Virus record (IMG/VR): IMGVR_UViG_3300036766_001792 | Span: 1-55,514 of that record | Strand: one strand, 5' to 3' | Length of the DNA stretch: 55,514 bases | DNA from: a virus | Lineage: Duplodnaviria > Caudoviricetes | Shown: piece after piece, positions 1 through 55,514 of the stretch | Layout: each line of letters opens with the position of its first letter | Position numbering within the stretch: the stretch's first letter is position 1 | Notes under the pieces: generated by a model | Databases searched by the model: none | Seen by the model: only the letters and a program-made list of their open reading frames with translations | Told to the model about the DNA's origin: nothing | Position numbers and translations under genes: made by a program

Positions 1-232
1 GCATATCAGCGATCCAGCGACGCTCGGCCGTGTTCAAGTCCGGCGGAACCCGCTCCAGTACGACCGCTCGGACCTCGGTGGACCGGAACCAGTTCCCCAG
101 GTGGCCGCCGTCGTGCCGCCGGTGCTCACCGAACCGCTTCTCGAGCAGGTTGACCGTCTTGCCGACATACCGCAACTCAAGCGTATCGGCGTCGACCAAC
201 CCGTAGATGACCGAAATCGCGTTACTTGTCAT
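1..232 (-). CDS. GIY-YIG endonuclease (partial, runs off window)
   Basis: Not in ORF track. Hand translation MTSNAISVIYGLVDADTLELRYVGKTVNLLEKRFGEH...AERRWI shows the xIY...YVG motif, catalytic R and downstream E. Confidence 0.8.
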   Translation of the reverse strand, partial: MTSNAISVIYGLVDADTLELRYVGKTVNLLEKRFGEHRRHDGGHLGNWFRSTEVRAVVLERVPPDLNTAERRWIADM

Positions 233-524
233 GCCTACCACAATACAGCGCGAACAGGCCGAGCGGGATGAACGGGAGATGCCCGCACAGGAAGTCAACC
301 TCCTCCTCGGTCAACGGCCCATGGCGCACCTTGTCAAAATGCAAGTCGCCGGCGGTCGCGCGGTCGAACGCCACCCCGACGCTTCCCGCGCCGAGCGACA
401 CCCACACGAGCCCAGCGAGATCCCTCCTGCCGACGGCAGCCAATGCCATGCCACCGAACCCCAGAATCCACGTCAGGCCGACATAACGCGCGAACCCGCG
501 CACCAGTTGGGTCACCAGCCTCAT
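222..524 (-). CDS. Small membrane protein, possible holin
   Basis: MRLVTQ... with 2-3 hydrophobic segments, directly downstream of the SLT gene. Confidence 0.45.
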   Translation of the reverse strand: MRLVTQLVRGFARYVGLTWILGFGGMALAAVGRRDLAGLVWVSLGAGSVGVAFDRATAGDLHFDKVRHGPLTEEEVDFLCGHLPFIPLGLFALYCGRHDK

Positions 525-582
525 CGCGTTCAACTCCCGAGCGGGAGGCTCCACCAGATCGTGGCGACGCACCCCGCATCCG

Positions 583-993
583 TCACTTGCCCAGCCCCTC
601 CCACCAGCACGTCCCCCAGCCGGCGGTCGACCCCGGGCTGACGCCCCCGTCCAGCAGGTCGCCGAGCAGGTTAGCCGCCGTCCAGCCCTGCTCCCACGAC
701 GAGCGCCAATCAGTCTCGGCCCCGAACCGCGCATAGGACGCCCACGTCCCGGGCGCGAACTGCGCCAGGCCCAGGTGGCCGGACGGGCTGACCTTGTTCT
801 GGTCCCACTCGCTCTCGCACGGCACCACGTCCACGACGAAGTGCGCTCTGTACTCTGCGGGCCCCAGGGCGGCGTCGTAGCCATCGACGAAACCCCGCGC
901 GACGAAGCAGCCGCTCCCGGCCGCCGCAGACGCCAAAATGGCCGCCGCAGCGACCAGTCTCACCAGTATCCCCTTGACTGCCACTAGCCCCAT
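583..993 (-). CDS. Lytic transglycosylase (SLT/Rpf-like) with N-terminal signal or lipobox
   Basis: CES catalytic Glu, GHLGLAQFAPGTW motif, hydrophobic leader ending AAAGSGC. Confidence 0.75.
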   Translation of the reverse strand: MGLVAVKGILVRLVAAAAILASAAAGSGCFVARGFVDGYDAALGPAEYRAHFVVDVVPCESEWDQNKVSPSGHLGLAQFAPGTWASYARFGAETDWRSSWEQGWTAANLLGDLLDGGVSPGSTAGWGTCWWEGLGK

Positions 994-1195
994 ACCGTAC
1001 CACCGATGCCCTTCTTCGAGGGGCGACGGCGGAAGACCGTCTGGACAACTGCGGGGGGCTACTCCGGGTATGTTCCCGTTTCGCACTAGAATGCCCGCAG
1101 GAAAGGGCCTGCGCCTCTTCGGCACGGCTACTAGGTAGGACCAGCAGCCCTTCGCCCTCGCCCCCTTACCCGGGCCTCCATGCCCATGCGTCATC
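994..1195 (-). ncRNA. Candidate structured leader RNA upstream of SLT gene
   Basis: Outer stem 1019-1035/1150-1166 enclosing several hairpins; follows a TATAAT element. Confidence 0.45.
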
Positions 1196-1211
1196 CTTAT
1201 TATACCGTACC
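1196..1211 (-). promoter_or_regulatory. Putative -10 element GGTACGGTATAAT
   Basis: TATAAT in GC-rich intergenic DNA; same GGTATNAT motif recurs elsewhere. Confidence 0.6.
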
Positions 1212-1240
1212 GCGGCAGTTCCGCGGGCCACAGGGCGGCT

Positions 1241-1909
1241 CTACTTCCTGCGCTGCGTGGCCTTCCTCAGCTCGGTGGCCCGCCTCGAGACCTCGGCGGA
1301 CGCCTTGCGCACCTTGCGCATCGCGCCGTCGAGCCTCTTGTGCTCCGACGGCCACTGGCCCGTCGACTCGGCCTCGGCCCATGCGCAGAACGAGTGCGGG
1401 TCGTCGACCTTGCCCTCCATGCGCCCGACGCACGCCCTGTGCCCGCCTGGACCGTCCTTCTCTATGCCGGATGAGATCTTCGACCAGAAGCCGCGGTGGC
1501 TGTCGGGCGTCCACCCGCGCTGCGCCATCATGCGCCTGTACTGGTTCCTCTGCGAGGCGGAGATCTTGCCGCCGCACTTGCTGCATGCCGACGCCTTGCC
1601 CACGTTGTCCAGCGAGTCCCCTATCTCGGCGAGCGACGCCTGCGCGTCCTTCAGGTCCTGGATGGTCGCGAAGATGTCCCCCGCCAGGCCGCCCTTCTTG
1701 AACACACCCGGCACCTTGCCGGCGACGTCGATGTCGCCCACGCCGTGGACCTCGGCGTACTCCTCGTCTGGGTCCTCCGTCTCGTCGGTGTAGATGCTGT
1801 CGGTCGGCTCGACCGAGTCGCCGGGCTCCCACAGGTCCTCGAACGTGGTCCCGGTCTCCTCAGTCTCCTTCTTGGCCTTCGCGAGCGCGTTCCTCAAGAA
1901 GCTCATCAT
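1241..1909 (-). CDS. Hypothetical protein with Cys motif, possibly head-associated
   Basis: CSKC and ACVGRMEGKVDDPHSFCAW...TGQWP, resembling a module recalled from actinophage head-maturation proteins. Confidence 0.55.
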   Translation of the reverse strand: MMSFLRNALAKAKKETEETGTTFEDLWEPGDSVEPTDSIYTDETEDPDEEYAEVHGVGDIDVAGKVPGVFKKGGLAGDIFATIQDLKDAQASLAEIGDSLDNVGKASACSKCGGKISASQRNQYRRMMAQRGWTPDSHRGFWSKISSGIEKDGPGGHRACVGRMEGKVDDPHSFCAWAEAESTGQWPSEHKRLDGAMRKVRKASAEVSRRATELRKATQRRK

Positions 1910-1910
1910 G

Positions 1911-2453
1911 TCAGTCGCCCTCCCCGGGGCTCAGCAGCCCCCCTATCTCCGCGGCCCGCTCCGGCTCGCGCGCCTCGTGGTAGAACTCTTCCTCCAGCCT
2001 GGGCAACGCGTGCAGGTACGCGTTGAATGTCCCGTTGATCAGTGCGCCCGGCCTCAACGCCCGCACGTGGTCAGCCGCGCGCCTGCCGCTCGCCCCGCTC
2101 AGCTCGCGCGCGACCAGCGCGCACACCAGCCCTGCCCTGTTCGATCCAGCGCCGCAGAACACCGCCACCCTCAACCCGGCCTCCATCAGCCTAGCGAGCA
2201 GCTCGGCCAGCGGCCTCAGCACATCTAGGTCCGGCAGTGGCCCATCCTCTATCGGCCACTTGACCAGCATCTTGCTGATCGGCACGGAAAGCGGCGTACG
2301 ATTGTCAGGGTGATCGAGTCCGACGATCACCGCCGCCAAGCCCCACAGCGCATCCCAGTCCTCGGGCGTATCCGGCCCCGGCGCCTGAAAAAGCCCGTCG
2401 GCTATCTCGTAGACGCCGGCCCCGCAGCTCAGCGCGCAGACTGGCTTAACCAC
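1911..2453 (-). CDS. Dual-specificity/tyrosine phosphatase-like protein
   Basis: CX5R loop VAVFCGAGSNRAG, upstream PIED acid loop, downstream VRALRPGAL. Confidence 0.85.
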   Translation of the reverse strand: MVKPVCALSCGAGVYEIADGLFQAPGPDTPEDWDALWGLAAVIVGLDHPDNRTPLSVPISKMLVKWPIEDGPLPDLDVLRPLAELLARLMEAGLRVAVFCGAGSNRAGLVCALVARELSGASGRRAADHVRALRPGALINGTFNAYLHALPRLEEEFYHEAREPERAAEIGGLLSPGEGD

Positions 2454-2848
2454 TATCCGCAGCAGCCCTTTCCCTGCCTGCCGAAGACCGCCTTCAGGAA
2501 GAGCGGCGTGGCGTCGACCGCGTTCATGCCCTTGCGGATCCCCTTGATCAGGTTAATCCCCGCGCCGGTCACCGCGTACCAGTTGTCGCCCTTGGCCCAG
2601 AGCTCGGCGTAGACGGCCCCGTTGTCCACCGAAATGAGGTGCTGGAAGCCGCCCTCGATGGCCTTGGTCAGGCTCGACCACCTGGTCGACCTCATATCGA
2701 GCAGCACCTCGGACGTCAATCCACCTGCCGCCGCCTTGTGCACCTCGGCCGCGAGGCACAGCGAGGTCGCCGTCTCTTCAGTGGTCCTGCCGGGCGCCGC
2801 GTCGACAGCCGCCGCCTTGAGCAGCTCTAGACATTTGTTAAGTCCCAT
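2453..2848 (-). CDS. Hypothetical protein
   Basis: GGAGG RBS before MGLNKC; abuts neighbours. Confidence 0.6.
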   Translation of the reverse strand: MGLNKCLELLKAAAVDAAPGRTTEETATSLCLAAEVHKAAAGGLTSEVLLDMRSTRWSSLTKAIEGGFQHLISVDNGAVYAELWAKGDNWYAVTGAGINLIKGIRKGMNAVDATPLFLKAVFGRQGKGCCG

Positions 2849-3197
2849 GTGGCCTCCCGCAGAACGTCCCCGTCTGCGAGTGACAGTTCGGACAGAGTAT
2901 CCGAAGATTCTCCCTCCGCCAGTCACGCTTATTGCCGTTTATGTGATCGAGCTGAAGCACCAATGGTTCACCTAACCACTCCGGCCCTACCCCACAGAAG
3001 GAGCACTTATTCTCAAGTACACCCTCCTTGAATAACCTGGCCTTCAAGCGGGAATGCGCATCAGAGTCCTCGACCAAGAGATCGGACAATGGCCGGCCAT
3101 AACCGGCATGGCTCCTGCCCATCCACTGGTACCAATCAGGACGGCACACCCTACAACAAGGATGTGCCTTCCCACATGACTTGACAGCGTATCCCAC
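2838..3197 (-). CDS. HNH endonuclease
   Basis: CSFC...LQLDHINGN...ENLRILCPNCHSQT; lower GC. Confidence 0.9.
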   Translation of the reverse strand: MGYAVKSCGKAHPCCRVCRPDWYQWMGRSHAGYGRPLSDLLVEDSDAHSRLKARLFKEGVLENKCSFCGVGPEWLGEPLVLQLDHINGNKRDWRRENLRILCPNCHSQTGTFCGRPHGT

Positions 3198-3267
3198 CTA
3201 GGTCCCCTCCAGTCGGCCTGTCCGCGGCCGCACTGCAATAGTATCAGATCGCGCGGCGCACGGAAAC

Positions 3268-4065
3268 CTATGCCGGTGGGGCGATCAGTCCACCGTCCTC
3301 TGGGTCGACCGTGGCGTCGGCCGGGTACTGCGGCTCCTCCGCTGCCCCCTGCGTCCTGGCGATGAACGCCTGGACCGCCTTCACCGCAGTCTCGTCGAGG
3401 CCGTAGAACCCCGCCGCAGCCGCCATGGTGGCGATGATCGGCTCGTCGTACTCGTCGCTCACCTTGATGACCGAGGCGGCTATCTTCTCGACGCTAGCCT
3501 TCCGCTTGGCCTTCCCGGCGAACGGGTAGTCGTCCGCCCCGGGGAGGATGGCGCGCTCGAGCTCGTCCGCCGTCAGGAACGGCGGCTTGCCCTCGTCATC
3601 CGGGTAGCCGATCTTCGTCACCGCCCCCAGCAGTATGATCGCCGTCGGCTGGCCCTCGCCCCGGCTGACGTGCAGGGTCGGACCGTGCGTGTCGGTCTGC
3701 GAGCTTATCGCCTCCAGGATGCCGGAGACGACCTCCGTCCCGACGTGCACGACCACCTCGTGGCTCACCAGCGCGACCGCCTTCTCGTAGAGCGCCGGGT
3801 CGAACTGGACCTCTACAGGCTCCGGCTCTGTGTCGTCGCCGACGTCGGCGTCATATGGCGGCCACAGCCTGAACTTCCCCCCGTCCTCCAGCACGAACAG
3901 CTGCTGGAGCTTGCCTAGGCGGATGTTGGTGTTGCCGATGGTGAGCGCGTCGTCGGCGTCTAGGTGCGCGACCGACTGCAGCTCGCCCTCTATCCGCTTG
4001 CCGTCGAGCGCTATCGCCCTGACCCTGCGCCCGAGGTGGTTGTCTAGCTCGTTGTAACGTGGCAT
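3268..4065 (-). CDS. Hypothetical protein, possible tandem Sm/LSm-like folds
   Basis: LGRRVRAIALDGKRIEGELQSV and LVSHEVVVHVGTEVVSGILEAI resemble the Sm1 pattern; strong AGGAGG RBS. Confidence 0.6.
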   Translation of the reverse strand: MPRYNELDNHLGRRVRAIALDGKRIEGELQSVAHLDADDALTIGNTNIRLGKLQQLFVLEDGGKFRLWPPYDADVGDDTEPEPVEVQFDPALYEKAVALVSHEVVVHVGTEVVSGILEAISSQTDTHGPTLHVSRGEGQPTAIILLGAVTKIGYPDDEGKPPFLTADELERAILPGADDYPFAGKAKRKASVEKIAASVIKVSDEYDEPIIATMAAAAGFYGLDETAVKAVQAFIARTQGAAEEPQYPADATVDPEDGGLIAPPA

Positions 4066-4081
4066 TCCTGTTGCCTCCTTC

Positions 4082-4270
4082 TCACTTCGTCTTATGCCAG
4101 CCCCCGTCGGCGTCCCACCACCCGAGCCGATGCCCGCACCGGCAGAGCAGCGCCCCTCCGAGGAACACCCCGAGGGCGGAGCCCGCCGATGGTGGACGCA
4201 CGACCACCGTCCCGTGCCCGAACAGCGCGTGGCGCACTCGCACCGCCCGCTGCCGAATATCTTTCAACAT
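4082..4270 (-). CDS. Small hypothetical protein
   Basis: MLKDIR...CRCGH; abuts upstream gene. Confidence 0.5.
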   Translation of the reverse strand: MLKDIRQRAVRVRHALFGHGTVVVRPPSAGSALGVFLGGALLCRCGHRLGWWDADGGWHKTK

Positions 4271-4272
4271 GC

Positions 4273-5166
4273 TCAGTACTCCAGATCGCCGGTCCCGTAG
4301 ATGGTCCACCGCGCCATGTCGGGCCACATCGATACCTCCGGCGTCTGCTTGACGGCCGGTGGCCGGTCGAAGACCCTGAACGGCCGCCTGAGGTACCCGT
4401 AGTCCCGGTCGTACCCGATGTCCCGGTGCGCCGCCAGGAAGTCGATGTGCGCCCTCTCCCACCGCTCGACCAGCGCCCTCTGCCTCTCGCGCGGCATCGC
4501 AGCCAGGTCGTACCTGAGGGTCGCGCCCTCCTCGCCCGCTGCCGCCCCGTACCAGTCATGGAACGTCCCGTAGCCGCCCATCGTCTCGGGGTCCACGTAG
4601 TCGGATATGACGCCGCCGCGGCCGATCCTCATGACCTCCTTGTCCATCGCGTACTGCATCCCGGCTATGCGCTCGTCAACTTCGTCGTCCGGTATTGAGC
4701 GGACTGTCGGATCCCCGACCAGCACGTACGACCGGTCGTGGAACCACTCCACGGCCTGCTGCGTCTCGTGGGCCATCCTGCCCGCCAGCTCGTGCGGGAA
4801 CGTGGGGATGGCCAGGTTGTTGATCGGCACCCAGCACGCGCGCCAGTGCGAGTACAGCCCCTGCGCCGGGCGCCCGTCGAGCATGCCCGACAGCCGGTGC
4901 TTCTCGGCGTACATGACCAGCAGCTCCTCGGCGCGCGCCCTCACGGGATCCGGGTCGACCGGCATGTGCTTACGCGTCACAGCCGTCACCATCCCCGACC
5001 CCGGCGGCCTCGACAGCGAGTGGCGCCGATCCAGCAGGATCTGGACATCGGGCCCACGCGCCTGCTTCATGTAGGTGCACACCGGGCAGTTGAAGTACCC
5101 GGTGCCCTCCATGGGCCCGCGCGCCAAGGCCTCATACGACTCGTACGGCTCGTAGTCCTCCGTCAC
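4273..5166 (-). CDS. Hypothetical protein
   Basis: Long ORF; GTG start overlaps the FmdB-like stop; CPVC. Confidence 0.65.
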   Translation of the reverse strand: MTEDYEPYESYEALARGPMEGTGYFNCPVCTYMKQARGPDVQILLDRRHSLSRPPGSGMVTAVTRKHMPVDPDPVRARAEELLVMYAEKHRLSGMLDGRPAQGLYSHWRACWVPINNLAIPTFPHELAGRMAHETQQAVEWFHDRSYVLVGDPTVRSIPDDEVDERIAGMQYAMDKEVMRIGRGGVISDYVDPETMGGYGTFHDWYGAAAGEEGATLRYDLAAMPRERQRALVERWERAHIDFLAAHRDIGYDRDYGYLRRPFRVFDRPPAVKQTPEVSMWPDMARWTIYGTGDLEY

Positions 5167-5357
5167 CGCTGCCCACCATTCGTGCTCGAGCGCGTAAAGC
5201 CGCCGGCCTTGAAGATGGCCACCGGCGGGGACGTCGGCACCGGCATGCGCGCGGACATCTCGTGGCACTCCGGGCACTCGGCCTGCTTGACGTCCCACCC
5301 GGTCAGCTTGTCAAATACGCGCCCGCAGTTCGAGCACCTGAAGTCATAGATCGGCAT
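5163..5357 (-). CDS. FmdB-family zinc ribbon protein
   Basis: MPIYDFRCSNCG...CPEC...FKAGGF. Confidence 0.85.
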   Translation of the reverse strand: MPIYDFRCSNCGRVFDKLTGWDVKQAECPECHEMSARMPVPTSPPVAIFKAGGFTRSSTNGGQR

Positions 5358-5670
5358 CGGCGTCCTCCTCCGGACGCGGAAGCTCTATCCTGTCCTCCAC
5401 ATCGAACCCGATCGAGACGCTCGCCTTCGAGCCGTCGCCGGCGATCCCCACGGACCGGAAGTCTATCTCGAAGGCCACCGTCGCTACGACCTCTGTCACC
5501 GGTCCGCGCCGCATGGACTCGAGCATGCTCCCGGTCAGCATCTGCGCGCAGAACTGCTGCATCGACTCGAAGTCGATCCAGTGCAGGATCCCGTCCGCGT
5601 CTATCCGGCCGACTGTGCGGCCGTCCCTCTTGAACCTGACGAGGTTACGCTCCAACCTTAGGCTCCCCAA
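5344..5670 (-). CDS. Hypothetical protein
   Basis: Packed minus-strand ORF. Confidence 0.5.
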   Translation of the reverse strand: MGSLRLERNLVRFKRDGRTVGRIDADGILHWIDFESMQQFCAQMLTGSMLESMRRGPVTEVVATVAFEIDFRSVGIAGDGSKASVSIGFDVEDRIELPRPEEDADADL

Positions 5671-5953
5671 ATGCCACCGTCTGACCGGGCAGCAGCATAG
5701 TTATCGTCCGCACCAGGCCGTAGTAGACGAACTGCCCCTCCTGCACCGGGGCCATGTCGTGCTGCTCGCTGTAGTCAAGCGCCACCACGCTGAATCCGTC
5801 GTCGTCAACGGGTTGCTCGACAGTCCCTATCACGCGCAACACGGGTCGCGGCTCCGGATGCTCCCCCCGGAACCAGAATGGGTCATTGAACTCGACGACC
5901 ACCATCTGCCCGATGAGTGATCGTATCAACGGCCTTAACGCTATCTTAGACAT
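5645..5953 (-). CDS. Hypothetical protein
   Basis: Packed minus-strand ORF. Confidence 0.55.
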   Translation of the reverse strand: MSKIALRPLIRSLIGQMVVVEFNDPFWFRGEHPEPRPVLRVIGTVEQPVDDDGFSVVALDYSEQHDMAPVQEGQFVYYGLVRTITMLLPGQTVAFGEPKVGA

Positions 5954-6302
5954 CTACTTCCCGCTCCCTGCAAGCGTTGAGCAGCCAGTCTACCCCGCCG
6001 ACCGCGAACGGCCCGAAGACCGCCGCGCCCAGCCAACCCTGCCACGGTGTCATGCACGGATCCACGGAGTACGCCAGCGCGAGCGTAGCCCACGTCACGA
6101 CGGCGGCTACCTCCTGCGCGAAGCACAGCCGGCAGCCGAAGAGGCCGCGCGTGTAGGCCGCGAACGGACCTTCCCTGCCTGGGTTGGTCGCCCAATGGCG
6201 CAGCCAGGTGAACAGGCTGCCGTTGAGCAGCAGGTGCGAGATCTGGTTGACCACGCATGCCGCCGCGAAGATGCTTAGGACCGCTGCCAGCTCGACCTGC
6301 AC
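5946..6302 (-). CDS. Membrane protein, DUF1360-like
   Basis: TM segments with LFTWLR...GLFGCRLC pattern. Confidence 0.55.
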   Translation of the reverse strand: MQVELAAVLSIFAAACVVNQISHLLLNGSLFTWLRHWATNPGREGPFAAYTRGLFGCRLCFAQEVAAVVTWATLALAYSVDPCMTPWQGWLGAAVFGPFAVGGVDWLLNACREREVDV

Positions 6303-6304
6303 CG

Positions 6305-6640
6305 CTATGCCCTCTCGCTCAGCAGCTCCCCCGGCAGGGTGTCAGGAATCGGGCCGGTGCCGTCGTACGCCAGGCACGCGTAGATGTTGTCGTCGAGCAC
6401 GAAGACGAGCCGCCTGCCGTCCTCGTCCCATGCCTCCTCGGCCAGGTACGGCTGAAACAAGACCTTCCGCCCGGGCTTGATCGCCTCGTACGCGTCGGGT
6501 CCCCGCGCCAGCACCAGGCCGACCGCCGAGATCTCCTGCGCCGAGTCGGGGATGAGTATCCCACCACCGACGATCTCCTCGCCGGGGCGCACGACCTCCA
6601 GCAGGACGAGGTTATCCCTCGGGCTGTACTTCTTCGCCAT
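6305..6640 (-). CDS. groES: Co-chaperonin GroES-like (copy 1)
   Basis: PRDNLVL...GGGILIPDSAQE...GLVLARGP...GRKVLF. Confidence 0.85.
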   Translation of the reverse strand: MAKKYSPRDNLVLLEVVRPGEEIVGGGILIPDSAQEISAVGLVLARGPDAYEAIKPGRKVLFQPYLAEEAWDEDGRRLVFVLDDNIYACLAYDGTGPIPDTLPGELLSERA

Positions 6641-7016
6641 CTTCCTCTCCAGTCTGCCCCATCAGCTGCCTTATGGCGTCCATGCTCATCGCCGGCCCCG
6701 AGCTCGTCAGCTCTATGTCCGGCGCCTGCCCTTCCATGTCCTGCGCCTGCCCCGCCGCGTCCTCGATTGCCCGCCTCACGTAGCCGGCCGCGAAGACGAC
6801 CCCCAAAACTGGCGTCGATATGTCGCAACGGCTTATGTCTATCACGCCGAGTATCATGATCCGGTGCGCAAACTGGTGCAGCACCTCGCCGTACTCCTGC
6901 TCCACGATCCCGTCCGCGCGCTCCTTCGCGTCCGGGCGCGCCCTGAACAGGTCGAAGAACATGTCCAGCAGCCTGTCGAACTCGTCGTCCGTCCCCGGCC
7001 CCTCTTCGTCAGGCAC
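6612..7016 (-). CDS. Hypothetical acidic protein
   Basis: GGAGGAG RBS before GTG. Confidence 0.55.
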   Translation of the reverse strand: MPDEEGPGTDDEFDRLLDMFFDLFRARPDAKERADGIVEQEYGEVLHQFAHRIMILGVIDISRCDISTPVLGVVFAAGYVRRAIEDAAGQAQDMEGQAPDIELTSSGPAMSMDAIRQLMGQTGEEDGEEVQPEG

Positions 7017-7254
7017 CGGCGTCTCCTCCCCCGCGCGGGTGCCGCGCGTCGTACTCATGGTTGGCGAGTGAGACCTCCAGCCCGGCCGGCGACTGCGAGA
7101 CGACGACGTACCGCTCGGTGTGCCCCACCAGATCTGTCAGGAGGTCCGCAACGAACAGGAAGAACCTGTCGCGCTCAATCACCTTGTTCAGATGGATCGG
7201 CGCGATGATCCTGACCGCTGACGGCCGCTCCTGCGTCTTCGCCTTCGTCGCCAT
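7009..7254 (-). CDS. Hypothetical protein
   Basis: GAGGAGG RBS before MATKAK. Confidence 0.55.
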   Translation of the reverse strand: MATKAKTQERPSAVRIIAPIHLNKVIERDRFFLFVADLLTDLVGHTERYVVVSQSPAGLEVSLANHEYDARHPRGGGDAGA

Positions 7255-7426
7255 CGACGACCTCCTCTGTCGGTCTCTGCTGCCGCAGCGTCCTCCTGAT
7301 CGAGTTGGCGAGCGCAAGCGTCATCGCCCTGCGGACCCTGCGCGACATCTCCCCCGGTACGCGGCCAGCCGAGCCCTTCGGCCTTGCAGCCTTAGCCGCC
7401 CTGCGCTTCTGCGAGTTCTTGCCCAT
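7175..7426 (-). CDS. Small basic hypothetical protein
   Basis: K/R-rich N-terminus; overlaps neighbours. Confidence 0.4.
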   Translation of the reverse strand: MGKNSQKRRAAKAARPKGSAGRVPGEMSRRVRRAMTLALANSIRRTLRQQRPTEEVVDGDEGEDAGAAVSGQDHRADPSEQGD

Positions 7427-7895
7427 CGAGTACGCCCTTCCTATACTGTATGATACCCCACTCGAGCACGCAGAGCGCGTCAGCCGTGTCCTGACTCGGG
7501 ATCTTCAGGCCAAGCCAGCGCCCGGCGACATACCCGGCGATGTCGGACTTGGACGCCCGCCCGCCCAGCCCGAGGTCGCGCTTCCAGACCATGTTGTTGA
7601 CCGTCACGTACGGGATCCCGGCGTCCACCAGGTGCGCCACCACGCCGCCCAGCACCTTCGCCAGGTCGAGCTCCGCGCGGCGGCCCCTGACGAACGATAT
7701 GTCCTCGATGAAGGCGCGCCCAACCGGAGTGAGCTGCCCGAGCCGGTTGCGGAAGTTCGCCATGAGCGCGTCAAACCTGTCTGCCGCCCTAGCGCCGCTG
7801 GCAACGACCTCTATCAACCGCGGAACAGTGGCCTCGCCATCGAATACGGCTATCGCGACCTTCTTCGTCGACAGGTCAATCGCGACGAGCGTCAA
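7392..7895 (-). CDS. ruvC: RuvC-like Holliday junction resolvase
   Basis: AIDLS, FIED, WK..LG.GGRASK, DTADAL acidic tetrad. Confidence 0.85.
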   Translation of the reverse strand: MTLVAIDLSTKKVAIAVFDGEATVPRLIEVVASGARAADRFDALMANFRNRLGQLTPVGRAFIEDISFVRGRRAELDLAKVLGGVVAHLVDAGIPYVTVNNMVWKRDLGLGGRASKSDIAGYVAGRWLGLKIPSQDTADALCVLEWGIIQYRKGVLDGQELAEAQGG

Positions 7896-8083
7896 GAGAC
7901 GACCCCGTAGTTGCTGCCGTAGCTCGCCCCCGCGTCATCGGGCGCGTTGAGCGGGTTGACGTGCCGGAGCGTCTTCTTCCGCGGTCCGCTCTCGACCGGC
8001 ACCGCATACTTGCTCACCGCCGCGGCGAGCGCCAGCGCATGATCGCGCGCCAACCTGATGGCCTCGTCGTATCCACTCGTCAT
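7892..8083 (-). CDS. Small hypothetical protein
   Basis: GGGGGAG RBS; abuts neighbours. Confidence 0.5.
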   Translation of the reverse strand: MTSGYDEAIRLARDHALALAAAVSKYAVPVESGPRKKTLRHVNPLNAPDDAGASYGSNYGVVS

Positions 8084-8085
8084 CG

Positions 8086-8535
8086 CTACGAACTCCCCCC
8101 GAACTCGAGCACTATCCGCCTCTTGATGTACCGCCCGATGTCCGGGTAGACCCTGTCGACCGCGTCCTGAAGCCACGGCCGCGCCGCGCGGTCGTTCATA
8201 TGCCGGCTGAACGGCCCCCTGAAGTGCCCCCTCACGGCCACCAGCCTCCAGCGCCCCGACACTGTCGACCTGGGCCTGATGCGCATCCGGTGCGGCCTGA
8301 CCCAGTGGCGCCTGACCCACTCGTCGTGCGCCGGGACCCCGAAGTGCACCGGCACCGCGTGCCCCGACCTGTAGACTATCTCGAACCCGTCAGGCAGACG
8401 CCTGAACACGCCGCTCTTCTTGAGCTCGCCCTTGTCGACCGGGACGTCGCGGTCGGACTCCGTGAACATCTTCTCGCCGGCGTCCTGCAGCCCGCGGACC
8501 ATGGCGCGCCTGAGCCTATCCTCAAAGCTGGGCAT
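8086..8535 (-). CDS. HK97 gp10-like neck/tail-completion protein
   Basis: VPVDKGELKKSG...PVHFG...RPWLQDAV. Confidence 0.75.
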   Translation of the reverse strand: MPSFEDRLRRAMVRGLQDAGEKMFTESDRDVPVDKGELKKSGVFRRLPDGFEIVYRSGHAVPVHFGVPAHDEWVRRHWVRPHRMRIRPRSTVSGRWRLVAVRGHFRGPFSRHMNDRAARPWLQDAVDRVYPDIGRYIKRRIVLEFGGSS

Positions 8536-8794
8536 CGCTTTCCACGTCCTGCTCGACGTACGTCGACATGTCAATGTACAGCAGGTCGCAGAGCGCCCGC
8601 ATCTCGTCCGTCACCTCCGCGACCCCGGCCTCGCCGGCCACCTTCAGCCTCTCCCTCAGGAGGGCCGAAAGCTTGTTGGACGCGATGAAGACCGCGCCCA
8701 TGCTTATGCGCTGCCCGGCCTCGCCGGCTGCCAGGCGCCTACGCAGGTAGTCGTAGTAGGCCTTCTGCTCCTTCGTGAAGCCCTTCCTGGTCAT
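8522..8794 (-). CDS. Hypothetical protein
   Basis: ATGA overlap with the upstream gene. Confidence 0.6.
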   Translation of the reverse strand: MTRKGFTKEQKAYYDYLRRRLAAGEAGQRISMGAVFIASNKLSALLRERLKVAGEAGVAEVTDEMRALCDLLYIDMSTYVEQDVESDAQL

Positions 8795-10086
8795 TGCTTC
8801 TTCCACAGCGCGCCGGGCCGCTCCAGCGAAGCAGGCCGCGCGTACAGCGGCCTGAAGTCCGTGACCCCGTGCTCCTCGTGCAGGTCCAGCAGCCACATCG
8901 TTGGCGTCCGCAGTGCCTTGTACGTCGACTGCAGGTAGGACGACGTCGCCGGCAGCGCGCCATTGATCACGACCCAGCCGTCCTGCCTGATCGGAAGTAT
9001 GGCCGGCTGGTGCACATGCCCGAACAACACCAGGTCTCCGCCGCCGAGCATGTCCGTGAGCATGCGCGCCGCGTTTACGATCGGGTACCACGGGATACCG
9101 CCGTAGCTTCCGGTTCCGCCCTTGAACGACGAGCCGTGCTCGAAGATGATCTTGCGGCCGGCGAACTCCGTATACCCGAAGTACGTCGACCAGTTCTTAA
9201 CCGTCAGCCGCGGCTCGCCCTCGAAGGCGCGCACCAGGAGCTCGCCTATGAGCCAGGCATACGTGTCCACGTAGTCCAGCTCGCCGAGCCCCGAGTCCCC
9301 GCGCTTCGGGCTCGTCCGGTCGTGGTTGCCGCCGACGTTGTGCACCTCTATGCGCTTGACGCCAGGGAAGTTCAGCAGCGCCCTCAGGACGTAGCTGACC
9401 AGGTCGAAGACCTCGACGACCTGCTGGGTCACGAGTCTGTCTATCTTGGCCGCCTGTCCCGGGCGCATGCTGTCGTTCTCGTGCAGGTCCCCGTTGAGGA
9501 TGACGAGAATCTCCTCGATAGTCTGCCCCTTCACCTCGACATCGAAGATGGAGCGCGCGGCGCTTATCAGCTGCTGGACCTGCCAGCGGACGATCTCGGT
9601 CGTCTGCTCATAGATCCCGCCGGTGCTCTGGATCGGCGTCCGCTGGCCGAGGTGCCAGTCGGAGAGGTCCAGGACCCACCGATGGACGGGCTTGTGCGTC
9701 CGCTCATCGCGCGACACGAAGTCGTCCGCGAGCGGGAGGAGCGCCGTCGGCTCGAACGGCTGGAGGCACTCCCGGATCGTGCTGATGTACTCCTGCCTCT
9801 TGGCCTCGGTCCGCTGCAGCTGCGTTAGCTGCCTCAGCATCTCCCTGTTGTGCTGCCGCTCCTGCTCCTGCTTAATGGCCGCCTCGAGGTTGGCGCCGGG
9901 TGTCGACTCGATGCGCCCGCCGGCACCGCGCGGATACTGCACCAGCGCGCCGCCAGACTCGGCTATCGCCCGCCGCGCGTGCGACCGCTCCTCCTTCAGC
10001 GACTTCAGCCGCCGACCAGGGAAGTTGGCCGTCAGGAGCTCGTCGGTCACGCACTCGGCAATCAGGCGCCGCCTGTCGTTGATCAT
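8791..10086 (-). CDS. Calcineurin-like metallophosphoesterase with N-terminal coiled coil
   Basis: SDWHLG, GDLHEN, GNHDR, EHG, GHVH motifs. Confidence 0.9.
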   Translation of the reverse strand: MINDRRRLIAECVTDELLTANFPGRRLKSLKEERSHARRAIAESGGALVQYPRGAGGRIESTPGANLEAAIKQEQERQHNREMLRQLTQLQRTEAKRQEYISTIRECLQPFEPTALLPLADDFVSRDERTHKPVHRWVLDLSDWHLGQRTPIQSTGGIYEQTTEIVRWQVQQLISAARSIFDVEVKGQTIEEILVILNGDLHENDSMRPGQAAKIDRLVTQQVVEVFDLVSYVLRALLNFPGVKRIEVHNVGGNHDRTSPKRGDSGLGELDYVDTYAWLIGELLVRAFEGEPRLTVKNWSTYFGYTEFAGRKIIFEHGSSFKGGTGSYGGIPWYPIVNAARMLTDMLGGGDLVLFGHVHQPAILPIRQDGWVVINGALPATSSYLQSTYKALRTPTMWLLDLHEEHGVTDFRPLYARPASLERPGALWKKQ

Positions 10087-10125
10087 GCGGTTATCCCCCT
10101 CTCAATCTCATCGGTATAATACCCG

Positions 10126-11004
10126 TCACGCGACCATCGCCTCGTACTGCCCGCGCGTTATTAGCCCCTGCTCGAGCATACGCTCCGGCGACTTGGGCGT
10201 CCGCGCCGCCGTGCAGCGGCAGTTGTAGGCCGACGTCTGGTACTCCAACCTGTTGGTGCGCCTGTTGACGACCGGCCACGGCTTGTTGTGGTCGTCGGTC
10301 CATCGCTTCTTGATCCCGTCGAACTCGTACGGCCCGTCGCGCTCGAAGAGGAGCGAGACGTCCTTCGTCCTGTCGTCGTGGGTCGCGACCCAGTGGTAGT
10401 CGTATAGGTACTTGTCGGCGTCGTTGTCCCACGCCGCGATCCTCCCGAGCGAGGTCACCTTCGCCGTTTCGGTCCTCACGACCAGCTCGACAGCCGACCG
10501 CGCCGCGCCTGTGCGCGCCTGCACCCTGTCTATCATGCTCCTGAAGCTGAACGGCCGGATCTTTCCCTCGCGGTCCACCCCGGCGTACGCGTCGCGGAGC
10601 ACCTCCTCGAAGAACTTCCGCTCGTCGTCGGCGAAGCGCCTGAGCGCCGGGACGAAGCCGTCCGGGTTGCCCTTGATCCAGTCAAGGGCCATGGCGTCCC
10701 CGTGGTCGGGCGCGATCCTCACGCCGGTGTCGACCACCCCGACCATGAACCCGGCGTAGAAGATGTTGTCTATCAGGTCGGCGTACGCGCCAGCAGTCAG
10801 CTCCGGCCACATCAGCAGCTTCTCGGAGACTACCTCGCGCGCCGTGATCGGGGTCAGCTCGGGGCCCAGCTTACGCCAGCCCTCGGCTATCTCCGACAGC
10901 AGCCCCTCGTAGGACGCGCCGAGCACGGCCTCGAGGCTCTGCGCTATCTCCTGCACGCCGGGGTATATGGTGAGGTGCGCGATGTCCGCCGGGTCTATCG
11001 GCAT
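10126..11004 (-). CDS. MuF-like minor head protein
   Basis: VRTETAK, WVATHDDRT, YNCRC; follows the portal gene. Confidence 0.85.
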   Translation of the reverse strand: MPIDPADIAHLTIYPGVQEIAQSLEAVLGASYEGLLSEIAEGWRKLGPELTPITAREVVSEKLLMWPELTAGAYADLIDNIFYAGFMVGVVDTGVRIAPDHGDAMALDWIKGNPDGFVPALRRFADDERKFFEEVLRDAYAGVDREGKIRPFSFRSMIDRVQARTGAARSAVELVVRTETAKVTSLGRIAAWDNDADKYLYDYHWVATHDDRTKDVSLLFERDGPYEFDGIKKRWTDDHNKPWPVVNRRTNRLEYQTSAYNCRCTAARTPKSPERMLEQGLITRGQYEAMVA

Positions 11005-12972
11005 CTAGATCTCCAGGCCGGGCTCGAGCCCCAGCCGAGCGTCCTCGTCCTCGTCGCCACGGGTGCTCATGGGCTCCTGCGGCGGCTCCTCCATGATCTC
11101 CCCGACGTCGCCCTCAGCCTCGCCCTCCATACCAGGGTCTGCCTTCTCCATCAGCCCGAACGTGCCTGGTGCCGTCGCGTCGCCGCCCGCTCCGCCCTCG
11201 CCCCCCTGCTGCGGACGCTCGGTGCCGGGCTTCACCTCGCCGTATATCTCGTACTCGTCGGCCCCCTGGTCGTAGCGGATGCCGAACCCCATCTGGGCCA
11301 TCCCGCTGGCCCACTGCATCTTCGTCGTGCGGACCTGCAGCTCGGCGAGCTCCGACACCTCCTCGGGCTGCAGCAGCCTCAGGTGCCAGTCGGTGATGCC
11401 GAACGCGGCGAGCAGCGCGGGGAAGACGGCCTCGTGGTACGCCCTCTGCTTGCCCTCGACCACGCGGCTCATGACGACCAGCTGCTGGCTCTCGTTGTTC
11501 AGCCCGCCCGCCGCCATGCTGTCGGACATCCATATGGCCGACACCCCGTAGAGTCCAGCGATGCGCTCCCTGATCTCGTCGCGGACCGGCAGGTAGTTCA
11601 GCTCGTCGAGGCTGTAGGCGAACCTGACGAACTCGGTCTTGCCCTGGCCGGTCTTGCTCGACACGGCGATCCACGGTATGTAGTGCGGGTCCTGCCGCAT
11701 GCGCGCCTCGATCGCGGCCTTGCGCTGGTCCATGCCCTGCGTGTCGTCCGTCGTCGTCGCGATTATGCCCTGCGGGACTTTGCGCTCGTAGAAGTAGTCG
11801 TACACGTACCGGTCCATCCCGATGAGCGTCAGCGCCTTCTCGTAGATGCTCAGGATGGGCGGGTAACCGTAGAGCTCCGTCGGCGTGTAGTAGCTCCAGT
11901 GGATCACCTCGTCGCGCAGGAGGTACATGACCTTCGTCTGCGCGGACCCGTAGCCGCCCTGCAGGTACTGCTCGTTGTACTTGTAGTAGACCGGATACGT
12001 CTGGAGCCCGCATTCGGGGCACCTGCCCCTCCACTCCTCGTCCCAACCCTCCTCGGCCGGCACCTCCATGATGTTGTCCCGGTGGAAGACGCACAGGTGG
12101 TGGCGCATGCCAGGTATGCCGCGGTAGTCGAGGTCGTACTCCAGCAGCACAGGGTCAAGCCTGAGGACGTGCTTCACGATCTTCCGCGGGTGGACGTCCT
12201 GGCCGCGCGCCGCCTGCTGCGCCTCCTCCTCCGACATGACGTACTCTGGGCGCAAGTAGAGGAACGCGTCGTCGACCGTGTTGACGTCGTCCTCGCACTC
12301 CCTGAGGACGGTCTCGAGGCTCTGCCCGAAGTAGTTGGCCTCGGTCAGGAAGCCCTCGAACCTCTCCTTCTGCTTCTCATCCGGTTGGTACAGCGGCGGC
12401 TTGACCGGCGCGCCCGGCAGCGGCTTGTCGCTGAGCCCGACACCCACTATCGCCGGCTCCCCGTCGGCCCCGAGCGGGACGTTCTGCCCGTCCTCTCCCT
12501 TCTTGGTCCACACCTTGCACACCCTGCACCGCGGGGTCCCATCCTTGTCCGTGAGTTTGCGCGCCTCAGATGCGGTGTACTCCTTGTCACACTGGCCGCA
12601 CTTCCACTCGAAGGCCGCCTCCCACTCGATGCCGCGCCGGAAGATCTCGTTGCGCAGGTGGGTGGTCACCGTCCTGATGTCGGCGTTGTTGTAGTGGATG
12701 ACGTAGAGGTCCAGCAGGTAGCGCCGGTCGGCTATGTACTGGCGCTTGCCCTTGAACCCGTAGTCGTTGATGCCTATGAGCCCGCCTGACGCCTGCGCGG
12801 CCGACTTAAGCATGGTATCGCGCGCGAACTCCACGGTCGACAGCCCCGGGCCGCCCTGCTTAAGGCGGGACTCGAGGAACTGGAAGAAGTCCATGCCCTT
12901 CTCGCCGCCGAACTGCGCGGTCGGCGCGGCCGGCGCGCCCTGGCGCCTACGGAAGAAGTCCAGTGCGCCCAT
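11005..12972 (-). CDS. Portal protein
   Basis: EVIHW...LYGYPPI, YFYE..VPQGII, IAGLYGVS; lies between TerL and MuF. Confidence 0.85.
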   Translation of the reverse strand: MGALDFFRRRQGAPAAPTAQFGGEKGMDFFQFLESRLKQGGPGLSTVEFARDTMLKSAAQASGGLIGINDYGFKGKRQYIADRRYLLDLYVIHYNNADIRTVTTHLRNEIFRRGIEWEAAFEWKCGQCDKEYTASEARKLTDKDGTPRCRVCKVWTKKGEDGQNVPLGADGEPAIVGVGLSDKPLPGAPVKPPLYQPDEKQKERFEGFLTEANYFGQSLETVLRECEDDVNTVDDAFLYLRPEYVMSEEEAQQAARGQDVHPRKIVKHVLRLDPVLLEYDLDYRGIPGMRHHLCVFHRDNIMEVPAEEGWDEEWRGRCPECGLQTYPVYYKYNEQYLQGGYGSAQTKVMYLLRDEVIHWSYYTPTELYGYPPILSIYEKALTLIGMDRYVYDYFYERKVPQGIIATTTDDTQGMDQRKAAIEARMRQDPHYIPWIAVSSKTGQGKTEFVRFAYSLDELNYLPVRDEIRERIAGLYGVSAIWMSDSMAAGGLNNESQQLVVMSRVVEGKQRAYHEAVFPALLAAFGITDWHLRLLQPEEVSELAELQVRTTKMQWASGMAQMGFGIRYDQGADEYEIYGEVKPGTERPQQGGEGGAGGDATAPGTFGLMEKADPGMEGEAEGDVGEIMEEPPQEPMSTRGDEDEDARLGLEPGLEI

Positions 12973-13323
12973 CTATTCCTCCTCGACGCGCGCGAGGATC
13001 GCGTCGGCGCTCATGATGAGGACGTGCGCGTCCTGTCCCGCGTCGTCCTTCAGCGCCCAGCGCCCCCCGGCCCACTGCTCGAACAGGATCTTCATACCCT
13101 CGGATATGCCGATCAGCCCACACTCCGGCCCCGCCCTGATGACGGTCCCGATCGTCGTAGTCAGCGTGCCCGGCTTCACCATCACGAGCCCTGACGGCCT
13201 TATCGGGTCCTCGAAGTCCTCGCGGACGACGAGCCACTGGCCGACCATCTCGAGCGCGGATACCGCCACTGACTGGCGCATGTAGCCGGAGCCCGGTATC
13301 TTGCTACTCTTCCGTCTCGCCAT
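12973..13323 (-). CDS. groES: Co-chaperonin GroES-like (copy 2)
   Basis: PSGLVMV...GTVIRAGP...GMKILF...LIMSADAILARVE. Confidence 0.8.
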   Translation of the reverse strand: MARRKSSKIPGSGYMRQSVAVSALEMVGQWLVVREDFEDPIRPSGLVMVKPGTLTTTIGTVIRAGPECGLIGISEGMKILFEQWAGGRWALKDDAGQDAHVLIMSADAILARVEEE

Positions 13324-13618
13324 CTTTGCCCTCTTCCTTCTGCTGCCGCCTGCGCCGTCTGGCCTGCACCCACGAGTCGAACAGCCTGCCCTTGATCGGT
13401 CCGTCCTCGACGTCGGGAGCCGTGCGCTTTGGCACCATCTTGTCGACGTACTCCCGCCAGCGCGCCAGCTCCTGCTCGATGGCGTGCTCGCCGTAGCCCC
13501 ACTCCCGCAGCTTGGCCGCGTACTCGTCCTCGGTCAGGTCCAGCAGCTCGGCGGGCAGCTGCGGGTGCTGCATGCGGCGCGCCATCGGAGACGGCAGCTG
13601 GAACCCTTCATTAGGCAT
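13304..13618 (-). CDS. Hypothetical protein
   Basis: Packed ORF. Confidence 0.55.
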   Translation of the reverse strand: MPNEGFQLPSPMARRMQHPQLPAELLDLTEDEYAAKLREWGYGEHAIEQELARWREYVDKMVPKRTAPDVEDGPIKGRLFDSWVQARRRRRQQKEEGKDGETEE

Positions 13619-14051
13619 CGGCCAACGCCTCTCGCAAGTGCATAAACTCCAAACTCTCGGGCAGCCTACGAACGCCGCGCTCGTAGTCGTAGAGCAGCTG
13701 GCAGTTCAGGCAGCGCACGTCGACCTCGGCCGAAGTCACTTGCCCCCTTACAACAGCCCGATACAATGCAAGAGCTGACTGTCTGTTTTGACCACTTTGA
13801 CCACTCAAATGGTTGATCGACAAAACCAAGATATTCTCCGCCCCACAGTGAGCACACCGACCACCAAGAATCCTAATGGCCTTCTCCCTCGTGCGCCAGT
13901 AAACTCGCCTCTGAAGTTCAGCGAATCTAATCGAATTGTTTTTCGCCCATGTCATCGCACGACGACTACCTGCCCCAGGAAGTTTCGATATGCCGCCCTT
14001 CCATCTTCCATTCTGCGCACCGCGACGCGCCAGAAGCGAGTTAGAGACCAT
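13611..14051 (-). CDS. HNH-like endonuclease, possibly degenerate
   Basis: NGRWKGG, LGGRCAHCG..INH..CLNCQ (final His replaced by Gln); low GC. Confidence 0.7.
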   Translation of the reverse strand: MVSNSLLARRGAQNGRWKGGISKLPGAGSRRAMTWAKNNSIRFAELQRRVYWRTREKAIRILGGRCAHCGAENILVLSINHLSGQSGQNRQSALALYRAVVRGQVTSAEVDVRCLNCQLLYDYERGVRRLPESLEFMHLREALADA

Positions 14052-14265
14052 CGACCGCCTGCTCCTCCGCCTGCTCCTCCATCGTCTCGACCATCTCGTC
14101 GAACCTACGCAGCTGCGCCTCGCGCGCCTCTTCCGGCAGGCCCTGCTTCTTCATGAACTCTATGAACTGGCCGCGGCGGCCGCCTAGGCTGCCGGCCCGC
14201 TCCCTCAGTGCCCGGCGCCGGTCGGCCTCCTCGAGGTGCCGCCTCCTCGTGTTTATGCTTGGCAT
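14041..14265 (-). CDS. Hypothetical protein
   Basis: Packed ORF. Confidence 0.55.
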   Translation of the reverse strand: MPSINTRRRHLEEADRRRALRERAGSLGGRRGQFIEFMKKQGLPEEAREAQLRRFDEMVETMEEQAEEQAVDGL

Positions 14266-14281
14266 ATTCAGATCTTACCCC

Positions 14282-15820
14282 CTATCGCTCACTCTCGAAG
14301 CCCCGCGGGAGTCCCGTCGTGGGCCGCCCGCGCTGGCCCCCGAATATCTCGTTGGCGTCGCCGAGCACCGTCATGGCCGGCCCGTCCTCTGCGGCCTGCA
14401 CCATGAGCGCGTTCGACCAGAAGCTGTCGCCGTGGCCTTCCGAAGTCTCGAGCGACTTCAGCTGCGGGTTGACGGCGCATATCTGGCTCACCTGGCGCGG
14501 ATCTGGCAGCAGCACCAGCCCCGCCTCGTCCGGCCCCGCGAAGATCCTCCGCTCGAAGAGCAGTGCCAGCTGCGGCTTGCGCTGCTTCGTGAACTTTCTG
14601 CCGTATGCGCGCCTGCTGAGCCCGCGCTCGTCAAGCTCGGCCCTGGTCGAGTCGTAGTAAAACCGCGACACGTTGAAGTGCCCCATCAGCTTGTTGACCA
14701 GCTTCGCCTGCTGCCCGTACTTCATGTGGTCCACGAACCGCTGGTACACCTGCACGAGCGTCCCGTCCGGCGCCTGGACCGCGATGGAGATGTGCGTCGG
14801 GTGGACCTCCTTGCCTATGTCCATGCCGCCGTACGTCGGCCACCCGTCCGGATTATCGAACGGCTCGTCGAGCGAGAATGCCTGCAGCCCCGGCTCGACG
14901 CAGAGCTCGACGGCCTCGCGCGGCAGCAGGCTGTTGACGGCCATGAGCGGCACCAGCAGGTACTCGACCTGGTATGCGGTGCGCCCGACCCGGCGCCTGA
15001 TCTGCCTGAGCACGCGCCTGTCAAACCGCTCCGGCCACGCGACCCTGTCCGGGTCCGCCGGGTCCGTCTCCGCCGGGCAGCGGATCCAGAAGAACTCGTC
15101 ATTGGCGCGCAGCTTGTAGAGCGTGTCGTCGTACGACTGCGGCGTCCCGACCACTATCAGCGGGTCGTCCGGGCCGGGCAGCGACTGTATGACGTTGTTG
15201 AACACGGAGTTTATCTTCGCGATCGCGGCCGGCTCGAGCGGGTTAGTGTAGTCGCTAAGGATGTCATCGCATATGACGAACTTGGGGTGCAGCCCCCGCT
15301 TGGCCCCCATGACGCCTATCCCCTGGACCGCCGCGTGCCACGTCTCGCCGGTCCCGAACCCGCACACGAAGCTGATGACGTGCTCGGAGCGCGGCTTCAG
15401 GTCCTGGAAGAACCGGAAGTAGCGGTTGGCCTTGGCCAGGCGCTTGGCGATCTTGACGTGGTCGCGCGCCAGGTCCTCCTTGTACGAGACGACTATGCCG
15501 TCGACAAACGCCCACGCCTTGAAGATCTGCCAGAGCGTGAAGGCGTGGTTGAGGATGGTGCTCTTGAGGTGCAGCCTGGGGGCCATGACGCAGAGCCGCG
15601 GGTATTTCTGCGCGAAGCCTGCCCACACGTAGTGGAGCTTGCTAAGGCTGAACGGGTGCCGGCCGCGGTCGGCCATGACGAACGTCTCGCCCTCGAACGA
15701 CGCCGGGAAGATCTTCTCGAGGAAGTGCGGGAACGACGCGCACGCCAGCACGATGTCCCGGGACTCCTCGGCCGTGAACGGCGCCGGTGCCTCCGCGAAC
15801 GGTACGCCGGTCAGCTCCAT
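14282..15820 (-). CDS. terL: Terminase large subunit
   Basis: APRLHLKST (Walker A variant), RGLHP..VICDD, VGTPQ, GGMDIG, HGDSFWS. Confidence 0.9.
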   Translation of the reverse strand: MELTGVPFAEAPAPFTAEESRDIVLACASFPHFLEKIFPASFEGETFVMADRGRHPFSLSKLHYVWAGFAQKYPRLCVMAPRLHLKSTILNHAFTLWQIFKAWAFVDGIVVSYKEDLARDHVKIAKRLAKANRYFRFFQDLKPRSEHVISFVCGFGTGETWHAAVQGIGVMGAKRGLHPKFVICDDILSDYTNPLEPAAIAKINSVFNNVIQSLPGPDDPLIVVGTPQSYDDTLYKLRANDEFFWIRCPAETDPADPDRVAWPERFDRRVLRQIRRRVGRTAYQVEYLLVPLMAVNSLLPREAVELCVEPGLQAFSLDEPFDNPDGWPTYGGMDIGKEVHPTHISIAVQAPDGTLVQVYQRFVDHMKYGQQAKLVNKLMGHFNVSRFYYDSTRAELDERGLSRRAYGRKFTKQRKPQLALLFERRIFAGPDEAGLVLLPDPRQVSQICAVNPQLKSLETSEGHGDSFWSNALMVQAAEDGPAMTVLGDANEIFGGQRGRPTTGLPRGFESER

Positions 15821-16486
15821 CTACTCGTACTCCCCCTCGCCGCCCGGATCCTCGCCCTCGTCCTTCATCGGCCGCACGTTGTCGTGGCCGAACTGCTCCA
15901 GCGCCGCCAGCTCCGGCGAGGCGGCGCCTATCAGCTCGGTGAACGCCTGCCCCAGCTCTGCGGCGAACGACTGCGCGTCGCCCCCACCGAGCACCAGGAC
16001 GTTCTGCGTCCCGACCATCACCGGTCCCGGCAGCGCCTTGTCGCCGAGCGCGTTGCGGAGCTTGATCTCTAGCTCGGCAAGCGCCTGTGCGAACCTGAAC
16101 GCGCGGTTTATCTCCACCGGGATGTACTCGTGCTCGATGAGAAAGCGGCGCTCCTCGGTCACGGCCGCTGCAACGTCGCCGTAGAACCTCTGGAGCCGCT
16201 CCAGCGACTCGCCGAGCAGCCCGCGCATGGTGTCGAAGGCGTCTATCATGGCCGCGGTTGTCACGTACTTGTTGCGCAGCCACAGCGCGCCCTTGGTGGC
16301 CGACCCGAAGTACATCGGCGCGCGCTTCAGCCCGTTGTTGACGCCGGCGTACGTGAGGTCGCCGTAGCCCTGGCGGTGCGCCTCGGCCACGAGGTCCTCG
16401 ATGTAGAAGCCCGCCCGCCTCATGTCAATGAGCTTGTCCCACAGCGGGTGGTCAGGCCCGAACTGCGCCTTCCTGGGCACCTTCAC
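15821..16486 (-). CDS. Putative terminase small subunit
   Basis: Helical protein immediately upstream of terL; positional call. Confidence 0.55.
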   Translation of the reverse strand: MKVPRKAQFGPDHPLWDKLIDMRRAGFYIEDLVAEAHRQGYGDLTYAGVNNGLKRAPMYFGSATKGALWLRNKYVTTAAMIDAFDTMRGLLGESLERLQRFYGDVAAAVTEERRFLIEHEYIPVEINRAFRFAQALAELEIKLRNALGDKALPGPVMVGTQNVLVLGGGDAQSFAAELGQAFTELIGAASPELAALEQFGHDNVRPMKDEGEDPGGEGEYE

Positions 16487-16490
16487 CTCC

Positions 16491-16597
16491 TAGGGTCTCA
16501 GGTTACCGGCCCGTGACTCGTGGCTACCCCTCGGGATCAGCGGCTCGAGCACGGCCACCTCGTCTCCCTCAAGTCTTCGCGCCGGATTAGGGTCTCA
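16491..16597. repeat. 10-bp direct repeat TAGGGTCTCA (16491-16500, 16588-16597)
   Basis: Exact copies in the intergenic region upstream of terS. Confidence 0.7.
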
Positions 16598-16639
16598 AGG
16601 GTAGTTTCCTACGTTGCACCCTCGCCTGGCCCCGTGCAA

Positions 16640-17236
16640 TCACGCCGGCAGGTAGCCGAGAGCGGCGTACTGCCTGACGAACCCCTCCACAAACGACAGC
16701 GGGCTCTGCATCCCGCGCTTCGCGCGCGACGGGCCGACGAAGCCGATGAGCCAGAAGGCCCCGATCGTGAACGCCATCAGCCCGCGCCAGCTAATCGGCT
16801 CGCCGTTGGAGAGTATGGCCTCGAAGCACCCGCGCACCTGGTCTCCGAACTCCGCGTCGAGGGTCGGCAGACCGGCGCCCTGCGACACGCGCGTCGCCAA
16901 CTCCCTGACCATGGCCTTCACCGTCTCGATGCTCGCCGGGCTGACTGCCTGCGCCGCGCACCCCACGCCTTTGACGAAGTCCGGGAAGTTCAGCGCCGGT
17001 TCGGCCCCCGTGTAGCTCTCGAACCAGACCTCTACCACCTCCGGCAGCGTGAACGACGCCTCGGCGTCCTTCGACAGCTCCGTGTTCGCCGCGAGGAACT
17101 GCTCCACGCCGAGTTCCGCGCGATCGTAAAAGCGCGGTATGAGCCTCTCGAGCTCGGAGTTCTCGATGGCCCTGAGCGCCACCGAGTCGAGCGGGACGCC
17201 GGACACAGCCGGCCCTAGTGTCTTCATGTCACCCAT
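16640..17236 (-). CDS. Hypothetical protein
   Basis: AGGGGGG RBS. Confidence 0.65.
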   Translation of the reverse strand: MGDMKTLGPAVSGVPLDSVALRAIENSELERLIPRFYDRAELGVEQFLAANTELSKDAEASFTLPEVVEVWFESYTGAEPALNFPDFVKGVGCAAQAVSPASIETVKAMVRELATRVSQGAGLPTLDAEFGDQVRGCFEAILSNGEPISWRGLMAFTIGAFWLIGFVGPSRAKRGMQSPLSFVEGFVRQYAALGYLPA

Positions 17237-17245
17237 GATTCCCCC

Positions 17246-17728
17246 CTACGTGAGAGTCTTGCCGATGTTGCCGAGCATGCGCTGCGTGAACGAGTCCATG
17301 GACTCGCCGCCGGCGGCCGGCATCGTGGAGTCCCGCCGGATCTTCTCGACGTCGGCTGGCCCGGTCGTCGGCTCGGTGATCTGTATCGCCCGCTGGATCG
17401 GCGGGGTCCACTCGCGCTCGCCCGCGCCCTCCTCGATCGGCGGCAACGGCCCGTCCTGCTCAGCCTTCTCGACCCCCGTCGTCTCGAGTCCCCCGCTGGT
17501 GGCGAGGCGGTTGAATGGCAGCAGGTCCGGCACGGAGACGCCGTACTCCGACTGGAGGTACCGCCTGATGTTGTCGGCCTGCTCGAGCGCACTGGTCAGC
17601 CTGTCCAGCTGCTCGATGATCTCGCTCTTCAGGATCTCCCATGCCGCGACCGAGTCAACGAGGCTTGGCCCCGGCGGGCCGCCGGCTGACTTCTTGTCGC
17701 GCGGCGTCACTTCCTCTTCGTCACTCAT
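17246..17728 (-). CDS. Hypothetical protein
   Basis: RBS AGGGGG; acidic. Confidence 0.6.
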   Translation of the reverse strand: MSDEEEVTPRDKKSAGGPPGPSLVDSVAAWEILKSEIIEQLDRLTSALEQADNIRRYLQSEYGVSVPDLLPFNRLATSGGLETTGVEKAEQDGPLPPIEEGAGEREWTPPIQRAIQITEPTTGPADVEKIRRDSTMPAAGGESMDSFTQRMLGNIGKTLT

Positions 17729-17776
17729 TGCGCAATCCCCCTATCCATGATAGCCCGCTAACCGCGGACCCAAAGC

Positions 17777-18058
17777 CTATCCGTGAGGCATCTTCCCGCA
17801 CGGCATGTCAACGATGGCCGCCTGCGCCGGGTCAACGCACCGCTTCTGCACGCCCAGCTTCGTCTTGGTGGCCAAGCACGGGCAGTCCGCGCATATCAGA
17901 TCGTCCCACCTCGTGCAGCGCGATGCGCATCCGTTTATCGCCAGCGGGCAGGAGTCGCAGTCATCGGAGCAGATCACGTGCCGACGCCACCGCGACGGAA
18001 CCGTCACGTGCGCCCCCTTCCTGAACCACTCCCTCGACTGCGGCCCACCGCTGCCCAT
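17777..18058 (-). CDS. Cys-rich small protein
   Basis: CSDDCDSC...CASRC...CADCPC. Confidence 0.5.
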   Translation of the reverse strand: MGSGGPQSREWFRKGAHVTVPSRWRRHVICSDDCDSCPLAINGCASRCTRWDDLICADCPCLATKTKLGVQKRCVDPAQAAIVDMPCGKMPHG

Positions 18059-18594
18059 TAGATAATACCGGTCCTGGCCTCGGACTCGCGCCTCGATTGC
18101 TCACGCGACAGCGTCGTCAGGTGCGCCTCGTAAATGGCCAGCTGATTCTTCAGCCTGCCGACCCGCGCCTCCCTCTCGATGATGGCGCGCGTCAGGCGCT
18201 TCAGGTCCTCGTTCTCCATGATGGCGACCGACCGCAGTATCTCCTTCACGGCCCGCTTCTCCTTCGCGCGCTGCGCCTCGTCCATCGCCCTGCCGAGCAG
18301 CATGTCGTAGACGGCCTTGAACGCGTCTAGCTCGACCTCCTCCTTGCCAGTCAGCCACAACGTGTAGCCGTGGTAGGCCGACAGCATCAGCCGCAGCCCG
18401 CCGAGCTTCTCGCTCCCGAGGGACCGCGCATCGGTCGGGAAGTCGTACTCCATGCCGAGCCCCGTCGGCCGCTTCGGCGCCGGAAGCCCGTGCTCCTGTA
18501 TGAACTCCTCGGCCTTCCCGGTCGCTACTTGCCAGGTCCAGGGGTCTTCAGCTGGATCCCGAGCCTCTTGAACTGCTTCTTTACCGTCTCCCAT
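18058..18594 (-). CDS. Coiled-coil protein, possible recombination mediator
   Basis: Long helical K/E/R-rich C-terminus next to the exonuclease. Confidence 0.55.
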   Translation of the reverse strand: MGDGKEAVQEARDPAEDPWTWQVATGKAEEFIQEHGLPAPKRPTGLGMEYDFPTDARSLGSEKLGGLRLMLSAYHGYTLWLTGKEEVELDAFKAVYDMLLGRAMDEAQRAKEKRAVKEILRSVAIMENEDLKRLTRAIIEREARVGRLKNQLAIYEAHLTTLSREQSRRESEARTGII

Positions 18595-19367
18595 ATCCCT
18601 GCCTCCCCGTCACTCAACAGGTCGCATACGCCGTCGTGGTCGCACCACTTGCAGCCCCGGTCGCCCTTCGGGAACGAGCGCGCCAGCAGCTCGCCGCCGA
18701 GTATCGCGTCCTGCGCCGCCACGGCCGCCCGCCGCGCCTCCGCGATGTGCTCCGGCGTCGGCTCGACGTAGATTATCCTGAAGTCCTGGTCGTCGGTGTT
18801 CTCTATCAGGAAGAACTTCTCGCCGAACTTTCGGCCGTTGTAGTCGCCATTGACCGAGTACCAGACGAACTGCAGGAACCACTCGCGGTCCCAGGCGTAC
18901 ATGAGCTTCGCGTTGGCGATGCGGTCCGCGGTCGGCCGCGGCAGCGCGGCGAACTTCCGCGAGTTGGTCGTCTTGATCTCCCCGACCGACAGGGCGCCGG
19001 TCGCCGGATTCTGCAAGATCAGGTCTATCTTCCCGCTCACCGTCGGATCGATGCCCCTCAGCGGCCACTCCTTGGCCACGAGGATCCGCATCTCGGAGAA
19101 GTACCGCTGCCACCGCTTGTGGGCGTCCGTCCCGTTGTCCATCCGGCGGCGGTTGCGCGACTTTACCACGCCGCGGTGGCCGAGCATCCACAGCTCTATG
19201 GCCAGCGCGCAGGGCGGACCGGATCCGCTGGGGTGGATCGTGTAGTCCGGCTGGACCCACCGCTCGGGGGACTTGGTCGCGAAGTAGTTGTCCACCACCC
19301 GGCTGAGCCAGTCATCCGAACCCAGCTGCCGCAGCAGCCTGCCGATGCCCCCGCCCTTTGTTGCCAT
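18525..19367 (-). CDS. Cas4-like PD-(D/E)XK exonuclease
   Basis: HPS...C, GTDAH, GKID, EIKT, Q...Y, CKWCDHDGVC. Confidence 0.85.
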   Translation of the reverse strand: MATKGGGIGRLLRQLGSDDWLSRVVDNYFATKSPERWVQPDYTIHPSGSGPPCALAIELWMLGHRGVVKSRNRRRMDNGTDAHKRWQRYFSEMRILVAKEWPLRGIDPTVSGKIDLILQNPATGALSVGEIKTTNSRKFAALPRPTADRIANAKLMYAWDREWFLQFVWYSVNGDYNGRKFGEKFFLIENTDDQDFRIIYVEPTPEHIAEARRAAVAAQDAILGGELLARSFPKGDRGCKWCDHDGVCDLLSDGEAGIWETVKKQFKRLGIQLKTPGPGK

Positions 19368-19378
19368 CCGGCCTCCCT

Positions 19379-19828
19379 CTATACGCTGCCCGCCAGGACC
19401 TCGAGCACCGTCTCTGCGTCCTCGAGCGACTCGACGATGACGCTGGCCGACTGCTCGACGAACGCGTGGCTGTGCAGCTTGTCGTCGTGCGCCATGACGA
19501 CGAGCACGAACTTCCCGAGCATGTATCCCCAGGCGAGCTCGAACATCGTCCCGATGCTTACGCGCTCGGCGCCCAGCAGGTTGGCCAGCACGACATCGGC
19601 GCGCTCGACGTCGAACGAGTCCCGGCGCACGAGCGCCTTGTCGGTCGATGTCGGGTTATCGTACCCGTGCGTCCGCAATCGCCTGATGCGCGACAGGAAC
19701 TCCTTGCCGCGCATCGGACTGTACACGTTGTACCCAAGCTCGAGCGCCCGCTCGGCGAACTTCTTGCGCCAGTCGGTCGCCCCCTTGTACGTGCAGCCCG
19801 CTATCGGGCCCGCCAAATAGATGTTCAT
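19379..19828 (-). CDS. Nucleoside 2-deoxyribosyltransferase / DNPH1-MilB-like nucleotide N-hydrolase
   Basis: IYLAGPI, RD...ADVVLANL, SIGTMFELAW. Confidence 0.85.
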   Translation of the reverse strand: MNIYLAGPIAGCTYKGATDWRKKFAERALELGYNVYSPMRGKEFLSRIRRLRTHGYDNPTSTDKALVRRDSFDVERADVVLANLLGAERVSIGTMFELAWGYMLGKFVLVVMAHDDKLHSHAFVEQSASVIVESLEDAETVLEVLAGSV

Positions 19829-20106
19829 GACAGAAACTCCTCGGGATAGGCATTCCCATTCTCGGCTATCTTCTTGTCCTCGTATGGATGCTGCACGAGC
19901 CTCTGGAACTCGTCCTTGGCGTTCTCCAGCGCGCCGACGATGTCGTTGCAAGTCCGGTAGCGCAGGCCGTGCTTCGCGAGGTACCCGATGATGACCTCCG
20001 TCAACGCCCAATTGAGCCCGCCCGATTCCTCGGATCCCTCGCCGTTCCTGCGCCCCTCCTGGCGCGGGTCTATGTCGTCGCGCTGCTTCTGTGCGATGTG
20101 CGGCAC
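19825..20106 (-). CDS. DUF6899-like protein
   Basis: GGLNWALT...NDIVGALENAKDEFQR...PYEDKKIAENG; family recalled from pattern. Confidence 0.7.
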   Translation of the reverse strand: MPHIAQKQRDDIDPRQEGRRNGEGSEESGGLNWALTEVIIGYLAKHGLRYRTCNDIVGALENAKDEFQRLVQHPYEDKKIAENGNAYPEEFLS

Positions 20107-20108
20107 GC

Positions 20109-20990
20109 CTATACCCCCTCCCCTTTTAGCATCTCCCTGATGGCGGCCTCGAAGAACGCCGGCCACCGCTCGAAGATCTTCGGGACGTTGAGCATCAGTA
20201 CGTACTCTGCTTTCAAGCCGCACCGGTACGCCGAAAGCACGAGGGTCGCATACATCTGCAGTTCCTCGAGCGTCGCGCCCTCCGGCATCGGCGCGTCGTA
20301 GTCTGGCCACCTTCCGCCGTACTGCTCCGCGATCCTGGCGGCCTTCTCGTGGTTGGTGTCGTAGAGGTGCAGCGACCCGGCCACGTGCGTGTACTGCCCG
20401 AGTCTCAGCCCCAAGTCGGTGGCGAGCGCCTCCTGCAGCACCGTGAACATCACGACGTCATACGGCCACCCCAGCCAGACGTCGTTGGACCTCATGTAGG
20501 TGATGAGCTCGAGCGCGCCGTCCCGCACCATGAAGTGCAGGCTGACTGTGCATGGCACGTCGCGCGACTCGCGGTGGTCGACCGGTCCGAAGATCGTGAT
20601 GACGGCCTGCCTGGTGTCCGGGTCGCGCCTCAGCAGATCCCTGACGTACGGCAGTTGCGGGCCGACGCGCGGGCCGTATGCGCCGTCGAGCTCGCCCGTC
20701 TCCTGGTTGACGAAGCCTGCGTATTGCGGCGCCGCTTTCACCAGCAGTCCCGGGTCGCTTACGCCGGCCAGGAGCATCAGCGCCTCGAGGTAGCCGAGCA
20801 GCTTAGACAGCTTGCGCTCCGGCACCTGGATCCACCTCGCGCGCGGATTCTCCAAGACGAGGGTCGCCGGTCGCAGCTCGACCGTACCAATCCCGCGTGG
20901 GCTCACCCTCTCGCCGCGCTCGACCAACGCCGCGAGAGCCCTGAGCCAGAGCTGCGTAGCGTCGGAGCCTACGAAAGTCTCAGGTTTCAC
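20109..20990 (-). CDS. Thymidylate synthase homologue, probable dCMP C5-modifying enzyme
   Basis: DTRQAV, DVPCT, MRSND..LGWPYD, HVAGSLHLY. Confidence 0.9.
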   Translation of the reverse strand: MKPETFVGSDATQLWLRALAALVERGERVSPRGIGTVELRPATLVLENPRARWIQVPERKLSKLLGYLEALMLLAGVSDPGLLVKAAPQYAGFVNQETGELDGAYGPRVGPQLPYVRDLLRRDPDTRQAVITIFGPVDHRESRDVPCTVSLHFMVRDGALELITYMRSNDVWLGWPYDVVMFTVLQEALATDLGLRLGQYTHVAGSLHLYDTNHEKAARIAEQYGGRWPDYDAPMPEGATLEELQMYATLVLSAYRCGLKAEYVLMLNVPKIFERWPAFFEAAIREMLKGEGV

Positions 20991-20992
20991 GC

Positions 20993-22054
20993 CTACCCTC
21001 CCTCATGGTTGACTATGCCGCAGAAGCCGCATTGCCCCTCTTCCCACGGCCGGGCGCCGCTGATGGCAGCACCATACCTGGCGACGTCCTTGTAGTGGGA
21101 CCGCCGCACGTGCGACAGGCTCGGCACCATCCTGTAGCCGTATGCCGCCTCGACACTCGACAACTCGGCCGCCGCGTTCCGCCCGAGCGCGACCACGTCG
21201 AGTCCCAGCCTCGACGACGGCGACAGCAGCTTGTCCGGCAGATCCAGCGAATATGTGGCCAGAGTCCGCTCGTCGCCCTGCACCGAGTTAAACAGGCAGA
21301 TGTCGCCGAGCTTGAGCCCGGCGGCCTTCAGCGCCATATACAGATACCGGTCCGACTCCGCGTCCAGCGCGAGGCCGGTCGACCGCCTGCTGACCCGCTC
21401 CATGAAGCGCTGCCCGCGGCCCCTTGCCAGGGCGCGCCCGTACCAGTGCGGCCTGTCCGCGACCAGCACCAGGCTGGGGTCAACCGTGTTGCCGAGGGCG
21501 TCGAACTCCGGCAGGCCGGACCGCCTCCTGTGCATGCTGTAGAGCATGGACTCGGCGTAAGCCGCGGCGGCATCGAAGACGTGGCCGCAGCTCGTGTAGT
21601 CGTACCGCACGGACAGCAGCTCGGTCGTCTTGATCTTCTCCTCGTAGAGGCGTCTGACCTCCGCCCGCTTGCCGGGGTCCTCGTAGATCACCGCGTCCGC
21701 GTTGTTGGGTCCGCGCGCGAGGTTGCGGTCCACGACTTCTGGCGGGACCGTGCAGTGGACGAGTAGCGCGCCATGCGCCCAGAGGAAACCCTCGAGCAGC
21801 CACTCCTCGAACTCCGTCAAATCTGGCGTGTTGCGGAAAGCGAGCCCGTAGCAGTAGCTCCCGAGGTGCAGCCTGTCGACCACGGCCGGCCCCTCGACGG
21901 ATCGCAGCGTCTGGAGGTAGTACTCGAGCGCCGGCCTGTCCGGCGGCCCACAATGCGCGTAGCTGGCGCCAGTCCGCCTCATGATCTCCTCGGCCAGCGT
22001 CGTCTTGCCGGTCCCGTCAGCCCCCTCGAGCACGATGTAAGGCCCGTATCTCAC
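20993..22054 (-). CDS. dNMP (thymidylate-like) kinase fused to a UDG-like domain
   Basis: IVLEGADGTGKTT, VDR; C-terminal LVLVADRP...LFNS...VVALGRNA. Confidence 0.8.
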   Translation of the reverse strand: MRYGPYIVLEGADGTGKTTLAEEIMRRTGASYAHCGPPDRPALEYYLQTLRSVEGPAVVDRLHLGSYCYGLAFRNTPDLTEFEEWLLEGFLWAHGALLVHCTVPPEVVDRNLARGPNNADAVIYEDPGKRAEVRRLYEEKIKTTELLSVRYDYTSCGHVFDAAAAYAESMLYSMHRRRSGLPEFDALGNTVDPSLVLVADRPHWYGRALARGRGQRFMERVSRRSTGLALDAESDRYLYMALKAAGLKLGDICLFNSVQGDERTLATYSLDLPDKLLSPSSRLGLDVVALGRNAAAELSSVEAAYGYRMVPSLSHVRRSHYKDVARYGAAISGARPWEEGQCGFCGIVNHEGG

Positions 22055-22356
22055 GCGTTCCCTCCTACATTATGATACCCGCGCGGCCCGCTGAGCAGCT
22101 CGTATCCCCTGTGCCCGCCGGACACCAGTCGCCGAAGCAGAATCTTCGTGCGCCGGTTCGTGGCCAGGCGGAGGACGACGGCATGCGTCATGCCCCGCAG
22201 CGGCCGATCGTCCCGGAAATAGGCCCAGGCCGGCTCGTCGGCGTAGCCGAACCCCACGACCTCGAACTCGCCCTTGCCGTAGCCGCGGTCGTCATTGTCC
22301 CGCCACACCTGGCCGCGCCTGACATCGGTATCGCGGTAGATGCTGGGCTCACCCAT
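22051..22356 (-). CDS. Hypothetical phage protein
   Basis: VRRGQVWRDND...GYELL. Confidence 0.6.
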   Translation of the reverse strand: MGEPSIYRDTDVRRGQVWRDNDDRGYGKGEFEVVGFGYADEPAWAYFRDDRPLRGMTHAVVLRLATNRRTKILLRRLVSGGHRGYELLSGPRGYHNVGGNA

Positions 22357-22814
22357 CAGTACCCGTCCTCCTGTCGCTTCTTGTTGACGGCGGCCTTCGC
22401 GAGATAGAGCGCGCCCAGGTCGTACTCCGACTCCACCTCAATGATCAGGAGCGCCTCCAGCAGGAAGTGCAGGATGTCGACCAGCTCCTCGATGACGCCG
22501 GCCTCCTCCTCGTCGGTTAGCTCGCGGCCGTAGTCGCCCTTCCACCGCTTCCACGGCAGCCATGCCTTCAGCTCCGACGCCTCCATCATGATAGCGTCGG
22601 CCATCTCGACGAGTCGCAGCGATGCCGGAAGATCCGACTCGCCCAGCCGCTCCTGTATCGCGTCGAGGACGCTCCGCTGCTCGTCGAGTATGATCTGCAG
22701 AACCCCGTCCCTCGGTGGCCACACGGCGTGCGCGCCCTGCAGCCTGTGCTTGAGCAGCATCAGCCCGCCGTCGTAGTCGAGCTCCCCATGACTCTCCCTC
22801 AACCGGTCACCCAT
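22356..22814 (-). CDS. All-alpha dimeric dUTPase/dCTPase (MazG-like)
   Basis: EASEL..LPWKRWK, EELVDILHF, Y..K..VN..RQEDGY. Confidence 0.85.
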   Translation of the reverse strand: MGDRLRESHGELDYDGGLMLLKHRLQGAHAVWPPRDGVLQIILDEQRSVLDAIQERLGESDLPASLRLVEMADAIMMEASELKAWLPWKRWKGDYGRELTDEEEAGVIEELVDILHFLLEALLIIEVESEYDLGALYLAKAAVNKKRQEDGY

Positions 22815-23185
22815 CTGCCGCGTGCCCTCCTCTCCTCCGTGTCCTCCGAATGCGAATCGACGAACTCGTGTATCCGCATGTTCAAAGCAGGTCTATTGGC
22901 CGCCTTGAGCTCCAGCTCGCTGACCCGCAGGATCGGGATCCCGGCGTTGACCAGTATCCAGATGTCCCGCTCGGCGTCGCGCTTCCGCTTCCGCGGCCCT
23001 GCGTGCGCCGCCTTGCCGTCTGCCTCCAGGCCGACCCAGAGCTCGTCCACCAGGACGTCGAGCACGTACCACCCGACCCTGACCTCGGCCCGCACCTCCA
23101 GCCCCATACCCCTCAGCAGGTCCATGAGGCGCCTGTGCGGCCGCGTCAGCGCAGTCTGCGGCGGCTCACGGTCCCAGACGGGCAT
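22799..23185 (-). CDS. DUF559 / Vsr-like endonuclease
   Basis: YVLDV..GLEADG..H...DAERD..GIPILRV. Confidence 0.8.
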   Translation of the reverse strand: MPVWDREPPQTALTRPHRRLMDLLRGMGLEVRAEVRVGWYVLDVLVDELWVGLEADGKAAHAGPRKRKRDAERDIWILVNAGIPILRVSELELKAANRPALNMRIHEFVDSHSEDTEERRARGRWVTG

Positions 23186-23351
23186 CCTCCGCCTTCGGGT
23201 GCTGCTTTCCCTGCCGCCGCTTGCCGGCCTTGTTCTTGCCGCGCGTCAGGATGCGCGGGATCTCGTCCACATAGAGGAGGCACTCGCCGCGCTCCACGTG
23301 GTCGCCGCGCCCGCCCTCGCGCTTCAGGATGATGGTCAACTTCTGTCGCAT
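23166..23351 (-). CDS. Small hypothetical protein
   Basis: Abuts the recA stop. Confidence 0.45.
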   Translation of the reverse strand: MRQKLTIILKREGGRGDHVERGECLLYVDEIPRILTRGKNKAGKRRQGKQHPKAEDARLGP

Positions 23352-24346
23352 CAGAACTCCGGGACCTCCGCTATTCTCCGCCGCAGCTCTGCCTGCAGCC
23401 CCTCGTCTGCCGATATGGCCTCCCTGAGCTTCGCCATCCCAATTATCCGGTCGCCGTTTGGCAGCGTGTACGTCGCGCCCCTCTTAGTGACGATCCCGAG
23501 CTCGACGGCCATCGGGGCCATCGCGGCAGCCTCGTCCATCTGACCGGTGAAGAAGAACGGAATGCTCCCCTCCCGCCACGGCTCGCCCAGCTTCGACTTC
23601 TCTACCCGTATCATGAGCATGTATCCGATGCGCCGCTTGTGGTCGCCGGTGCCCTCCTCGATCCAGTCCCCGCGCCTCACGCGCACAAGCTGGCTCGCGA
23701 CGAACTTCTGCCCCTTGCCGCCGGGCAGGACCTCCGGGTTCCCGTACCTGACGCCTACGGCCGACCGGAGCTGGTTTATGAGGATGACGACGGTCTTCTC
23801 GTTGGCGAGCGTGACCTTGCGCAACCCCTTGTTGACGAGGCGCGCCTGGGCGCCGACCTGGAGATCATCCATCCCGCCCTCGGCCTCCGCCGTCGGAACG
23901 AGCTGCGCGATGCTATCCATGACGACTACACCGACGCCAGCGAGGCACATCTGCTCGACCATGTCCCAAGCCTGCTCGCCGGATCGTGGCCGCGCGACGA
24001 GCAGGTCGTCGGTGTTCACCCCCAAGGTCTTCGCCCACTCCGGGTCGTATGACTTCTCCACGTCCACGAAGCACGTGGTGAGCCCCTTGGCCTGCGCCTC
24101 CTTGATCGCCATGTACGCGAGCAGCGTCTTGCCGGAGGAGAACTCCCCTATCAGCATCGCGATGCGGCCGAAGGCGAAGCCGCCGCCCATGGCCGCGTCG
24201 AACGGCGCGATCCCGGTCGGCAGCCACTCGATCACTAGGCGCTCGTCGCTGCCCCAGAAGAGCATGCCGCCGGCGGACTTGTTCTTCGACAGCTCGGCCC
24301 TCAGGATCTCCAGTCCGGCCCTGTCCAGCACCTTGTCGTCGCTCAT
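23351..24346 (-). CDS. recA: RecA/UvsX recombinase
   Basis: GEFSSGKT, VVMDSIA, VGAQARL, INQLR, PGGKG. Confidence 0.95.
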   Translation of the reverse strand: MSDDKVLDRAGLEILRAELSKNKSAGGMLFWGSDERLVIEWLPTGIAPFDAAMGGGFAFGRIAMLIGEFSSGKTLLAYMAIKEAQAKGLTTCFVDVEKSYDPEWAKTLGVNTDDLLVARPRSGEQAWDMVEQMCLAGVGVVVMDSIAQLVPTAEAEGGMDDLQVGAQARLVNKGLRKVTLANEKTVVILINQLRSAVGVRYGNPEVLPGGKGQKFVASQLVRVRRGDWIEEGTGDHKRRIGYMLMIRVEKSKLGEPWREGSIPFFFTGQMDEAAAMAPMAVELGIVTKRGATYTLPNGDRIIGMAKLREAISADEGLQAELRRRIAEVPEF

Positions 24347-24552
24347 ACACTCTTCAACCCGGCCTTCAGCGCGTTGGCCGGCGTCATGACGAAGTCCTGG
24401 TCGACGTGGCACACCTTACAGGCGAACCTAACCTTGAGCGCCTCCACCGCGGCGTCCGACAGGCGCATAATCTTGCGCGGCCTCTCGAACTCCCGCTCGC
24501 GCCCATCGCACTGGTCGGAGTGGCAACGCGACTTGAACGGCGTCAGGCCCAC
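24343..24552 (-). CDS. Small Zn-binding protein
   Basis: CHSDQC...CKVC. Confidence 0.5.
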   Translation of the reverse strand: MGLTPFKSRCHSDQCDGREREFERPRKIMRLSDAAVEALKVRFACKVCHVDQDFVMTPANALKAGLKSV

Positions 24553-24803
24553 AGTATGAACCCCAGCGTTATCGTCGTCACGATCGTGGCCAAGCCGTTC
24601 GCCACGAGCAGCCCGACCTTGCCGGTCGCGGCCCCGAGGACCGTGAACGCGACGCACCCGACCAGCAGGAACGAGAACGCCGGCAGCGACAGCCCGGCCG
24701 TCTCCCTGGTCCGCAGCAGGTTCCACAGGTGGAACGCATAGAACGCGAGCAGGCCGAGCATGCCGACCTTGTCGCTCAATCCGATGATGCTAGCCTTGTT
24801 CAC
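24543..24803 (-). CDS. SemiSWEET/PQ-loop-like 3-TM protein
   Basis: 86 aa, three TMs, RTRETAGLS and LLVANG pattern; PQ absent. Confidence 0.65.
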   Translation of the reverse strand: MNKASIIGLSDKVGMLGLLAFYAFHLWNLLRTRETAGLSLPAFSFLLVGCVAFTVLGAATGKVGLLVANGLATIVTTITLGFILWA

Positions 24804-25191
24804 CGACAGCCCCCTTCTTCGCCTTCGCCTTCTTCGGCTTCTTCGGCTTCTCCAGCGCGGCCTTGTGCTTGCGCACCTCCTCCGCGATGTTCTTGACGCT
24901 CGGTCCGACCACGGACATGAACGCCTCCAGGGCAGCGAGCCGCTCGCGGACGCCGACCCCGGCCTGCCCGCCCGCGCCGACGGACAGCATCTCCGTGACG
25001 CGAACCTCTATCTCGCTGTCTATTGCGAGCCACGCCGCCCGGCCGGCCGCGAGCGCCTGCTCCAGCTGGGGCTCCAGCGGCTGGTCCAGCCGCACGTTGC
25101 GGATCTCCAGCTGCGGCTTCAGGTTGCCGTAGTCTCCGGTCGGGATCGTGGCCCCGAGCGAGACCGAGACCATCAGCGGCTCCTCGGCCAT
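24790..25191 (-). CDS. Hypothetical protein
   Basis: GATIPTGDYGNLK; K-rich tail. Confidence 0.6.
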   Translation of the reverse strand: MAEEPLMVSVSLGATIPTGDYGNLKPQLEIRNVRLDQPLEPQLEQALAAGRAAWLAIDSEIEVRVTEMLSVGAGGQAGVGVRERLAALEAFMSVVGPSVKNIAEEVRKHKAALEKPKKPKKAKAKKGAVGEQG

Positions 25192-25928
25192 CAGAACGTC
25201 GTCACCTCGTCGAGGCCTGCGGCACTTGGACCCTGCGGCCCCGGCGCCGACTCGACGACCGCCTGCTGCGGCGCGCCAGGCTTGCGGTCTCCGAACTCCT
25301 CGAGGACAACCTCCTCGAGCGGCCTCAGCTCCGCCATCGCCTTCTGGCATGCCGCGCTCGGCGGCGCCGCGTCCTTCCCGATGAGCGTGTACGAGACCGG
25401 TCCCTTGCCCGTCACGCCCTGCCGCTCGAGCTCCCAGTCGCGGTCCACGAGCGACCCGTTCTCACCGTACCGCTTGACGACGGTGTCTATCATCCGGTCG
25501 CGGAGCAGCCACAGGCGCAGCTCGTTGACCGTCTCGATGTAGACGTTGAGCAGCCCGCGCTTGCCGAGCGTCCAGCTGCCGTCCTGCGCCGGGCTGTTGT
25601 GCGCTATCGCCTCGACGAAGACCCAGAGCACGGCCTTTGGCTTCACGTACAGGCCGGCGACGCACTGCGCGCACGACTCGACCGGGTCGATGAAGTTCCA
25701 GTCGTCGTCCAACCTACGCGAGCAGATCACGTCCTTCGTGAAGTCCTTCCTGGTGGACTGGACCTTCACCTCGTGGAAGACGTGGCTGAACATCGCGTCC
25801 CCCTCGGTCAAGACCCGGAACTTGGCCACGTCGCCGTCCCCGGTCAGCCACAGCTTCCGTATCCTCCCGCCCTGGTACGCGAACCGGTCGCGCATCCCCA
25901 TCAGGTAGTTGAGTCCCCTCTCACCCAT
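25191..25928 (-). CDS. Single-stranded DNA-binding protein (gp32-like)
   Basis: FRVL..H..C...CAQC Zn site, DWELERQG, acidic tail ending in F. Confidence 0.7.
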   Translation of the reverse strand: MGERGLNYLMGMRDRFAYQGGRIRKLWLTGDGDVAKFRVLTEGDAMFSHVFHEVKVQSTRKDFTKDVICSRRLDDDWNFIDPVESCAQCVAGLYVKPKAVLWVFVEAIAHNSPAQDGSWTLGKRGLLNVYIETVNELRLWLLRDRMIDTVVKRYGENGSLVDRDWELERQGVTGKGPVSYTLIGKDAAPPSAACQKAMAELRPLEEVVLEEFGDRKPGAPQQAVVESAPGPQGPSAAGLDEVTTF

Positions 25929-25957
25929 GTCGATACCTCCTGTATGCCGTTCCGTCT

Positions 25958-26584
25958 CTACGTTATCTGCTCGGCCCGCACCCAGCGCGCCGCCGAGGTC
26001 GCGTTCCGCACCGGCTTGCCGTCCCGGCCCACCGGGATCCTGAGCCCGTTCCGCCACTCGCGCAGCTCCTCTGCGAGCTCCTGCTTGAGCTCCGCCCGGG
26101 CCGCCCGCCGCTGCGCCGCGGTCAGTCTGATGTCGACCGGCGTGCGCTGCTCGCAGTGCTGGCCCAGCGTACGCCAACTGATGTATGCGCGCGCGACCGG
26201 GCTGAGTCTATTGAGCCTGTCCATGAACTCGGCCGACTCAGCAAGCCTATCCGGCCCCGGGCTGGGATCCGGGATCTGACGGAGCCCCGGGTCGTCGTCA
26301 TAGAGCTCGCCCATGCCGCAGAGAAACAGCGAGCTGTACTCCGCCAGCAGCCCGCGCCTGACGAGTCCCCTCGTCAGCACCTTCCCGAGGTGGTTTGCCA
26401 CCGCCGACCTGAAGTAGAAGAAGAACGGTACGCCCGACGCCGGGTCATACCCGCGGACGCACTTGACGAGCACGTGGTATATCTCGCCGCGCTTGTCGTC
26501 GTCGTCGCAGCCGGGGATGCCCCACCGCCGGACCGTCGCCGCTATGAACGGCTCGTACTGCCGGGCGAACTCCGTAGGGTCCAT
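25958..26584 (-). CDS. Sigma70-family RNA polymerase sigma factor
   Basis: YEPFI...DDDDK.GE...YDPASGVPFFFY...N (region 2), LNRLSP (region 4). Confidence 0.8.
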   Translation of the reverse strand: MDPTEFARQYEPFIAATVRRWGIPGCDDDDKRGEIYHVLVKCVRGYDPASGVPFFFYFRSAVANHLGKVLTRGLVRRGLLAEYSSLFLCGMGELYDDDPGLRQIPDPSPGPDRLAESAEFMDRLNRLSPVARAYISWRTLGQHCEQRTPVDIRLTAAQRRAARAELKQELAEELREWRNGLRIPVGRDGKPVRNATSAARWVRAEQIT

Positions 26585-26585
26585 G

Positions 26586-27323
26586 TTACACGTCCCCCGC
26601 CACGCCCCTGTCGAACTCCGCCCGCCGCGTCTCCGGCACGCGCGCCCGTATCGCGTCCACGTCCTGGTGCTTGAGCCCAGGCCTGAACCCCAGGTCGACC
26701 AGCTCCCAGCACAGCGCGTTGTTGGATATGAGGCGCCGCGTCGGGTGCCCCTCGTCCGAGCTGACGGCGCGTATCTCCTGGCTCATGAGCTGCATGCGGA
26801 ACACTGCGCGGTCCTCGGCGTGGAACGAGATCTTCCAGCTGAACCAGACGTATCGCCTGCGGCTCTTCGGGACGTCTATCTCGCCCTCGAGGATGCCAGG
26901 CGTGTCGTAGTCTATGGCCCTACCGGTGAGGATCCGGTACATGTCTTGGAACCTGTCGATGTCGTGCGGCGGTATGGTGCACGTGAAGTTGCTCGCGTTG
27001 GCCGCGAGTAGCCCCACGGTCCGGTAGTAGAGCGGGGTCCGCGCCCAATCGGCCTTGGCCGGGCGGAACATCTGGGACGCCGAATTGCGTCGCTGACGCC
27101 TCGACGACTCCGGCGGCCTTGTCCTCAGCATCTCCGTGCGCGCGGCGTTCTCTACTATCCGCTTCTGCACGGCGAGGCTTGTCTCGACCCTGATGCCGGG
27201 TCTGTTGGCGTACTCGACGAAGAGCCTGTCCCCGTCAATCTTGATAGCCGTGTACTCGCCCAGCTTGTTTCTATACCTACTGCCTACCTGAATGCTCACA
27301 TGACCACTCCATTCAGTATCCAT
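26586..27323 (-). CDS. Hypothetical protein
   Basis: Own promoter and RBS; N-terminal SH3-like VGSRYRNKLGEY. Confidence 0.65.
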   Translation of the reverse strand: MDTEWSGHVSIQVGSRYRNKLGEYTAIKIDGDRLFVEYANRPGIRVETSLAVQKRIVENAARTEMLRTRPPESSRRQRRNSASQMFRPAKADWARTPLYYRTVGLLAANASNFTCTIPPHDIDRFQDMYRILTGRAIDYDTPGILEGEIDVPKSRRRYVWFSWKISFHAEDRAVFRMQLMSQEIRAVSSDEGHPTRRLISNNALCWELVDLGFRPGLKHQDVDAIRARVPETRRAEFDRGVAGDV

Positions 27324-27343
27324 TGCCTAACCAACCTTTCCTT

Positions 27344-27356
27344 ATCATATTATACC
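27344..27356 (-). promoter_or_regulatory. Putative promoter GGTATAATATGAT
   Basis: AT-rich intergenic; identical 13-mer at 37932-37944. Confidence 0.65.
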
Positions 27357-27402
27357 ACGATCGGGTGGTCAAAAGTAGCCCTAAAAGCGGTATCATTCGA
27401 AA

Positions 27403-28365
27403 CTATTTCGGGAACCCGACAGCCGCCACATCGACCGCCTGGGACACCACGACCTTCAGCTCTATGCACCCGCACTCCTGGACGTCCTTCTTGCCTGGCG
27501 GCAGGATGGCCGCCCTGACGCGCATCCTGTGGCCGAGCAGCCTCGCGGCCTGCGCCATGCCCCTCTGGCCCGCCTCGTCCATGTCGAGCGCGAGCACGAC
27601 CCCCCTCGTGCGTCCGGCGAGGAGCGACGCCTGCACCCTCGAGATCTGCGCCCCGAGCAGGGCGACCCCGGGTATCCCGCACTGCCACAGCCACATGGCG
27701 TCCAACGGCCCCTCGACGAGCACTATCTCGTCCGGCGCGTCCGGCATCATGTCCCAGCCGAACAGCACCTCGCCCGCCTTGAGGCCGGCCGTGTAGACGT
27801 ACTTGGGCGACGCGAGCGGGTTGACGTACCGGTACACCAGCCCCTCTATCCTGCCGCGGAACGTGATCGGCATCACGACGGCTGCCCGCGCCTTGTCCAT
27901 CCCCACGTCCCACGCCCTCAGCGTCGCGGGCTCGAACCCCCGCCCCTCCATGTACTTGTACGTCCGCCCGTGCTCGTACTCCGGCATCGCCGGCGGCGCC
28001 TCCGCCACGGCGGCGCCCGTACCGGCTATGGCCTTCCTCAGGGCGTCGTTGCCCGGGTCCGGCGCCTTGACCGACCCGAGCCAGACGTCGGCCTCGGCCT
28101 CCGTTATCCCCTTGACCCTCGCAACGAGCTCGGCGAGGCGGCCGACCCCGCAGCTGGCGTAGCACACCCAATAGCCGTTCTCGATGGCGACGGCGAACGA
28201 CGGGTCGTGGTCGTCGTGGAATGGGCAGAGGCACATCGCCCACGGGTCGCGCTTCTTCTGCTCAACGCGCACGACCTCGATGCCGAGCGTCTCGAGGACC
28301 GCGAGGACGTCGGGCCCTGACGACGCCGCCACCAGCTTGCGCAGCCTGTCGGCCCCGCTAGCCAC
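27403..28365 (-). CDS. DNA primase (CHC2 zinc finger + TOPRIM)
   Basis: CPFHDDHDPSF..C..C, PKY, VEGPLD, LDMDEAG. Confidence 0.95.
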   Translation of the reverse strand: MASGADRLRKLVAASSGPDVLAVLETLGIEVVRVEQKKRDPWAMCLCPFHDDHDPSFAVAIENGYWVCYASCGVGRLAELVARVKGITEAEADVWLGSVKAPDPGNDALRKAIAGTGAAVAEAPPAMPEYEHGRTYKYMEGRGFEPATLRAWDVGMDKARAAVVMPITFRGRIEGLVYRYVNPLASPKYVYTAGLKAGEVLFGWDMMPDAPDEIVLVEGPLDAMWLWQCGIPGVALLGAQISRVQASLLAGRTRGVVLALDMDEAGQRGMAQAARLLGHRMRVRAAILPPGKKDVQECGCIELKVVVSQAVDVAAVGFPK

Positions 28366-28783
28366 GTCGCAACCTCGGCGGACCCAGCGCCGCCGCCAGC
28401 TTCAGCAGCTTGCCCCTGTCCTTCACCTCGCACTCCCAGATCACGTGCACCGTCCAGCCGAGCGCCCTGAGCTCGGCCGCGACCCGCGCGTCGCGCTCGA
28501 CGTTCCTCTCGAACTTCTCCTCCCAGAACCTGATGTTGGACGCGACCCCCTTCTTGTGCGTATGAACCGGGCACCTGTGCCAGAAGTCTCCGTGCACGAA
28601 GACCGCGTGCCTCCTGGCGCGGAAGCAGATGTCGGGCTTGCCCGGGAGGTCGGCGCAGCACACCCGGAAGCGGTAGCCCCACGCGTGCAGCGCACGCCTG
28701 ACCGCCAGCTCCGGGCCGGTGTCGCGCCCGCGTATGCGCGACATCATCCTGCTCCTCACCGCCTGGCTGACCCGATCCGCCAC
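28358..28783 (-). CDS. vsr: Very short patch repair endonuclease
   Basis: RSRMMSRIRGRDTGPE, LPGKPD, FVHGDFWH, NVERD, IWEC. Confidence 0.95.
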   Translation of the reverse strand: MADRVSQAVRSRMMSRIRGRDTGPELAVRRALHAWGYRFRVCCADLPGKPDICFRARRHAVFVHGDFWHRCPVHTHKKGVASNIRFWEEKFERNVERDARVAAELRALGWTVHVIWECEVKDRGKLLKLAAALGPPRLRRG

Positions 28784-28785
28784 TA

Positions 28786-28971
28786 TCAGCCCTCCTCGAC
28801 CAGTGTCCGGTCTACCGGGAAGTCCCTGATGGCGCCCTCGTCGGCGTCGAACTCGACAATGCCAGCCAGAGCGTACCCGCCGGCCTCGAACTCACGCAGA
28901 TCCTCGTCCACCACGATGACCACGAACTCCCTGGCGCTCCGATCCACGTACCGCACTAGCCTCACCCTCAC
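28786..28971 (-). CDS. Small hypothetical protein
   Basis: Packed ORF, GTGA overlap. Confidence 0.45.
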   Translation of the reverse strand: MRVRLVRYVDRSAREFVVIVVDEDLREFEAGGYALAGIVEFDADEGAIRDFPVDRTLVEEG

Positions 28972-29183
28972 TTCGCGTCCCCCTCGACCAGATAGTCGAC
29001 GTGGCAGTCGCACGGGCAGTCTGGCACGTCGTGCTCCTCAACCCGGCACTCCTTGCACCCGATGTGCGGCATGGCGGCCAGCACGGCCTCGAACGAGGTC
29101 GCCATGGCCTTGTACAGCCCGCGCCTCGTCTCCACGTCGCCGAGACCGGAGATACCGCCCTCGACCGCCGGCTCGGCCATCAC
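28968..29183 (-). CDS. Small Cys-containing protein
   Basis: CKEC...CPCDCH. Confidence 0.55.
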   Translation of the reverse strand: MMAEPAVEGGISGLGDVETRRGLYKAMATSFEAVLAAMPHIGCKECRVEEHDVPDCPCDCHVDYLVEGDAK

Positions 29184-29512
29184 ACCAGCTCCAGGAGCTG
29201 CTGGAGGACGTCGGCCGCCTCGTGCTCCGAGATGGTCGTAGCGCGCTCCTCACCATCGTCGTCGTGCAGCATCTGCAGGACCCAGTCCCCGTAGCGCCGG
29301 TCGACGACCAGGCCCGTTACGCTGCGCCTGTGCAGCACGGGCGACTCGAGCTCCTCGGTGATGGTGTAGATCTGGAACCCCGGTATCCCGGCCTCCTCGA
29401 CCAGCGCCTTCACCTTGCAGAGCAGCCCCTCACCGGTCAGATCCAGCCTCTCCTGCTCCTCCTCCCATGAAGGCACCCTCGCCCCGGTCGCCCCCATACA
29501 CGGTTCACTCAT
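29180..29512 (-). CDS. Hypothetical protein
   Basis: GGGAGG RBS. Confidence 0.55.
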   Translation of the reverse strand: MSEPCMGATGARVPSWEEEQERLDLTGEGLLCKVKALVEEAGIPGFQIYTITEELESPVLHRRSVTGLVVDRRYGDWVLQMLHDDDGEERATTISEHEAADVLQQLLELV

Positions 29513-29576
29513 CTCACGCCTCCCTCGTCGTCCGCGCGTCCCCCGCGGGTATTCTTCGATTTGTCCTCCGCGATCA

Positions 29577-30851
29577 TCATACGAAGTCAACCTGCCCATC
29601 CGCCCCCTCCCTCGCCGTAACCTGCCTGATCAGACCCCGATTGACGTCGAAACTCAGGTACTGCCTCTGCGTGACGTCTGGGCCGTCCCTCCACTTGGTC
29701 ACCCTGAAGATGCGCCTGCCCTTGTTGCCGCGCTGGCGCGCCATGCCGACGACCCTGTTGGAGTCCTCCATGATGGCGTAGCCGTAGGCCGCCTGGCTCA
29801 GCTCCGGGGTGTCCTCCTGGATGACCGACGCCTCCCTCGTCGCCTGTGTCGCGCAGAGTATCGGGATCCCTAGCCCCTGGGCGAGGCCCTTGATCCTCTT
29901 GCCGGCCTCGAACATGACCTCCCAGCTCTTGCCCTTGCCGGCCAGCAGGTGGAAGCCGTCCAGCGCCAGGATGTCCGGCCTGTGCTCGCGCGCAAGGGCG
30001 ACCACGTCGTCCGCGGTGAAGGCGCCTCCGCCCTCCCCGGAGTCGACCGTGATCCAGTCGTCGCGGAGCCCGAACCTGTCGAGCCACCTCTCGTACGCCG
30101 CCACGTCGATCGTGCCCATCCTGAGGCCGTCCAGCGTCAGCCCCCAATCCTCGGAGTCAAGCCTAGACAGGATGACGTCGACACGCCACTCCATGTCGGT
30201 CTTCGTGTTCTCGGGCGACAGCAGGAGGACCCGCCTCCCCGCCGCGTACGCGACGCAGCACCAGTACACGAGCATGAAGCTCTTGCCCGATCCGGTCGCG
30301 CCCATGACGGTGGCCACCTCGCCGGGCCGCCACTCGCCGCCTATATCATCGAACACCGGCAGGCCGGTCGGGATGCCCAGCGACCGCCCGGCCGACTTGG
30401 CCTCTACCCGCTCGCGTATCAGAACGAGTCGGTCGGCCGCATCCCTGTCCGACATGCCGACGTGAAGGTCAGTCCCGATGGACAACCCAGCCATGTCCGC
30501 CGCTATCGCCCTGACGGTCCCCTCCGGGTCCTCGTCCAGCTTCTGCACCCGCGTCATAAGCGACGCGCGCGCCCGACTCGCCACGCCAGCGCGAACCAGC
30601 TCCTCCACGTACGTCTGGAAGTCCCTCGCCCCATCGGCCGGCTCCAGCCCAAGCGCCCTCATGTCGTCCGGCCCCGGCAGCGGCGAACCTGAAAGCGCCC
30701 GCTCCCTGAGCAACGACCACACCGCCGCGCCAGCCTCCGTCTGGAAGGCCTCCACTGCGAGCCCGCGCTTGAGCGCCCACTGTACGGCGTCAGCCGTCTT
30801 CATGGCGGACAGCGCGAGTCGCTCCACCTCCGCGGGCGTCGAGTTATGCAC
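29577..30851 (-). CDS. DnaB-like replicative helicase
   Basis: IPTG, GATGSGKS, SPE, LALDG, ATQATR, KWRDG. Confidence 0.9.
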   Translation of the reverse strand: MHNSTPAEVERLALSAMKTADAVQWALKRGLAVEAFQTEAGAAVWSLLRERALSGSPLPGPDDMRALGLEPADGARDFQTYVEELVRAGVASRARASLMTRVQKLDEDPEGTVRAIAADMAGLSIGTDLHVGMSDRDAADRLVLIRERVEAKSAGRSLGIPTGLPVFDDIGGEWRPGEVATVMGATGSGKSFMLVYWCCVAYAAGRRVLLLSPENTKTDMEWRVDVILSRLDSEDWGLTLDGLRMGTIDVAAYERWLDRFGLRDDWITVDSGEGGGAFTADDVVALAREHRPDILALDGFHLLAGKGKSWEVMFEAGKRIKGLAQGLGIPILCATQATREASVIQEDTPELSQAAYGYAIMEDSNRVVGMARQRGNKGRRIFRVTKWRDGPDVTQRQYLSFDVNRGLIRQVTAREGADGQVDFV

Positions 30852-31266
30852 TGATCCCCTCCGATGGCTCCAACAGCAGCGCCAGGTCGTATATGCCGAG
30901 CACCCTAAGCCGAGACGGCGGCACGCGCCGCATTATCAGAATACCCGGCTCGGCCACGTGGTAGACCCAGTCACCGACAGCAGCGCTGTGATCGAATATG
31001 AGGTCGGGCCTGAACACGTCAATTGATCGGTATCGCACCTCGAGGAGGGCCGTGCGCGTGGAGCAGTGAACCGCGACCTGCCGCATGAGGTTCCCCAGGT
31101 GGGCGTCGCCGACCTCCATCTCCGGCCATAGCCAGGTCGCCCGCAGCTTCGGGAACTGCCTGACGATGTCCGGGTGGACGACCCGCTGCGGGACCAACCC
31201 GTCGCGCTCTATCTGCGGCCACTTCGCGCAGGGGGTGTAGTGGTAGCCGATCCTCAGCTCACTCAC
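30844..31266 (-). CDS. Hypothetical protein, possible ART-like fold
   Basis: GYHYT...IERDGL N-terminus and IMRRVPPSRL C-terminus resemble a Tpt1/ART-like pattern; weak. Confidence 0.5.
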   Translation of the reverse strand: MSELRIGYHYTPCAKWPQIERDGLVPQRVVHPDIVRQFPKLRATWLWPEMEVGDAHLGNLMRQVAVHCSTRTALLEVRYRSIDVFRPDLIFDHSAAVGDWVYHVAEPGILIMRRVPPSRLRVLGIYDLALLLEPSEGISA

Positions 31267-31706
31267 ATCCCCGCTCCCCTCTCGGCCCACAGCCCCTCGA
31301 GCGCCCGAGAGCACTCAAGCTGCGCGTCGAGGTCGCCCTCCTCGTACGCGCCGCGCCACCTCGACAGCCAGTGGTCCACGGAGGACGCCGTCCGCTCGTC
31401 GCCCGCCCCCTCGGCGAGCCATCTCGCGTATCGCCATGACCCGTCTGGCCAGCCCAGCTTCTCCCTCACGTACGCGAAGTGCGCGAACGCGAGGGACAAT
31501 ATGGGGGAGAACCTCGCGCCCTCGACCTCGACTATCTCGAGCACGACGGCCACGACCATGTCCGCGTCGCCGAAGTCCCCCACCAGGTCGTGCATCCGAC
31601 GCCGCAGCACGACGTAGTCGCCGTACTGCCCGCCGAAGATCTCCTTCAGCCTCGCGTAGACCGGTTCAGCCAGATCACCACCAAGCTCGACCCTGCTCTT
31701 GACCAT
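31263..31706 (-). CDS. Hypothetical protein
   Basis: Packed ORF. Confidence 0.55.
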   Translation of the reverse strand: MVKSRVELGGDLAEPVYARLKEIFGGQYGDYVVLRRRMHDLVGDFGDADMVVAVVLEIVEVEGARFSPILSLAFAHFAYVREKLGWPDGSWRYARWLAEGAGDERTASSVDHWLSRWRGAYEEGDLDAQLECSRALEGLWAERGAGM

Positions 31707-31839
31707 CGACCCCGTCCTAGTGGCTACAATCGAGCAGAGAGCGGGCTTCCGACAGGCTGATTCCGCAGTCCGCCTTCCCCATGCCTTCCGAACATGCCGT
31801 GCCTCCGATTCTCTGCCTGAACTATGCCTGCAGGACCCT
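31707..31839 (-). other. Intergenic GGA-rich hairpin array
   Basis: Seven GGA motifs, two in hairpin loops, inside or beside a GCAGAGA/TCTCTGC stem. Confidence 0.4.
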
Positions 31840-32592
31840 CTAGAAGTCCTTCGTCTTCAGCTTGCCGATGACCCGCCGACCGAACCGCGTCTGCAGCTCG
31901 ACCGTCGGCCGCGCCACCACGCCCTCGGCCTCGAAGTCGCCCCAGGCCGAGCGGATCCCGTTGCGCACCAGGACGGCCGCCTCGGGCAGCGTCGCCGCCC
32001 TCACGACCGGGACGTGCGGGATCCCCAGCCTGCTGGCTATCTCGTAGACGTCCCCGCGCTTCAGCCACACGTCGCCGACCCTGACGTCGAACAGCACGAA
32101 GCCGACGCCGTCGGGGATGTACTTGTGGCCGACCTTCTGAATCCGCTCGCCGAACCCCTCTCCGTAGAGGGTGATCGGGTACGGCACTACGCACTCGCAC
32201 CGGTACGGGACCAGGCTCGATCCCGATGCCTGTGGATCATACCACCCTGTCCCACCGCAGCGCTCGCAGCCCTTCTGGCCGCGCCACAGCGCCCGCAGCT
32301 TATCGACCGTGAACAGCCCCGTGAGCTTGTCCACCAGGAACGGTGGGATGTCCGCGGCGGCCGTGCGCCCGTATATCCCAAGGAACCAGTCGAGGAGCGG
32401 GTGATCTGTCGGCTCCGAATACGACTCCAGCGCCACGCGGATGTTCATCCCATCCACCTTCTCGGTCAGCTCCCACTGGCAGTCGCGGAGGTACTCGAAC
32501 TCCGGCTGACTCCAGCCCCACGGAATGACCTTGTGGTCCTCGCCGCGGACCCACAGCGTCTTGATCTTCGGATACTCAGGTGCGTCCATCAC
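31840..32592 (-). CDS. RNA ligase (Rnl2-like nucleotidyltransferase domain)
   Basis: YPKI, TEKVDG, LYGE, FVLFDV, EGVV, KLK. Confidence 0.9.
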   Translation of the reverse strand: MMDAPEYPKIKTLWVRGEDHKVIPWGWSQPEFEYLRDCQWELTEKVDGMNIRVALESYSEPTDHPLLDWFLGIYGRTAAADIPPFLVDKLTGLFTVDKLRALWRGQKGCERCGGTGWYDPQASGSSLVPYRCECVVPYPITLYGEGFGERIQKVGHKYIPDGVGFVLFDVRVGDVWLKRGDVYEIASRLGIPHVPVVRAATLPEAAVLVRNGIRSAWGDFEAEGVVARPTVELQTRFGRRVIGKLKTKDF

Positions 32593-32822
32593 TCGACCTC
32601 CAGCTCTGTGCCGTAGATGTTGACCCCGTACGTCCCGTCGTCGAACGCGACGTCGACGTACGACTTCGGCTGTACTTCAGGGGTCATCCAGGACCGCGCG
32701 CCAAACGAGTAGTGCCGGATCTCCCCGCACTTGCCCGCGAAGCCGCGCTCCCTGTTGTCAAGACTGTCGGTGGCGCGCACGCGCTGATGCCTGGGCGCCA
32801 TGACCAGGTCGACGTTCGTCAC
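32589..32822 (-). CDS. Small hypothetical protein
   Basis: AGGGGAG RBS. Confidence 0.55.
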   Translation of the reverse strand: MTNVDLVMAPRHQRVRATDSLDNRERGFAGKCGEIRHYSFGARSWMTPEVQPKSYVDVAFDDGTYGVNIYGTELEVE

Positions 32823-32830
32823 CGTCTCCC

Positions 32831-33064
32831 CTACACTTCCGTACCGGCGGGGGGATGGGCCATGTTGACCGCCCTCAGCTGGTCGAGCGGGACCAGCCTG
32901 AAGATCCCGGTCTCCCCTACACTTCCGGACTCTATGATCACGACCCCGAAGACGTCGTCCTCCGGCGGCGCGTACACGATGCCGACGAGCCGGCCGTATC
33001 GTATACCGGCCTGCTGCTCACCAGCATTGCCGCCCTTCCGGACCAACCTGACTGGTATGTCCAT
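32831..33064 (-). CDS. Small hypothetical protein
   Basis: MDIPVR, downstream of a GGTATGATAAT element. Confidence 0.55.
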   Translation of the reverse strand: MDIPVRLVRKGGNAGEQQAGIRYGRLVGIVYAPPEDDVFGVVIIESGSVGETGIFRLVPLDQLRAVNMAHPPAGTEV

Positions 33065-33147
33065 CGTACCACTTCCCTTCCGGCGTCTCGCGCCTATACC
33101 TTCATTATCATACCGCGATCGCCGGCTGCCGCGCCGCCATGCGGCGG

Positions 33148-35787
33148 CTACGCGGCCTTCGCCACCCACGGCTCGCACTCGCCCCAATGGGTGCCGACCT
33201 TCACGTCGGCGACCAGCGGGACGGTGAACTCCAGCCCGAACCGCTCGCGCAGCTCCGGATACTCCATGACCCTCTTTATAACGGGCACCCACTTGTCGAC
33301 CAGGTCCTCCCTGACCTCGAACAGTATCGAGTCGTGGACCTCGCCGACCATCCTGCACTCGTCCCAGTCGAGCTCGAGCCCGAAGATGCCCTCGGACGTC
33401 AGCGTCAGGTCGCCGCCGAACCCCTGCACCGGCGAGTTTATAGACTGCCGCTCCGCCTCGGCGCGCAGACCCTCGTCGACCGACATGATGGTCGCCAGGT
33501 GCCGCAGCCGGCCGGCCGGGTCCCTGACCTCCAGCGCCTTCCGCAGGATCGCCTTCTGGCGCGTGTGCCACGGCAGCAGCTCGCGGTACAGGCCGAAGAA
33601 CATGGCCCGGAACGCCTGGGCCTCATCGAGCGTGACGGTCAGCCCATACTTCTCCTTCGCGTATATCTGGAACCCCTTGGCGCCCATGCCGAAGAGGAAC
33701 CCGAAGTTAACTGCCTTGGCCATGTCCCTCTCGACCTTGGTTACCGCCGCCTCGATGGCCGCCATGAAGCCGTCGTTGTGGAGCAGATCCTCTATGCCCT
33801 GTCCCGCCAGGCCGAACTGGTCGACGAGCCTCCCGAACTTGCCGGTCACCTGCGCCGCCGTCAGGGCGTGGATGTCCCGCCCCAGCTGGAACGCCAGCAG
33901 CATGACCGGGTCGCCGGACAGGAACGCCGCGATGCGCAGTTCGACCTGCGAGTAGTCGACGTCGATGAACCTCCACCCCGGCGGCGCGCCAAAGATGGAC
34001 TTCAGGTATACCTCCCGCGGCACCTGGTGCAGGTTCGGCGTGGCGCAGCTCCTCCGGCCGGTCACGGTGCCCACCATGTTGAAGAACGGGTGCAGCCTGC
34101 CGTCGGGCCCGAGGAACTCCTTCCACTGGTTGAAGAACGTGATCTGCTTCTCGGCGTGCCTGAGAATCAGCACGAGGTCGACCGCCGGGTGCTGGCCGGC
34201 GAGCTCGTCGAGCGCGTTCTTGTCGGTCGCCGGCGCCCTCTTCTTCGGCGTCAGCTTGTGCGCCTTGACCCCGAGGCCCCCTTCCCCGAACAGCCAGTTG
34301 AGGAGGAACGTCGAGCTCGACCCGAACGGGTGCCCGAGCTTCGACTTCGCCCCCTGGGACTCCGCGTCACCGAGCATCGCCGGCGGCACGAAGTCGTACA
34401 GCTTCTCGACCGTCTCCGCCACGAGCACCTTTACCTCGCCCTCGCGCGCCTCCAACCGCTCCTGGTCGAGCCAGATGCCGTGCACCTCCGCCTTGCAGAG
34501 CGCGGCCGCCCCCGGGAGGCAGGCGTACTTGTACAGCCTGGCGAGCTGTTGGTCCGCACCGAGCCTCTCGCGGAACTTCATGTACAGCCCTTGCGTGTGC
34601 GCGACGTCAACGCCAGAGTAGACGGCCATCTTCTCAAGCGGATCGGGCGGATCGAACTTGATCTTGCCCTTGCCCCAGCGCGACGCGCCGAGCTCGGAGA
34701 CCGCCAGATCCTCGAGGTTTATCGGCCTGTTCTCGTCCAGCAGGTGGGCCGCGATGGCCGTGTCGAACCAGACGTTCGGCGTGATGCTGCGGCGGTACGT
34801 CCACCGCGAGTCGAACTTGGCGTTGTGCCACACCGTCTTGCCGCCCTCGAGCAGCGCGCCGATGCGGGCCCACAGGTCGCGCAGGTACGACTCGTGCCCG
34901 ACCCACGGCGACTCCGGGTGCTCGAGCGGGATGACGAAGCCGAGCTGCGGGTCGTCCGACAGCGCGAGCATCCATATCCTGGCGCCGGTCCTGAAGTCGA
35001 AGAAGCCCTGGGTCTCGAGGTCGCAGCTGAACGGATGGTCGGCCTGCTCGAACCTCGCGAGGCAGAGGTCCACCTCCTCGCGCGTCATGCAGATCCTAAC
35101 CTCAGGGTCGGCTGGCGGCGCCTCCCCGCGAAGCCTGCGCACGAACCTTCCGACGTCGCCGTAGAAGTTGTCGTGGCCGTTGGGGTGCTCGAGGACCCAC
35201 GACGGGTGCATCGACACGATGACCCACGCCTTGAGGTCCTCGTCGAAATACTCCTGCCCCCGGGCCGACGTCACGGCCTCCTTGCCGGTGATGGCCTTGA
35301 GCGCCGGGGCGCCCATGAGGAGGATGACCTTTGGCTTCACGGCCTCGATCTCCCGCCTGAGGTAGACGCCGCAGGGCTTGATCGCCTTCTTGATGTCCGC
35401 GTCCCTGTTGCCGGCGGCCGGCGGAGCGCACTTGACGGCGCTCGTCACGTAGACGTCGTCGCGCGCGACCCCGGCGTCGGCGAGTATCTCGTCTAGGTAT
35501 ATTCCGGGCTCGTTGCGCAGCGGGCTCCCGACCCGGTCGTCGACCAGTCCCGGGGCCGAGCCGATGATCATCCCGTCGGCAGGTACCGGCCCGTCGCCCA
35601 TCATGCAGACGCTGAGAACCCCCTGCGACAGTGGGCACGCCTCACATCGCGGGTTGCGCACGCCCCGCCGCAGCGCGGCAGCGCCCGGAGTCAGGGGAGG
35701 CACGTCATCCGCCTCCAGATTCCGGACGTCGTTCAGCTGCCTGTCTGTCCGCGGCTTGTAGCGCGGAGCCTCGCCGTCATTCACCAT
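33148..35787 (-). CDS. polA: Family A DNA polymerase with N-terminal UDG-like domain and 3'-5' exonuclease
   Basis: DLET/HNAKFD/YSGVD exonuclease motifs; TGR..PNL, DYSQVELR, KAVNFG, VHDS; N-terminal CEAC..APG..VKC..HPS. Confidence 0.95.
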   Translation of the reverse strand: MVNDGEAPRYKPRTDRQLNDVRNLEADDVPPLTPGAAALRRGVRNPRCEACPLSQGVLSVCMMGDGPVPADGMIIGSAPGLVDDRVGSPLRNEPGIYLDEILADAGVARDDVYVTSAVKCAPPAAGNRDADIKKAIKPCGVYLRREIEAVKPKVILLMGAPALKAITGKEAVTSARGQEYFDEDLKAWVIVSMHPSWVLEHPNGHDNFYGDVGRFVRRLRGEAPPADPEVRICMTREEVDLCLARFEQADHPFSCDLETQGFFDFRTGARIWMLALSDDPQLGFVIPLEHPESPWVGHESYLRDLWARIGALLEGGKTVWHNAKFDSRWTYRRSITPNVWFDTAIAAHLLDENRPINLEDLAVSELGASRWGKGKIKFDPPDPLEKMAVYSGVDVAHTQGLYMKFRERLGADQQLARLYKYACLPGAAALCKAEVHGIWLDQERLEAREGEVKVLVAETVEKLYDFVPPAMLGDAESQGAKSKLGHPFGSSSTFLLNWLFGEGGLGVKAHKLTPKKRAPATDKNALDELAGQHPAVDLVLILRHAEKQITFFNQWKEFLGPDGRLHPFFNMVGTVTGRRSCATPNLHQVPREVYLKSIFGAPPGWRFIDVDYSQVELRIAAFLSGDPVMLLAFQLGRDIHALTAAQVTGKFGRLVDQFGLAGQGIEDLLHNDGFMAAIEAAVTKVERDMAKAVNFGFLFGMGAKGFQIYAKEKYGLTVTLDEAQAFRAMFFGLYRELLPWHTRQKAILRKALEVRDPAGRLRHLATIMSVDEGLRAEAERQSINSPVQGFGGDLTLTSEGIFGLELDWDECRMVGEVHDSILFEVREDLVDKWVPVIKRVMEYPELRERFGLEFTVPLVADVKVGTHWGECEPWVAKAA

Positions 35788-36434
35788 GCCATGATGTCCC
35801 CGCTGACAGTAACATACCCGTCCAGCCCGGCCTGCCCGAGTGGGTCCAGCCCCGCGAACGCGTCCAGGATGATGGCGCCCGGCGGCGTGCTCGCCCGGGC
35901 CAGCGCGGCGTAGATCTCCGGCGGCTTGCGCGACCCGCCGATCGGCGGGGCGAAGAACACGGTCGGGATAGACTTGGTCGTGAGCGGCCTCCTGCGCGTC
36001 TTCACCGGCTTGCCCGCCATCTCGGCGCTGACGTCGTCGTACGACCGCCGCCAGAAGCACACGATGAACTCGTGCGCGACGCGGTACGAATGCCCGAGCC
36101 CGATCCTCAGGTCGGTCCCGTCCTTGCGCGTCTTCACCCAGACGAGAGTGTGGAAGTGCTCCAGCATCAGGGGGTAGTTGCCGAGCAGCCAGCCGAGCTT
36201 CTGCTCGGGGCAGAACACGTAGAGGTGCGCGCCCGGCTTGAGGACCCTGCACGCCTCGGCGATCGCCGCCTGCATCTGATGGTCCTCCAGGATGGGGTAG
36301 TCGGTCGCTTTGACGGCCTTCGCCCTCGCGCTAACGCGCCGGTCGAAGTGCCACGGCGGGTCCGTGATTATCGTATCAATGACTTCATCGGAGAACGGTA
36401 GTCGCAATGCGTCGAGCTTAACTCTTGTGTGCAT
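35781..36434 (-). CDS. N6-adenine/N4-cytosine DNA methyltransferase
   Basis: IITDPPW, RVLKPG, LVWVK, KP, ILDAFAG. Confidence 0.85.
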   Translation of the reverse strand: MHTRVKLDALRLPFSDEVIDTIITDPPWHFDRRVSARAKAVKATDYPILEDHQMQAAIAEACRVLKPGAHLYVFCPEQKLGWLLGNYPLMLEHFHTLVWVKTRKDGTDLRIGLGHSYRVAHEFIVCFWRRSYDDVSAEMAGKPVKTRRRPLTTKSIPTVFFAPPIGGSRKPPEIYAALARASTPPGAIILDAFAGLDPLGQAGLDGYVTVSGDIMAW

Positions 36435-36437
36435 GTC

Positions 36438-36845
36438 TCAGTCCCACAGCGCCGGCCAGTGCAGCGCGAGCAGCCTGAGCGCCTCAACGATCTGCGGATC
36501 CGTCTCCGGGTTTACCCAGGCGTCACCGAGCAGATCCTCGGCGTTGGCCATCCGCTCGAAGCCCTCGATCATCGTCGTCAGCGTTTCCCGCCACCAGCGG
36601 CGGCACTCGTTGTCAGCGTCGTCATCGCCGCACGCGACGCCCTGGGAGAAGACGCTGGGGAACGGCATGTCCGGGCACCAGTAGCCGTGGCCCTTGTCCC
36701 GCAGGTCCGTCAGCATGCCGGCCATGACGCGGCCGATGTACGAGTACCCCTCCCACCAGTCGCCGTCCGACCAGCCGCGGCGGCCGCGCTGCAAGAAGCA
36801 CCTCGCGGCGTACCACCTTTCCTGCAGCCAACCGATCAACCTCAT
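36438..36845 (-). CDS. Hypothetical phage protein
   Basis: QRGRRGWSDGDWW...PALWD. Confidence 0.65.
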   Translation of the reverse strand: MRLIGWLQERWYAARCFLQRGRRGWSDGDWWEGYSYIGRVMAGMLTDLRDKGHGYWCPDMPFPSVFSQGVACGDDDADNECRRWWRETLTTMIEGFERMANAEDLLGDAWVNPETDPQIVEALRLLALHWPALWD

Positions 36846-37204
36846 TCTATCGTCACCCCTTCCGGACCCGTGTCATCGCGCACCAGCTTCTCCCTGAGCC
36901 CCGGCCTGGCCTCGAGTATACCGTTGACCACGGCCTCGAGCTGGGCGTCGTCGCGATGCCCGATGAAGAACGCGACCTTTTGGTCCGGACGCGTCGGTCC
37001 GCCGCTGACCAGGATCTCCAGCGTCGTGAAGTTGGAGAAGTCGCGGACCTTGGCCACCAGCGGGTGGCCGACGGTGTGCACCCCGACGTCGACCGTGACC
37101 GTGCCCTCGAAGTCGTCTCTCATTGTGCCTGTGCCCCCTTCTAATCGCAGGTATACACCCGAGTAAGGCCGCTTCCCCTTGTGGGGGTATACCCCGGTAG
37201 GCAT
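36842..37204 (-). CDS. Hypothetical protein
   Basis: Packed ORF. Confidence 0.55.
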   Translation of the reverse strand: MPTGVYPHKGKRPYSGVYLRLEGGTGTMRDDFEGTVTVDVGVHTVGHPLVAKVRDFSNFTTLEILVSGGPTRPDQKVAFFIGHRDDAQLEAVVNGILEARPGLREKLVRDDTGPEGVTIE

Positions 37205-37665
37205 CAGCCCTCCACCGCCCCGCGCAGCTCATCGACGTACACCGACGGCTTGCGCGCCGGGGCCTCCGTGACGCAGGCCACGAGGTCGGATTCCTTGAGC
37301 TCCTCGCGCTCGATGGCCCTGTTCACCCTCTCCACGTCCAGCTCCCACGCGGTCGCCTTGGTGATGCGCGCGAAGACCCGGTCGCCTATCTTAGACTGGA
37401 GCGCGCCGTAGTCCATGCCGGGCGTCCCGGTCGAGTACGTCACCCGGATCTGCCGGCCGACCGTAGACAGCGGTATGAACCTGCTGGCGCCCACGAGCGG
37501 AACCCGGTCGGCGTACTGCTCGACGGTGTCCCGTATCTCGCCGCGCAGCTGGGCCACGCGGGCCGACTTCGCCTTGACCTCCGCGTCCAGCGAGTCCACC
37601 TCCACCGCCCTCGCCGCCAGCGCGCGGATGACCGCCGGCGGTAGGCTCAGCTTCTCGTTCGCCAC
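37204..37665 (-). CDS. Hypothetical protein
   Basis: GGAGG RBS; N-terminal coiled coil. Confidence 0.6.
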   Translation of the reverse strand: MANEKLSLPPAVIRALAARAVEVDSLDAEVKAKSARVAQLRGEIRDTVEQYADRVPLVGASRFIPLSTVGRQIRVTYSTGTPGMDYGALQSKIGDRVFARITKATAWELDVERVNRAIEREELKESDLVACVTEAPARKPSVYVDELRGAVEG

Positions 37666-37919
37666 GATGCCTTTACCTCCTCCATCTCTTGTGCCGATAT
37701 GACCTTGAAGTCGGACGGACGCTGCGTGAACCCGCTCGGGTACAAGGACTCCGTCGGCGCCGTCAGCATAACAAGAGGCACAGCCGCCAACAGGGCGCGG
37801 AGCGCCATGGGCGTCTCGGCGTTCTTCAAGTAGTCCTCGTCTATGAAGATCTCGATGCCCTCGACCTGATAGACCTCGTCCGGCCGTTTCCTGTTCTGTA
37901 TCCAGTCCCCTACCTTCAC
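37647..37919 (-). CDS. Hypothetical protein (paralogue A)
   Basis: MKVGDWI..RKRPDEVYQVEGIE. Confidence 0.65.
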   Translation of the reverse strand: MKVGDWIQNRKRPDEVYQVEGIEIFIDEDYLKNAETPMALRALLAAVPLVMLTAPTESLYPSGFTQRPSDFKVISAQEMEEVKASWRTRS

Positions 37920-37931
37920 CGTGCGCCTCCG

Positions 37932-37944
37932 ATCATATTATACC
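37932..37944 (-). promoter_or_regulatory. Putative promoter GGTATAATATGAT
   Basis: Second exact copy of the 13-mer. Confidence 0.6.
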
Positions 37945-38213
37945 CCGCGGGGCCACCAAGCCGCCTTGAGCTTCTTCATTGCCTTGGGCGACCAGTCCGT
38001 CATGACCTCGAAGTCCCACGGCGACCGGAGCTCCCTGTCCTGATACAGCGACCCCGGTGGCGCCTTCAGCCGCAGGACCGGCATCGCCGCCAGCTGCCTG
38101 TTGCCGCCCCTCGCGAGGTATCCCTCGTCAATCTCGAGCTCGATGCTCTCGACCTGGAAGAGCTCGTCCTGCCGCTTCCGGTCCCTGGGCAGGATGTAAT
38201 CTCCTACCTTCAT
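37938..38213 (-). CDS. Hypothetical protein (paralogue B)
   Basis: MKVGDYI..RKRQDELFQVESIE. Confidence 0.65.
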   Translation of the reverse strand: MKVGDYILPRDRKRQDELFQVESIELEIDEGYLARGGNRQLAAMPVLRLKAPPGSLYQDRELRSPWDFEVMTDWSPKAMKKLKAAWWPRGV

Positions 38214-38674
38214 CGCGGCGCCTCCCAGGGGAATAGGAATCGCGCGAGCGACGCGCGCAGCGGAGACGGCAGGCGCGGGACTATGGCTTCGTTGCCGTTG
38301 TCCCAGCGGACGATGACCGTCTTGCCGAGACGCCTGGCCTTGGCCGCCACCGACAGCACGTGGCCGTCCCTCGAGCCCCACTGCAGGAAGGCGTGCACCT
38401 CGTCGCACTTGTCCACGATGTCGTTGTTCATGGCGTCGAGCGCCGCCCACTTGTCCGTGCCCCTGCCGCCCACGAGGACGAAGCGGTCCCAGTCGGGTCG
38501 GCAGGTGACGGTCTCGAGGCCCCGGGCCTCGGCCGCCCACACCGCCGTTTCCTCCACGCCCTTCGCGCCGGTCGATACCACGACCGTCCCTGTCGGGAGG
38601 TCGCGCACGTAGCCGACCACGCGCATCGAGTTTATGCCGGACTTCGGTCCCACGACAGCTATCCTAGTCATCAC
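38210..38674 (-). CDS. SLOG superfamily (YspA/DUF2493-like) protein
   Basis: RIAVVG, VVSTGAKGVE, PDWD, N..IVD.CD.V.AF. Confidence 0.75.
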   Translation of the reverse strand: MMTRIAVVGPKSGINSMRVVGYVRDLPTGTVVVSTGAKGVEETAVWAAEARGLETVTCRPDWDRFVLVGGRGTDKWAALDAMNNDIVDKCDEVHAFLQWGSRDGHVLSVAAKARRLGKTVIVRWDNGNEAIVPRLPSPLRASLARFLFPWEAPR

Positions 38675-39195
38675 AGACCTCCGCAGTTCAGACAGTAGAG
38701 GCCACCCCCCTCACGGATCAGCCGCGCGCCGCAACGCGGACACGAGTCACCCGCCTTCAGTATGCGCCCCGTCCTCACAGGGGCAACTGGTCTGAGTCTG
38801 ATCGGCTCGTCCTCCGCCGGTGGCTCGATCGACCGCGGCGGCAGCACCCACAGGCAAGTCGGGCGCCCGCCCTCGCGGAATGTCCTACCGACTATGCCGA
38901 GCGCATCCTTTGCTGCGTAGAGTGTCCTCTCGCCGAACCCCACCCCCTCGACTGCCTGTCGTATCTCCGGCAGCGGCCTCGGGCCGCCGACGAGCATCCC
39001 CACCAGTATCGTCATGACCTTGCCGACCGACGGACGCGCCCTGGCCGTCCCGTAGAGCTCGACCTCGTCGAGCGCGCAGTCTGGCAGCGCGCAATCCTCG
39101 CAGCACTTGCCGCCGTATGGGCACCCGCACGGCGCCGGGTGTCCGCACCCCGCGCATCCGGTCCTGCCCCTGTCTATCGCTTGCATCGCCACCAT
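38671..39195 (-). CDS. Cys-rich / wHTH-like hypothetical protein
   Basis: N-terminal Cys cluster; C-terminal CPRC..CLNC ribbon. Confidence 0.55.
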   Translation of the reverse strand: MVAMQAIDRGRTGCAGCGHPAPCGCPYGGKCCEDCALPDCALDEVELYGTARARPSVGKVMTILVGMLVGGPRPLPEIRQAVEGVGFGERTLYAAKDALGIVGRTFREGGRPTCLWVLPPRSIEPPAEDEPIRLRPVAPVRTGRILKAGDSCPRCGARLIREGGGLYCLNCGGL

Positions 39196-39225
39196 GGCGA
39201 TCCCCCTTTCGCTGTTTCGAATCCC

Positions 39226-39717
39226 CTACTGCAGATCAGATGCCAGGAACTTCGCCCGCTCGGGACTGAGCGCCCGAAGCCCGTCCGGGTCAGTCAGCCA
39301 CATGGCGCACGACGTGGCAAAGTCCTCTAGGTTCATATCATCTGAAAGGTATGCCCAGGGTCTCGGCTGGGTGGCGACCACCACCGCATTGAAGTCCCAG
39401 GCCTCCTTAGTATCATACCACTCCACCAAACCCGGGGTCGTCGGATTCTTGCCAGTCTCGTCGAATACTGTCCAAGCCTGATGAGCGTGGCACAGCTCGT
39501 GAGCGAGTACTTTCAGGCTCTGGTTCGGGGCCAGCACAACCTCCCCGGTTGACTCCCAGTAGAAGTTGCGCGACTCCCCACCGCCGAACGGGCAAACGCC
39601 GCTGGACGTGCAGCCCCGGTCCGACACGAACACGTGGGTCCCGATCGGGACGGTCATGCACGCCGCAGATGCGAGCGCCGCAAGCGCCAGGGCAACGACC
39701 ACCAATTTGGTCATCAT
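39226..39717 (-). CDS. Lipoprotein with HEXXH zinc metallopeptidase motif
   Basis: Signal ending LASAAC; LAHELCHA; EDFA. Confidence 0.7.
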   Translation of the reverse strand: MMTKLVVVALALAALASAACMTVPIGTHVFVSDRGCTSSGVCPFGGGESRNFYWESTGEVVLAPNQSLKVLAHELCHAHQAWTVFDETGKNPTTPGLVEWYDTKEAWDFNAVVVATQPRPWAYLSDDMNLEDFATSCAMWLTDPDGLRALSPERAKFLASDLQ

Positions 39718-39926
39718 CGAACCCCACGTCCCCCGCCGTCCGGCGGATCCATCATGTCCTGCACCAGTACGCCTGGGGTCTTCAGCAGCTGTACCAAGGG
39801 GTCGTCCGCCGCCGGAAGATGCCTGTCCGGGCTGTGCCTCGGATTGTCGCACTTCACCCGCCACGTCTCAAGCCCCGTGTCCCATACCTTGACCATGTTG
39901 CCCCCGCACGCGCACCTGCTCATCAT
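39714..39926 (-). CDS. Small Zn-ribbon-like protein
   Basis: AGGGAGG RBS; CACG..C. Confidence 0.5.
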   Translation of the reverse strand: MMSRCACGGNMVKVWDTGLETWRVKCDNPRHSPDRHLPAADDPLVQLLKTPGVLVQDMMDPPDGGGRGVR

Positions 39927-40195
39927 ATGCCTCCCTTGACCGGCGCCGCCATCAGGTCCCCGACGGCCTCGACGATGGCGCCCAGCACCTCGGCCGCGTG
40001 CTCCCGGTAGATCTCGACGCCTATCCTCGTCGGCAGGAACGAGTCCCCGCCGGCCGGGAGCCAATACTTCCTGACACTGACCGAACGCACCCCGGTCTTC
40101 GGGTTCGTCTGCGTCGAGACCCGGAGCTGCGTCGTCGGATTGATCATGAAGGTACCAAAAACACGCGCCGCTATTTTAGTCTTCTTTGCGATCAT
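39923..40195 (-). CDS. PC4/PdbP-like ssDNA-binding protein
   Basis: VSVRKYW...FLPTRIGVEI. Confidence 0.75.
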   Translation of the reverse strand: MIAKKTKIAARVFGTFMINPTTQLRVSTQTNPKTGVRSVSVRKYWLPAGGDSFLPTRIGVEIYREHAAEVLGAIVEAVGDLMAAPVKGGI

Positions 40196-40559
40196 AAGGC
40201 CAGCCTCCTCGTGCGTACGTCCGTCGGGCGTGGCAGTTAGCACATACGACCTCGCACTTCTCGACCTCAGCTTGAGCTTTCGTTAGACTTCCCCTTGTAC
40301 TTGGGGCCCAATGCTTTCGTGATGGCGGCAGATGATCAAACTCAAGCACTATCGGATCGGCCTCCCCACAGTCAACGCACGGGTGGGTCGCCTTGTACTC
40401 CCGTATCCATGCCCTAACCTGCGCCATACGCACCCGCCGCATTGCCTTGGCGTGTTCATGGTGATCCCGTTCCCAAGCCCGGGCTTTGGCGATAATCTTC
40501 TGGCGATTAGCCAAATAGTACTCATGAGCCGCCGCTGACCTCTCAATCGCATTCCTCAT
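40176..40559 (-). CDS. HNH endonuclease
   Basis: CVDCGEADPIVLEFDH...CEVVCANCH; lower GC. Confidence 0.9.
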   Translation of the reverse strand: MRNAIERSAAAHEYYLANRQKIIAKARAWERDHHEHAKAMRRVRMAQVRAWIREYKATHPCVDCGEADPIVLEFDHLPPSRKHWAPSTRGSLTKAQAEVEKCEVVCANCHARRTYARGGWPYDRKED

Positions 40560-40699
40560 CTTGCCCCCTCCGCCCACCATGTGGACGCCGTCGGCGGGTT
40601 GAGGTTCGGCGGCTCGGTGCGCGCGAACTCGCCCACCGTTATGGCGGCGACCGCAAGTGCCACCGCGATCAGAAGCTTACCGGCTCGCTTGCCAGCCAT
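40556..40699 (-). CDS. Small membrane-anchored protein
   Basis: One TM segment. Confidence 0.45.
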   Translation of the reverse strand: MAGKRAGKLLIAVALAVAAITVGEFARTEPPNLNPPTASTWWAEGAR

Positions 40700-41075
40700 A
40701 CTTCCTCCGCGGCTTGCGCCGCCCGGATGCCCGCCGCCTCGCCGGCCGGAAGTCACTGATCTTGTGCCTGCTCTTGCCGAACCCCGCCTCCTCCTCGCGC
40801 CTGAGCGTCTCCATGCACTCGTGGCACGGCGTGCCCTCGCGCAGCACCGGTACCATCATCGCGCCGGGGACCTCGTCGTCTGGCTTGTTCTTGTCGAGGT
40901 ACACCCGGACCCGCATCGCCGGGACGCCTGGTGGGCACCGCTCGTCGACCATGAACGTGTGGGCCTCGCCGCCGCCTCCGAGCACTATGCCCCTGAATGG
41001 GCACCGCCCGTTGGCGAGCCCGATGTCGGCCATCCCTACCGCCTGCTCCTCTGCCTTGCTATCTTCGTCGCCCAT
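40677..41075 (-). CDS. Hypothetical protein
   Basis: GAGGAG RBS. Confidence 0.55.
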   Translation of the reverse strand: MGDEDSKAEEQAVGMADIGLANGRCPFRGIVLGGGGEAHTFMVDERCPPGVPAMRVRVYLDKNKPDDEVPGAMMVPVLREGTPCHECMETLRREEEAGFGKSRHKISDFRPARRRASGRRKPRRKYGWQASR

Positions 41076-41077
41076 GT

Positions 41078-41230
41078 CTAGCTCCTCTGCTGCTCGTCCA
41101 GCGCCTGGAGGACCGCCATAACCAGGCGGAATCTCCCGCGCTTCTCCGGCGGTATCTGAGCCTCCAGCCTGGCGTCCTTCTCCTCGCGCAGCTGCCTCAG
41201 CCATACCGGTTCCGCATTCGGGTCAACCAT
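41078..41230 (-). CDS. Small hypothetical protein
   Basis: GGGAG RBS after TATAAT. Confidence 0.5.
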   Translation of the reverse strand: MVDPNAEPVWLRQLREEKDARLEAQIPPEKRGRFRLVMAVLQALDEQQRS

Positions 41231-41321
41231 AATCACTGTCTCCCTGCTACCTTGTCCCTTACCTACTATTATAATCGGCACTTTCGCCAAAACACGAGCG
41301 CCCTGGGACAAGAGATTCGGG

Positions 41322-41359
41322 CCTCTACCTATAATAACGCACGAACAGGCCAAACGCTA
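41322..41359 (-). promoter_or_regulatory. 38-bp repeated promoter/operator, copy 1
   Basis: 32/38 identical to 43388-43425. Confidence 0.7.
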
Positions 41360-41872
41360 TGGCCTACCTCGCGCAATATACCGGCTCCGTGCATCAGCGT
41401 CCCACTTCGTCTTTTCGAACGTCTCGACGAGGTACTGCGTGATCACCTCGACCAAGCCTGGGCCTCCGTCCGGCTTGTAGTCCTGGACGCACCCGATGAT
41501 CTCGCGGGCGTAGAACCCGCACTCGCGGACCCTCTCGGCCGCCTCGCGCGCCGGCTGCTCGCGCTCCTGCTGCTCCCTGAACAGCCTGGCCGCCTTGATC
41601 GGCTCGTAGTCCTCCATGCTGAGGATCGCGTTCTTGGCGTTGAGGACGCTGTGCAAGTAGGTCTCGACGCTCCCGTCGTGGTTGACGTACTGGACCTTGA
41701 CGTAGTGGCGCTTGGCACGGCTGCCGTAGAAGGTGCGTCGACCTTCGAAGACGTCCGGCTCCGCGACCACCGCGAAGCGCCAGTAGCCCTGCGGCGAGTA
41801 GCGCGACGGCCGCCCGTTGCACACCATGACCTCCTGCCCTACCTCGAACTCCCGTCTCGTTGTCTTAGCCAT
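41357..41872 (-). CDS. Hypothetical protein
   Basis: GAGGAG RBS; SH3/Tudor-like FEVGQEV start. Confidence 0.65.
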   Translation of the reverse strand: MAKTTRREFEVGQEVMVCNGRPSRYSPQGYWRFAVVAEPDVFEGRRTFYGSRAKRHYVKVQYVNHDGSVETYLHSVLNAKNAILSMEDYEPIKAARLFREQQEREQPAREAAERVRECGFYAREIIGCVQDYKPDGGPGLVEVITQYLVETFEKTKWDADARSRYIARGRP

Positions 41873-41957
41873 GTGCCGTCTCCTCTGCCTTCTGCCCTAT
41901 CGTGCGCCCACCAGGCGGTGGGCACGCGGAGGGGCAGTAAGCCCGCTCCGTTGTGTC
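41873..41957 (-). promoter_or_regulatory. Two-hairpin leader motif, copy 1
   Basis: GGGCTTACTGCCCCT hairpin, second hairpin, GGGCAGAAGG, RBS. Confidence 0.55.
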
Positions 41958-42998
41958 TCAGTTGACCCCCTGCCTGATGCTGACCGCCCGCACCTTGAGG
42001 GCGTCCAGGTCGGCCTGCATCCTCTCGTAGATGCCGGCCGTCGTGAGCAGCATGCTCGCCGCCTGCGACTTGATGTCCGCGCCGGCGCCTGCGAGTGTGG
42101 AGAGGAACTGCCCGTCGACCTTCGGACGGTGGAACCCGTCCTTGGTGGCCGTCGGGACGTACTTGTGGTCGACCCACGCCGTGACCGCGTTCAGCAGCCC
42201 CCAGGCCGACTCCTCGCCGTCGCCCCTGTAGAGGCTGACTATGGCGTCGACCTTCTCCTGCCGTCGCGTGTCCTCCTCGCCGGGCTTGTCCTCCTTCTGG
42301 GGGAAGAGGGCGTTCAGCAGCGGCTCGATCATCGGCAGCCCGTCCGTGTCGGCGAGCTGGTTCATGGCGATGCCGTAGAGCTTGAACGTGTCGACGCTGA
42401 TCCCCATGATCTGGCGGGCGACCGCGATCTTGCGGTTGATGTCGCCGGTGTGGGGGATGTGGACCGTGAGCTCCTTCTCGCCGTGCCAGAGCGCCGCCTG
42501 CAGGGTGTTCCAGCAGACTACCCGCTCACTCGTCGGGATGGCCCTGGCCGCCGACAAGCCGTCGTGCGTCGTCGTGAAGAGAATGAACCTCTTGCTGACG
42601 TCGCCGCGCTTGCCGATGATCATGTCCTCCGGGATCCGACACAGCGCCCAGAACGTCTGGCCGCCGCGAAGCGAACCAGCCGCCTCGTAGCCGAGCTCCT
42701 CGGTCGCCACCAGATGGTCCAGGAAGCTGATGCCGTCCGCGTTCTGGATGGGCCGGTACGCGCGCCCGACGTTGCCGAGGACCGCGCCGTCGGTCTCGCG
42801 AACGACCGCGAAGCGCCCGGGCATCTCGACGAACCTGCCGCCCAGACCCCTTGTGTACGCCTTCCGGATGCCCACCGTCCAGTCGGTGCCAGACAGCGCG
42901 CATACCTCAGCTGAGGACATCGCGCCCTTGACCACCGTGCCGAGACCGTGCCACGCCGGTTCGTCAGCGTACGCTGCCGATTCGACCTTGTGTGCCAT
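41958..42998 (-). CDS. DUF932 family (TIGR03299-like) phage/plasmid protein
   Basis: MAH..E..PAWHGLG, Y.PIQN, EAAGSLRGG, HDG, RVVCWNTL, HTG, WGLLNAVT. Confidence 0.9.
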   Translation of the reverse strand: MAHKVESAAYADEPAWHGLGTVVKGAMSSAEVCALSGTDWTVGIRKAYTRGLGGRFVEMPGRFAVVRETDGAVLGNVGRAYRPIQNADGISFLDHLVATEELGYEAAGSLRGGQTFWALCRIPEDMIIGKRGDVSKRFILFTTTHDGLSAARAIPTSERVVCWNTLQAALWHGEKELTVHIPHTGDINRKIAVARQIMGISVDTFKLYGIAMNQLADTDGLPMIEPLLNALFPQKEDKPGEEDTRRQEKVDAIVSLYRGDGEESAWGLLNAVTAWVDHKYVPTATKDGFHRPKVDGQFLSTLAGAGADIKSQAASMLLTTAGIYERMQADLDALKVRAVSIRQGVN

Positions 42999-43080
42999 TC
43001 TTGTACCTCCTCAGATACCTTCTGCCCGTTCACCCGGCGGCCGAAGCCCGGTCGCCGTGTCAAGGGGCGGAAAGCCCCTG
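42999..43080 (-). promoter_or_regulatory. Two-hairpin leader motif, copy 2
   Basis: GGGCTTTCCGCCCCT hairpin, second hairpin, GGGCAGAAGG, RBS. Confidence 0.55.
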
Positions 43081-43380
43081 CTAGCCTACCTGAACCACCC
43101 CGCCGCAGCGGGTGCAGTCCCAGTGGTGCTTGTTGCAGTGCGTGTGCACGCCGTCGGAGACGTAGCGCGGCTCGAGTCCGCCGTCGTCGCACTGGCACCA
43201 GACTGACGTCGCCCGCGCAGCCTTCGCCGACTCGCGGTCAATCACCATGGTCCTGCCCATCTTCCCTAGGCGCCTCGCCCTACGCGCGTCGAACGCCGCG
43301 TGCAGCTCGCCTTCATTCTTATATCCGAACAGCCCGTCATCTACCATCTGCCTTGTCCCTTCCGTAACCGCGACCGCCAT
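43081..43380 (-). CDS. Zn-finger hypothetical protein
   Basis: WCQC...KHHWDCTRCG..VQVG. Confidence 0.65.
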   Translation of the reverse strand: MAVAVTEGTRQMVDDGLFGYKNEGELHAAFDARRARRLGKMGRTMVIDRESAKAARATSVWCQCDDGGLEPRYVSDGVHTHCNKHHWDCTRCGGVVQVG

Positions 43381-43387
43381 CGGCGGC

Positions 43388-43425
43388 CCTCTACATACTA
43401 TAACGCACGAACTGCCGAAACGCTA
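43388..43425 (-). promoter_or_regulatory. 38-bp repeated promoter/operator, copy 2
   Basis: See 41322-41359. Confidence 0.7.
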
Positions 43426-43584
43426 CGCCGACAGCCGCTCCTGCCTCCCGCGGCCGTAACCGGCCAAGAAGGCGAGCCGCTCGTCGCGGCCCCAGAACAG
43501 GGACGCCTCGCCCCTGAGGGCCTGCCACGCGTCCTCGCACCTGCTCTTGCCGTAGTGCCTGCCTGTCTCGTAGATGTGCACCAT
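43423..43584 (-). CDS. Small protein (53 aa, below ORF-track cutoff)
   Basis: GGGAGG RBS; MVHIYETG...AFLAGYGRGRQERLSA; its TAG begins the repeat, as in copy 1. Confidence 0.6.
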   Translation of the reverse strand: MVHIYETGRHYGKSRCEDAWQALRGEASLFWGRDERLAFLAGYGRGRQERLSA

Positions 43585-43621
43585 GTCCGTACCTCCCAAC
43601 CGTGGCCGTCATGTTCGGCCC

Positions 43622-43690
43622 TTCATTATAATAATCGGCCGAACGGGTCAAACGAGAGCGGCCCGAACGGCCAAAAGCACAAAAAGATCG
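43622..43690 (-). promoter_or_regulatory. Putative strong early promoter
   Basis: T-tracts, TTGACC, then GATTATTATAAT in AT-rich intergenic DNA. Confidence 0.55.
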
Positions 43691-43695
43691 CAGAA

Positions 43696-43914
43696 TTATC
43701 GCCGGCGCCGTATCTGGCGCCTCGGAAGCGGGCCCGGGGCTCCCTCATCGCCGCCGCCCATCACGTCCAGGACCTCGCACACCAGGACCGCCTTCCCCTC
43801 GGCCGCGAGCGCCACCGCGCGCCTGTCGCGCACCGACGAGTCCTCGAACTTCTCGATCCGCATCCGCTCGTTGTCGAACGAAATGACCCTGTACTGGTAC
43901 CGCGGGGCCGTCAC
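43696..43914 (-). CDS. Small hypothetical protein
   Basis: GTGA overlap. Confidence 0.5.
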   Translation of the reverse strand: MTAPRYQYRVISFDNERMRIEKFEDSSVRDRRAVALAAEGKAVLVCEVLDVMGGGDEGAPGPLPRRQIRRRR

Positions 43915-44633
43915 GGCAGCACCTGCGACGCGACCAGGAACGACCGCCCGTCCGCCGACAGCCCGATCGGTAGGTACCCCCGCTCAATGATGCTGAGCAG
44001 CGGGAGCCACACCGCGGGGGCCTCGTCCCATGCTTCCCACAGTCCCATGACCCACACCGGCCTCAGCCACTTGTACGCCGACGCGTGCGCCGGCTCCGAG
44101 ACGTTCTGCAGGTGCCCGAACGCCAGCTGCCTCAGCATGTCATACCGGTCATCCGAGTGCTCCCTCAGCTGCCTGTTCGCGTCGTCGTACCTGGCGTGCC
44201 ACGCCGGGTGCAGCGGCTGCTCGAACCACCTGTCGAGCGGGACCCACGCCACGCGCCCGCCGACCGGCTCCTGCTCGGTGGCCGACCGCGGGATCGGCGA
44301 CGTCTCGGCCATGGCCTTGAGGTGCGCCCTCGCGGCTGCGGAGCACGCCTTCAGCGGCGACTCGACCGGATAGAACATCCTGGCCGACCACACCCTCCAG
44401 AACGCCTGCGCGGTCGCGCGCGCTGGCCATTCTCCCAGCCCCTCGTCTCGGCTCACCGCCTCGAGCCACTTCCAGAGGACGTTCCGCCTGGTCCCGTCCT
44501 GGTATGTCTCGGTCTCCTTGAGGATCTGGGCGAAGCACGTCTGCGTCCATACCTGCAGACTGGACGAGCGCAGGTCCACGCCTAGGCCCTGCGCCACGGA
44601 GATCAGGTGTCCCCTCTCGGTCTCGAACGCCAT
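43911..44633 (-). CDS. Hypothetical Trp-rich protein
   Basis: AGGGGG RBS. Confidence 0.65.
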   Translation of the reverse strand: MAFETERGHLISVAQGLGVDLRSSSLQVWTQTCFAQILKETETYQDGTRRNVLWKWLEAVSRDEGLGEWPARATAQAFWRVWSARMFYPVESPLKACSAAARAHLKAMAETSPIPRSATEQEPVGGRVAWVPLDRWFEQPLHPAWHARYDDANRQLREHSDDRYDMLRQLAFGHLQNVSEPAHASAYKWLRPVWVMGLWEAWDEAPAVWLPLLSIIERGYLPIGLSADGRSFLVASQVLP

Positions 44634-44642
44634 CCAATCCCC

Positions 44643-45335
44643 CTACGCCAGCGTCGGCCTGTGCGATACTACGAAGACGTTCCCTGGCGTTACCCCGCAC
44701 GGCCAGAACCCCATGAACACCACCTCAAGAAGATGGCCCCAACCGGAGTCCTCCTCGACCGCCATGTCCCACAGCGCGCGCTGCGCTATGAGCCTCACGT
44801 CCTGAAGCGCCAACCGACCGATCCTGTCCATGTCCGCGCGCCTCGAAGCTACCACGGCCGTGAGGATGTCGTCGAGCCTCTGGAGGTACGTGTTGCCCTC
44901 CGCCTGCGCGCCCATCGACTGCCGCGCCTGCACGTGCCGCGCCTGCCAGGCGCCGCCAAGCATCCTCGGCGGCTCCCAGAGTATCCTGTCTACCCCCTCC
45001 AGCTCCATGCCCTGCTTCCCGGCCCACTCCATGATCGGCCCGGCCACGCCCGCGAGTGGCTTGTTCGGGACGAAGAGCTCCATGGTCCCGAGGGTATCGA
45101 GTGCGCGCGCGATCCGCTCCCCACCCACCGGGTAGGCGGAGAAGAAGTCCGTGAGCATCGCCAGCCGCTGCTTTTCCGGCAGCCGGCGCATGTCTTCTAC
45201 GACGTTGTTCCAGCAGCACATCTGGGCGACGCGCTGCGCCTTCTTGTCCCCGTGCCTCCAGGCGGCGGCTAGCCAGGCCTCCCTAGCGGCATGTGCGTCG
45301 AACGGCCGCGCCGAATTAACGTCCAAGGCGCTCAC
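44643..45335 (-). CDS. Hypothetical protein
   Basis: C-terminus similar to that of the neighbouring gene. Confidence 0.6.
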   Translation of the reverse strand: MSALDVNSARPFDAHAAREAWLAAAWRHGDKKAQRVAQMCCWNNVVEDMRRLPEKQRLAMLTDFFSAYPVGGERIARALDTLGTMELFVPNKPLAGVAGPIMEWAGKQGMELEGVDRILWEPPRMLGGAWQARHVQARQSMGAQAEGNTYLQRLDDILTAVVASRRADMDRIGRLALQDVRLIAQRALWDMAVEEDSGWGHLLEVVFMGFWPCGVTPGNVFVVSHRPTLA

Positions 45336-45693
45336 CCATCGTTATGGCCTTGCTGTCCTGCGTCCAGTACAGCGTGCCGCCGAGGGCCCGCAGGGCGCGC
45401 TCCAGCTCCACGCGCTGGTCCAGGCTCGGCAGGTCGTCGAGGTATATCTGCATGTGCAGCGACTCACGCAACAGGCAGACGACTGTCAGCCACGTCGGCC
45501 CCTCGCTGACCGAGACCCGGAGCGTCTTGCCGTGGTAGACCTCGCTGCAGTGCTGCTCCCCCTTCCCCATGACGCATCGGCAGCCGATGCTCGCGCAGAG
45601 CAACAGCGCGCGACAGATCGCGTTCTGCACCTGCTCGAACGCGGCCTCCAGCGCCGGATAGCTGTTCTGGATCCAGACGTCGTAGTGTTGCAT
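45316..45693 (-). CDS. Hypothetical protein
   Basis: TGATG overlap; GGAGG RBS. Confidence 0.55.
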   Translation of the reverse strand: MQHYDVWIQNSYPALEAAFEQVQNAICRALLLCASIGCRCVMGKGEQHCSEVYHGKTLRVSVSEGPTWLTVVCLLRESLHMQIYLDDLPSLDQRVELERALRALGGTLYWTQDSKAITMGERLGR

Positions 45694-48275
45694 CAGCAGC
45701 CCCCCTCCATATACGCGCACGGGCACACCGTTACGCCCTCGTGCCGCAGCTCGAAGTGCAGATGATAGCCGTGCGAATGCCCCGTGTTGCCGCAGAGCCC
45801 GATCCCGTCGCCGCGCGTCACCTCGTCGCCGACGCCGACCATAAGCGAGCCGGCCTTCATATGGCCGTACTTCGTGACGTACTCGCCGAATGCCTTGTCC
45901 CTAATCTCGACCGTGTAGCCGTAACCCATCGCCGAGTCACCCCCCTGCGCCGGGTCGCTGCGCGGATCGAGCCCGGCGAACGTGACGTAGCCGTCGTGCG
46001 CCGCCATGATGGTCTCGCCGCCGGAGCCCGGGGTGCAGCTGATGTCAATTGCCGAGAGGCCCTCGTACGCCATGTGCCACGCGCAGTCGCCGGTGAGCGG
46101 CGCCTGCAGCGGCCAGGATAGCCAGAACGTCGGCAGCGGGAACGGTAGTGGGCCCATGGCCACCAGGCACTGCGTGAAGCGGGCGATCCACTGCCTCGAC
46201 AGCTCACCGCTATCCCCCCAGCCCGGGTGCCCGCTATCCCCCGCTACGGCCTTGTACAGCTCGAAACCGGTCAGCCCGTCCGCCTTGTTCGCGTCCCACG
46301 CCGGCTTCATGGACGCCATGGCGACGCTCGCGTTGGTCGCCGGGTCGAGCAGCTGGGCGCACGTCATGCCTGTGCCCTGGCCGCCGCACCTGTTGAGCAT
46401 GAACAGGCCGAACGAGCAGCAGCACGTCGCCGGGTGGTCGCTCTGTGCGCACGTCGCGCACTGCGTGCAGTCGAGCGCCGGGTTCGGGCAGCAGTCCCCC
46501 GCGGCGTCCGCGTAACCCGCCGACTCACGCACCATGACCGCAATGTAGAACGCCATCTCCTCCCAGTCCGCCGGCTGGCCGGCCTCCACCCAGACGAGGT
46601 TGAGGATGCCGTTGCACACCTCGTAGGTCCCATCCGGGCAGCTGAGCGTAGTCGTCTGCCCGCAGTCCCCGACCCCACCAGGACCCGGCGGGACGACCGG
46701 TCCCGGGCCTGGGCCAATCGGTATCGGCATGCAAGGCGAGACGAGCGCACCCATGGAAGGCACTATCGGGTGCAGCATGTCCGACGCGGCGCCTCCCGGC
46801 CCGGTAGGCGGGAGTATGGCCGATGCCGGCGCAACAATCAGCAAGAACCGCCCGCACTCGTTCATGGCCGAAAACCCGCCGTAGAAGGTAAGCTGAAAAG
46901 TATATCCGTCGGCGTCAGCCGCGCTGGGCGTCCCGTTCAGGCGGAGGACCTTGTGCGACAGCCCCGTAACCGGGTCGACGTAGTCCTCGAGCTCGTCCTC
47001 GACGCGCGTGCTGAAGCCCGCGCTGGCATTCAGCAGAATCGGGCTGGAGCCGACGTTGAGCCAGCCCGGGTAGAACGACGGAAAACTGTGATCCTCGTAC
47101 GATGCGCAAGGGCGCATGCCGTACAGAAATATCCACGCGGGCAGCCTGCCAAGCCGCCAGCTCTCGACCGCCAGGCGCGCCTCCCACGGCTGACCGGCGA
47201 CCAGCGCCGGTGCCTGCCCGAGGGACCACCAGACAAGCTCGCCTACCGGGCCCAGGAGGCATGGTCCACCCTCGTATATGTCCAGGTCCCAGAAGTCGAT
47301 CGGCGTGAGCGCCTCCCCGACAGCGGCGCAGAGGCCCTTGGACTCGATCGCGTCGAGGTCGTCGAACATGACCAGGCCGGCCGTCGGATGCCACGTGCAG
47401 TCGCGCCTGGCGCCCTGATCCGGCATGGTGACGTCGAAGCCGTTCACCACATACTGAACCATGCCCTTGAGCGCCTCCGCATCAGCAGAGGTCGCGCGGA
47501 GGTCGAAGACAAACTCCCCCCGGATCATGGTCTGGGTCCCGTAGACGGTCTTGTGCCAAAGCCAGGCCGTCGAGGTGTCCGATGTCCCGTTGGCCGGATC
47601 GACGCGGTGCGCGAGGTTGAGGACCGCATTGCAGAAGACATTATCCGTCGACGCCAGCACGCCGAAGCCATTGTGGCCAGGCATCAAGTTATTGTAGAGC
47701 CCTGACCAGTCAGCCAGCGGCTCGGCGGGTGTGACGAGGTAGATCGGACGCAGCCGACCCACCTGCGCGACGCGCGACGATGTTATCAGCGCCGACAGCG
47801 CGCGCGCCGACGCGGCGCGGGTGCCGAGCCAGGGGGAGAAATACATCTGCACGTTCAGGACGTCAGCCCACCGCGGCTCAATGGTCATATCGGCCATGTA
47901 GAAGTCGATCTTGGTCCCCAAGGGGTCAAGCAGCCTCATGATGCCAGCCCAGCTCGAGCCCTCGGTCATCGGCACCTCGTGGGCGCCCCTGCCGGCGTCG
48001 AACATGACGCCTACCTTCAGGCCGTAGCCGAGCAACTCGTCGAGCCCGCCGGCCAGCCCCAGCATGTGCTGCAGCCTCTGCCAGTCCGCGCCAGCCGGAT
48101 CCGGGAGCCACTCGGACAGCAGCTGGTCCTTGTCGTTCAGCTTGAACACGAGGCCGGTGAGCCCGCAAGCCTGCGCACGCCCGGCGTAGTCGGCTGCGGA
48201 CGCCGACAGCGCGGTCCGCACCAGCGCGTACTTGCCCGGCGTGACCCTGTCCTTGAGCACCGGCGCGTCTGGCAC
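45693..48275 (-). CDS. Large tail-associated multidomain cell-wall hydrolase (SLT + M23 peptidase)
   Basis: VRES...SFGLFMLN...LLDPATNA (SLT); H...AIDI, AAHDGYV, YGH, HLHFE (M23). Confidence 0.85.
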   Translation of the reverse strand: MPDAPVLKDRVTPGKYALVRTALSASAADYAGRAQACGLTGLVFKLNDKDQLLSEWLPDPAGADWQRLQHMLGLAGGLDELLGYGLKVGVMFDAGRGAHEVPMTEGSSWAGIMRLLDPLGTKIDFYMADMTIEPRWADVLNVQMYFSPWLGTRAASARALSALITSSRVAQVGRLRPIYLVTPAEPLADWSGLYNNLMPGHNGFGVLASTDNVFCNAVLNLAHRVDPANGTSDTSTAWLWHKTVYGTQTMIRGEFVFDLRATSADAEALKGMVQYVVNGFDVTMPDQGARRDCTWHPTAGLVMFDDLDAIESKGLCAAVGEALTPIDFWDLDIYEGGPCLLGPVGELVWWSLGQAPALVAGQPWEARLAVESWRLGRLPAWIFLYGMRPCASYEDHSFPSFYPGWLNVGSSPILLNASAGFSTRVEDELEDYVDPVTGLSHKVLRLNGTPSAADADGYTFQLTFYGGFSAMNECGRFLLIVAPASAILPPTGPGGAASDMLHPIVPSMGALVSPCMPIPIGPGPGPVVPPGPGGVGDCGQTTTLSCPDGTYEVCNGILNLVWVEAGQPADWEEMAFYIAVMVRESAGYADAAGDCCPNPALDCTQCATCAQSDHPATCCCSFGLFMLNRCGGQGTGMTCAQLLDPATNASVAMASMKPAWDANKADGLTGFELYKAVAGDSGHPGWGDSGELSRQWIARFTQCLVAMGPLPFPLPTFWLSWPLQAPLTGDCAWHMAYEGLSAIDISCTPGSGGETIMAAHDGYVTFAGLDPRSDPAQGGDSAMGYGYTVEIRDKAFGEYVTKYGHMKAGSLMVGVGDEVTRGDGIGLCGNTGHSHGYHLHFELRHEGVTVCPCAYMEGGC

Positions 48276-48279
48276 GGCC

Positions 48280-50211
48280 CTAGCCCTCTATGATCACGCG
48301 CAGCAGGCAGCCGCCGTCCGTGAGCCACCCGCACGAGAGACCCTCGTCGTACGTTACGTTGACGCTGTAGCGGATAGTGACGTCCGTCGCCGTCACCTCG
48401 GTCGGGTACCAGCCCGCCCACTGCCCGTCGGCCGGGCTGTACGTCAGACCCATCGTCATCGCGAGCTCGGTCCCCAGCACCGGGATCGGCCTGCCGAGCG
48501 CGTCGACGTTTCTGGAGTCCTGCGCGGCCTGCACGGAGATCTTCTTCGGTATGACCCCCTTGTTGTGCGTCCACCTGTGCGACCCGGTGCCGTCCGTCCG
48601 CCACCACCCGAGGTCCTTGAAGTTCCCCTTAGCCGCTATGAGCTGCTCCTGCCTGCGCACGCCCTTGATGACCTGCTCGCCGAACGACCTCATCGGGTTG
48701 CGCGCGAGCTGGAGCGTCATCTGGTTCGCCGGCCACGAGTACTTCCAGCTGTCGACGACGAAGCTCTTCTGTATCCCGAGGTGGTCTATCCGGACCGCGA
48801 CCAGCTGGCCGGGCACGATCGGGAAGCCCGCCAGGTTGCGGGGGAAGTACGGAATCACGACTGAGCCGGCCATGGCCCCGCGGTAGCGGGCCAGCGCCGG
48901 GTTCCCCGTGTAGAGGTTGGCGTACGCGCGGTCGCGGAGCGCCCTGGACGCATAGTTCTCCGAGGACGGTAGGAACTCGTGCGTCCAGTCCCCCGTAAGC
49001 GCCTCATCGTAGTCGACTATCTCGCGCCGCGACGCGTACAACCCGTTCGCCGGGTCCCATGTGTCCTCGGCCGACTGCAGCACGTTCCCGGTCCCCGAGC
49101 TCCCGGCCGGCGCCGGCGGCGTGTACTTCGCCTCGCCAGTCCCCACCACCCGGCTGCGGCTGAAGATGTCCGACCCGAGTTCCGGCATGCTGTAGCTGAT
49201 TATGGGGATGACCGCGAACTTGGTCCCGGCCAACTGCACGGTCCCGTACTGCAGGATTATGGCCGGGTCCCAGGCCTCGTCCCCGCGCTTGAAGTACATG
49301 GCCTGGTGGCCGCGGCGCTGGTTCACCGGCCCGCACGAAAGCGGGGCGGGGCCGATCGGCGGTGGCGCGGGCGGAGGTGGCCCGCATTGTGCGCCGCTGT
49401 AGTAGTCTATCTGGAACTCGCCGCCGATGCCGGCGTCAGGAAACGGCACCGCTGGCGGGGCAGGACCTATCGGCGGCGGTGGCGGCGTAATCCCCATGAC
49501 GACGTCGTACGCGTCTACGAGCGTCACCCCGGGCAGCCCGAGCCCCCACGGATCCTCGCGGGCCAGGTTCCTGATGGCGTCCAGGATCGTGTAGCCCGTC
49601 GCGTCCTCGTAGTTCACCTCTATCGGCTTCGAGCTGATCCAGCTGTACGGGTACGACACGAACAGGATGCCCTGCCTGTACTCGAGGATATTCTGGGCAA
49701 GCTGCGCGATGATGACGCTGCGCATCTCGCCCGGACCGTACGACACGCCGTCCGGGTCAAAGAGGCCGTTGTTGTTGCCGACCCAGTTCGGGACCCAGGG
49801 ATCCGTGCTCTGCCCGGCGCACGCGTAGAACGAGTCCCAGTTGTCGAAGCCGGTGTCGATGTGGTTGTCCGCCAGCGCGCCCAGGTAGTCCCGCCCCTTG
49901 ACCCGGTAGACGCGCCCATAGCGCGCGTCCTGCACCGGCTCGACGTCGTCCAGGCGCCCGACCATGATGATGTCCTTGTTCTGGTCCGTCGGGAGCGAAT
50001 TGTCGCGCAGCTGGAACCGCTGCCTCGCGTAGACCGTCTTGCCGCACAGCGAGAGATCCGGCGCCGCGAAGACGGCTTCCAGCGTGCCCGGCCTGGCGGG
50101 CCCGGTCCGCGTCGCCTCGAACTCGAGGAGGCCGCCGACCTGCGTCCAGGTCTCGGCGCCCAGCCCGGCGCCGTACCCGACCATATCGCTGAGTTCCAGT
50201 ACGTAGCCCAT
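48280..50211 (-). CDS. Minor tail / baseplate hub-like protein
   Basis: Follows the Dit-like gene; GRLDDVE..YRVKGRDY; PGQLV.V. Confidence 0.65.
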   Translation of the reverse strand: MGYVLELSDMVGYGAGLGAETWTQVGGLLEFEATRTGPARPGTLEAVFAAPDLSLCGKTVYARQRFQLRDNSLPTDQNKDIIMVGRLDDVEPVQDARYGRVYRVKGRDYLGALADNHIDTGFDNWDSFYACAGQSTDPWVPNWVGNNNGLFDPDGVSYGPGEMRSVIIAQLAQNILEYRQGILFVSYPYSWISSKPIEVNYEDATGYTILDAIRNLAREDPWGLGLPGVTLVDAYDVVMGITPPPPPIGPAPPAVPFPDAGIGGEFQIDYYSGAQCGPPPPAPPPIGPAPLSCGPVNQRRGHQAMYFKRGDEAWDPAIILQYGTVQLAGTKFAVIPIISYSMPELGSDIFSRSRVVGTGEAKYTPPAPAGSSGTGNVLQSAEDTWDPANGLYASRREIVDYDEALTGDWTHEFLPSSENYASRALRDRAYANLYTGNPALARYRGAMAGSVVIPYFPRNLAGFPIVPGQLVAVRIDHLGIQKSFVVDSWKYSWPANQMTLQLARNPMRSFGEQVIKGVRRQEQLIAAKGNFKDLGWWRTDGTGSHRWTHNKGVIPKKISVQAAQDSRNVDALGRPIPVLGTELAMTMGLTYSPADGQWAGWYPTEVTATDVTIRYSVNVTYDEGLSCGWLTDGGCLLRVIIEG

Positions 50212-50212
50212 G

Positions 50213-50719
50213 CTACCAGCTCGGCCCCTCCCAGGCCGGGTCCACCGACGGCGGCTGCACGATCTGGAACGTCAGCCTGTACGTCCAGTAAGTCTTGCCG
50301 CCCTCGCGCGTGAAGGTCGCCGACTGTATGATGCCCCCGTATATCCAGGTCCCGTGGCCCGGACCCTCCTTCACGAGGATCTTGTTCACGTTCGTCGATT
50401 GCGCGTCGCCGCACGTCACGTTCAGGTAACGCCACCACGTCCGCACGGCTGCCGCCAGCTCCTGGTGGTTGGGGCGGTCAGGCGCGTCGTCGTTGTCCTT
50501 GAGGACGCCGCTGAAGGTGATGGTCTCGGCCATCATCCCGAAGTCGAGGCCGAAGATCATGGGCTGCCCCGTCGTCCCGAAGTTCACGCCCGGGATCGGG
50601 AAGACGATCGGGTTGCGCGTGATGGTGTGCTGTACCGTGTCGACCGCGAGCGAGAAGCCCTCGACCTCCGACTTGCCCGTGTTCACGAGCTTGATGTAGA
50701 CCCCGTCTATGTCGGTCAC
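50213..50719 (-). CDS. Distal tail (Dit-like) protein
   Basis: Size, position and beta-rich ETITFSG...YRLTFQIV. Confidence 0.55.
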   Translation of the reverse strand: MTDIDGVYIKLVNTGKSEVEGFSLAVDTVQHTITRNPIVFPIPGVNFGTTGQPMIFGLDFGMMAETITFSGVLKDNDDAPDRPNHQELAAAVRTWWRYLNVTCGDAQSTNVNKILVKEGPGHGTWIYGGIIQSATFTREGGKTYWTYRLTFQIVQPPSVDPAWEGPSW

Positions 50720-50720
50720 G

Positions 50721-51248
50721 CTACTTCACCCCCTTATGCCGGCCGCAGACGCACCCGTCAACGCACTTACGTCCGTGCCTATATCCGGCCTTGGCTGTAA
50801 CCTGCCGCCGCTCGTCCGGACTCTTAGCCGCCCACCAAGCGGTTTTTCGGGCCGAGACTAACTGACGGTGTTCCAAAGTCTGATTCCGCTTCCGGCAAGT
50901 CTCAGCCGCAGCGTCCCGGACGGCCTGACCCTGCGTAGTTCGACGCCCGTCACCCCATCCCCAGCCGTGATAACCGGAATGACACCCATTATGCGCGGCC
51001 GCTTGATTCTCAGGGCTGTTATTATCATGATCCCCATCGATGTGATGCACGACCAACAACAGTTTCGTGCTTCTCGCGCCTTCTACCGTCCAAGGCGCTT
51101 CAACAGGTTCACCGCAAAAATGACACGGCCAGGGTCCTGGTCCGTGATAGGCGAAGAAGATCCACTTCCAACGGTTCTTTTCGCGAGCCGTTCGGTGATC
51201 CCGCGGACTGGCTGGAAGCTGATTCGATGCTCGTCGGTTGGTCCCCAC
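50721..51248 (-). CDS. HNH endonuclease
   Basis: CHFC..VHHIDGDHDNNSPEN...HNGCH..H; lower GC. Confidence 0.85.
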   Translation of the reverse strand: MGTNRRASNQLPASPRDHRTAREKNRWKWIFFAYHGPGPWPCHFCGEPVEAPWTVEGARSTKLLLVVHHIDGDHDNNSPENQAAAHNGCHSGYHGWGWGDGRRTTQGQAVRDAAAETCRKRNQTLEHRQLVSARKTAWWAAKSPDERRQVTAKAGYRHGRKCVDGCVCGRHKGVK

Positions 51249-51790
51249 TGGTCTAGCGCCTCCATGTGCCGTTTCGTACCGTAGCCCACGTTATCACACC
51301 ACAGGTATTCAGGAAACCTATCGTGCATCGGCCCGCGCATCAGCCGATCCCTGGCGTCCTTGGCGACGATGGACGCCGCCGACACGCCCCTGACCCTGGC
51401 GTCGCCCTTGACTACCGCCAGCCACGCGTGGCCCATCTGCGAGTTGCCGTCGACCACAACTGGGACCCTCTTGGCCTCCGGCGCACGCTCGTAGAGCCTC
51501 TCCAGCGCACGCTCCATGGCGAGCACCGTGGCTCGCGTGATGCCGAACTGGTCGATCTCCGCCGCGCTGGCCTGGCCGATGCCGAACGGCATGGCCTCGA
51601 CTATCCTCGCGCCCGTGCGCTCTATGGCCTTCCGCGTCAGGGTCTTCGAGTCCCGGATTCCGGAGCTCCATGGTAGCCCCTCGACGAGGGGATCGTACAG
51701 TACCGCGGCGGCCACAACCGGCCCCGCGAGCGAGCCGCGCCCGACCTCGTCGATGCCGACGAGCCTATCCGCGACCCATCTGGTATCCAA
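51083..51790 (-). CDS. rnhB: Ribonuclease HII
   Basis: GIDEVGRGSLAGPV, RDSK, VDG, KGD, AASIVAK..RD, GYGT..H, HRISF. Confidence 0.95.
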   Translation of the reverse strand: MDTRWVADRLVGIDEVGRGSLAGPVVAAAVLYDPLVEGLPWSSGIRDSKTLTRKAIERTGARIVEAMPFGIGQASAAEIDQFGITRATVLAMERALERLYERAPEAKRVPVVVDGNSQMGHAWLAVVKGDARVRGVSAASIVAKDARDRLMRGPMHDRFPEYLWCDNVGYGTKRHMEALDQWGPTDEHRISFQPVRGITERLAKRTVGSGSSSPITDQDPGRVIFAVNLLKRLGR

Positions 51791-52976
51791 GGTTCCTGTT
51801 CGCTTCCTCGATCATCTGCTTGGCGGCGCCCTCCGGGTCCTTCATGCCGCTGACGTCGACGTTCAGGTTCACGGTATTGCCCGAGTTCTCGACCTTCACA
51901 TCACCGCCCCCGCCGCCTCCGCCGCGGAACTCCTTGAACAACCCGCCTATTCCGGGGATATTGTGCATGGGCACGCCGGCCGTCTCTAGAAGGCTGCCGC
52001 CTATCCCGATGCCGCCGCCTATCGCCGCGCCCCAGGGTCCGAACATCCCGCCGATGCCTGCCCCGGTAAGTCCGGCCATAGCCATGTTCGACGCCCAACC
52101 CGGCGCCCCAAGCTTGTTCATGCCGAAGCCCGCCAGCTGCCCGGCCCCGATGCCAAGACCAGCGATGCCGAGCGGCCCGAGACCCATCATCCCAGGCATC
52201 ATCCCGCCACCTGCGCCCATGGTCGCCAGGCTCATCAGCCCCTTGCCTGCCCCCACGGCCGCACCACCTGCACCCCATCCCATGCCGAGCATGCCCATGC
52301 CCGGGACCACCGCGCTTAGGCCCTTGCCGATAACGACCGCGGCGGCGATCACCGCGAGGATCCGCAGCGCGTCCGCGGCGAAGCTGCCGAACCCGCCGAG
52401 GTGATTGTCAAGCCAGCCCGTCACGTCGGTGAACTTGTCGATGATCCACCCGCCCACGTCGCCGATGATGCGGAAGACGTCGCCCGTCCTCTCGACCACG
52501 TTCTTGACGAACGCCTCGATCTGCGGCGCATGGTCGTTGATCCACTTGGACATGTCCTTGGCCAGGCTCTGGCTCCACAGCAGCAGCTTCTGAAAGAGGC
52601 CGCTCTGGATCAGCGACTGCAAGATGGTCGTCATGAAGAGCATGCCGACGTTGAGGAACGGCGACAGCGCCGCCATGATGAGGTCGGCGAACGCGCCGAA
52701 GATGCGGCGGTAGGCGTCCACGTACGACCCGACGACCTGGCTGCTCCGGACCAGCTCGCTGATGCCGACCTTTATGATCTCCATCGCGGCGAGCGGCTTG
52801 AAGATGGACATGAACGACGGGTCCGGCCGAACCATCACGCCAGTCCCGCCACCGCCTGCAGGATGCCCACCGACCCCGCCGCCCGGCATGGCAACGCCGC
52901 CCGCAGCCATGACCCGCTGCAGGTCGGACGCGTCCAGCACCATCCGGAAGACTACTTCAGAGCTCCCGCTTACCAC
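51765..52976 (-). CDS. Tape measure protein (short)
   Basis: Helical and Gly/Ala-rich, PWGAAIGG, terminal TVNLNVD; downstream of the TAC. Confidence 0.65.
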   Translation of the reverse strand: MVSGSSEVVFRMVLDASDLQRVMAAGGVAMPGGGVGGHPAGGGGTGVMVRPDPSFMSIFKPLAAMEIIKVGISELVRSSQVVGSYVDAYRRIFGAFADLIMAALSPFLNVGMLFMTTILQSLIQSGLFQKLLLWSQSLAKDMSKWINDHAPQIEAFVKNVVERTGDVFRIIGDVGGWIIDKFTDVTGWLDNHLGGFGSFAADALRILAVIAAAVVIGKGLSAVVPGMGMLGMGWGAGGAAVGAGKGLMSLATMGAGGGMMPGMMGLGPLGIAGLGIGAGQLAGFGMNKLGAPGWASNMAMAGLTGAGIGGMFGPWGAAIGGGIGIGGSLLETAGVPMHNIPGIGGLFKEFRGGGGGGGDVKVENSGNTVNLNVDVSGMKDPEGAAKQMIEEANRNLGYQMGRG

Positions 52977-52977
52977 G

Positions 52978-53601
52978 CTACTTCCCCATGCCCTCAATCT
53001 TGTCTATCTTGTGCCAGAACCCTGGCCCCGGGTCACGTCCAACCGCGTAGTCGTTGAGCTCGCGCTCGCCGAAGCGTACGACCGTCAGGCCATAGTGCCC
53101 AGTCAGACACCCGTCCCTAATGCGGTCGCGCTGCTGAATCTCAGGCCGACTATGCCAGTAACTGCCGTCCGCCTCGACCGCCAACTTCAGGGCCGGCACA
53201 TAGGCGTCCACCAGGTACGTGTACCACGGGTGCTCGTCCAGCACCTCGTACCCCGGCAGGAGCGCCGGGAGCAGCGCCTCGCGGAGGATGCACTCGATTC
53301 CCGTTGGCCCTGACCGGTGGCGCGCAAGCCGGGTAGTTCGCGCTATATTTGCAATGACCTTCGGACTTGCCCTCATGGAAGCCCGGTGCTCCAGAGACTT
53401 TGGTCTCCCCGTCATGGTCGCGCTTGTAGCCGCATTATGCTCCGACGAGTGAGGTTTGCCAAGCAAACTAGCGCTAATGGCGGCGCCCGTCCGCGCGCGC
53501 CAGTCTGGATCCTGCCAGAACGCGAGCATGACCGCGCGATGCTTGGCCAAACACTCCGGGTCCTGCCAACCCCGCCTTGCGCCTGCACTTGTGCCACTCA
53601 T
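52978..53601 (-). CDS. NUMOD3-repeat + DUF559 endonuclease
   Basis: GKPHSSEH and GRPKSLEHR repeats; VDAYV..AVEADGSYWH..DRIRD..VVRF. Confidence 0.85.
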   Translation of the reverse strand: MSGTSAGARRGWQDPECLAKHRAVMLAFWQDPDWRARTGAAISASLLGKPHSSEHNAATSATMTGRPKSLEHRASMRASPKVIANIARTTRLARHRSGPTGIECILREALLPALLPGYEVLDEHPWYTYLVDAYVPALKLAVEADGSYWHSRPEIQQRDRIRDGCLTGHYGLTVVRFGERELNDYAVGRDPGPGFWHKIDKIEGMGK

Positions 53602-53605
53602 GTTC

Positions 53606-53815
53606 CTATCCCCCGAGTACCGCCTCCCGCTCGAGCTCGCGCTCCGTGAGCGCTATCGCGTAGTACTCAAGCAGACGGACCTCGTCGACTGCCGCGAGCA
53701 CCTCCCATGGGAGGCCGGCCTTCAAGAGGGTGAACTCGACGTGGGCCCGCACGAGGTCCTCGTCGCTACGCTCCTGCGTCCGCACCCCGCGGAGGAGCCC
53801 GCTTACCCTTTTTTT
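53606..53815 (-). CDS. Frameshifted extension of tail assembly chaperone (gpGT-like, -1 frame)
   Basis: Open -1 frame KKRVSGLLRG...LKAGLPWEVL...EAVLGG after the A7 run; no ATG of its own. Confidence 0.8.
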   Translation of the reverse strand, partial: KKRVSGLLRGVRTQERSDEDLVRAHVEFTLLKAGLPWEVLAAVDEVRLLEYYAIALTERELEREAVLGG

Positions 53816-54210
53816 ATGGCGGCCGCCTTCGCCGGGACCGTGAACGGGTCCGGTATGATCGTGTCGAACTGCTCACCGATCTCGGGCGACATGTTCTCGA
53901 GGACCTTGTCGTCCAGCGGAATCGGCGGGTCCACGAGCATCGCCCGCAGCGCGACCACCTTGTAGATGTCGAGGTGGAAGATCGTGCTGACCTCGTACTC
54001 CCCGCTGTCCCCCTTCTGCCTGGCCGCGAACTCCGACGCCGCGGAGACGGCCCTGGACTTCGCCAGCCACCCGAGTGGCCTGTAGCGGAATACCAGCGGC
54101 TCCTCGTCAGGGTCATCGGTGATCCTGATCTCGAGCTCCTTCGTCAGCTGGCCGGCCTCTAGGACCGCCAGCGTCGCCGCTATCCTATCCTTCTTCGTTG
54201 TGGGCACCAC
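53803..54210 (-). CDS. Tail assembly chaperone (gpG-like)
   Basis: Between tail tube and TMP; ends ATA AAA AAA GGG TAA. Confidence 0.8.
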   Translation of the reverse strand: MVPTTKKDRIAATLAVLEAGQLTKELEIRITDDPDEEPLVFRYRPLGWLAKSRAVSAASEFAARQKGDSGEYEVSTIFHLDIYKVVALRAMLVDPPIPLDDKVLENMSPEIGEQFDTIIPDPFTVPAKAAAIKKG

Positions 54211-54281
54211 GTGCCTCCTTTCCCCCGCGCCTACGGAGTGCGCCGGGACTTACCTACACTTGTCGGAATGCGCAGGTGATT

Positions 54282-54425
54282 CTACCCGCGCGGTCGGGCC
54301 CTCCACCCGCCCTCCTGCTTCTGCGCCGGGCAGAGCCGCTCAGGCTGGTAGTAGGGCTCCCTGTCGGGTTCCTGCCCGGGCGCCAGCGTGGGCGTCCGCG
54401 TTGGTGTCAATGTCGGCGTCGGCAT
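54282..54425 (-). CDS. Small Pro/Thr-rich ORF in frame with the tail tube gene
   Basis: GGGGAGG RBS; MPTPTLTPTRTPTLAPGQEP... Confidence 0.45.
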   Translation of the reverse strand: MPTPTLTPTRTPTLAPGQEPDREPYYQPERLCPAQKQEGGWRARPRG

Positions 54426-54437
54426 GTCGCCTCCCCG

Positions 54438-55481
54438 CTATATCGGCGTGGTGATGATGACGTGGTCCACGTCCATCGCCCAGACGCTCGGGAAGTACCC
54501 GGTCGGCGGTGGCGGGACGTTGATCTTGCCGCTCCTGATCACGGCCCCCGGATGCGCAGACGTCGCGCCCGTCGAGCATACGATGGTCAGCGTCCCGGAC
54601 GTGCCCTCGGAGAGCTGGAACTGCATCACCACGGAGAACCCGATCGTGGCGCCGCCGGGAGCCGCCGCACCCTGGTTCACCAGCAGGTCGAACAGCTCGA
54701 GGTCGGCCATGTTGGACACGTCGAGCTCGACCTCCAACGTGTAGGCGCGCCTTCCCTCGACGATGTCGTTGGGCACCTGCGTGAGGTTGGTCGGGTCGCC
54801 CGCGGCCTTGCTCAAGTAGTATTTGGCCTCCAGCTGGTTGTCGACGGTCAGGTTGAACCGCTTGACCTTCGCGAGCGTCACGCCGGCCGCCTGTATCGTC
54901 GCGCCGGCGAACAGGAACCTCGGCGCCCCGGACGCCCCCGGATCGGTGCCGAGCATGACTGCTGCGTTGTACTTCGAGACGCCCGAGCGGTTGTGCGCCA
55001 TGTCCTTGAAGATGACGTCGTCCAGGCTGAGCCGCAGCTCCTCGCCCTCGGCCGCCTTGAGCGACGCCCTCCCGACCTTGCCGCCGTAGAACTCGCGGAT
55101 GAACGAGTAGTTCCCCGACGTGTCGCGCATGGCGACCTGCAGCGTCATCGACGGGACGCGCTCGTCGCTCGCCCCGACCCCCTCGAGGACCGTGGTCCCG
55201 GACACGCGCCCGAGCATGAGCGCCAGCAGCGCCTTCAGGTCGGTCGTGGACTGGAGCCGGATGTCTGGCACGCCGCCGCGGAACGCGAGCCGCCCGCGCA
55301 GGATGGTGTCCCGCGACCTTCCGGATGCCACTCCGAAGAACGGGTACCACTCGTTCTCCATGTCCGGTACGGTCACCGCCTCGTGGATCCCGAACCGCTT
55401 GGACGGTTGCGCCCGCGTGCCCCACGTGCCCTCGGTCGAGAACAGCACCAGGCAGTGCTCGGTTCTGTAAATTGTAGTCAT
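54438..55481 (-). CDS. Major tail tube protein
   Basis: EGTWGT start, PSMTLQ, GGKVG.ASL, FNLTVDNQL, EGRRAY; first gene of the tail module. Confidence 0.8.
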   Translation of the reverse strand: MTTIYRTEHCLVLFSTEGTWGTRAQPSKRFGIHEAVTVPDMENEWYPFFGVASGRSRDTILRGRLAFRGGVPDIRLQSTTDLKALLALMLGRVSGTTVLEGVGASDERVPSMTLQVAMRDTSGNYSFIREFYGGKVGRASLKAAEGEELRLSLDDVIFKDMAHNRSGVSKYNAAVMLGTDPGASGAPRFLFAGATIQAAGVTLAKVKRFNLTVDNQLEAKYYLSKAAGDPTNLTQVPNDIVEGRRAYTLEVELDVSNMADLELFDLLVNQGAAAPGGATIGFSVVMQFQLSEGTSGTLTIVCSTGATSAHPGAVIRSGKINVPPPPTGYFPSVWAMDVDHVIITTPI

Positions 55482-55514
55482 CTCTCGTCCCCCCTATGGC
55501 GTCGCGGCCGGGTC

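Follow-up and report, generated by a model that had tools for sequence, protein, structure and literature searches.

To our knowledge, almost nothing is known about how early-gene expression is organised in large, high-GC, uncultured phages. In the early region of phage T7, RNase III processing signals (R-sites such as R1.1) lie between early genes. Substrates of E. coli RNase III are described as comprising about two helical turns, possibly made up of stacked short helices, with an internal loop by which cleavage is confined to one strand, so that a protective hairpin remains at the 3' end (PMC1540722). Two other kinds of intergenic motif also invite comparison, namely the PeSLs (promoter-early stem-loops) of T4-type phages and the SAS/ESAS motifs of Cluster K mycobacteriophages, for which a role in translation initiation is suspected according to their description (PMC3203893). 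Here, we analysed a stretch of 55,514 bases from the genome of a large, uncultured, high-GC phage (the window), in which two related spacers, each about 70 bases long, flank a DUF932 gene and hold elements A and B. The two elements are paralogues, a portable RNA cassette present twice between cistrons of the early region. The elements are real, but found only in three related phage genomes, and the spacers that carry them probably mark where a shared mRNA is cut or stabilised.

Every gene in the window lies on a single coding strand, and the GC content across this phage genome is 66%. The DUF932 gene (346 aa, 41958..42998, minus strand; ATG 42996-42998, stop 41958-41960; PF06067, E 8.9e-43; phrog_1221) has an element on either side. 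Located 5' of element B is a 99-aa ORF (43081..43380, minus strand) whose stop codon (43081-43083) ends 2 nt ahead of hairpin 1 of B, and 3' of element A is a 171-aa ORF (41357..41872, minus strand; ATG 41870-41872). Searched against Pfam and PHROGs, the flanking ORFs other than DUF932, these two included, gave no family match. A promoter-like 27-mer ending in TATAGT (43397..43423, minus strand) is found 16 nt 5' of the ATG of the 99-aa ORF, and its second copy (41331..41357, minus strand) directly 3' of the 171-aa ORF, with these two matches in the window versus none in 100 shuffles. The 27-mers form the upstream and downstream edges of the module 99-aa ORF / B / DUF932 / A / 171-aa ORF and are given as its context only.

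The leader-like pattern from which this analysis started was indeed present in both gaps flanking the DUF932 gene, with all its features on the minus strand: in the gap from the DUF932 stop to the ATG of the 171-aa ORF (41957→41873, copy A) and in that from the stop of the 99-aa ORF to the DUF932 ATG (43080→42999, copy B). Elements A (41876..41948) and B (43006..43080) are full covariance-model matches with 77.1 and 90.5 bits, respectively, both being training sequences of the model. The common layout, as originally drawn, begins with GGGC-loop-GCCCCU; a variable hairpin and a linker of 3 nt come next, followed by the 10-mer GGGCAGAAGG, identical in both, and the SD. In A, hairpin 1 (GGGC-UUACU-GCCCC, GGGCUUACUGCCCC) occupies 41944→41931, hairpin 2, which is the upper helix with a 9-bp stem and two further pairs, 41928→41901, the linker AUA 41900→41898, the invariant 10-mer 41897→41888 and the SD GAGGAG of the 171-aa ORF 41885→41880. 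In B, hairpin 1 (GGGGC-UUUCC-GCCCC) extends over 43064..43078, with GGGCUUUCCGCCCC at 43077→43064, followed by hairpin 2 as the upper helix of the long hairpin described below (43060→43031), the linker AAC (43030→43028), the 10-mer as the 3' strand of the lower helix (43027→43018) and the SD GAGGAG of DUF932 (43012→43007), which is predicted to be unpaired.

Both the exact 10-mer and GGGCTTNCNGCCCCT occur twice in the 55,514 bases, each time in elements A and B. When up to one mismatch was allowed, 11 occurrences of the 10-mer were counted where 6.6 would be expected, an insignificant excess given that 9 of 100 shuffles contain at least as many. Aligned locally, the two gaps scored 22 versus a shuffle mean of 14.8, which is only modestly above chance, 37 of 2000 shuffles scoring as high. 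A collinear pattern with 22 specified bases was matched at nine loci, none of them convincing, in a metagenome collection of 241 million records. Since this pattern is so rare, its double occurrence within 55 kb, each time immediately ahead of an SD, is not a matter of chance.

A lack of further homologues had been named as part of what would refute the original prediction, but copies were found in two other phage contigs. The first (G001) is about 90% identical to the window and carries three copies, the second (G002) is a more distant relative whose DUF932 is 61% identical and which carries one copy, directly after DUF932. Together with the two in the window, this gives six copies from three related phage genomes. 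In a DNA polymerase search, G001 reached 92% and G002 62%, while all others remained at or below 33%; a search for relatives of the 171-aa ORF retrieved only G001. Between the window and G002, the element is identical at 55 of 70 positions (79%), compared with 69% identity for the DUF932 coding DNA and about 55% for the 150 nt that follow the 10-mer. The G002 copy is thus better conserved than the flanking coding DNA, and it carries compensatory changes. A separate observation concerns positions 41250..41273 (minus strand) of the window, 5' of a 50-aa ORF, where a TATAAT box (41268-41273) is followed by a decayed 10-mer, GGGACAAGG (41250-41258); this is the exact position at which G001 holds an extra gene and element copy C.

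As for the family of the element, which had not been recognised at first, Rfam 15 offered nothing relevant: for 40000-45000, both strands, at E up to 10, the only matches were two microRNA models on the non-coding strand, with 26.1 and 18.1 bits versus gathering scores of 107 and 76 bits. By megablast, the region matched none of 50,697 phage records. Relatives of DUF932 in cultured phages were below 60% identity in 503 records, at about 32-34% in those inspected, and a search of the DUF932 literature found nothing on leaders. In viral contigs, the pattern GCCCCT...GGGCAGAAGG occurred at no fewer than 117 loci (at least), and among the matches listed only the window and G001 copies were real. 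One locus (L103), promising in a loose pattern scan, was rejected, as it scored only 17.6 bits with the covariance model. A pattern beginning with GCTT was found at 10 loci in viral contigs, three in G001 and seven by chance, and at least 120 times in genome contigs, none with hairpin 1 and RBS among the matches listed. The strict 22-base pattern yielded G002 and one other locus as its G-variant in viral contigs and, as its A/G form, 35 loci in genome contigs; across metagenome, viral and genome collections, the strict-pattern loci scored at most 29.6 bits with covariance model R1, and hairpin 2 was missing among the matches listed. The A-type core pattern hit only G001 and G002 in viral contigs and nothing in genome contigs. 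Model R1 gave 12.7 bits (E 0.27) for the next best minus-strand match in the whole window, nothing besides the three copies in G001, and at best 14.8 bits (E 0.087) on 12 loci with 30-33% identical DUF932. In sum, exact-pattern scans, which diverged copies may escape, found no convincing copy beyond these phages in viral, genome and metagenome collections.

Two separate hairpins had been proposed at first, together with an alternative in which the 10-mer pairs with part of hairpin 1, namely its loop and 3' arm. It is this alternative pairing that constitutes the predicted minimum-energy fold of both copies, and instead of two hairpins, a single long bulged hairpin (predicted length about 60 nt) was obtained for every copy. 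It was the minimum-energy fold in all six, 2.1 to 8.8 kcal/mol better than with the 10-mer forced unpaired, and the RNAalifold consensus was the same long hairpin with 23 consensus pairs (21-26 pairs predicted in the minimum-energy folds). In the predicted lower helix, of about 10-11 bp, the hairpin-1 loop and 3' arm are paired with GGGCAGAAGG. A small predicted internal loop, with the 3-nt linker as its 3' side, separates the lower from the upper helix; it is 3x3 in A-type copies and replaced by 1x1 mismatches in B and C. In the five copies from the window and G001, the SD is predicted to be unpaired, 3-7 nt past the hairpin foot. Fold stability is unexceptional for a genome with 66% GC (z about -3 in a genome-wide scan of 70-nt windows, with several coding windows equal), and for the G002 copy z was only -1.5, 17 of 200 shuffles folding equally well. 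The top window of the stability scan was a look-alike hairpin at 8640-8709 with a GCUUUCGGCC/GGCUGAAGGU helix, which we took as chance because it is situated inside an ORF, one that starts at an ATGA overlap at 8794.

In the six-copy alignment (five distinct rows), the 23 pairs are standard pairs in 87% of 115 cells; shifting the 3' partner by 1-3 columns lowers this share to 35-46%. Six of the 23 pairs changed on both sides, a number reached by 17 of 500 shuffles and drawn from very few independent contrasts (three element types, three related genomes). Among them are an A-U pair of the upper helix replaced by G-C and, where the hairpin-1 loop meets the 10-mer, an A.A mismatch that is C-G in G002. 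Hairpin 2, originally considered to be of unrelated sequence in the two copies, turned out to be alignable and to contain compensatory changes. The fold kept in six copies and the conservation to G002 support the earlier argument that conserved structure indicates function at the RNA level. As to which function, a small self-cleaving ribozyme had been suggested, and we consider it very improbable: a conserved structured RNA between genes would suit it and nothing more does, whereas no Rfam family was matched at E up to 10 and the consensus is a single hairpin with mismatches, lacking the hallmark of riboswitches and self-cleaving ribozymes, i.e. a multi-helix junction or a conserved unpaired core.

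Besides pairing, the sequence itself is invariant, the 10-mer being exact in five of six copies and GGGC/GCCCC in all six. This would be expected of an operator, where a phage or host RNA-binding protein recognises the GGGC-loop-GCCCC hairpin or the single-stranded 10-mer, either for translational repression or as an RNA chaperone site. The position 5' of start codons and the unusually long spacers also match descriptions of SAS/ESAS (PMC3203893). However, no candidate binding protein was found, the neighbouring ORFs being without family, and there are only two to three copies per genome; we regard an operator as quite improbable, though less so than a ribozyme.

The one deviating 10-mer is that of G002. 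There, the variant GGGCAGGAGG is located 7 nt 5' of an ATG, assigned as start codon by inspection, and given this distance it is the putative SD; in the minimum-energy fold it is paired with the loop CUUCC. With the SD inside the lower helix, the G002 copy fits translational control better than processing. A translational switch, the mechanism named first in the original prediction, would work as follows: the purine-rich 10-mer either pairs with the pyrimidine-rich part of hairpin 1 (loop plus 3' arm) or leaves this part to form hairpin 1, and the choice sets translation of the next gene. The driver could be the ribosome finishing the upstream gene, whose stop codon is only 2-17 nt before hairpin 1, and in all six copies the 5' arm of hairpin 1 is within the ribosome footprint of that stop codon. 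Both folds are possible in every copy, with a gap of only 2.1-4.1 kcal/mol in four of the six, and a loop change from A to C occurs exactly opposite a 10-mer change from A to G. These points keep the switch a tentative alternative, the most serious of those considered here. Its weakness lies in the five copies of the window and G001, where the real SD (GAGGAG or AAGGAG) is found 3-7 nt past the 10-mer and is predicted to be free in both folds, so that switching would not mask it. Furthermore, neither a ligand-binding-like junction nor a conserved unpaired core is present, and the start codon in G002 rests on inspection.

The reading we prefer, with a probability of roughly 35%, sees the element as a signal of RNase III type that lies between cistrons of an early operon and serves to process or stabilise the mRNA. 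Among the three mechanisms originally suggested, a processing site is the one that best fits the anatomy, as the predicted fold is a bulged two-turn hairpin between cistrons that leaves the SD free. It would serve as a site for host RNase III, as used by phage T7 between its early genes; transcription as one operon, the cleavage and the enzyme are the parts that we infer. If the internal loop were cut, hairpins 1 and 2 would close the upstream message and act as a barrier to 3' exonucleases, and the downstream message would begin with the 10-mer as its leader and have its SD free. A location of the elements inside a single transcript would agree with the findings that all genes share one strand, that the 27-mers bracket the module and that no promoter- or terminator-like site is found within the elements. 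The predicted fold displays the approximately two quasi-continuous helical turns described for RNase III substrates (PMC1540722), although this geometric fit is weak evidence, since RNase III sites have no positive sequence consensus. The sequence invariance of the 10-mer and of GGGC/GCCCC is not required by the RNase III model and counts against it. An RNase III gene was found in none of 8 and none of 56 phage ORFs scanned, so the enzyme would have to be that of the host. A literature search on RNase III sites in Streptomyces or phage operons found nothing on point.

Apart from processing, the same position in the putative operon could serve transcription. The put antitermination sites of phage HK022 are two-hairpin RNAs acting on RNA polymerase, and the element might likewise act on the polymerase as RNA, or be a factor-independent terminator or attenuator without U-tract that grades operon expression. 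A GC-rich stable hairpin directly after a stop codon would suit such a role, and the place after DUF932 is kept in three phages while the downstream gene differs, which fits a 3'-end signal. On the other hand, a canonical intrinsic terminator was rejected, as neither of the hairpins present (hairpin 1 and the long one) is followed by a U-run, and a scan for terminators did not call any site within A or B. A U-tract is reported as required for one actinobacterial RNA polymerase (PMC3993855), from which the host of this phage may differ. Two or three tandem copies per operon would also be unexpected for an antitermination site, and we judge transcriptional punctuation unlikely.

Comparison of the three genomes showed that the element edges are where gene gains and losses between these phages break. 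In G001, an insertion of 269 bases (an 80-aa ORF) separates the 99-aa ORF from B, its edges coinciding exactly with the stop codon of the former and the start of the latter; another 428 extra bases (a 102-aa ORF and copy C) end at the 10-mer, and in G002 the gene after the A-type copy is unrelated to that of the window. The element behaves as a portable junction between gene cassettes and, being repeated, marks sites of gene gain, loss and exchange. An integron attC-type site was rejected, as no integrase family was detected (8 + 56 ORFs against Pfam and 18 ORFs against PHROGs, in a window of about 70% of the genome). From the breakpoints it could be argued that the element has no RNA function at all, but consists of duplicated junction sequences kept alike by recombination, short homologies for cassette shuffling that resemble PeSLs in evolutionary role only. 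Homology breakpoints among the window, G001 and G002 do coincide with element edges, genes for a UvsX-like recombinase and an exonuclease are present in the phage, and the PeSL motifs of T4-type phages are documented as mediating such shuffling (PMC2839356). Against this stand helices kept by compensatory changes, conservation of the element above that of adjacent coding DNA across the G002 divergence, identical blocks of just 10-15 nt, which are short for homologous exchange, and the fact that one of the two window/G001 indels has no element of its own. A purely recombinational role is, in our estimation, about as unlikely as transcriptional punctuation.

Both roles might also be combined in a promoter-less cistron junction cassette, i.e. 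one portable 70-nt RNA that gates or insulates translation of the next gene and is at the same time a preferred crossover site for the exchange of gene cassettes among large high-GC phages. Gating would then result from competition between the SD-like 10-mer and the anti-SD-like hairpin loop, the outcome being reset when a ribosome terminates close upstream. We regard this as improbable to a similar degree; if true, it would match T4 PeSLs or integron attC sites in function while relying on RNA structure, not on a promoter or an integrase. If, instead, the preferred reading of a processing or stability signal is right, the element would represent a defined, portable intercistronic part for high-GC hosts and a first point of entry to the mRNA processing of these phages. 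Should it be a cassette crossover point as well, the idea of mobile regulatory cassettes would extend past T4-type phages. The reach is small for now, comprising three related metagenomic phage contigs and a predicted function.

Among known systems, the T7 R-sites resemble the elements in lying between cistrons of an early region and in forming a hairpin whose helix, interrupted by an internal loop, makes about two turns (substrate features as described in PMC1540722). The expected products are also alike, as the upstream RNA would terminate in a hairpin and the downstream RNA would keep its SD and a short leader free. There is no sequence relation between the two, and the present element differs in its high-GC helix with many 1x1 mismatches, in the invariant 10-mer and the competing local hairpin formed from the 5' strand, and in that cleavage is here only predicted. 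SD-sequestering leader hairpins are similar in that pyrimidine-rich sequence is paired with SD-like, purine-rich sequence adjacent to the start site, in G002 with the SD itself, but in the window and G001 the working SD is outside the helix and predicted free.

The SAS/ESAS of Cluster K mycobacteriophages resemble the elements as conserved, asymmetric short motifs 5' of the start codons of unrelated genes, with an inverted repeat of variable spacer ahead of the motif, long intergenic gaps and an actinophage-like genome (PMC3203893). As described there, however, the 13-bp SAS consensus includes the SD, while our 10-mer lies 3-7 nt before it, and SAS occur in 11-19 copies per genome compared with two in the window and three in G001. 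ESAS are 17-bp imperfect inverted repeats 4-13 bp apart, whereas the arms found here measure about 10-11 nt and are 35-38 nt apart; the authors of that description saw little support for an mRNA hairpin (PMC3203893), in contrast to the helices with compensatory changes reported here.

Finally, PeSLs are described as repeated intergenic stem-loop motifs before small genes of unassigned function in a variable region, at which indels and replacements between close relatives end (PMC2839356). The elements, too, form stable stem-loops in intergenic position before ORFans (DUF932 excepted), and their breakpoints, i.e. those of two window/G001 indels and of the different gene after the G002 A-type copy, coincide with the motif. 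PeSLs, unlike the elements, consist of a sigma70-like promoter and a terminator stem-loop and number about 50 per genome (PMC2839356), compared with two to three copies here. A further trait expected of PeSLs is the formation of mini-circles through recombination between copies. A promoter inside the element was considered and rejected, since no promoter-like site was called in A or B; copies B and C contain TTGACA or TTGACC after hairpin 1, with no -10-like hexamer 16-19 nt downstream. In this phage, the promoter-like repeats are separate motifs.

In both intergenic gaps that flank the DUF932 gene (product PF06067, E 8.9e-43), the same parts follow one another on the minus strand: a stop codon, a GGGC-loop-GCCCCU hairpin (hairpin 1), a second, variable hairpin (hairpin 2), three bases, the 10-mer GGGCAGAAGG, the Shine-Dalgarno sequence (SD) GAGGAG and, 7 nt past it, a start codon. 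Copy B (43080→42999) lies 5' of the DUF932 gene and copy A (41957→41873) 3' of it and 5' of a 171-aa ORF, so that the two-copy leader of the original prediction was borne out. Within the window, exact matches to the 10-mer and to the hairpin-1 pattern number two each, all of them in these gaps. Taken alone, the two gaps resemble each other only slightly more than expected by chance (of 2000 dinucleotide shuffles, 37 scored as high), and the stability of the element's fold is ordinary at this GC content. What carries the case is therefore the collinear order of the parts and, more than anything, the related genomes.

A close relative, contig G001, was reached via its DUF932 protein (98% protein identity; region-wide DNA identity about 80-94%). 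It contains three copies, B', A' and C, the last resembling B, and a fourth exact 10-mer in coding DNA that lacks the other parts. A covariance model of the five copies from the window and G001, with the long-hairpin structure described below imposed, detected no extra copy in either. A more distant relative, G002, was reached via its DNA polymerase (62% identity); its DUF932 is 61% identical, and directly 3' of that gene, at the position equivalent to copy A, the model scored 61.9 bits. The further homologues that a covariance search of phage genomes had been proposed to reveal are thus present in G001 (three copies) and G002. A second, weak match of 28.7 bits (G002:101305-101373, or 1501-1569 of locus L303, minus strand) lies 3' of a TATAAT box and 5' of an unrelated 224-aa ORF. 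There a 9-bp look-alike of hairpin 1, with a CUCC loop complementary to the SD, is followed by another hairpin, AGAAG..GGAG and ATG; the match is possibly a diverged family member. Exact-pattern scans of viral, metagenome and genome collections (for one genome scan, among the matches listed), which detect undiverged copies and are blind to diverged ones, gave no other convincing copy. As far as the searches reach, the element is confined to three related uncultured phage contigs. It matches no Rfam family, and the small ribozyme envisaged originally is very unlikely.

RNAfold folds each copy into a single long bulged hairpin (A, -39.7 kcal/mol, z -2.9; B, -37.7 kcal/mol, z -2.5), in which hairpin 1 contributes its loop and 3' arm as partners of the 10-mer, and hairpin 2 forms the upper part. 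Holding the 10-mer unpaired is predicted to cost 3.6 kcal/mol in A, 8.8 in B, 4.0, 5.4 and 4.1 in the G001 copies and 2.1-3.3 in the G002 copy, so that the pairing offered earlier as an alternative is indeed possible, with its status reversed: it is the predicted ground state, and the fold with two hairpins lies higher in energy. Between the lower helix of about 10-11 bp and the upper one of 9-12 bp, a small internal loop is predicted, with the 3-nt linker as its 3' side. Elsewhere, a helix resembling the lower one, GCUUUCGGCC/GGCUGAAGGU, occurs at 8640-8709 (minus strand), where stability is the highest of any 70-nt stretch scanned in the genome (z -4.6). This stretch falls within a small ORF that begins at an ATGA overlap (8794), and the likeness was taken as chance.

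When the six copies were aligned (five distinct rows), 87% of positions in 23 consensus pairs were paired, as against 35-46% when partners were slid by 1-3 columns, and 6 of the 23 pairs had changed on both sides. No shuffle of 500 equalled the alignment in paired fraction or in covariation score, and 17 of 500 reached the count of two-sided changes, though such shuffles overstate support for related sequences. Two changes are informative because they arose within the A lineage: A-U to G-C in the upper helix, and an A.A mismatch to C-G between the hairpin-1 loop and 10-mer position 7, the sole covariation bearing on the long-range helix. In hairpin 1 itself, none of the 6 pairs had a two-sided change, so that it shows no covariation. 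Identity between window and G002 is 79% (55/70) for the element, 69% for DUF932 coding DNA and about 55% for sequence 3' of the 10-mer. The element is real and, with its fold kept, compensatory changes and identity exceeding that of coding DNA, very probably functional at the RNA level, as had been proposed. That it is an operator for a protein appears quite improbable.

RNase III-type sites occur between T7 early genes. We tentatively read the element as an intercistronic mRNA processing signal of this type, with a probability of roughly one in three. The long hairpin would form beforehand and be cut at the linker; the upstream RNA could then adopt hairpins 1 and 2 at its 3' terminus, and the RNA downstream would begin with the 10-mer leader. 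Such cutting would account for the presence of two encoded folds. According to PMC1540722, bacterial RNase III substrates comprise two helical turns, possibly of stacked short helices, and an internal loop confines cutting to one strand, leaving a protective 3' hairpin. The predicted fold, with its two helices, its intercistronic place and a free SD past the hairpin foot, corresponds to this description, and the small predicted loop would be the counterpart of the internal loop. No RNase III gene was found among the phage ORFs scanned, so that a host enzyme would be needed. The translational switch of the original prediction is a somewhat less probable reading: in G002 the variant 10-mer itself supplies the SD and is predicted to be paired, but in the other five copies, from the window and G001, the SD is predicted to be free.

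A promoter-like 27-mer, GCGTTTSGSNNGTTCGTGCGTTATNNT, whose last six bases are TATAGT or TATTAT, is found at two places in the window; 100 shuffles gave none. One copy (43397-43423, minus) lies 16 nt 5' of the ATG of a 99-aa ORF, the other (41331-41357, minus) directly 3' of the 171-aa ORF. In both, a conserved TAGCGTTT loop overlapping the would-be -35 region is closed by a small stem that differs between the copies, and related sequences stand 5' of other genes in G001 and G002. Judged from sequence, they are likely promoters; since they bracket the three-gene DUF932 module, elements A and B are its internal spacers. A site scan called no promoter- or terminator-like site within A or B, and a terminator or attenuator lacking a U-tract, or a polymerase-directed RNA, is an unlikely explanation. 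A perfect TATAAT box stands 60 nt beyond the second 27-mer, within TGCCGATTATAATAGTAGGTAAGG (41250-41280, minus). Look-alikes of this motif 5' of different genes in G001 and G002 (1430-1480 and 3515-3550 of locus L304; about 1620-1640 of L303, minus) suggest a shared, likewise shuffled early-promoter cassette.

Compared with the window, G001 carries two insertions. One, of 269 bases, comprises an 80-aa ORF and the SD belonging to it, and falls exactly between the 99-aa ORF stop and the first base of B. The other, of 428 bases, contains a 102-aa ORF and copy C; it separates the TATAAT box from the leader of a 50-aa ORF, a spot at which the window retains only a decayed 10-mer, GGGACAAGG (41258→41250). 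Behind the A-type copy of G002 comes an unrelated 101-aa ORF, and a promoter-like region, with no B copy, is the 5' neighbour of DUF932 there. From these indels and gene swaps at its edges, the element travels as a junction between gene cassettes. A pure recombination relic is unlikely.

The window is an entire IMG/VR virus record of 55,514 bases, estimated to be about 70% complete, with GC 63-68%, negative GC skew throughout and credible genes, by third-position GC, essentially all on the minus strand; completeness estimates of relatives (100-106 kb at 79-83%) suggest a ~125 kb genome. It encodes terminase, portal, DNA polymerase, helicase, primase, UvsX-like recombinase, thymidylate synthase and others, together with RNA ligase (31840-32589), RNase HII (51083-51790) and a Cpn10-like co-chaperonin (6305-6640), all minus strand. 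No cultured phage is close: Megablast produced no match at all, and none of 503 records of DUF932 relatives reached 60% identity. The elements sit among small ORFs without family, flanked on one side by a large M23-peptidase protein (45693-48275) and on the other by an HNH endonuclease and the replication genes. Several free-standing endonuclease-type genes (HNH, DUF559/REase-like, Vsr-like; 40176-40580, 52978-53601, 22799-23185, 28358-28747, minus), and one directly 5' of DUF932 in G002 (L304 about 1150-1385), may share in the local mosaicism. The 99-aa ORF (43081-43380, minus), 5' of element B, has no family match; its Cys/His-rich C-terminal segment (C..C...H.H...C..C-like) could mark a small zinc-binding protein.

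We file the element with the regulatory hairpins that recur between cistrons in phage early regions, outside every named family. In position it is like the SAS/ESAS repeats of Cluster K mycobacteriophages as portrayed in PMC3203893, but its motif, copy number and geometry are different and, unlike them, it shows compensatory changes. It evolves like the PeSL cassettes of T4-type phages but falls outside them, since a promoter defines PeSLs (PMC2839356) and none was called in the elements. In its proposed mode of working, by analogy, it most resembles processing signals of the T7 type.
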